Below, piece by piece: positions 1-24,000 of a DNA stretch of 24,000 bases. Origin of the DNA: an uncultured Bacteroidota bacterium (GTDB taxonomy: Bacteria > Bacteroidota > Bacteroidia > Chitinophagales > Chitinophagaceae); the NCBI GenBank assembly GCA_963811645.1, contig CAWERU010000003.1:251669-275668 (forward strand), given 5' to 3'. Position numbers and translations under genes: made by a program. Within the stretch, counting starts at the first letter, position 1. Every line of letters begins with the position of its first letter. The notes below the pieces were generated by a model. The model had not been told where the DNA came from. It ran no database searches and saw nothing but the letters and a program-made list of their open reading frames with translations.

Positions 1-1084
1 TTGAAATCACGTTTGTTGGAATATAAGCTGATACATCACCTGCCTGCGTTTCTATAACCGGTAATGCAGTTAATGAACCACCACCCTTAACTAAATGCTT
101 AATACTTGGTGGTACATCATTCATTTCTTTTGCTACTTTATCATCGCTGATAATCTTTGCCGCTCTTTCAAGTAAACGACTATGTAAATAAAATACATCA
201 CCGGGGTATGCTTCACGACCAGGAGGACGGCGAAGCAACAGTGACACTTCACGATAAGCAACGGCCTGTTTTGAAAGATCATCATAAATGATCAATGCAG
301 GTCTGCCTGTATCACGGAAAAATTCACCAATTGCAGCACCGGCAAATGGAGCATAAAATTGCAATGGAGCAGGCTCGGAAGCAGAAGCCGCAACTATAAT
401 TGTATACGTCATCGCCCCGGCATCCTGTAAAATCCTCATTACGTTTGCAATGTTTGATGCTTTCTGACCTATGCCCACATAAATACAGTAAACAGGTTTA
501 CCTGCTGCAAAAAATTCTCTCTGATTAATGATTGTATCAATAGCAATCGCTGTCTTTCCAGTTTGGCGATCACCAATTATCAGCTCACGTTGTCCACGGC
601 CAATAGGGATCATTGCATCAATAGCTTTGATACCCGTCTGTAATGGCTCCTTTACGGGTTCACGAAATATTACTCCAGGTGCTTTGCGCTCCAGCGGCAT
701 TTCATAACGTTCACCAGTGATGGGACCCCTGCCGTCAATGGGTTCTCCTAATGTGTTTACAACACGCCCCACCATTCCTTCGCCTACTTTAATAGATGCA
801 ATTTGTCCTGTGCGACGAACTTTTGAACCTTCCTGGATCTCTTCTGTTTCTCCCATCAACACAACACCTACATTATCCTCTTCAAGATTTAGTGCAATTG
901 CACGAACTCCATTTTCAAATTCCACTAATTCTCCATAGCGAACATTCCATAAACCATATACACGGGCAATGCCATCACCTATCTGCAAAACGGTGCCTAT
1001 TTCTTCCAATTCGATACCTAAATCAAAACCGCTTAGTTGTTGACGCAGTATCGCACTTATTTCATCTGGTTTTATATCTGCCAT
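1..1084 (-). CDS. atpA: F1 ATP synthase alpha subunit, N-terminal ~361 codons (3' end lies beyond the window start)
   Basis: Absent from the ORF track because it runs off the edge. Reverse-complement translation from ATG (complement of 1082-1084) reads [17 protein letters not shown]...[27 protein letters not shown] (Walker A)...[27 protein letters not shown], open to position 1. It follows atpH as in the canonical atp operon. Confidence 0.95.
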
Positions 1085-1089
1085 ATTAA

Positions 1090-1094
1090 CCCCC
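1090..1094 (-). promoter_or_regulatory. Shine-Dalgarno-like GGGGG, 5 nt upstream of the atpA ATG
   Basis: Minus strand reads AATGGGGGttaatATG. It could pair with the anti-SD CCUCC through one G-U wobble. Confidence 0.35.
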
Positions 1095-1119
1095 ATTCCG
1101 CCTTAGACGGAGAGTTTTT

Positions 1120-1145
1120 AAAGATATCCTTTTCAGGATATCTTT
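1120..1145. other. Perfect 11-bp inverted repeat (stem-loop) in the atpH-atpA spacer
   Basis: AAAGATATCCT (1120-1130), loop TTTC, AGGATATCTTT (1135-1145). A T-run follows on the plus strand and an A-run follows on the minus strand. Confidence 0.6.
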
Positions 1146-1207
1146 TATTTTTAAAAAATAAACTAAAGAACTATCCCACCTTGATTCCCTTTTAGGGGAC
1201 AGGGGAT

Positions 1208-1771
1208 TTATCTTATCCTATAAATAAAATCATTATTCTCAAACTCTCTTGAAATTTGTTTTAATTCATGGGCTATGCTTGCATCTATTAATTTATCTCC
1301 AGTTTCTAATACAAATCCGCCAATCAGATCTTTATTCACCACAGTTTCTAATTCTATATTCTGCATCTCGCTCGTTTTTTTGATCTGTTCAATGATGGCA
1401 TTTTTCAAATCATTACTCAATGGAAAAGCTGTAGCAAATTTTACCGTATAAATATTCTTGTATTCTTTGTATTGATTAATAAATGCTGTTATGATCTCGG
1501 GCAAATTGCTTTCTCTTCCTTTAGCAATCAGCAAATGAGTAAATAAAGCCGTTATATCAATTACATTACCTTTAATAATTGCTTCAATTACTTGTTGTTT
1601 TTTCTCAGGCTTAATAATAGGACTTTTAAGAAGGTTCGCAAAATCACGACTTTGTTTATACACCTGCTGTAACCATCGCATGTCAGCAAATACTTTTTCC
1701 AACTCACCTTTTTCAATAGAAAAGTCAATCAGGGATTTTGCGTATCTCGTTGCAAGACGGGGATTGGGCAT
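1208..1771 (-). CDS. atpH: F1 ATP synthase delta (OSCP) subunit
   Basis: 187 aa, located between the b and alpha subunit genes. N-terminus ...ATRYAKSLIDF... is typical of the delta/OSCP family. Confidence 0.85.
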   Translation of the reverse strand: MPNPRLATRYAKSLIDFSIEKGELEKVFADMRWLQQVYKQSRDFANLLKSPIIKPEKKQQVIEAIIKGNVIDITALFTHLLIAKGRESNLPEIITAFINQYKEYKNIYTVKFATAFPLSNDLKNAIIEQIKKTSEMQNIELETVVNKDLIGGFVLETGDKLIDASIAHELKQISREFENNDFIYRIR

Positions 1772-1778
1772 TTATTAT

Positions 1779-1783
1779 CTCCT
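1779..1783 (-). promoter_or_regulatory. Shine-Dalgarno-like AGGAG, 7 nt upstream of the atpH ATG
   Basis: Minus strand reads TAG(atpF stop)tttaaagttGAAGGAGAtaataaATG. Confidence 0.5.
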
Positions 1784-1794
1784 TCAACTTTAAA

Positions 1795-2289
1795 CTAGTT
1801 CAATTTTATTTCATCAACCAACTCTTTAATATGTGTTTCCTGCGCCTCTCTATCACTTAATTCTCTCCGCAATATTTTTTCTGTTACTTCAATTACCAGT
1901 TTACCTACCTCGTTTTTTACTTCGGTTAATGCAGCCATTTTTTGTGCGTTGATAGCAGCTTGTGCTTCAGTAATTATTTTATTTGCTTCGACTTTTGACT
2001 GTTCCTTAGCTTCATTGACAATTTTATCTTTTGTTTCTCTCGCCTCTTTCAGCATTTGTGCTCTTTCTTCTCTTGCTTTTGCAAGTAAGGCTTCATGCTC
2101 GCTTTTCATGTGAGCCATTTCTGATTTAATTTTTTCAGCAGTGGCTAATGAATCTGCGATCGTCTGTTCACGTTTGCGCAAACCGCCAAGAATTGATGGC
2201 CATGCATACTTTTTGAGAATATAAAAAACAACAAGGAACGAAAGCAACGTCCATATTATCAAACCCAAACCAGGTGTAAGTAACTGCAT
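1795..2289 (-). CDS. atpF: Fo ATP synthase b subunit
   Basis: 164 aa with a single N-terminal TM helix (GLGLIIWTLLSFLVVFYIL) followed by a long A/E/K-rich helix. Sits between the c and delta subunit genes. Confidence 0.85.
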   Translation of the reverse strand: MQLLTPGLGLIIWTLLSFLVVFYILKKYAWPSILGGLRKREQTIADSLATAEKIKSEMAHMKSEHEALLAKAREERAQMLKEARETKDKIVNEAKEQSKVEANKIITEAQAAINAQKMAALTEVKNEVGKLVIEVTEKILRRELSDREAQETHIKELVDEIKLN

Positions 2290-2294
2290 ACAAC

Positions 2295-2299
2295 CCTCC
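2295..2299 (-). promoter_or_regulatory. Shine-Dalgarno-like GGAGG, 5 nt upstream of the atpF ATG
   Basis: Minus strand reads ...TTCCCtttaGGGAActGGAGGgttgtATG. A 5-bp hairpin (2302-2315) lies immediately upstream. Confidence 0.5.
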
Positions 2300-2476
2300 A
2301 GTTCCCTAAAGGGAAAGTTTAAAAAAATAACTAATAAAAAAGTTGATCAATAGAACTATTACCAGCTGAAGTGAGTGCCCGTTCGCCTTGCTCAGGAAAG
2401 GCCCCACAAAAGCTCAATAAAAATTCTATTGTTTCAAAAAATAATTCTTTAAAGAACTAATAATTCACGTAAGGTG

Positions 2477-2507
2477 ATAAAACAGCAACCCCGTTTTATA
2501 GGGGTGC
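2477..2507 (-). terminator. Intrinsic-terminator-like or attenuator hairpin 12 nt after the atpE stop
   Basis: Minus-strand RNA reads GCACCCC-UAUAAAAC-GGGGUUGC, a 7-bp stem with a one-nt bulge, followed by UGUUUUAU. Confidence 0.4.
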
Positions 2508-2519
2508 AGTAACTCACTC

Positions 2520-2792
<273 letters not shown>

Positions 2793-3941
2793 TTATACGA
2801 TTAATGCATCTTCATGATGATCTATATCATCATGACTTCCTTCAAATGCCTGGCCCACAAAAACAGCTGTTAGGGTAGTAAAAATATATGCCTGCAAAAA
2901 AGCAACTAATATTTCAATAAAATAAATGAAAATAACAAATCCAACAGATAAAGGTGAAAAGCTCCAGCCTGCTGCTGTATTAAGTGCACCAAAAATAAAA
3001 ATCAATGAAATAAGACAGATAATGATGATATGTCCGGCAATCATATTCGCAAACAAACGTATCATTAAAGCAAAAGGCTTTGTGAATATGCCTAAAAATT
3101 CTACGAGTACCAGGATGGGTTTGATAGCGCCGGGAACGGGTGGGTTAAAAATATGTCCCCAATAATGTTTATTGGAACTGAACAATATAACAATAAAGGA
3201 TATGACTGCCAGTATCATAGTAAAGGCAATGTTACCTGTAACATTTGCAGTACCGGGTATTAGACCCACCAGGCTATTGATCAAAATAAAAAAGAATACT
3301 GTGAGTAAATAAGGCAAATATTTTTGATACTTATGCCCCAGGTTTGGTTTCGCTACATCATCCTGGATAAATGTAATAACCGGTTCCATTAAACTCTGTG
3401 TTCCCTTTGGAGCAGAAGCAACTCCTTCACCCCTTTTGTATCTTTTTGCAATACTCAGCATAATCCAAACTAACAGAGCTAAAGCAATGATCATTTGCAC
3501 CACATTGCGTGTAAGAGAGAGATCAATCACTTTTACGGCATCATCAATTTTACCTGCTTCATTTACTGCAACTATTTGTCCCGCATGATATTTTTTAGGA
3601 TCCAATTCCTTCATTTTTTCTTCTGTGATCAATGAATAACCTTTATAATTCTCTTTACCCCCATAAAATTCCGAAGACATGAAAAAAGAAAATCTTTTTT
3701 GAGGCGAGTACAAAATTACAGGCAACGGGATGATGGCAGCATGCTCTTTCCCATCACCACCTTTATATGAAAAAAAATGAAATTCATGAGCATCCAGAAC
3801 GTGACCAAAAATTACCTCGTTGGCATCAAAGGAGCTCTTTTTAGTTTTAGCCTCAGTACCGGGTTGATCCTGTCCAAAAATAAAGCAGGAAAATAAGCTG
3901 AAAACCGCTACCAACAAGCATTTGACACGTCCTGACACCAT
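2793..3941 (-). CDS. atpB: Fo ATP synthase a subunit, long form with an N-terminal extension
   Basis: 382 aa. The C-terminal half carries the essential-Arg motif MIRLFANMIAGH and multiple TM helices. First gene of the operon. Confidence 0.9.
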   Translation of the reverse strand: MVSGRVKCLLVAVFSLFSCFIFGQDQPGTEAKTKKSSFDANEVIFGHVLDAHEFHFFSYKGGDGKEHAAIIPLPVILYSPQKRFSFFMSSEFYGGKENYKGYSLITEEKMKELDPKKYHAGQIVAVNEAGKIDDAVKVIDLSLTRNVVQMIIALALLVWIMLSIAKRYKRGEGVASAPKGTQSLMEPVITFIQDDVAKPNLGHKYQKYLPYLLTVFFFILINSLVGLIPGTANVTGNIAFTMILAVISFIVILFSSNKHYWGHIFNPPVPGAIKPILVLVEFLGIFTKPFALMIRLFANMIAGHIIIICLISLIFIFGALNTAAGWSFSPLSVGFVIFIYFIEILVAFLQAYIFTTLTAVFVGQAFEGSHDDIDHHEDALIV

Positions 3942-3960
3942 AGGTTTCTGAAATTTGCCG

Positions 3961-3968
3961 CAAAGATA
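3961..3968 (-). promoter_or_regulatory. Candidate Bacteroidota -7 box TAtcTTTG for the atp operon
   Basis: Minus strand TATCTTTG lies 19 nt upstream of the atpB ATG. A TTTG (complement of 3991-3994) lies 22 nt further upstream, slightly longer than the usual spacer. Confidence 0.3.
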
Positions 3969-4024
3969 GGGAGCGGGGAGTGAAAAACATCAAAAGATGA
4001 AAGGAAAAGTTATTAGTTCCGGAC

Positions 4025-5875
4025 CTATGCAACTTTTGTTTTTTTATCGAATTGAAGCTGGTACAATTTATAATAATAACCGCCCAGGGAAAGCAATTCT
4101 TCATGGGTGCCCATTTCCTTTATTTCGCCCTTATCGAGAACAATTATTTTATCAGCCTTCCGGATAGTTGAAAGCCTGTGAGCAATAACAATAGAAGTTC
4201 TTCCGGCAATTAATTTATCAATTGCTTTCTGAATTAAGATCTCGCTTTCTGTATCTACTGATGAAGTAGCTTCATCCAGGATAAGAATAGAAGGATTGTA
4301 TAACAGTGCTCTTATAAATGAAAGCAGTTGCCGCTGACCCAGGGAAAGAGTAGCTCCTCTTTCCATCACATTATAATCGTAGTCACCGGGAAGTTGCATA
4401 ATAAAATCATGCATGTCAATTAGTTTTGCTGCTTCAATTACTTTTTCTTTTGAAATACCAGGATTGCGAAGCGTAATATTATCCATTACAGATCCTGAAA
4501 AAAGAAATACATCCTGCAAAACCACGCCAATACTTTTTCTTAAAGCACTTAAATTATAATCATCAATATTTACATTATCAATGCTGATAATGCCTTTCTG
4601 AATATGATACAAACGATTCAATAAACTAATAATAGTTGTTTTTCCACTACCGGTATGACCAACAATAGCAATCGTTTCACCCGCATTTACTTTGAAAGAA
4701 ACATCTTTTAATACATACTGATCGGGATTATATCCGAATGATACATGATCAAAAATTATTTTACCCTGTATTTTTTCAGGAGAATAACTTCCCTGTGTTT
4801 TGATATAATCTTCATTATCCAATACCTTAAATACTCTTTCACTGGCAATTACTCCCATCTGGAGCACATTAAACTTATCGGCTATTACACGAAGAGGACG
4901 AAAAAGTAAATTCAGGCACATATAAAACATCATCATTTTTCCGCCAAGTTCTCTTGCTTCTGCAGCAGATGCACCGGCACTAACTGCAATCCACCAAACC
5001 AATAAACCGGTTGAAAGTGCGAGAACAATTTCAACTACAGGGAAAAAAACAGAATAGGCAAAAATGGCATTGATATTTGCATTACGATGACTTTGGTTGA
5101 TCTTTTTAAATTTTTCAAATTCCTTGTCTTCAGCAGCAAATGCCTGTACAACCTGCATACCTGTTATATGTTCCTGTACAAATGCATTCAGCTGAGCCAC
5201 TGCATTACGAACTTTAATAAAAGACTTGTTTACACTTTCTTTAAAATAATATGTAGCAACAATCAATAAAGGAAAGGGTGCAAGGCATACTAATGTCAAT
5301 CTCCAATCCACATAAAACATGAATGATAAAATAGAAATAATGGAAAGAAGGTCAGCGATAATGGGCACAAGACCATCAGAAAAAATATCATTGATAGCCT
5401 CAATATCATTAATGGTTCTGGTAGTAAGAGTGCCGATAGGAGTTTGATCAAACTGGCGAAGATTAAGGTTCACCACTTTTTCATACACTTTTATTCTCAT
5501 ATCCCGAACCACCGTTTGTCCAAGCCATGCGGTGATGTAGGTAAAATAAAAACGAAAAGCACTTTCAATAAGCAAAATACCGATTTGTATTACGGTCATC
5601 CAGATTATCCAGTCGAGCATTTTGCTGGCAATAAATTTATCAACAGTAATTTTTATAAGATAAGGGCGAACCGGAGTAATGATTGCAAGAAAAACTGCGA
5701 GACCTATTGATAAATAAAATCTTTTCTTATAAGGTGCGGCAAAATGAAAAACCCTTTTAAGATTTTCAAAATCAAATATTCTCTTTAATGCACTGTTAGC
5801 CAAAACTACCGGTTGTGGATTTATGATTAGAAACTGCAAATTTAATGAAACGATTAAGAGGAAAAGAACCTGCAA
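4025..5875 (-). CDS. ABC exporter, fused permease plus ATPase (MsbA/multidrug-type half transporter)
   Basis: N-terminal six-TM domain followed by an NBD with Walker A GHTGSGKTT, signature LSLGQRQ, Walker B ILILDEATS and H-loop IAHRLST. The start is uncertain: the track start at 5875 is TTG, there is no early in-frame ATG, and an in-frame TTG near 5800 (LANSALKRIF...) is an alternative. Confidence 0.9.
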   Translation of the reverse strand: MQVLFLLIVSLNLQFLIINPQPVVLANSALKRIFDFENLKRVFHFAAPYKKRFYLSIGLAVFLAIITPVRPYLIKITVDKFIASKMLDWIIWMTVIQIGILLIESAFRFYFTYITAWLGQTVVRDMRIKVYEKVVNLNLRQFDQTPIGTLTTRTINDIEAINDIFSDGLVPIIADLLSIISILSFMFYVDWRLTLVCLAPFPLLIVATYYFKESVNKSFIKVRNAVAQLNAFVQEHITGMQVVQAFAAEDKEFEKFKKINQSHRNANINAIFAYSVFFPVVEIVLALSTGLLVWWIAVSAGASAAEARELGGKMMMFYMCLNLLFRPLRVIADKFNVLQMGVIASERVFKVLDNEDYIKTQGSYSPEKIQGKIIFDHVSFGYNPDQYVLKDVSFKVNAGETIAIVGHTGSGKTTIISLLNRLYHIQKGIISIDNVNIDDYNLSALRKSIGVVLQDVFLFSGSVMDNITLRNPGISKEKVIEAAKLIDMHDFIMQLPGDYDYNVMERGATLSLGQRQLLSFIRALLYNPSILILDEATSSVDTESEILIQKAIDKLIAGRTSIVIAHRLSTIRKADKIIVLDKGEIKEMGTHEELLSLGGYYYKLYQLQFDKKTKVA

Positions 5876-8095
5876 TTACTCTTCATTGCCCATCGCTTTT
5901 TTATAAGCCTTTATGAAAATAGCTCCAAGGTTTTTATATGGAGGAATATAATCCTCAAAGCCTTCCACTTTTACTCTTTTCTCCAATTCTTCCCAGAAAG
6001 GGATCCAGTCAATATCGTTTCCATTTCTTACTTTTTCCATTAACAAATTAAAGAAAGGTTGGTTTACTGCTGTTTTACCAATTTGTTTGGAAGTAATAAT
6101 ATGTGCATCGGGCGAATGTTCAAGGATATCATTAATTAAATAATAACCACCGCATGAGCCCATAAAAACAATTTTGGCAGATGGTAAAATCTGGTCAATG
6201 GTGTAAGGAGCATTATAACTATGTCCACGATGTATAACAACAGTTGGATATAAATTATTTCTCAATAAAAATGTATCCAGTGCATCCTGGGCCTTTTTGT
6301 CCTGGTCATCTTCTTCCGGCAAAGGAAGGTTTGCATAAATAGAAACCGGTTTGCCTTTTATAGAATTGATCGTGATCCAGTATTGTGAAGTAGTGATCCT
6401 CCATAGTTTTGGATCAAACATTCTTTTGAATCCCTGGAAAATTCCAATGCCATCTTTATCCCCATAAAAAAATACCTGCATTATCACCCTTCCTGTATCA
6501 TTTGCCAGAGCTTTAAAAGGAACTTCATATACAGGCGGTATTCCAAATTCTTTTGAAAGATTGATATGATTGCCTGTATCTGCTGAAAGAAAAAGTTTAT
6601 ACAGCAAATCATACATTACTATTCCCCGTTTATTATTGCTTATAAGATTACGTTGATAATTATTTTTTACGTTCAAAAGCATTCTGTCAGCAAGCGGCTT
6701 AATGGTCTCCACAATACTTGCATATGAATCGGCCACATCCACTCCGTCTTCAAGACCGCCTGATTCTTCCAGCTTACCCACAAAAGCTCTCATTAATTTT
6801 TCTGCATCCGATTCTCCACCCGGATTTTTAGCTGGTTGAAACGTGCTCAGAAAATCACTCAATGTGTTATACCCTGCACACATTTTAATAAACTTCCTGT
6901 ATTTATCAAATTTTACATTCATCAACAGGGAATCTCCATGATGATTGGCTCTCTCCATCATCAATGGGTACACTCCCTTTACGAAACTGGAAGTATAAAT
7001 AATGCCATCTGTGGTTACAGCCAGGTAATACAACTCTTCCGCTGTCAGGGGTTGAATGATCTTAAATCTTTTGGAAAGATCATCCAGTTCATGAAGTGAA
7101 TTAATGGTGTTGACAAATATATCAGTCGCCTTTCTTTTGATCCTGTCTTCAAGATCCCTGTACCCATAAGCCGTGTCTTTGTTGAGTGCTCTTTGTACAT
7201 AATCAAGGTGTGTTCTTACAAGCAACCGAAAATATCCCACACTATCATCTTTTACCGCATCTACATCACCAATGGTCATCTTCCCTTTCATGACCTCATC
7301 CAAAAAAGGAAAATACCAGCGGCCACTATTGCTCATGGCCATCTTTGATACAGCATTCACCAAAGGATCATTAATCTTACGGATAGCATAAGCAAGTTTA
7401 TTATTAGCGGCCGCAAAATCATATAATTGTCCCGGATCACGGTATCCGGCCACTATAATTAAACTGTCGAGGAAGGGGATATCTATATTATCTCTCAGTT
7501 TTAAAAAAATCCGGTCGGGGTATAGAGTACAATATTTTTTTAATAAAATATACTGGCAATTTTGGTACCCTTTATTCCGGTCAAAAATACCTGCATTTAT
7601 AAGATTCAATCCTACTTCATAAGGTTCATTATAAATGATATTATCAATTGATGCATTCATCATATCAGCTTGCATGCACTTTTCATATTCATCTATAATC
7701 TCCGGGAACAGTGTAGGGTTTATTGTGCCTCTCCGCCAGTTGTTATTAAAATATTTTAAAACATTCTCAAGCCCTCGTAAATACTTTACTTTACCCTGGG
7801 AACTTAATGTTGTATCCTTTTCAATCCGGTACTGAACCCAGTCAACATCCAGGGTAGCAGCACGGGTCAGGAAAAAATTGATTTGTTCATTATCCGATGG
7901 GCTGAATTGATTATCATTCTTACCATCAGATCTCAAAATCTCTTTTTGTTGTTTATCTACAAAATCATGAAACAGTTCACGGTTCTTGGGGGGCTTCAGG
8001 TCTCTCAACGGGTCGGGGTCCCTGGCCTGGGCAAGCAAGGGTTGAAATGAAAGCAGGCAATTAAGAACAACAAGATATCTGGAAATTGAAATCAT
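5876..8095 (-). CDS. Secreted 739-aa protein of unknown function with a C-terminal caspase/CHAT-like His...Cys module
   Basis: Long uninterrupted ORF with an ATG start and signal peptide MISISRYLVVLNCLLSFQPLLAQA. Its stop codon directly abuts the ABC exporter ORF. I recognise no family for the first ~600 aa. Confidence 0.7.
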   Translation of the reverse strand: MISISRYLVVLNCLLSFQPLLAQARDPDPLRDLKPPKNRELFHDFVDKQQKEILRSDGKNDNQFSPSDNEQINFFLTRAATLDVDWVQYRIEKDTTLSSQGKVKYLRGLENVLKYFNNNWRRGTINPTLFPEIIDEYEKCMQADMMNASIDNIIYNEPYEVGLNLINAGIFDRNKGYQNCQYILLKKYCTLYPDRIFLKLRDNIDIPFLDSLIIVAGYRDPGQLYDFAAANNKLAYAIRKINDPLVNAVSKMAMSNSGRWYFPFLDEVMKGKMTIGDVDAVKDDSVGYFRLLVRTHLDYVQRALNKDTAYGYRDLEDRIKRKATDIFVNTINSLHELDDLSKRFKIIQPLTAEELYYLAVTTDGIIYTSSFVKGVYPLMMERANHHGDSLLMNVKFDKYRKFIKMCAGYNTLSDFLSTFQPAKNPGGESDAEKLMRAFVGKLEESGGLEDGVDVADSYASIVETIKPLADRMLLNVKNNYQRNLISNNKRGIVMYDLLYKLFLSADTGNHINLSKEFGIPPVYEVPFKALANDTGRVIMQVFFYGDKDGIGIFQGFKRMFDPKLWRITTSQYWITINSIKGKPVSIYANLPLPEEDDQDKKAQDALDTFLLRNNLYPTVVIHRGHSYNAPYTIDQILPSAKIVFMGSCGGYYLINDILEHSPDAHIITSKQIGKTAVNQPFFNLLMEKVRNGNDIDWIPFWEELEKRVKVEGFEDYIPPYKNLGAIFIKAYKKAMGNEE

Positions 8096-8108
8096 AAGGA
8101 TCGTTTGA

Positions 8109-8116
8109 CAAATTTA
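8109..8116 (-). promoter_or_regulatory. Candidate -7 box TAaaTTTG for the 739-aa gene
   Basis: Minus strand TAAATTTG lies 13 nt upstream of the ATG at 8095. An upstream TTTG (complement of 8140-8143) follows a 23-nt spacer. Confidence 0.3.
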
Positions 8117-8297
8117 CTATCCCATCTCTGAATTACATACAAACCAATTTATTAAAGCAAAAAGACGGTTCTGTTGAAAGAATTGCTGGTTGTATAATGT
8201 TAAATTCTATTACGACCAAAAAATGTTTCCGTATTAATTTTTTATTAAGTCTATGTTATGCGATATAAGGCAATTTTCTTTAGAAATAATCTTCATG

Positions 8298-8305
8298 TAG
8301 GTTTG
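8298..8305 (+). promoter_or_regulatory. Candidate -7 box TAggTTTG for the response regulator
   Basis: TAGGTTTG lies 15 nt upstream of the ATG at 8321. I see no clear -33 TTTG. Confidence 0.3.
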
Positions 8306-8320
8306 CGCAAACAAAAAACA

Positions 8321-8998
8321 ATGGAAGCTAAGGCAAGAAAAGTTTTAATTGCCGATGATGAACCTGATATTCTGGAAATACTGAAATACAATCTAGTTAA
8401 CGAAGGTTACCAGGTAATAACTGCGAAAGATGGAGATGAAGCCATCGAAAAAGCAAAAATTTTTCAACCGGATCTTGTAGTGCTTGACATTATGATGCCA
8501 AAGAAAAGTGGGGTGCAGGTCTGTGAAATATTAAGAACTCAGTCCTCATTCCGAAATACATTAATTATTTTTTTAACTGCTTTAAATGATGAAATAACCC
8601 AGATAAGAGGGCTGGAAACAGGAGCGGATGATTATATAAGCAAACCCATCAGCCCTAAAGTTTTTATAAGCCGGGTAAATGCTCTTTTCAGAAGAGTCCC
8701 CAAAAAAGAAAATAAAACCTTACAGATAGACGGGCTCATCATTGATCCTGAAAAATTTGTGGTACAGCTTGAAGGAAAGGAAATTCTCCTTGCCAAAAAG
8801 GAATTTGAATTACTTCATTTGCTTGCTTCCCGGCCCGGACGGGTTTTTTTACGCAATGAAATTTTGAGCCAGGTGTGGGGCAATGATGTTATTGTAGGAG
8901 ATCGTACCATTGATGTACACATCCGAAAGATCCGTCAAAAATTGGGTGTAGACTGTATTACAACCGTAAAAGGAGTCGGCTATAAATTCGAATTATAG
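8321..8998 (+). CDS. OmpR/PhoB-family response regulator
   Basis: Receiver domain (KVLIADDEPDILE...VVLDIMMPKKSG...) followed by a winged-helix C-terminus (...TIDVHIRKIRQKL...VKGVGYKF). I prefer the ATG at 8321 over the track start at 8258. Confidence 0.9.
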   Translation: MEAKARKVLIADDEPDILEILKYNLVNEGYQVITAKDGDEAIEKAKIFQPDLVVLDIMMPKKSGVQVCEILRTQSSFRNTLIIFLTALNDEITQIRGLETGADDYISKPISPKVFISRVNALFRRVPKKENKTLQIDGLIIDPEKFVVQLEGKEILLAKKEFELLHLLASRPGRVFLRNEILSQVWGNDVIVGDRTIDVHIRKIRQKLGVDCITTVKGVGYKFEL

Positions 8999-9012
8999 AT
9001 TGCTTGTCTTCC

Positions 9013-9045
9013 GTTACTGGTAAAAAATAAACAGCAACCAGTAAC
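9013..9045 (+). other. 8-bp inverted repeat between the regulator and kinase genes
   Basis: GTTACTGG (9013-9020) and CCAGTAAC (9038-9045) are separated by a 17-nt A-rich loop. Confidence 0.3.
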
Positions 9046-9054
9046 TTGCAACAG

Positions 9055-10104
9055 ATGCTTAATACAAAAAACGTTTCTCCCCGTAAACTTTCTGCACTTA
9101 CAGCGTTGGTACTTAGTGTACCAATAAGTTTGGGTATTTATATTCTGCATCAAAGCTGGCAGGTATTAGTTATTTCATTTGCTATAATTTTTATTGGCAG
9201 TTATTTATTAATTGCTTTTACTCTTGAGAGCTTTATTTACAGAAAGATCAAGCTTATTTACAAATTCATTTACCAGACAAAAGCAAGTAAAAAAGAAGAA
9301 GTCTACTACCAGTATCTATTACCACAAAAAAGTATTGATGAAGTGAGAGAAGATGTAGAGAAATGGGCAGAAAAACAGGCAGAAGAAATTGAAATACTAA
9401 AAAGGAATGAACAATTCCGTAAAGAGTTTTTACAAAACCTTGCCCATGAATTTAAAACCCCCGTATTTGCTATACAAGGTTATGTAGATACATTATTGCA
9501 GGGAGCATTGGAAAACCCGGAAGTAAATCGCCCCTTCCTGGAAAAAACTTCAAGGAATATTGACCGATTGGTTAATCTCATAAATGACCTGGATGAAATT
9601 TCAAAACTGGAACGTGGTGAACAGGTAATCTATAAACAAAATTTTATTATACAGGATTTGATAAAGGAAGTTTTTGAAAGCCTTTCTATAAAAGCGGAAC
9701 AAAAAAATATTCGTTGCAGCATTAAAAAAGGATGCGAGTCGCCATTAGCAGTTTTTGCCGACAAAGAAAAGATCAGGCAGGTAGTATTAAATCTTGTTGA
9801 AAATTCTATCAAATACGGAAAGTTCGGAGGGAATATTACTGCCAGCATTTATATTACAGACGAAAAACATGTACTAGTTGAAATAAGTGATGATGGAATT
9901 GGCCTGGCTGAAAAACATCTGTCAAGAATTTTCGAACGCTTTTACAGAACAGATGAAGGTCGCAGTCTTGATATAACCGGTTCGGGTCTTGGTCTTGCTA
10001 TCTGTAAACATATTATCGAGGCACACGGGCAAACCATTCATGCACGTAGCACCGAACATATAGGAACGACTATTGGTTTTACTTTGGAGAGGAAGAAGGA
10101 ATAA
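9055..10104 (+). CDS. Sensor histidine kinase, PhoR-like catalytic core with no extracytoplasmic sensor domain
   Basis: Two TM helices separated by only HQSWQ, then a coiled-coil linker. H-box LAHEFKTP, N-box LVENSIKYG, G-boxes DDGIGL and GSGLGLAI. The track start at 9046 is TTG; the first ATG is at 9055. Confidence 0.9.
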   Translation: MLNTKNVSPRKLSALTALVLSVPISLGIYILHQSWQVLVISFAIIFIGSYLLIAFTLESFIYRKIKLIYKFIYQTKASKKEEVYYQYLLPQKSIDEVREDVEKWAEKQAEEIEILKRNEQFRKEFLQNLAHEFKTPVFAIQGYVDTLLQGALENPEVNRPFLEKTSRNIDRLVNLINDLDEISKLERGEQVIYKQNFIIQDLIKEVFESLSIKAEQKNIRCSIKKGCESPLAVFADKEKIRQVVLNLVENSIKYGKFGGNITASIYITDEKHVLVEISDDGIGLAEKHLSRIFERFYRTDEGRSLDITGSGLGLAICKHIIEAHGQTIHARSTEHIGTTIGFTLERKKE

Positions 10105-10135
10105 TGTTAATTAAATAAAACAAACATCATTCTAT

Positions 10136-11458
10136 TTGTCAGCATCTTCAACAAATCAACTAAAAAGAGCACTCTCACCTATCATGCTATGGGGGCTTGG
10201 AGTGGGTTACGTTATTTCCGGCATGTATTTCGGCTGGAACCTTGGATTGAAAGAAGGAGGAACATTAGGACTGGCCATTGCAACTTTTTTTATCATCATT
10301 CTATATGTTACGTTCACTTTTAGTTATACAGAACTGGCTTGCGCTATACCCAAAGCAGGAGGAGGATTCGATTATGCTAACCGTGCATTGGGGAAAGACT
10401 GGGGATTTATTGCCGGTATGGCTCAAAACATAGAATTTATCTTTGCTCCGCCGGCTATTGCATTTGCCATTGGCGCTTATTTCAATTTATTCTTCCCGCA
10501 GATACCCATTTTATTAATTGCCATTTTTAGTTATATTGTTTTTACAGCTTTGAATATTTATGGCGTTAAAGCTGCAGCTGTGTTTGAGTTGATAATTACT
10601 ATCCTGGCTGTATGTGAATTGTTATTATTTAGCGGTATTACTCTTCCACATTTTGAATTAAAAAATTTACAGCATAATGCTTTCCCAAATGGCTGGGCCG
10701 GCGCATTTGCCGCCACTCCTTTTGCTATCTGGTTTTTCCTGGCGATTGAAGGAGTTGCCAACGTAGCCGAAGAAGCTATCAATCCTCAGCGAACCATGTT
10801 GCTTGGTTTCGGTTCGGCTATTTTGACTTTGGTTATTCTGTGTGTTCTTACTTTTATCAGTTCAGTCGGGGTAGCGGGATGGGAAGCCATTGTTTATAAA
10901 AGTAATGGTGATACTTCTGATTCTCCATTGCCTTTGGCATTAAGTCATATCGTGGGTAATAATAATACCATGTACCATTTGCTTATAACTATAGGGCTGT
11001 TTGGGTTGATCGCATCTTTTCACGGAATCATTCTGGCTGCAGGAAGAGCAAGCTTTGAATTTGGAAGAGTAGGTTTTGCCCCTGCGCTTTTAAAAAATAT
11101 TCATCCAAAATTTCAAACACCGTCAAATGCATTATTGGTCAATATGGCAATCGGCATTATCGCTTTACTGACAGGCAAAACGGCTGAGATCATTACTATT
11201 TCTGTATTTGGCGCATTGACACTATATGTTATATCCATGATAGCTTTGTTACGGCTTAGAAAAAAAGAACCGAAATTGGAACGGCCCTTTAAAGTACCTA
11301 TGTATCCAATATTTCCGGTGGTCGCATTGATGATCGGTATTTTTTCATTTGTGGTGATGACAATCTATAACTTTAAGCTGGCATTGATATATTTTCTAAT
11401 CATAGGCATTTGTTATGGAGCATTCAAGTTGTTTGCAGTAAAGAATTTAAATAATTAG
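10136..11458 (+). CDS. APC-superfamily permease, ethanolamine permease (Eat/EutP)-like
   Basis: About 12 TM helices. Motifs LKRALSPIMLWGLGVGYVISGMYFGWNLG and AGGGFDYANRALG...IEFIFAPPAIAFAIGAY match what I recall of the Eat family. The start is TTG; the first ATG (10184) would remove the conserved N-terminus. Confidence 0.75.
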   Translation: MSASSTNQLKRALSPIMLWGLGVGYVISGMYFGWNLGLKEGGTLGLAIATFFIIILYVTFTFSYTELACAIPKAGGGFDYANRALGKDWGFIAGMAQNIEFIFAPPAIAFAIGAYFNLFFPQIPILLIAIFSYIVFTALNIYGVKAAAVFELIITILAVCELLLFSGITLPHFELKNLQHNAFPNGWAGAFAATPFAIWFFLAIEGVANVAEEAINPQRTMLLGFGSAILTLVILCVLTFISSVGVAGWEAIVYKSNGDTSDSPLPLALSHIVGNNNTMYHLLITIGLFGLIASFHGIILAAGRASFEFGRVGFAPALLKNIHPKFQTPSNALLVNMAIGIIALLTGKTAEIITISVFGALTLYVISMIALLRLRKKEPKLERPFKVPMYPIFPVVALMIGIFSFVVMTIYNFKLALIYFLIIGICYGAFKLFAVKNLNN

Positions 11459-11480
11459 TATTTTTTATCCAATATAAAAT

Positions 11481-12839
11481 ATGACTACAAAAGAAATTAT
11501 TCAGTATGTAAAAGATCACCCTTCGGGAAAAGTAAAAATTGCTTTCAGTGATATTGATGGAATATTAAGAGGTAAATATATTTCTGCTGAAAAATTTCTT
11601 TCTGTCATAGAAAATGGTTTAGGATTTTGTGATGTAATTTTTGGATGGGATGCAGGTGATGTGTTGTACGATGATATAAAATATACCGGGTGGCATACCG
11701 GTTATCCTGATTGCCCCGCAGTTTTAGACATCAATACATTCAGAAAAATTCCCTGGGAAAATGATGTGCCTTTTTTTCTTGGCGAATTAAAGGATGATAA
11801 AGGAAATCCTTCTGTGGTTTGCCCGAGACAATTGCTGAAAAAAATAATAGCCCAGGCTGGCGAGCAGGGCTTTTCCCCCTTCTTCTCGCAGGAATTTGAA
11901 TGGTACAATTTTGCAGAAACGCCGCAAACGGCTAATGAAAAGCAATTCAAAAATCTCACTCCGCTTGCTCCGGGCATGTTTGGCTATTCCATTCTTCGCA
12001 GCTCTTTAGAAAACTTTTACTTCACCGATTTATTTGAAAGTCTGAAAAAGTTTGATGTACCGTTGGAAGGATTACATACTGAAACAGGGCCGGGTACCTA
12101 TGAAGCAGCGATCGTTTATGCCGATATCTTAGAAGCTGCAGACCGTGCCATTCTTTTTAAAACCGCAGTAAAAGAAATTGCATATAAGCACGGCATCATG
12201 GCCACCTTTATGGCGAAGATCAATGAAAATCTTCCCGGTTGCGGTGGGCATGTTCATCAAAGTTTATGGGACAAAGCAGGAAAGAAAAATCTTTTCTATA
12301 ATGAAAAAGATAAAATGAAGATGAGTGAAGTAATGAAAAGTTATGTGGCTGGACAATTATATTGTTTACCATATATTCTTCCCATGTTTGCCCCTACTAT
12401 CAATAGTTATAAAAGACTCGTAGAAGGAGCCTGGGCGCCTACTACACTTACATGGGCAACAGATAACAGAACAGTTGCACTCAGAATATTATCCGGCAGC
12501 AGCAAATCATGCCGTCTTGAAACAAGAGTGATCGGATCAGATGTAAATCCATATTTAGCCATGGCAGGTTGCTTGGCTGCAGGTTTATATGGCATAAAAA
12601 ACAAATTGAAATTAAAACAACCCGCTACTGTTGGAAACGGTTACAAAGACTATTCAATTGGCGTTCTGCCTTCTACATTAATAGAAGCGGCTCACCTAAT
12701 GAAAACTTCCAAAGTTGCCAAAGAACTTTTCGGAGAAAAATTTGTTGAACACTTTACTCTTACAAGAGAATGGGAATGGAAGCAACATTTGAAAGCAGTA
12801 ACAGACTGGGAATACAAACGATATTTTGAAATTATTTGA
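11481..12839 (+). CDS. Glutamine-synthetase-like gamma-glutamyl-amine ligase (PuuA/GlnA4/IpuC-like)
   Basis: 452 aa with a GS beta-grasp N-domain and a catalytic domain carrying ...LHTETGPGTYE..., ...GCGGHVHQSLW..., ...INSYKRL... and ...NRTVALR...ETRVIGSDVNPYLA. Confidence 0.85.
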   Translation: MTTKEIIQYVKDHPSGKVKIAFSDIDGILRGKYISAEKFLSVIENGLGFCDVIFGWDAGDVLYDDIKYTGWHTGYPDCPAVLDINTFRKIPWENDVPFFLGELKDDKGNPSVVCPRQLLKKIIAQAGEQGFSPFFSQEFEWYNFAETPQTANEKQFKNLTPLAPGMFGYSILRSSLENFYFTDLFESLKKFDVPLEGLHTETGPGTYEAAIVYADILEAADRAILFKTAVKEIAYKHGIMATFMAKINENLPGCGGHVHQSLWDKAGKKNLFYNEKDKMKMSEVMKSYVAGQLYCLPYILPMFAPTINSYKRLVEGAWAPTTLTWATDNRTVALRILSGSSKSCRLETRVIGSDVNPYLAMAGCLAAGLYGIKNKLKLKQPATVGNGYKDYSIGVLPSTLIEAAHLMKTSKVAKELFGEKFVEHFTLTREWEWKQHLKAVTDWEYKRYFEII

Positions 12840-12988
12840 AGGCCAAAAACAAAAATCAAAAACCAATCTCCAAATAAATCATAAACAATAAAATAAAAAA
12901 ATTAAGCCGTTTGTTTTCATAACTTGAATTTAGAATTTGGGGTTATTTATTTGGTTCTTGCTATTTGCAATTTGAATTTTAATCACCT

Positions 12989-14137
12989 ATGACCTTCGAT
13001 AAGATCTATCAATATAACTTTCCGACAACAATTCGTTTTGGTGCAGGTTCAAGCAAAGAGCTGGGTGATTATTTATTAAAAAATAATTTATCAAATCCAT
13101 TAATAGTTACTGATAACACAATTGCTCAATTAAGTTTTTTTAAAGAGATCATCAATAATCTGAAAAAGAAAAATATTTCTGCAGAAATATTTTCAAACAT
13201 TCATAAAAACCCGGTAAAATCGGATGTATACAAAGGCACAGATGTTTATGATAATACTCAAAGAGATTCTGTTATAGGCATTGGCGGCGGTGCCGCACTG
13301 GATGTGGCCAGGGCGATCGTATTAAGAGTAAATCACCGGGAGGATCTTTTTAAATATGATGACCTCATTGGTGGAGATATATATGTAACGAACGATGTTC
13401 CGCATTTTATTACAATTCCTACAACCGCAGGCACAGGAAGCGAAGTCGGTCGCAGTGCAATTATTGCCGATGATGAAACTCATCAAAAGAAAATTCTTTT
13501 TTCTCCCAAACTATTGGCAAAAATCGTTTTTGCCGATCCCTCATTAACCATGGAACTTCCTCCGTTTATTACAGCTGCTACCGGTATGGATGCTTTGACA
13601 CATAATATGGAAGCTTATTTGGCAAAAATGCCACATCCTTTATGTGAAGGAATTGCACTGGAAGGAATTTCATTGATCAGTCAATCACTGGAGAAAGCGG
13701 TTAACGATCCGGATATAGAATCAAGGAGCAAAATGCTGATCGCTTCATTAATGGGCGCAGTGGCTTTCCAAAAAGGCCTGGGAGTGGTGCATTCACTGGC
13801 ACATCCTTTATCATCCCTGCTCGATACACATCATGGCCTGGCCAATGCAGTAAATATTCCTTATGGAATGGAATTCAATATTGAAGGATTTGAAAATAAA
13901 TTCAAACACATTGCCCGAACACTGGAGCTGAAAGAAGAAACAGGTGAAACCGTTGTAAACTATTTATTTGATTTGAATTCAAAGATCAATATCCCGCATA
14001 AATTAAGAGACATTGCAGTAAAACCTGAACACATTGAGACTCTTGCTGATCTTGCCATTGCTGATTTTGCTCATCCAAATAATCCAAAACCGGTAACCCG
14101 TGAAGATTTCAGAAATTTGTACAGCAAAGCACTTTAA
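12989..14137 (+). CDS. Iron-containing (group III) alcohol dehydrogenase
   Basis: GIGGGAALDVARA NAD-binding motif, TIPTTAGTGSEV, and metal-ligand histidines in DALTHNMEAY, VVHSLAHP and HHGLANA. Confidence 0.9.
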   Translation: MTFDKIYQYNFPTTIRFGAGSSKELGDYLLKNNLSNPLIVTDNTIAQLSFFKEIINNLKKKNISAEIFSNIHKNPVKSDVYKGTDVYDNTQRDSVIGIGGGAALDVARAIVLRVNHREDLFKYDDLIGGDIYVTNDVPHFITIPTTAGTGSEVGRSAIIADDETHQKKILFSPKLLAKIVFADPSLTMELPPFITAATGMDALTHNMEAYLAKMPHPLCEGIALEGISLISQSLEKAVNDPDIESRSKMLIASLMGAVAFQKGLGVVHSLAHPLSSLLDTHHGLANAVNIPYGMEFNIEGFENKFKHIARTLELKEETGETVVNYLFDLNSKINIPHKLRDIAVKPEHIETLADLAIADFAHPNNPKPVTREDFRNLYSKAL

Positions 14138-14140
14138 CCT

Positions 14141-16222
14141 ATGCAGAAAAAAATCGGTATCAGCTTTACTAAATCATCTTTTCAGAATTACTGGAATTGG
14201 TTTACATCAGAAGACTTGCTTGACGACTTAGAATTGATCGAACTAAATTTTGAAAAAAACAACACCGAAGATATCTATAAATGTGATGGCTTTATTCTCA
14301 CAGGTGGTGAGGATACTCACCCTTCTTTTTACAATGGAAAAACAATTTATAATAACAACCCTTCTTCATTCCAGATTGAACGTGATTTTTTTGAAGAAAA
14401 AATTTACCGTTATTCCCAATTAAACAATTTGCCTGTTCTTGGAATTTGCCGGGGTATGCAACTGGTAAATGTATTACAAGGAGGTAAACTGATACAGGAT
14501 CTTGACAGTGGTAACGAAAGACACAAAAAAGAAGAATCGGATAAGGAACATACAATTGTTGCTGAGAACAATAGCATGCTTTATAAAATAACAGGTTCTC
14601 TTTCAGGTCATGTAAACAGTGCCCATCACCAGGCAATTGATCCTGGTGCAATTGGCGATAATTTGATTGTGAACGCTTATGATGACGATGATGAAAAGAT
14701 CATTGAAGGACTTGAATTCAGGAACAAAACCGGTAAAGCTTTCATGCTTTGCGTGCAATGGCACCCCGAAAGAATGAAAGACAAAGAAGAAAATCCATTT
14801 TCTCAAAACCTGAAAAAACAATTCCTCGAAGCAATCAGGGCAACATCTATGAAAAAACTTTCCGTCACTAACCCGGCTACGGAAGAAATAATTGCAGAGT
14901 TGAATGAAGACACAAAAGAAACTCTGCAAAAAAAAATTGAATCTCTGAAGGCTTCACAAATAAGTTGGCAGAAACAAGTACTTAAAGAAAGAGTGGATAT
15001 AATTAAAAAATTTTCTGATCTCTTAGAAAAAAACATCGAACAACTTACCTTGGTTTTAACTTCGGAAGTCGGGAAGCCTTTACAGCAATCCCGCAATGAA
15101 ATAAATGGTGCAAGGGCAAGAATAAAATGGCTTTCTGAAAATTCCGAGAAATATTTGTCAGATGAGATCATGAGTCATTCAAATGGAATGGAAGAAAAAA
15201 TTTCTTATGAACCGCTTGGAATTGTTTGCAATATATCTGCATGGAACTATCCTTACCTGGTTGGTGTAAATGTTTTTGTTCCGGCTTTGCTCGCCGGAAA
15301 TGCTGTGATGTATAAGCCTTCAGAACATTCAACATTAACGGCTTTGCAAATAGAAAAACTGTTGAAGCAAGCCGGTGTGCCGGAAAATATTTTCCATGTG
15401 GCCATAGGAGCAAAAGAAACAGGTGAGTTGTTATTAGAAATTCCGTTTGATGGATACTTCTTCACCGGTTCTTATAAAACAGGAAAATACATCTATCAAA
15501 AAGTAGCGCCAAAAATGATTCCTTGCCAATGCGAATTAGGCGGTAAGGATCCTTTATACGTAGCCGATGATGTAAAAGATATTAAAGCTGTTGCAGCCGG
15601 TACTGCTGACGGAGCTTTTTATAATAACGGGCAAAGCTGCTGTTCAGTAGAAAGGATCTACGTTCATGAAAAAACTTATGATCAGTACATTGACGAATTT
15701 ATAAAGGAAGTAAAGTCATGGAAGATCGGGTCACCAACAGAAGAAGGAATGTATATCGGTCCGTTGAGCAGAAAAGAACAAGTAACGGTTCTGGAAAAAC
15801 AAGTTGAAGATGCAATCAGTAAAGGAGCAATGATTTTAACAGGCGGAAAAAAAGTAAATGGTACCGGATATTTTTTTGAACCAACTGTTCTTGTAAATGT
15901 AAATCACACTATGAGTGTAATGACCGATGAATCGTTTGGGCCGATCATCGGTATTATGAAAGTGAAAGATGACAATGAAGCGATAGAACTGATGAAGGAT
16001 ACGGAATATGGTTTGACGGCTTCTGTTTATAGTTCAGATAGAGAAAGAGCAGAAAACATTTTACAACAAATAAATACCGGAACGGGTTACTGGAATTGCT
16101 GCGACAGGGTAAGTGCGGCCCTGCCATGGAGTGGAAGAAAACATTCGGGATTCGGTGTTACACTTTCTTCTGCAGGTTTACGAGCATTTGTGAAACCAAA
16201 AGGATACCATTTGAGAGGATGA
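14141..16222 (+). CDS. Bifunctional fusion: N-terminal peptidase-C26/PuuD-type gamma-glutamyl hydrolase plus C-terminal NAD(P) aldehyde dehydrogenase
   Basis: Residues 1-~235 carry GICRGMQ (nucleophile Cys) and CVQWHPE (His/Glu). From Met237 (ATG 14849), MKKLSVTNPATEEII begins a full ALDH with ELGGKDP (15533-15553) and GQSCCSVER (15629-15655). One uninterrupted frame, starting 3 nt after the ADH stop. Confidence 0.9.
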   Translation: MQKKIGISFTKSSFQNYWNWFTSEDLLDDLELIELNFEKNNTEDIYKCDGFILTGGEDTHPSFYNGKTIYNNNPSSFQIERDFFEEKIYRYSQLNNLPVLGICRGMQLVNVLQGGKLIQDLDSGNERHKKEESDKEHTIVAENNSMLYKITGSLSGHVNSAHHQAIDPGAIGDNLIVNAYDDDDEKIIEGLEFRNKTGKAFMLCVQWHPERMKDKEENPFSQNLKKQFLEAIRATSMKKLSVTNPATEEIIAELNEDTKETLQKKIESLKASQISWQKQVLKERVDIIKKFSDLLEKNIEQLTLVLTSEVGKPLQQSRNEINGARARIKWLSENSEKYLSDEIMSHSNGMEEKISYEPLGIVCNISAWNYPYLVGVNVFVPALLAGNAVMYKPSEHSTLTALQIEKLLKQAGVPENIFHVAIGAKETGELLLEIPFDGYFFTGSYKTGKYIYQKVAPKMIPCQCELGGKDPLYVADDVKDIKAVAAGTADGAFYNNGQSCCSVERIYVHEKTYDQYIDEFIKEVKSWKIGSPTEEGMYIGPLSRKEQVTVLEKQVEDAISKGAMILTGGKKVNGTGYFFEPTVLVNVNHTMSVMTDESFGPIIGIMKVKDDNEAIELMKDTEYGLTASVYSSDRERAENILQQINTGTGYWNCCDRVSAALPWSGRKHSGFGVTLSSAGLRAFVKPKGYHLRG

Positions 16223-16224
16223 TT

Positions 16225-17328
16225 TTACTTTTTTTCTTGCTCATAGTCCAGTATCTTTTGACCATTCTCATTGTAAATTTTTTTTAATGTTGTATCGGGT
16301 AATGAAAGCCCATACAAGGGCCAATGATAATTGAACATGTCCTGCTCATAAAAATGTTCATCAGCAGTTTCAAGAATTCGAAACGTGACAAGGTACATTT
16401 TTTTTGATGTGCCCATATCTGTACCATATACGATCCTGTTCGAATATTTTTCCATGAAATCATGAACATACCGGGGAATAGGGGCGATCTCACCATACCG
16501 TGCAGCGATATCAGCATACAGGTTAGGGTATTTATCAAACAATCTTCCCAGCCTGCTGAGATCTGAACAACAGTTTGCAAGATGACAGGCAATGAAAATT
16601 GTCTTAGGATTATTTTTTACCGCATTTTCCAATGTTATGATCAGTTGGTCGTGATCAAGGATTCCATTTTTGCTCATATCTACCTTCCACGTGGCCGCAT
16701 TCATTAATCCATCATTTGTAGAATCTGCATCTTGATACATCCATGCATCCTCAGCAACATGTATGCTTACCGGCATATGCAGTTCTGCGCATTTTTCAAG
16801 CAAGGGTTTCATTTGCGGATCATCAATATGCATGCCCCATCCCGTCGTTGGTTTGGAATAAAATTCTCCTAATCCTTTATCACCCAGCTCTCCCACCCCT
16901 CTTGCCCCTTTTTTGTAACATCTTTCCAGTTCTGCAATTGCATGCTGTTGCCAGCCATTTTTATCATACCCTGTATAATCAAAACCACACCAGATCTCAA
17001 ACCGGCCTTTATAACGTTCATATTTTTCAACAACAGAATCAAACTTTGTACCTGTGGAGTAGGAAAGGATAATTATTTTTGCAATCCCCAGTTCATCCAT
17101 TGTTTTAACCCATTCATCCACTTCCCGATCTGATTTTGGATAATCATGAGAATGAAAATCAATCACCGGATATTTTGCCTTTTCAATTCTTGTAACAGGT
17201 ATTTTATAAATAGAAACAGGATGAAAGTCTTTTAATCTCAGATCATTTACATTCTGGCAAACTGCCGTTACAGCAAAAGTTTGCAAAACAAAAAGTAAAA
17301 GCGGGTAAGAAGTATATATTTGTTTCAT
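16225..17328 (-). CDS. Secreted metal-dependent amidohydrolase (TIM-barrel, amidohydrolase_2-like)
   Basis: Signal peptide (…FAVTAVCQ), an HxH motif (VIDFHSHD) and later His/Asp motifs (VSIHVAED, ACHLAN, YGTDMG). Confidence 0.75.
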   Translation of the reverse strand: MKQIYTSYPLLLFVLQTFAVTAVCQNVNDLRLKDFHPVSIYKIPVTRIEKAKYPVIDFHSHDYPKSDREVDEWVKTMDELGIAKIIILSYSTGTKFDSVVEKYERYKGRFEIWCGFDYTGYDKNGWQQHAIAELERCYKKGARGVGELGDKGLGEFYSKPTTGWGMHIDDPQMKPLLEKCAELHMPVSIHVAEDAWMYQDADSTNDGLMNAATWKVDMSKNGILDHDQLIITLENAVKNNPKTIFIACHLANCCSDLSRLGRLFDKYPNLYADIAARYGEIAPIPRYVHDFMEKYSNRIVYGTDMGTSKKMYLVTFRILETADEHFYEQDMFNYHWPLYGLSLPDTTLKKIYNENGQKILDYEQEKK

Positions 17329-17360
17329 AAAAAATTACTAATTGTCTTTTCGGCATTGCA

Positions 17361-17368
17361 CAAATTTA
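17361..17368 (-). promoter_or_regulatory. Candidate -7 box TAaaTTTG for the amidohydrolase gene
   Basis: Minus strand TAAATTTG lies 32 nt upstream of the ATG at 17328. Confidence 0.3.
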
Positions 17369-17510
17369 ATTCTGCAATTTGGTTTGCGAACCTGGTCTCA
17401 CAAGAAAAACCTTAACAAAGGCGGCTTAATATACAAACAATAGATAATCTATCTTCAAATGTCGTCTACTGTCTTCCCTTTTTAAAAAACAATTATTATA
17501 TTAACAGGTA

Positions 17511-19430
17511 ATGATTCCCTCGAAACCAATCACAATCCTGTGTTTTATATATAGCAAAATTTGCTACCTGATCTTATTTCACGTATCAGTTTTGGGTTTC
17601 CTTTTTACTATTGCCCAAACGAACATCAGTGGTGTTGTAAACAGTTATTATAAAGTAGTGGAGATTATTCCCGGCAAGGCTTGTGTAAGGCTAAATAACG
17701 TTACAGGCCTGGCCCGGTTACAAAAAACATTACTTATACAAATGAAAGGGGCCTCTGTTACTACTTCCAACAACAGCAGCTTTGGTGATACAACTTCGCT
17801 TAATAATGCCGGCAACTATGAAATTGCTATTATTTGTGCGATAGATGGTGATTCGGTTTTTATGTTTCATAATTTTTTGAACAATTATACCGTTGCTGAT
17901 AAAGTGCAACTGGTAAAATTTGCTGAATATTATTCTGCCAACGTTATTGATACAATAAAAGCTTCCCCCTGGAATAATACAATCGGTACAGGCGGAGTGA
18001 TTGCTATAAGTGTTTCCCAGGACTTAATATTAAATGCTCCCGTTTATGCAGATTCTTCTGGTTTCAGGGGAGGTGGTTATATATTAAGTAATGGAACATG
18101 TTTTAATGCCCCCCTTGATGCCACAAATTATTTTTATAACGCTTCTTCTGTTACCCCACAAAATGGTGCTTACAAAGGTGAGAGTGTTTATGATTTTCCC
18201 GCATCGCAAAGTGGTGGACGAGGTGCACCGGCAAATGGCGGAGGCGGAGGAAATAATCATAATAACGGTGGCGGAGGTGGTGCCAATTTAAGTGTGGGAG
18301 GAAATGGTGGCGGCAATTCCAGCAGCGCCGGCTGCAGGGGTGATTTGCATGGGGAAGCTGGCAAGGCACTCAAAAACTGGAATGGTGAAAAGATGTTTTT
18401 TGGCGGAGGTGGAGGTGCTGGTCATTCAAACGGAACACTCACTATTTCCAATGGTGGTGGCAATGGCGGAGGTATTATTTTTATCCATGCGGAAACCCTT
18501 ATTGGCAATGGATATAAAATATCAGCTAATGGAGGAGAAGGAGGGACTGCAGTTTCCGATGGAGCCTCAGGTGGAGGTGCAGCTGGTTCTGTCATCATGG
18601 ATATAAGCACCTATTCCGGTTCTGTAACTATACAAGCGAACGGCGGTAAAGGAGGGAATGAAAATGATGCAGGCACTCTACAAAGATGTTATGGTGCAGG
18701 TGGCGGCGGTAGCGGTGGTGTTATTTATTTTACAGCATCGATACCTGCTGTTTCAATTTCAGTTACCGGTGGAACTGCTGGTTCAGAATATGGAGGAGAC
18801 CCCGCATGTAATGCAGCCATACCGGCTGCCAGTGGTTCTGATGGCAGTACAATTTCTTCTTATCTCATTCGGCAATCAACCGATTCTGCATCATATTGCA
18901 TTTCGATTGCTCCTTTATCAGTAAGATTGATATATTTCAAAGCTGTGCCTGGTCAATCGAATATTCAATTGCAATGGGCGGTATCAAATCCCGAATTATC
19001 CATGGAGTTTATACCCGAAAAAATAATTGCTGATAACTGGTATCCTCTTCATGCAATACAGGCTGATGATCTGAAACAAGACTATATTTATACAGATGAA
19101 CACCCGGAACAAGGATTGAATTTTTACAGGCTTAAGATCATTGAAAAAAATAATTCTTTTTTTTATTCCCCCGTTCGGCAATTAAACGGAAATCAAAAGA
19201 GTAACCCATTTGTTCTTTATCCCAACCCTGCCTCTCAGCAGGTTATTGTTACAGGTAATTTTTCTTCTTTTACCGAAATAAAATTGTTTGACCTCTCCGG
19301 CAAATTAATATGGTATAAAAAAATAGCGGGCAGCAATGAAAGTATATCTATTGATCTCTCTTTGCTGCAGGCAGGAGTATATGCATTGCAAATTGACAAC
19401 GTTATAAAAAAACTTATTATCTGCAAATAA
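17511..19430 (+). CDS. T9SS-secreted glycine-rich repeat protein
   Basis: N-terminal hydrophobic signal region. The central region (~18050-18810) is dominated by GGxGG and polyglycine runs alternating with short beta-like segments (GGGIIFIHAETL, AAGSVIMDIS, SGGVIYFTAS). A beta-sandwich-like domain with the YRLK motif follows. The C-terminal 75 aa (19203-19427), NPFVLYPNPA...LFDLSGKLI...LLQAGVYALQI, form a type-A Por secretion tail. Confidence 0.85.
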   Translation: MIPSKPITILCFIYSKICYLILFHVSVLGFLFTIAQTNISGVVNSYYKVVEIIPGKACVRLNNVTGLARLQKTLLIQMKGASVTTSNNSSFGDTTSLNNAGNYEIAIICAIDGDSVFMFHNFLNNYTVADKVQLVKFAEYYSANVIDTIKASPWNNTIGTGGVIAISVSQDLILNAPVYADSSGFRGGGYILSNGTCFNAPLDATNYFYNASSVTPQNGAYKGESVYDFPASQSGGRGAPANGGGGGNNHNNGGGGGANLSVGGNGGGNSSSAGCRGDLHGEAGKALKNWNGEKMFFGGGGGAGHSNGTLTISNGGGNGGGIIFIHAETLIGNGYKISANGGEGGTAVSDGASGGGAAGSVIMDISTYSGSVTIQANGGKGGNENDAGTLQRCYGAGGGGSGGVIYFTASIPAVSISVTGGTAGSEYGGDPACNAAIPAASGSDGSTISSYLIRQSTDSASYCISIAPLSVRLIYFKAVPGQSNIQLQWAVSNPELSMEFIPEKIIADNWYPLHAIQADDLKQDYIYTDEHPEQGLNFYRLKIIEKNNSFFYSPVRQLNGNQKSNPFVLYPNPASQQVIVTGNFSSFTEIKLFDLSGKLIWYKKIAGSNESISIDLSLLQAGVYALQIDNVIKKLIICK

Positions 19431-19498
19431 GAGATGGAATGAAATGTCCTTGCTGATAGATTCGAACTAAACCCTACTTACAAGCCAAATCTTATTGT

Positions 19499-20596
19499 TT
19501 ATCTCAACGTAATTGCAGGTGCAATAGATTTGTCAGATTGAAAATTTTCTCCTACCAAACTGGCAATGGTCTGTGCAATTTGTTTCTGATAAATCTGTTC
19601 CTCATTTTTTATTTCGCCAAGAGGTTTAATATTGGGACCGATAAGTGCCAGCCAGGTTTGGGATGATCCACTTATAAACAATCCATGACTTGTCCATTTG
19701 GAAGAAGCTTTTCCTCTTCCGTGATCAGTAGTAATAATAAATGTGGTTTTGTCTTTATACCCCGGCGAAGATTGAACCCAATGCCAGAGTTCTGATATCA
19801 TTTTATCAATTTCTGCTGCTTTTTCAAGATAAAGATCATACTTGCCCTGATGAGCCATTTCATCTGTTTCACCAAAACCCAGGTAAACTATTTTCGGTTG
19901 AAATTTACGAACATACTCCTCCGCTGTAATAAATGTAAGCTCATCCTGTCTTGTTTCAGTTTTATTGTATACGGCATCATTTTCCACCTTATTGATCAGG
20001 CTTTGCTCCGCATTATCTTCTTCCATATTTTCATAACCGCTATTCATTTCAATCTTGCTTCTTTCTTTATTTAAAATATATGGAAACACATCCCATGAAG
20101 TAAACGCCACTACGTTGCCTCTATAATCAGTTTGTTGATTCAGGTATTCAAGCACATTTACATTTGGGTTTTCCCTTTTATTATTTGATGCAATAGTGAT
20201 ATCCGTTTTGCCGGTAAACATTTCATTATACCCCGGGTAAGAGAGAGAATAAAAATTTGAAACATTCATTTTGTTATTGAAATGACGGTTGCCGTATACT
20301 TGTCCTTTTTTAGCAAGCACATTCCAAAAGAAAGGCATTAGCTTCTTTCTTCTTTCGTCCGCATCAGGAGCCCAATACATCATTTTCATGGTTGAAGTAT
20401 CAGCAGTGTATTTCTCATTATTTATTAATAAAGAATCTGCCCCGGTAAAAACTTCCTGCCAGCGAAAGCCATCAATTGTAATAATGAAAAGATTTTGAAC
20501 TGGTCGGATCTGAGAAGAAATATCCTGTTGATTTGTCGGTTTTTCAGGAGCCCGCAAACATACTGCCAGTATAATGCAGGCGAACAAATGTTTCAT
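19499..20596 (-). CDS. Alkaline-phosphatase-superfamily enzyme, nucleotide pyrophosphatase/phosphodiesterase (NPP)-like, secreted
   Basis: Motifs ITIDGFRWQE, YSLSYPGYNEMFTG (nucleophile position), GETDEMAHQG and ITTDHGRG. I prefer the ATG at 20596 (MKHLFACIILAV...) over the TTG at 20614. Confidence 0.7.
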   Translation of the reverse strand: MKHLFACIILAVCLRAPEKPTNQQDISSQIRPVQNLFIITIDGFRWQEVFTGADSLLINNEKYTADTSTMKMMYWAPDADERRKKLMPFFWNVLAKKGQVYGNRHFNNKMNVSNFYSLSYPGYNEMFTGKTDITIASNNKRENPNVNVLEYLNQQTDYRGNVVAFTSWDVFPYILNKERSKIEMNSGYENMEEDNAEQSLINKVENDAVYNKTETRQDELTFITAEEYVRKFQPKIVYLGFGETDEMAHQGKYDLYLEKAAEIDKMISELWHWVQSSPGYKDKTTFIITTDHGRGKASSKWTSHGLFISGSSQTWLALIGPNIKPLGEIKNEEQIYQKQIAQTIASLVGENFQSDKSIAPAITLR

Positions 20597-20748
20597 TGTG
20601 TAACGGTTTTGCAAAAAAAGAAAGTCAATGTAACTGAACTGTTATCTGAGCATTATTTTAATGTTAGATAAAAATTGATAATGATTTGTTCATGTTGTAG
20701 TAACATACGGATTAAATATGTTGATAAATTTTGCAAAACTTTCCGCCC

Positions 20749-21588
20749 ATGCAAAAACGCTCTATTGATGTCGCCGTACTCTCGGACCTCCATTTGGGTA
20801 CGTATGGTTGCCGTGCCAAGGAAATTGTCACTTACCTTAAAAGTATCAGTCCGCAAATTCTGATCCTGAATGGAGACATCATTGATATCTGGCAATTCAG
20901 CAAACATTATTTTCCTCCCACACACGTAGCCGTGATTAAAGAAATACTTAACCTGATGACCTCCGGTGCAAGGGTAATTTATGTTACAGGCAATCATGAT
21001 GAAATGCTTCGCCGCTACAGTGAGCTGCAGTTAGGGCAATTTCAGCTTATAGACAAACTGGTGATCGAGATCGATCATAAAATGACCTGGATGTTTCACG
21101 GTGATGTGTTTGATAATACAACAAAAGGCAGTGCGAAGTTCTGGGCAAAGATGGGAAGCAACGGCTACGCCTTGCTGCTTGCATTCAATCGTTTTATTAA
21201 TAAGCTGATGAAACTTATCGGGAAGGAAAAAATTTCTCTTTCGAAACGAGTGATGAAGAAAGTAAATGAATCTATTGTCAAGATTAATGAGTTCGAAACA
21301 CTGGTAGCAGAACTGGCTATTGAAAAAAAATATAATTACGTGATATGCGGACATATTCATCAACCGCAAAAGAGAGTGATCAGTAATAAAGAGGGAAGTG
21401 TAGTTTACCTGAATTCAGGGGATTGGATTGAACACCTGACGTCTTTGGAATATTATGGCGGCGACTGGCACATTTATAAATATGAAGAATCGGAAATGAA
21501 AACTATCAATATAAAAGAAATGAAACGACGTACGACTGATGTAATGACTGACCAGATCGCGATCTATCTGCATTCTTTAGGAGCATAG
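20749..21588 (+). CDS. LpxH-family calcineurin-like metallophosphoesterase (UDP-2,3-diacylglucosamine diphosphatase-like)
   Basis: Motifs SDLHLG, NGDIIDIW, TGNHDE, FHGD and CGHIHQP, with an inserted helical lid between them. I prefer the ATG at 20749 over the TTG at 20731. Confidence 0.7.
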   Translation: MQKRSIDVAVLSDLHLGTYGCRAKEIVTYLKSISPQILILNGDIIDIWQFSKHYFPPTHVAVIKEILNLMTSGARVIYVTGNHDEMLRRYSELQLGQFQLIDKLVIEIDHKMTWMFHGDVFDNTTKGSAKFWAKMGSNGYALLLAFNRFINKLMKLIGKEKISLSKRVMKKVNESIVKINEFETLVAELAIEKKYNYVICGHIHQPQKRVISNKEGSVVYLNSGDWIEHLTSLEYYGGDWHIYKYEESEMKTINIKEMKRRTTDVMTDQIAIYLHSLGA

Positions 21589-21625
21589 CTATTATAAACG
21601 ACTGATTAAAATAAAAGCAACAAGG

Positions 21626-22651
21626 ATGAAAATTTTTTATGCTATCCAGGCTACAGGGAACGGACATATAAGCAGAGCTATGGAACTACTGCCTTATCTG
21701 GAGGAATACGGAACAGTTGATATTTTTTTAAGCGGTGCCAACAGCTCTCTCGTCCTGGATGCACCTATAAAATACAGGAGTAATGGTTTAAGTCTTTTCT
21801 ATAATTGTACCGGCGGATTGAACTACTGGAAGATCATGAAAGAATATCATCCTTTTAAATTGAAAAAGGAAATACAGGAACTGCCTGTTGAAAAATACGA
21901 TCTCATCATAAACGATTTTGAATATATCACTTCCGCTTCCTGTGCAAAGAAGAAAATTCCTTCTGTGCAGTTCGGCCACCAGGCAAGTTTTCAATCTAAT
22001 CGCACTCCAAGACCTGAAAATAAGAATTCTATTGGCGAATGGGTTTTAAAAAATTATGCAAAAACGACTCACCACATAGGATTGCATTTTGAAAAATATG
22101 ATGATTTTATTTTTCATCCTGTCATAAAAAAAGAGATACGTGAAGCCGAACCAACGGATAAAAATTATTTCACGGTCTATCTCCCTTCTTATTGTGAACC
22201 TCAGTTAGAACAGATCTTTCATCCCTTTAAAGAATTCGGCTTTCAAATATTCTCTAAAGAGATCACGCAGGTAAAAATTTCTGAAAACATTCGCTTTATT
22301 CCTGTTGATAAAAATCTATTTAACCAAAGTCTTATCCACTGTTCAGGCATCATTACAGGCGGAGGTTTTGAAACGCCCGCCGAAGTCATTCACCTTGGAA
22401 AGAAAATTATTTCGATTCCCATTCGCGGGCAATATGAACAGGTCTGTAATGCAGCGGCTTTAGAAAAATTAGGAATTACCTGCTTAAAAACTATTGATGA
22501 GAAGTTCTCTCCCATTTTTTATAAATGGGTAGAAGAAAAAAATTCTGTATGCATTGATTACAGCAAAACTGTTCCGGATTCGTTGGAATATCTTTTTGAA
22601 TTGTACGATAAAATGAAGACTACCCAGGGAGTTGAATATGCTCCTTATTAA
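21626..22651 (+). CDS. GT-B fold glycosyltransferase (MurG/GT28-like, MJ1255-type)
   Basis: N-terminus MKIFYAIQATGNGHISRA. The C-terminal half has GIITGGGFETPAEVIHLGKKIISIPIRGQYEQVCNA, a typical nucleotide-sugar binding region. Confidence 0.7.
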   Translation: MKIFYAIQATGNGHISRAMELLPYLEEYGTVDIFLSGANSSLVLDAPIKYRSNGLSLFYNCTGGLNYWKIMKEYHPFKLKKEIQELPVEKYDLIINDFEYITSASCAKKKIPSVQFGHQASFQSNRTPRPENKNSIGEWVLKNYAKTTHHIGLHFEKYDDFIFHPVIKKEIREAEPTDKNYFTVYLPSYCEPQLEQIFHPFKEFGFQIFSKEITQVKISENIRFIPVDKNLFNQSLIHCSGIITGGGFETPAEVIHLGKKIISIPIRGQYEQVCNAAALEKLGITCLKTIDEKFSPIFYKWVEEKNSVCIDYSKTVPDSLEYLFELYDKMKTTQGVEYAPY

Positions 22652-22758
22652 AATTCTCAAGTTGATTAATGTTTTGTATGAAACGGGTAAAGGAGAAACC
22701 GGTTGGCTCTTAAATCCACCATTACCGGCTCTCTTTACATCCGACCTCGTTAAGAAAT

Positions 22759-23427
22759 TTATTGACCCTGCCTTACTTTCAAAACGTAGGCTGGCAATAA
22801 CCCATGTGCTTCTTTATGGGTATTAATTATTGCGTTTGAATCTGGTGCTTGCGACAGGCAAAACACAGTTCCACTTTTTTCATCAACCCAATAATTGATA
22901 AAATTTACTCCATACTTCTTTTCAACAGCAAGATCTTTTTGATGTGCTCCGGCTACAGCTTCTTTAGTCACATTACCGGCGCCCAGATAATGCACATCAA
23001 GGAATAAATTTTTGTTGTCAGTGAGAAGTGCTTCTTGTCCTGGCGTCACCGTGTAAACATGCTGGGGCACCAGGCCATGTGCTTCACGATGCGTTTCAAT
23101 CATTGAATTTGAGTCTTTCGCAGAAGCAAGACAATACACTTTTCCTTTTTCTTCATCAACCCAAAACTTAATGAAGTTCACTCCATACTTACCTTCAGTG
23201 GCAAGATCTTTCTGGTGTGCCGCCATTACATCATCAAAAGTTACCTTACCCGGTCCGATGTCGTGTACATCCAGGAAAAGGGTTTCATTACCTGTCGTTG
23301 TTTTAGACTGCATGGGTTGAAGTCTCACCTGGTCTTTAGAAGAAAAATCAGATGAACTGAGTTTAGCCGATTGTTTGCACGCATTTATCATTACCGCTGC
23401 AACAATTCCAAATACAAAAATTTTCAT
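22759..23427 (-). CDS. Lipoprotein containing two tandem DUF4242 (SCO4226-like, putative nickel-binding) modules
   Basis: Signal peptide with lipobox-like ...VMINAC, a low-complexity linker, then two 82-aa modules beginning LFLDVH... Confidence 0.8.
   Translation of the reverse strand: MKIFVFGIVAAVMINACKQSAKLSSSDFSSKDQVRLQPMQSKTTTGNETLFLDVHDIGPGKVTFDDVMAAHQKDLATEGKYGVNFIKFWVDEEKGKVYCLASAKDSNSMIETHREAHGLVPQHVYTVTPGQEALLTDNKNLFLDVHYLGAGNVTKEAVAGAHQKDLAVEKKYGVNFINYWVDEKSGTVFCLSQAPDSNAIINTHKEAHGLLPAYVLKVRQGQ
22762..23280 (-). repeat. Intragenic tandem duplication: module 1 at 23035-23280, module 2 at 22762-23007
   Basis: My hand alignment of residues 50-131 against 141-222 gives 51 of 82 identical positions. 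Shared blocks include LFLDVH, AHQKDLA, KYGVNFI, WVDE and EAHGL. Confidence 0.9.
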
Positions 23428-23831
23428 TGTTAAGTTTTTAATTAATCAAATATTTTACGTAGCAAAATAAATTCGGTGACACGAGCATTATTTACGAGTT
23501 TCACCCCATTTTATGATTATCTCTTCCCTATTTTATCAGCCTGTTCAAAAAACTGTCTTCAGAAAAAATCATTTCTAAACCATTTGCATAATGGAAAGAA
23601 ATAGCAGTAGTGGATTTCAGTCTTTGTTCTGCAACCGAACAACGGAATTTTTGTTTCACTTGGACATGAATAAAAACTTACGCTTGTTAATATTAGAAAT
23701 GCAAAAAAAATTCCATTGGGAAATTGGTAATAGTTGATAATTAGTTGAAACACTAAACAACCTTTTCATTTCCTTAGCCGATTGTAGGTTTTCCCTATTT
23801 TGGAAACACGCCTTACCTATTTTTATTGAGC

Positions 23832-24000
23832 ATGGAACTTATCGAAAGGAATGACTTTCTCTTATCACTGAAAAAGGAATTTAAAAAAATCTCTTCCGGG
23901 GAAGGCCATTCATTTTTTATAATAGGAGAGCCTGGTATAGGCAAGACCTCGTTGGTAAAAACATTTCTGAAAGAGATTGAAGATAATAGTATTCAATATA
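23832..24000 (+). CDS. AAA/P-loop ATPase, probable N-terminus of a large signal-transduction regulator (partial, runs off the 3' edge)
   Basis: Absent from the ORF track. The frame from ATG 23832 reads MELIERNDFLLSLKKEFKKISSGEGHSFFIIGEPGIGKTSLVKTFLKEIEDNSIQY with Walker A GEPGIGKT and stays open to the window end. Confidence 0.7.
   Translation, partial: MELIERNDFLLSLKKEFKKISSGEGHSFFIIGEPGIGKTSLVKTFLKEIEDNSIQY

Follow-up and report, generated by a model that had tools for sequence, protein, structure and literature searches.

Four adjacent genes at 10136-16222 of the window (the whole 24,000-nt stretch of DNA that was analysed, from a soil Bacteroidota genome) probably encode a cobalamin-independent, compartment-free route from ethanolamine to glycine, in which the amine would be masked by a gamma-glutamyl group. 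In the predicted route, an Eat permease brings in ethanolamine, a glutamine synthetase (GS)-like ligase would consume ATP and glutamate to form gamma-glutamylethanolamide, and an iron-containing alcohol dehydrogenase (Fe-ADH) would oxidize the free hydroxyl to gamma-glutamylaminoacetaldehyde. The aldehyde dehydrogenase (ALDH) domain of a fusion protein would then produce gamma-glutamylglycine, and the fused C26 domain would hydrolyse it to glycine and glutamate, which would be recycled; the fusion would thereby unite the final two steps in one polypeptide. The net reaction would be ethanolamine + ATP + 2 NAD(P)+ -> glycine + ADP + Pi + 2 NAD(P)H.

Locus architecture

Open reading frames of at least 80 aa in the window were scanned, and families were assigned from Pfam and NCBIfam profile scores compared with the curated cut-offs. 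The features of the locus are as follows.

8258..8998, + strand: OmpR/PhoB-family response regulator (Response_reg and Trans_reg_C), under every curated cut-off
9046..10104, + strand: histidine kinase (HisKA and HATPase_c), with its stop 31 nt before the permease
10136..11458, + strand: Eat-family permease (APC, TC 2.A.3.5-type; AA_permease_2, TIGR00908), predicted to take up ethanolamine
11481..12839, + strand: GS-like ATP-dependent ligase (Gln-synt_C), predicted glutamate-ethanolamine ligase (gamma-glutamylethanolamide synthetase)
12840..12988, no strand: A-rich gap of 149 nt between the ligase and ADH genes, possible internal promoter
12989..14137, + strand: iron-containing (group III) alcohol dehydrogenase (Fe-ADH and ADH_Fe_C), predicted gamma-glutamylethanolamide dehydrogenase
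14141..14848, + strand: PuuD-type peptidase C26/class-I GATase domain (fusion residues 1-236), predicted gamma-glutamylglycine hydrolase
14849..16222, + strand: aldehyde dehydrogenase domain (fusion residues 237-693), predicted gamma-glutamylaminoacetaldehyde dehydrogenase

The original prediction had described four same-strand genes separated by gaps of 22, 149 and 3 nt, and these coordinates match the ORF listing exactly (10136-11458, 11481-12839, 12989-14137 and 14141-16222). The Pfam and NCBIfam profiles also agree with the identities it gave, namely an Eat-like permease, a GS-like ligase, an Fe-ADH and a PuuD-type hydrolase fused to an ALDH. Sequence comparison found every catalytic residue intact in the four enzymes. 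Public annotation lists the ligase as 'glutamine synthetase' and gives the fusion the name 'aldehyde dehydrogenase family protein'. Neither eutB and eutC nor shell genes of a bacterial microcompartment, which characterize the canonical eut system, were found among the scanned ORFs of at least 80 aa, as the original prediction had stated.

The 149-nt gap at 12840..12988 may contain an internal promoter. It gave no match in an Rfam search, and it folded no better than shuffled sequence (z = 0.75). The corresponding gap between ligase and ADH ranges from ~35 nt to ~1 kb in relatives.

Ligase residues and phylogeny

The ligase scored 319 bits against the Pfam family Gln-synt_C (PF00120) and fell under the cut-off of every curated NCBIfam model for GS or PuuA, with 232 bits against a cut-off of 429 for type I GS and 214 bits against a cut-off of 650 for PuuA (NF045547). 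The residues that bind metal, ATP and glutamate are kept as E138, E140, E201, E208, H257, H259, R312, R330, R335, E347 and R349, which correspond to E129, E131, E212, E220, H269, H271, R321, R339, R344, E357 and R359 of GS, respectively. The residues of the ammonium chemistry are replaced: E327 by W318, Y179 by F167 and N264 by P252. S53 of GS is replaced by K67, and the D50 column falls where the N-terminal alignment is too poor to be interpreted. PauA7 and GlnA4 have been described as likewise lacking the ammonium-specific E327 flap glutamate and Y179 (PMC6529630). As judged from the alignment, the window ligase has the machinery for glutamate activation and is missing the ammonium-specific residues, and both sets of residues place it among the GS-like gamma-glutamyl-amine ligases, which is its predicted activity.

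In a neighbour-joining tree, the ligase grouped with IpuC and an uncharacterized proteobacterial clade. It was excluded from the eto clade, which comprised 5dm3 (PDB; presumably Csal_0679), 11zs, and the Ruegeria and Paracoccus ligases and was recovered with 100% bootstrap. Its identity is 43-46% to the uncharacterized proteobacterial ligases, 40% to the IpuC homologue of Paenarthrobacter aurescens TC1 and 32-37% to the eto-type ligases. By its place in the tree, the window ligase is not orthologous to the characterized ethanolamine ligases, and ligase orthology therefore lends ethanolamine no support. The position of GS Y179 is occupied by Phe in the window ligase and by Glu or Gln in the eto-type ligases, and the amine pocket may differ accordingly. 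Ligase phylogeny had been put forward in the original prediction as a check; in a tree that did not include GlnA4, it placed the ligase on the IpuC side and apart from the known ethanolamine-ligase clade.

Permease, alcohol dehydrogenase and fusion protein

The permease, an AA_permease_2 member in Pfam, scored 438 bits against the equivalog model TIGR00908 'ethanolamine permease' and passed its curated cut-off of 381.75, with the second-best NCBIfam model at 154 bits. The start taken here, TTG at 10136, is merely the first possible start codon. The protein is 45-47% identical to plasmid-borne 'eat' genes, and eutBC adjoins these homologues in five of the six contexts examined (Azospirillum, Moraxella, Pararhizobium, Thioclava and C. 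butyricum); in the sixth, from Paraburkholderia, a primary-amine oxidase is nearby instead. Identity to PuuP is 21%. The profile and the neighbourhoods of its homologues indicate that the permease is an Eat orthologue and a predicted ethanolamine importer, and the permease type named in the original prediction was thereby borne out. It is mainly on this protein, through the curated cut-off and the eutBC-linked homologues, that the assignment of ethanolamine rests.

The ADH has a glycine-rich NAD motif, GGGA, at residue 99. Alignment with FucO, whose iron ligands we take to be D196, H200, H263 and H277, gave D201, H205, H268 and H282 as the ligands. With this motif and the Asp/His/His/His set, the protein is assigned by sequence to the group III iron-dependent ADHs. 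Its identity to the ADHs of eto and Legionella ranges from 36% to 40%. No curated NCBIfam model assigned the ADH or the ALDH of the window. The rankings of these models for both proteins resembled those for their counterparts in the Ruegeria eto operon, with the same top match in each case. Taken together, the ADH and ALDH show 34-40% identity to the eto enzymes.

The predicted hydrolase-ALDH fusion is genuine: a single uninterrupted ORF of 693 aa contains Peptidase_C26 (PF07722, 138 bits) at residues 45-210, followed by Aldedh (PF00171, 430 bits) at residues 235-687. The triad C103, H208 and E210 of the N-terminal domain aligns with the 'CRG' and 'WHPE' motifs of PuuD, which assigns it on sequence grounds to the PuuD-type C26 hydrolases with a Cys-His-Glu triad, and the domain is 38.5% identical to the GATase of the TC1 ipu cluster. 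In the ALDH domain, the catalytic Cys (C500), the general-base Glu (E465) and the oxyanion Asn (N369) are all conserved. Its motifs ELGGKDPxYV and GQ(S/C)CCxxERIY are common to the ALDHs of the eto operon and to other GS-linked ALDHs and are absent from PuuC; the domain scored 239 bits against the PuuC model NF007352, whose cut-off is 850. The junction retains the ancestral ALDH start, M237 in 'MKKLSVTNPATEE'. Among related loci, a true fusion was found only in a subgroup of Chitinophagaceae, and in Pedobacter, Cytophagales and Bacteriovoracaceae the hydrolase and ALDH are separate adjacent genes. The fusion probably arose when the stop codon between two neighbouring genes was lost.

Conservation and regulation of the module

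At 55 of the 80 related genome loci, the same five coding units follow one another in unchanged order over 5.6-7.6 kb; these loci represent four bacterial families and lie in Chitinophagaceae, Pedobacter, Cytophagales and Bacteriovoracaceae. Since the order is kept while the flanks are unrelated among loci, the arrangement is far above chance expectation. The related loci also have overlapping stop and start codons, with gene order kept across families. The invariant partner of the ligase is the Fe-ADH, and no PuuB-type FAD amine oxidase or aminotransferase was present in the window or the conserved module, which is consistent with the original proposal that an alcohol dehydrogenase replaces the PuuB-type oxidase.

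Among ligases of the window clade, the transporter and the oxidizing enzyme vary jointly. Photobacterium and Flavobacteriaceae combine Fe-ADH and an Eat-like permease, and Rhodobacteraceae M382 and Pseudorhizobium combine an aminotransferase and a polyamine ABC transporter. In Flavobacteriaceae, a PlcH/PlcN-type phospholipase C domain comes after one variant of the module and points to phospholipid head groups as the source. SusC/SusD pairs lie immediately upstream of the module in Pedobacter and Flavobacteriaceae; such neighbours are odd for an amine of 61 Da and weigh against the ethanolamine reading.

A two-component system precedes the module only in the window and its closest relatives (L001, L005 and L010). 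The true start of the response regulator is probably the ATG at 8321, and a Bacteroidetes-type -7 motif, TAGGTTTG, is located at 8298-8305. The histidine kinase has two adjacent N-terminal hydrophobic segments, and the profile scan recognized no sensor domain in the protein. The system directly upstream may belong to the unit in this lineage and would then control expression of the module, with the response regulator as a possible lineage-specific regulator.

Alternative substrates and pathways

The same chemistry could serve another primary amino alcohol (3-aminopropanol, 4-aminobutanol, 5-aminopentanol, alaninol or serinol) and yield beta-alanine, GABA and the like rather than glycine. Such a substrate would suit a ligase that sits with IpuC-type and uncharacterized ligases and not with the known ethanolamine ligases, and IpuC takes several amines and amino alcohols. 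A more hydrophobic pocket is suggested by the Phe in place of Y179, and the curated models assign neither the ADH nor the ALDH. However, the permease passes the ethanolamine-permease equivalog model and has eutBC-linked closest homologues, a phospholipase C is linked to the Flavobacteriaceae variant, and ethanolamine is by far the commonest free amino alcohol in soil and membranes. We consider it unlikely that another amino alcohol is the substrate; ethanolamine is the best candidate among them on the available sequence comparisons.

The ligase, the PuuD-type C26 hydrolase and the ALDH recall puuA, puuD and puuC of E. coli, and some ligases of the same clade lie beside aminotransferases and polyamine ABC transporters. 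Catabolism of putrescine or cadaverine is nevertheless very improbable here, because neither the window nor the conserved module has a PuuB-type oxidase or an aminotransferase, Fe-ADH is the invariant partner, the ligase and ALDH score far under the PuuA and PuuC cut-offs (214 versus 650 and 239 versus 850), and the permease shares only 21% identity with PuuP. The 40% identity of the ligase to the TC1 IpuC homologue and the 38.5% identity of the C26 domain to the GATase of the same cluster would fit catabolism or detoxification of a short alkylamine that is glutamylated, hydroxylated elsewhere and then passed to the ADH and ALDH. The P450, ferredoxin and ferredoxin-reductase genes of the TC1 ipu cluster are, however, absent from the window and all related loci, and the transporter is of the Eat type; we give this pathway very little credence. 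The public labels 'glutamine synthetase' and 'aldehyde dehydrogenase family protein' would suit a chance neighbourhood of a true GS and unrelated dehydrogenases. Such a coincidence is made extremely improbable by the ligase, which has other residues in place of the E327 flap glutamate, Y179 and N264 and reaches 232 bits against the 429-bit type I GS cut-off, by the gene order, which persists from family to family and includes overlapping stop and start codons, and by the fusion of two of the enzymes.

The gamma-glutamylation-dependent amino-alcohol route of the original prediction agrees with all the computational tests run, namely those of the ligase residues, the Fe-ADH and the Eat permease. 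Its novelty is smaller than implied, since the complete route has already been described in Proteobacteria, in work that was not cited there, and its first step in Streptomyces. The statement that the locus is uncharacterized in Bacteroidota fits the literature searches, which found no experimental report on any Bacteroidota member of the module.

Comparison with known systems

Ethanolamine derived from phosphatidylethanolamine is a major source of nitrogen and carbon in soil, water and hosts. Genome-based calls of its users rely almost wholly on eutBC, which needs cobalamin, and lately also on the proteobacterial TRAP-linked eto operon. If the present reading is true, many Chitinophagaceae, Sphingobacteriaceae and Cytophagales would use ethanolamine without being recognized by current annotation, and the gamma-glutamyl protection strategy would have been put together on at least two occasions from parts that are not orthologous. 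Coupling of the final two steps could then be studied in the natural hydrolase-ALDH fusion. The module reveals no new kind of chemistry.

More tentatively, we suggest that soil and freshwater Bacteroidota and some Bacteriovoracaceae, with a related form in Flavobacteriaceae, Legionella and Photobacterium, may possess a second, independently assembled gamma-glutamyl route for ethanolamine, in which an IpuC-side ligase clade, an Eat permease and a GATase/C26 hydrolase were brought together. It may in some lineages be wired to SusC/SusD outer-membrane importers and a phospholipase C. The route would then be the last part of a scavenging system for phospholipid head groups, and these bacteria would consume ethanolamine independently of B12.

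The gamma-glutamyl route for ethanolamine has been reported as demonstrated in Chromohalobacter and Agrobacterium, its operon proteins as induced in Phaeobacter, and its first step as shown in Streptomyces (PMC10132767, PMC6529630, PMC9397018). The eto-type ligase of Phaeobacter is MED193_10046, and we observed an eto operon on a Ruegeria plasmid that matches the Phaeobacter operon of PMC10132767. The eto operon and the window module share the same four predicted chemical steps and the GS-like ligase, Fe-ADH and ALDH superfamilies; the eto route needs no B12, EutBC or microcompartment, nor would that of the window, and the operon partners Fe-ADH and ALDH are adjacent on the same strand in the window. 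In contrast, the eto operon has TRAP uptake (EtoVWX) where the window has an Eat permease, a hydrolase of the N-formylglutamate-amidohydrolase family where the window has a C26/GATase domain, and a ligase of another clade (100% bootstrap, 32-37% identity). It also has an RpiR-type regulator and no fusion, and belongs to another phylum.

GlnA4 (SCO1613) of Streptomyces coelicolor belongs to a predicted SCO1611-1615 pathway of which only the first step was shown experimentally (PMC6529630). It glutamylates ethanolamine, the activity predicted for the window ligase, and likewise keeps the metal, ATP and glutamate residues of GS and has lost E327 and Y179; E327 is replaced by Phe in GlnA4 and by Trp in the window. 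In both, the predicted next enzymes are a dehydrogenase, an ALDH and a hydrolase, but the predicted Streptomyces hydrolase, SCO1615, belongs to the formylglutamate-amidohydrolase type. In E. coli Puu (puuP, puuA, puuD, puuC, puuB), gamma-glutamyl protection likewise leads through an aldehyde and an acid to C26 hydrolysis with a Cys-His-Glu triad. Its substrate is a diamine and the aldehyde is therefore made by the FAD oxidase PuuB, whereas a predicted NAD-dependent Fe-ADH would act on an alcohol in the window; the window proteins are only 21-31% identical to PuuP, PuuA, PuuD and PuuC.

The Ipu isopropylamine pathway is known from Pseudomonas sp. KIE171, with homologues on plasmids of P. aurescens TC1 (PMC1713258). 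Of the named ligases, its own is the closest to the window ligase, at 40% identity and on the same side of the tree, and it also has a GATase-type gamma-glutamyl hydrolase. The glutamylated alkylamine is, however, hydroxylated there by a P450 system that the pathway requires and for which the window has no genes. Uncharacterized Lig-ALDH-FeADH-GATase clusters were found on a plasmid of Legionella lytica, in Photobacterium sp. GJ3 and DA100, and in Flavobacteriaceae MAGs. They share the ligase clade (43-46%), the four predicted activities and a GATase-type hydrolase with the window, and those of Photobacterium GJ3 and Flavobacteriaceae also an Eat-like permease; they differ in the order Lig-ALDH-ADH-GATase, in a more GuaA-like GATase and in having no fusion. 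By these comparisons, the window module appears to carry out known chemistry with different predicted parts, in its ligase clade, its hydrolase type and its uptake.

Gene content of the module

The original prediction had read an amino-alcohol catabolic locus from four same-strand ORFs separated by gaps of 22, 149 and 3 nt, and the ORF listing returned identical coordinates.

The four ORFs of the module
10136-11458, + strand: permease of the APC type, 438 bits on the ethanolamine permease equivalog TIGR00908 against a cut-off of 381.75
11481-12839, + strand: ligase with a glutamine-synthetase (GS) catalytic domain (Pfam/NCBIfam)
12989-14137, + strand: iron-containing alcohol dehydrogenase (ADH; Pfam/NCBIfam)
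14141-16222, + strand: hydrolase-ALDH fusion, a single 693-aa ORF with a PuuD-type peptidase C26 domain followed by an aldehyde dehydrogenase (ALDH) domain

The ligase scored under the NCBIfam cut-offs for type I GS, type III GS and gamma-glutamylputrescine synthetase, and the public annotation of the module is generic ('glutamine synthetase', 'aldehyde dehydrogenase family protein'). The reported lack of ethanolamine lyase and microcompartment genes also held, as neither eutB, eutC nor any microcompartment gene was present among the other scanned ORFs of the window. The window gave no tRNA match and no Rfam match, whether to a riboswitch or to another RNA element, and the 149-nt gap between the ligase and ADH genes was unstructured.

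An alignment to E. coli GlnA and a set of GS-like ligases showed that the ligase retains all residues that bind the two metals, ATP and glutamate. In place of the GS flap glutamate E327 it has Trp, and Phe and Pro stand at the positions of Y179 and N264, respectively. For PauA7 and GlnA4, the absence of E327 and Y179 has been used to argue that they are ligases of amines, not of ammonia (PMC6529630). The C26 domain has its Cys-His-Glu triad (C103, H208 and E210), and N369, E465 and C500 are present in the ALDH domain. The ADH contains the GGGA nucleotide motif and four residues that align with the iron ligands of FucO. A search of PDB sequences with the ADH and the fusion protein matched no solved fusion, and the relatives that it did detect were generic Fe-ADHs and ALDHs.

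Conservation of the module and origin of the fusion

Species-representative genomes were scanned with the fusion protein as query, which yielded 80 loci. All five coding units (permease, ligase, ADH, C26 and ALDH) occurred in constant order within 5.6-7.6 kb in 55 of them, and most of the others were interrupted by contig ends. The module occurs in Chitinophagaceae, in many species of Pedobacter, in Cytophagales and in three MAGs of Bacteriovoracaceae; cultured carriers include Pedobacter, Terrimonas pollutisoli and Chitinophaga terrae (L014, L030 and L064). Among 20 diverse loci, the flanks contained no conserved regulator or added pathway genes, and the neighbours (PaaA, LacI, LysR, DUF4349, a PLP enzyme and a TonB receptor) were unrelated between genera. 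Thus, the conserved unit is the module alone.

The spacing within the module varies: Pedobacter genes are joined by ATGA overlaps or separated by 15-40 nt, and in some close relatives of the window (loci L005, L006 and L010) the gaps between the permease, ligase and ADH genes are widened to 0.3-1 kb, compared with 22 and 149 nt in the window. In a Cytophagales MAG (L019), two added ORFs (7593-8144, 183 aa; 8282-8827, 181 aa), neither with an NCBIfam match, lie between the ligase and ADH genes.

The single-ORF fusion was found only in 18 loci of one Chitinophagaceae subgroup. Outside that subgroup, two adjoining genes encode a C26 protein of about 238-250 aa and an ALDH of about 454 aa. Since the fusion junction in the window still has the ancestral ALDH start codon context, the sequence indicates a recent loss of the stop codon between genes for what would be consecutive steps.

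The predatory Bacteriovoracaceae MAGs (L066, L067 and L074) carry a Bacteroidota-type module whose ligase nests with Terrimonas (87% bootstrap), and horizontal transfer of the module is likely. A locus labelled Beijerinckiaceae (L058) encodes proteins 68-82% identical to those of the window, which probably reflects either misbinning of the contig or a further transfer.

Surrounding genes and regulation

Other genes of the window
1208-3941, - strand: F-type ATP synthase genes atpB, atpE, atpF and atpH, an ordinary housekeeping context
4025-5875, - strand: MsbA-like ABC exporter
5876-8095, - strand: 739-aa ORF, with no gap to the exporter gene
16225-17328, - strand: Amidohydro_2 protein, converging on the fusion gene with a 2-nt gap
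17511-19430, + strand: type IX secretion cargo protein (Por_Secre_tail), its N-terminal 400 residues resembling the gliding-motility protein AgmC
19499-20614, - strand: alkaline-phosphatase-superfamily protein
20731-21588, + strand: LpxH-like calcineurin phosphoesterase
21626-22651, + strand: glycosyltransferase

The 739-aa ORF has no Pfam or NCBIfam match, but it is conserved in L005, L010 and, as two tandem copies, L001. The Amidohydro_2 protein matches no curated family, and L003 and L005 are the only loci where it is linked to the module; it was therefore not counted in the module. The local G+C content of the cargo protein gene is 0.455, compared with about 0.36 elsewhere. The alkaline-phosphatase-superfamily protein had no NCBIfam or PDB match. 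Together with the LpxH-like and glycosyltransferase genes, its gene lies near the module in L001, L002, L005 and L024, with different intervening genes. A tie of these three genes to phospho-head-group hydrolysis is speculative.

A two-component system (8258-10104) ends 31 nt before the permease gene; among the related loci, only the three closest have it with the module. If it regulates the module at all, it does so only in this lineage. Candidate sigma-70 promoters and terminators in 8000-17600 were rejected, as the sites were no more numerous than in shuffled sequence and the consensus is unsuited to Bacteroidota. The Bacteroidetes -7 motif TAnnTTTG was absent from the gaps before the permease and ADH genes. 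The motif is under-represented overall, and its sole useful match, at 8298, lies ahead of the likely start of the response regulator. Homology in this ORF (8258-8330 region) starts near residue 26, and the motif (TAGGTTTG, 8298-8305) is just upstream of 8321. The ATG at 8321, not 8258, is probably the start codon.

Predicted substrate

The aldehyde-generating partner is an Fe-ADH in every locus. Window-clade ligases encoded beside an aminotransferase also adjoin a spermidine/putrescine ABC transporter; where the neighbour is an Fe-ADH (Photobacterium, Legionella and Flavobacteriaceae), the permease is Eat-like or of another secondary type. Gene context thus points to an alcohol rather than a second amine as the predicted substrate, and oxidation of a gamma-glutamyl amino alcohol of some kind is very probable. 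Ethanolamine specifically is favoured, with reasonable rather than high confidence, because the permease passes the curated model and its best plasmid homologues (45-47% identity) adjoin eutBC in five of the six contexts examined; another amino alcohol appears rather improbable. The arrangement in Thermomicrobium, where an eat gene accompanies a GS-like ligase and a short-chain dehydrogenase, gives circumstantial support. Ligase orthology, however, does not back ethanolamine, and the pocket position equivalent to Y179 holds Phe here, whereas it is Glu or Gln in ligases of the eto type, the proteobacterial ethanolamine gamma-glutamylation operon.

The substitutions in its active site show that the ligase is not a true GS. 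Despite the PuuD-type hydrolase, a diamine pathway like Puu is unlikely, as the module is without an oxidase or transaminase, scores far under the curated PuuA and PuuC cut-offs, and has a permease only 21% identical to PuuP. For an alkylamine pathway like Ipu, the module is missing the P450 system seen in the P. aurescens TC1 cluster. The ligase shares 40% identity with the TC1 homologue of IpuC and 43-46% with uncharacterised proteobacterial ligases. In an NJ tree including the IpuC homologue, the eto clade had 100% bootstrap with the window ligase outside it, and the window clade, the proteobacterial clade and IpuC grouped together (89% bootstrap).

Possible link to head-group scavenging

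In 12 Pedobacter loci and a Flavobacteriaceae variant, the permease gene is immediately preceded, on its own strand, by genes for a SusC-like TonB-dependent receptor and a SusD-like lipoprotein. The order in the variant is SusC-SusD-permease-ligase-ALDH-ADH-GATase, and a PlcH/PlcN-type phospholipase C catalytic domain comes next.

Genes flanking the module in these loci
about 1450-6080 in each: SusC/SusD pair, Pedobacter loci L034, L036, L037, L039, L044, L045, L047, L049, L052, L054, L055 and L057
about 1630-6730: SusC/SusD pair, Flavobacteriaceae variant (L078 and L079)
13524-15044 (L078) and 13578-15077 (L079): PlcH/PlcN-type phospholipase C domain, directly after the module

The phospholipase C domain scored 488 bits on TIGR03396, covering only the first 388 of 688 model positions. 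A SusC/SusD pair is unexpected for a 61-Da substrate, which suggests that a larger head-group compound is imported first. We counted the Flavobacteriaceae arrangement as circumstantial support for ethanolamine. The more interesting, though unproven, reading is that SusC/SusD and phospholipase C tie the module to the scavenging of phospholipid head groups.

Comparison with the published ethanolamine route

The original prediction took a complete enzyme set for this route in one locus to be uncharacterised in Bacteroidota. Literature searches found no Bacteroidota study of the module, but the whole route, unmentioned in that prediction, has already been published. The Phaeobacter operon, whose proteins are induced on phosphoethanolamine, encodes an RpiR regulator, gamma-glutamylglycine amidohydrolase, the TRAP transporter EtoVWX, ethanolamine gamma-glutamylase, and gamma-glutamylacetaldehydeamide and gamma-glutamylethanolamide dehydrogenases (PMC10132767). 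GlnA4 of Streptomyces coelicolor glutamylates ethanolamine, with the later steps predicted (PMC6529630; reviewed in PMC9397018). A Ruegeria plasmid has the Phaeobacter architecture: RpiR, N-formylglutamate amidohydrolase, three TRAP genes, a GS-like ligase, ALDH and Fe-ADH. PDB 5dm3, which we take to be Csal_0679, is 75.8% identical to this Ruegeria ligase and thus belongs to the eto ligase family.

Two loci combine these parts differently. On Streptomyces viridifaciens pKVP1 (L092, 4508-10260), an APC permease, a GS-like ligase of the eto super-clade, a PuuD-type hydrolase, an ALDH and an SDR are encoded in this order; in Rhodobacteraceae M382 the pairing is reversed, with a formylglutamate amidohydrolase alongside a window-clade ligase. 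Hydrolase families have therefore been combined with ligase clades in more than one way. On a Paracoccus pantotrophus plasmid (L087, 8094-16074), the genes directly before bhcBCD of the beta-hydroxyaspartate cycle are an eto-type hydrolase-ligase-ALDH-ADH set, and ethanolamine-derived glycine or glyoxylate may feed that cycle.

Identity of the window ligase to eto-type ligases (5dm3, 11zs, Ruegeria and Paracoccus) is only 32-37%, and that of the ADH and ALDH to their eto counterparts is 34-40%. A C26/GATase-type hydrolase takes the place of a formylglutamate amidohydrolase, and the transporter is Eat instead of TRAP. For the ADH and ALDH, the curated NCBIfam rankings of window and eto enzymes are alike, with common top matches (a 4-hydroxybutyrate dehydrogenase model for the ADH and PRK09407 for the ALDH). 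The window ALDH shares with the eto and other GS-linked ALDHs, but not with PuuC, the motifs ELGGKDPxYV and GQxCCxxERIY. The chemistry is thus already known, and what is new is the phylum, the ligase clade, the hydrolase family, the transporter and the lineage-specific fusion of the last two enzymes; the window follows the logic of the known pathway with different parts.
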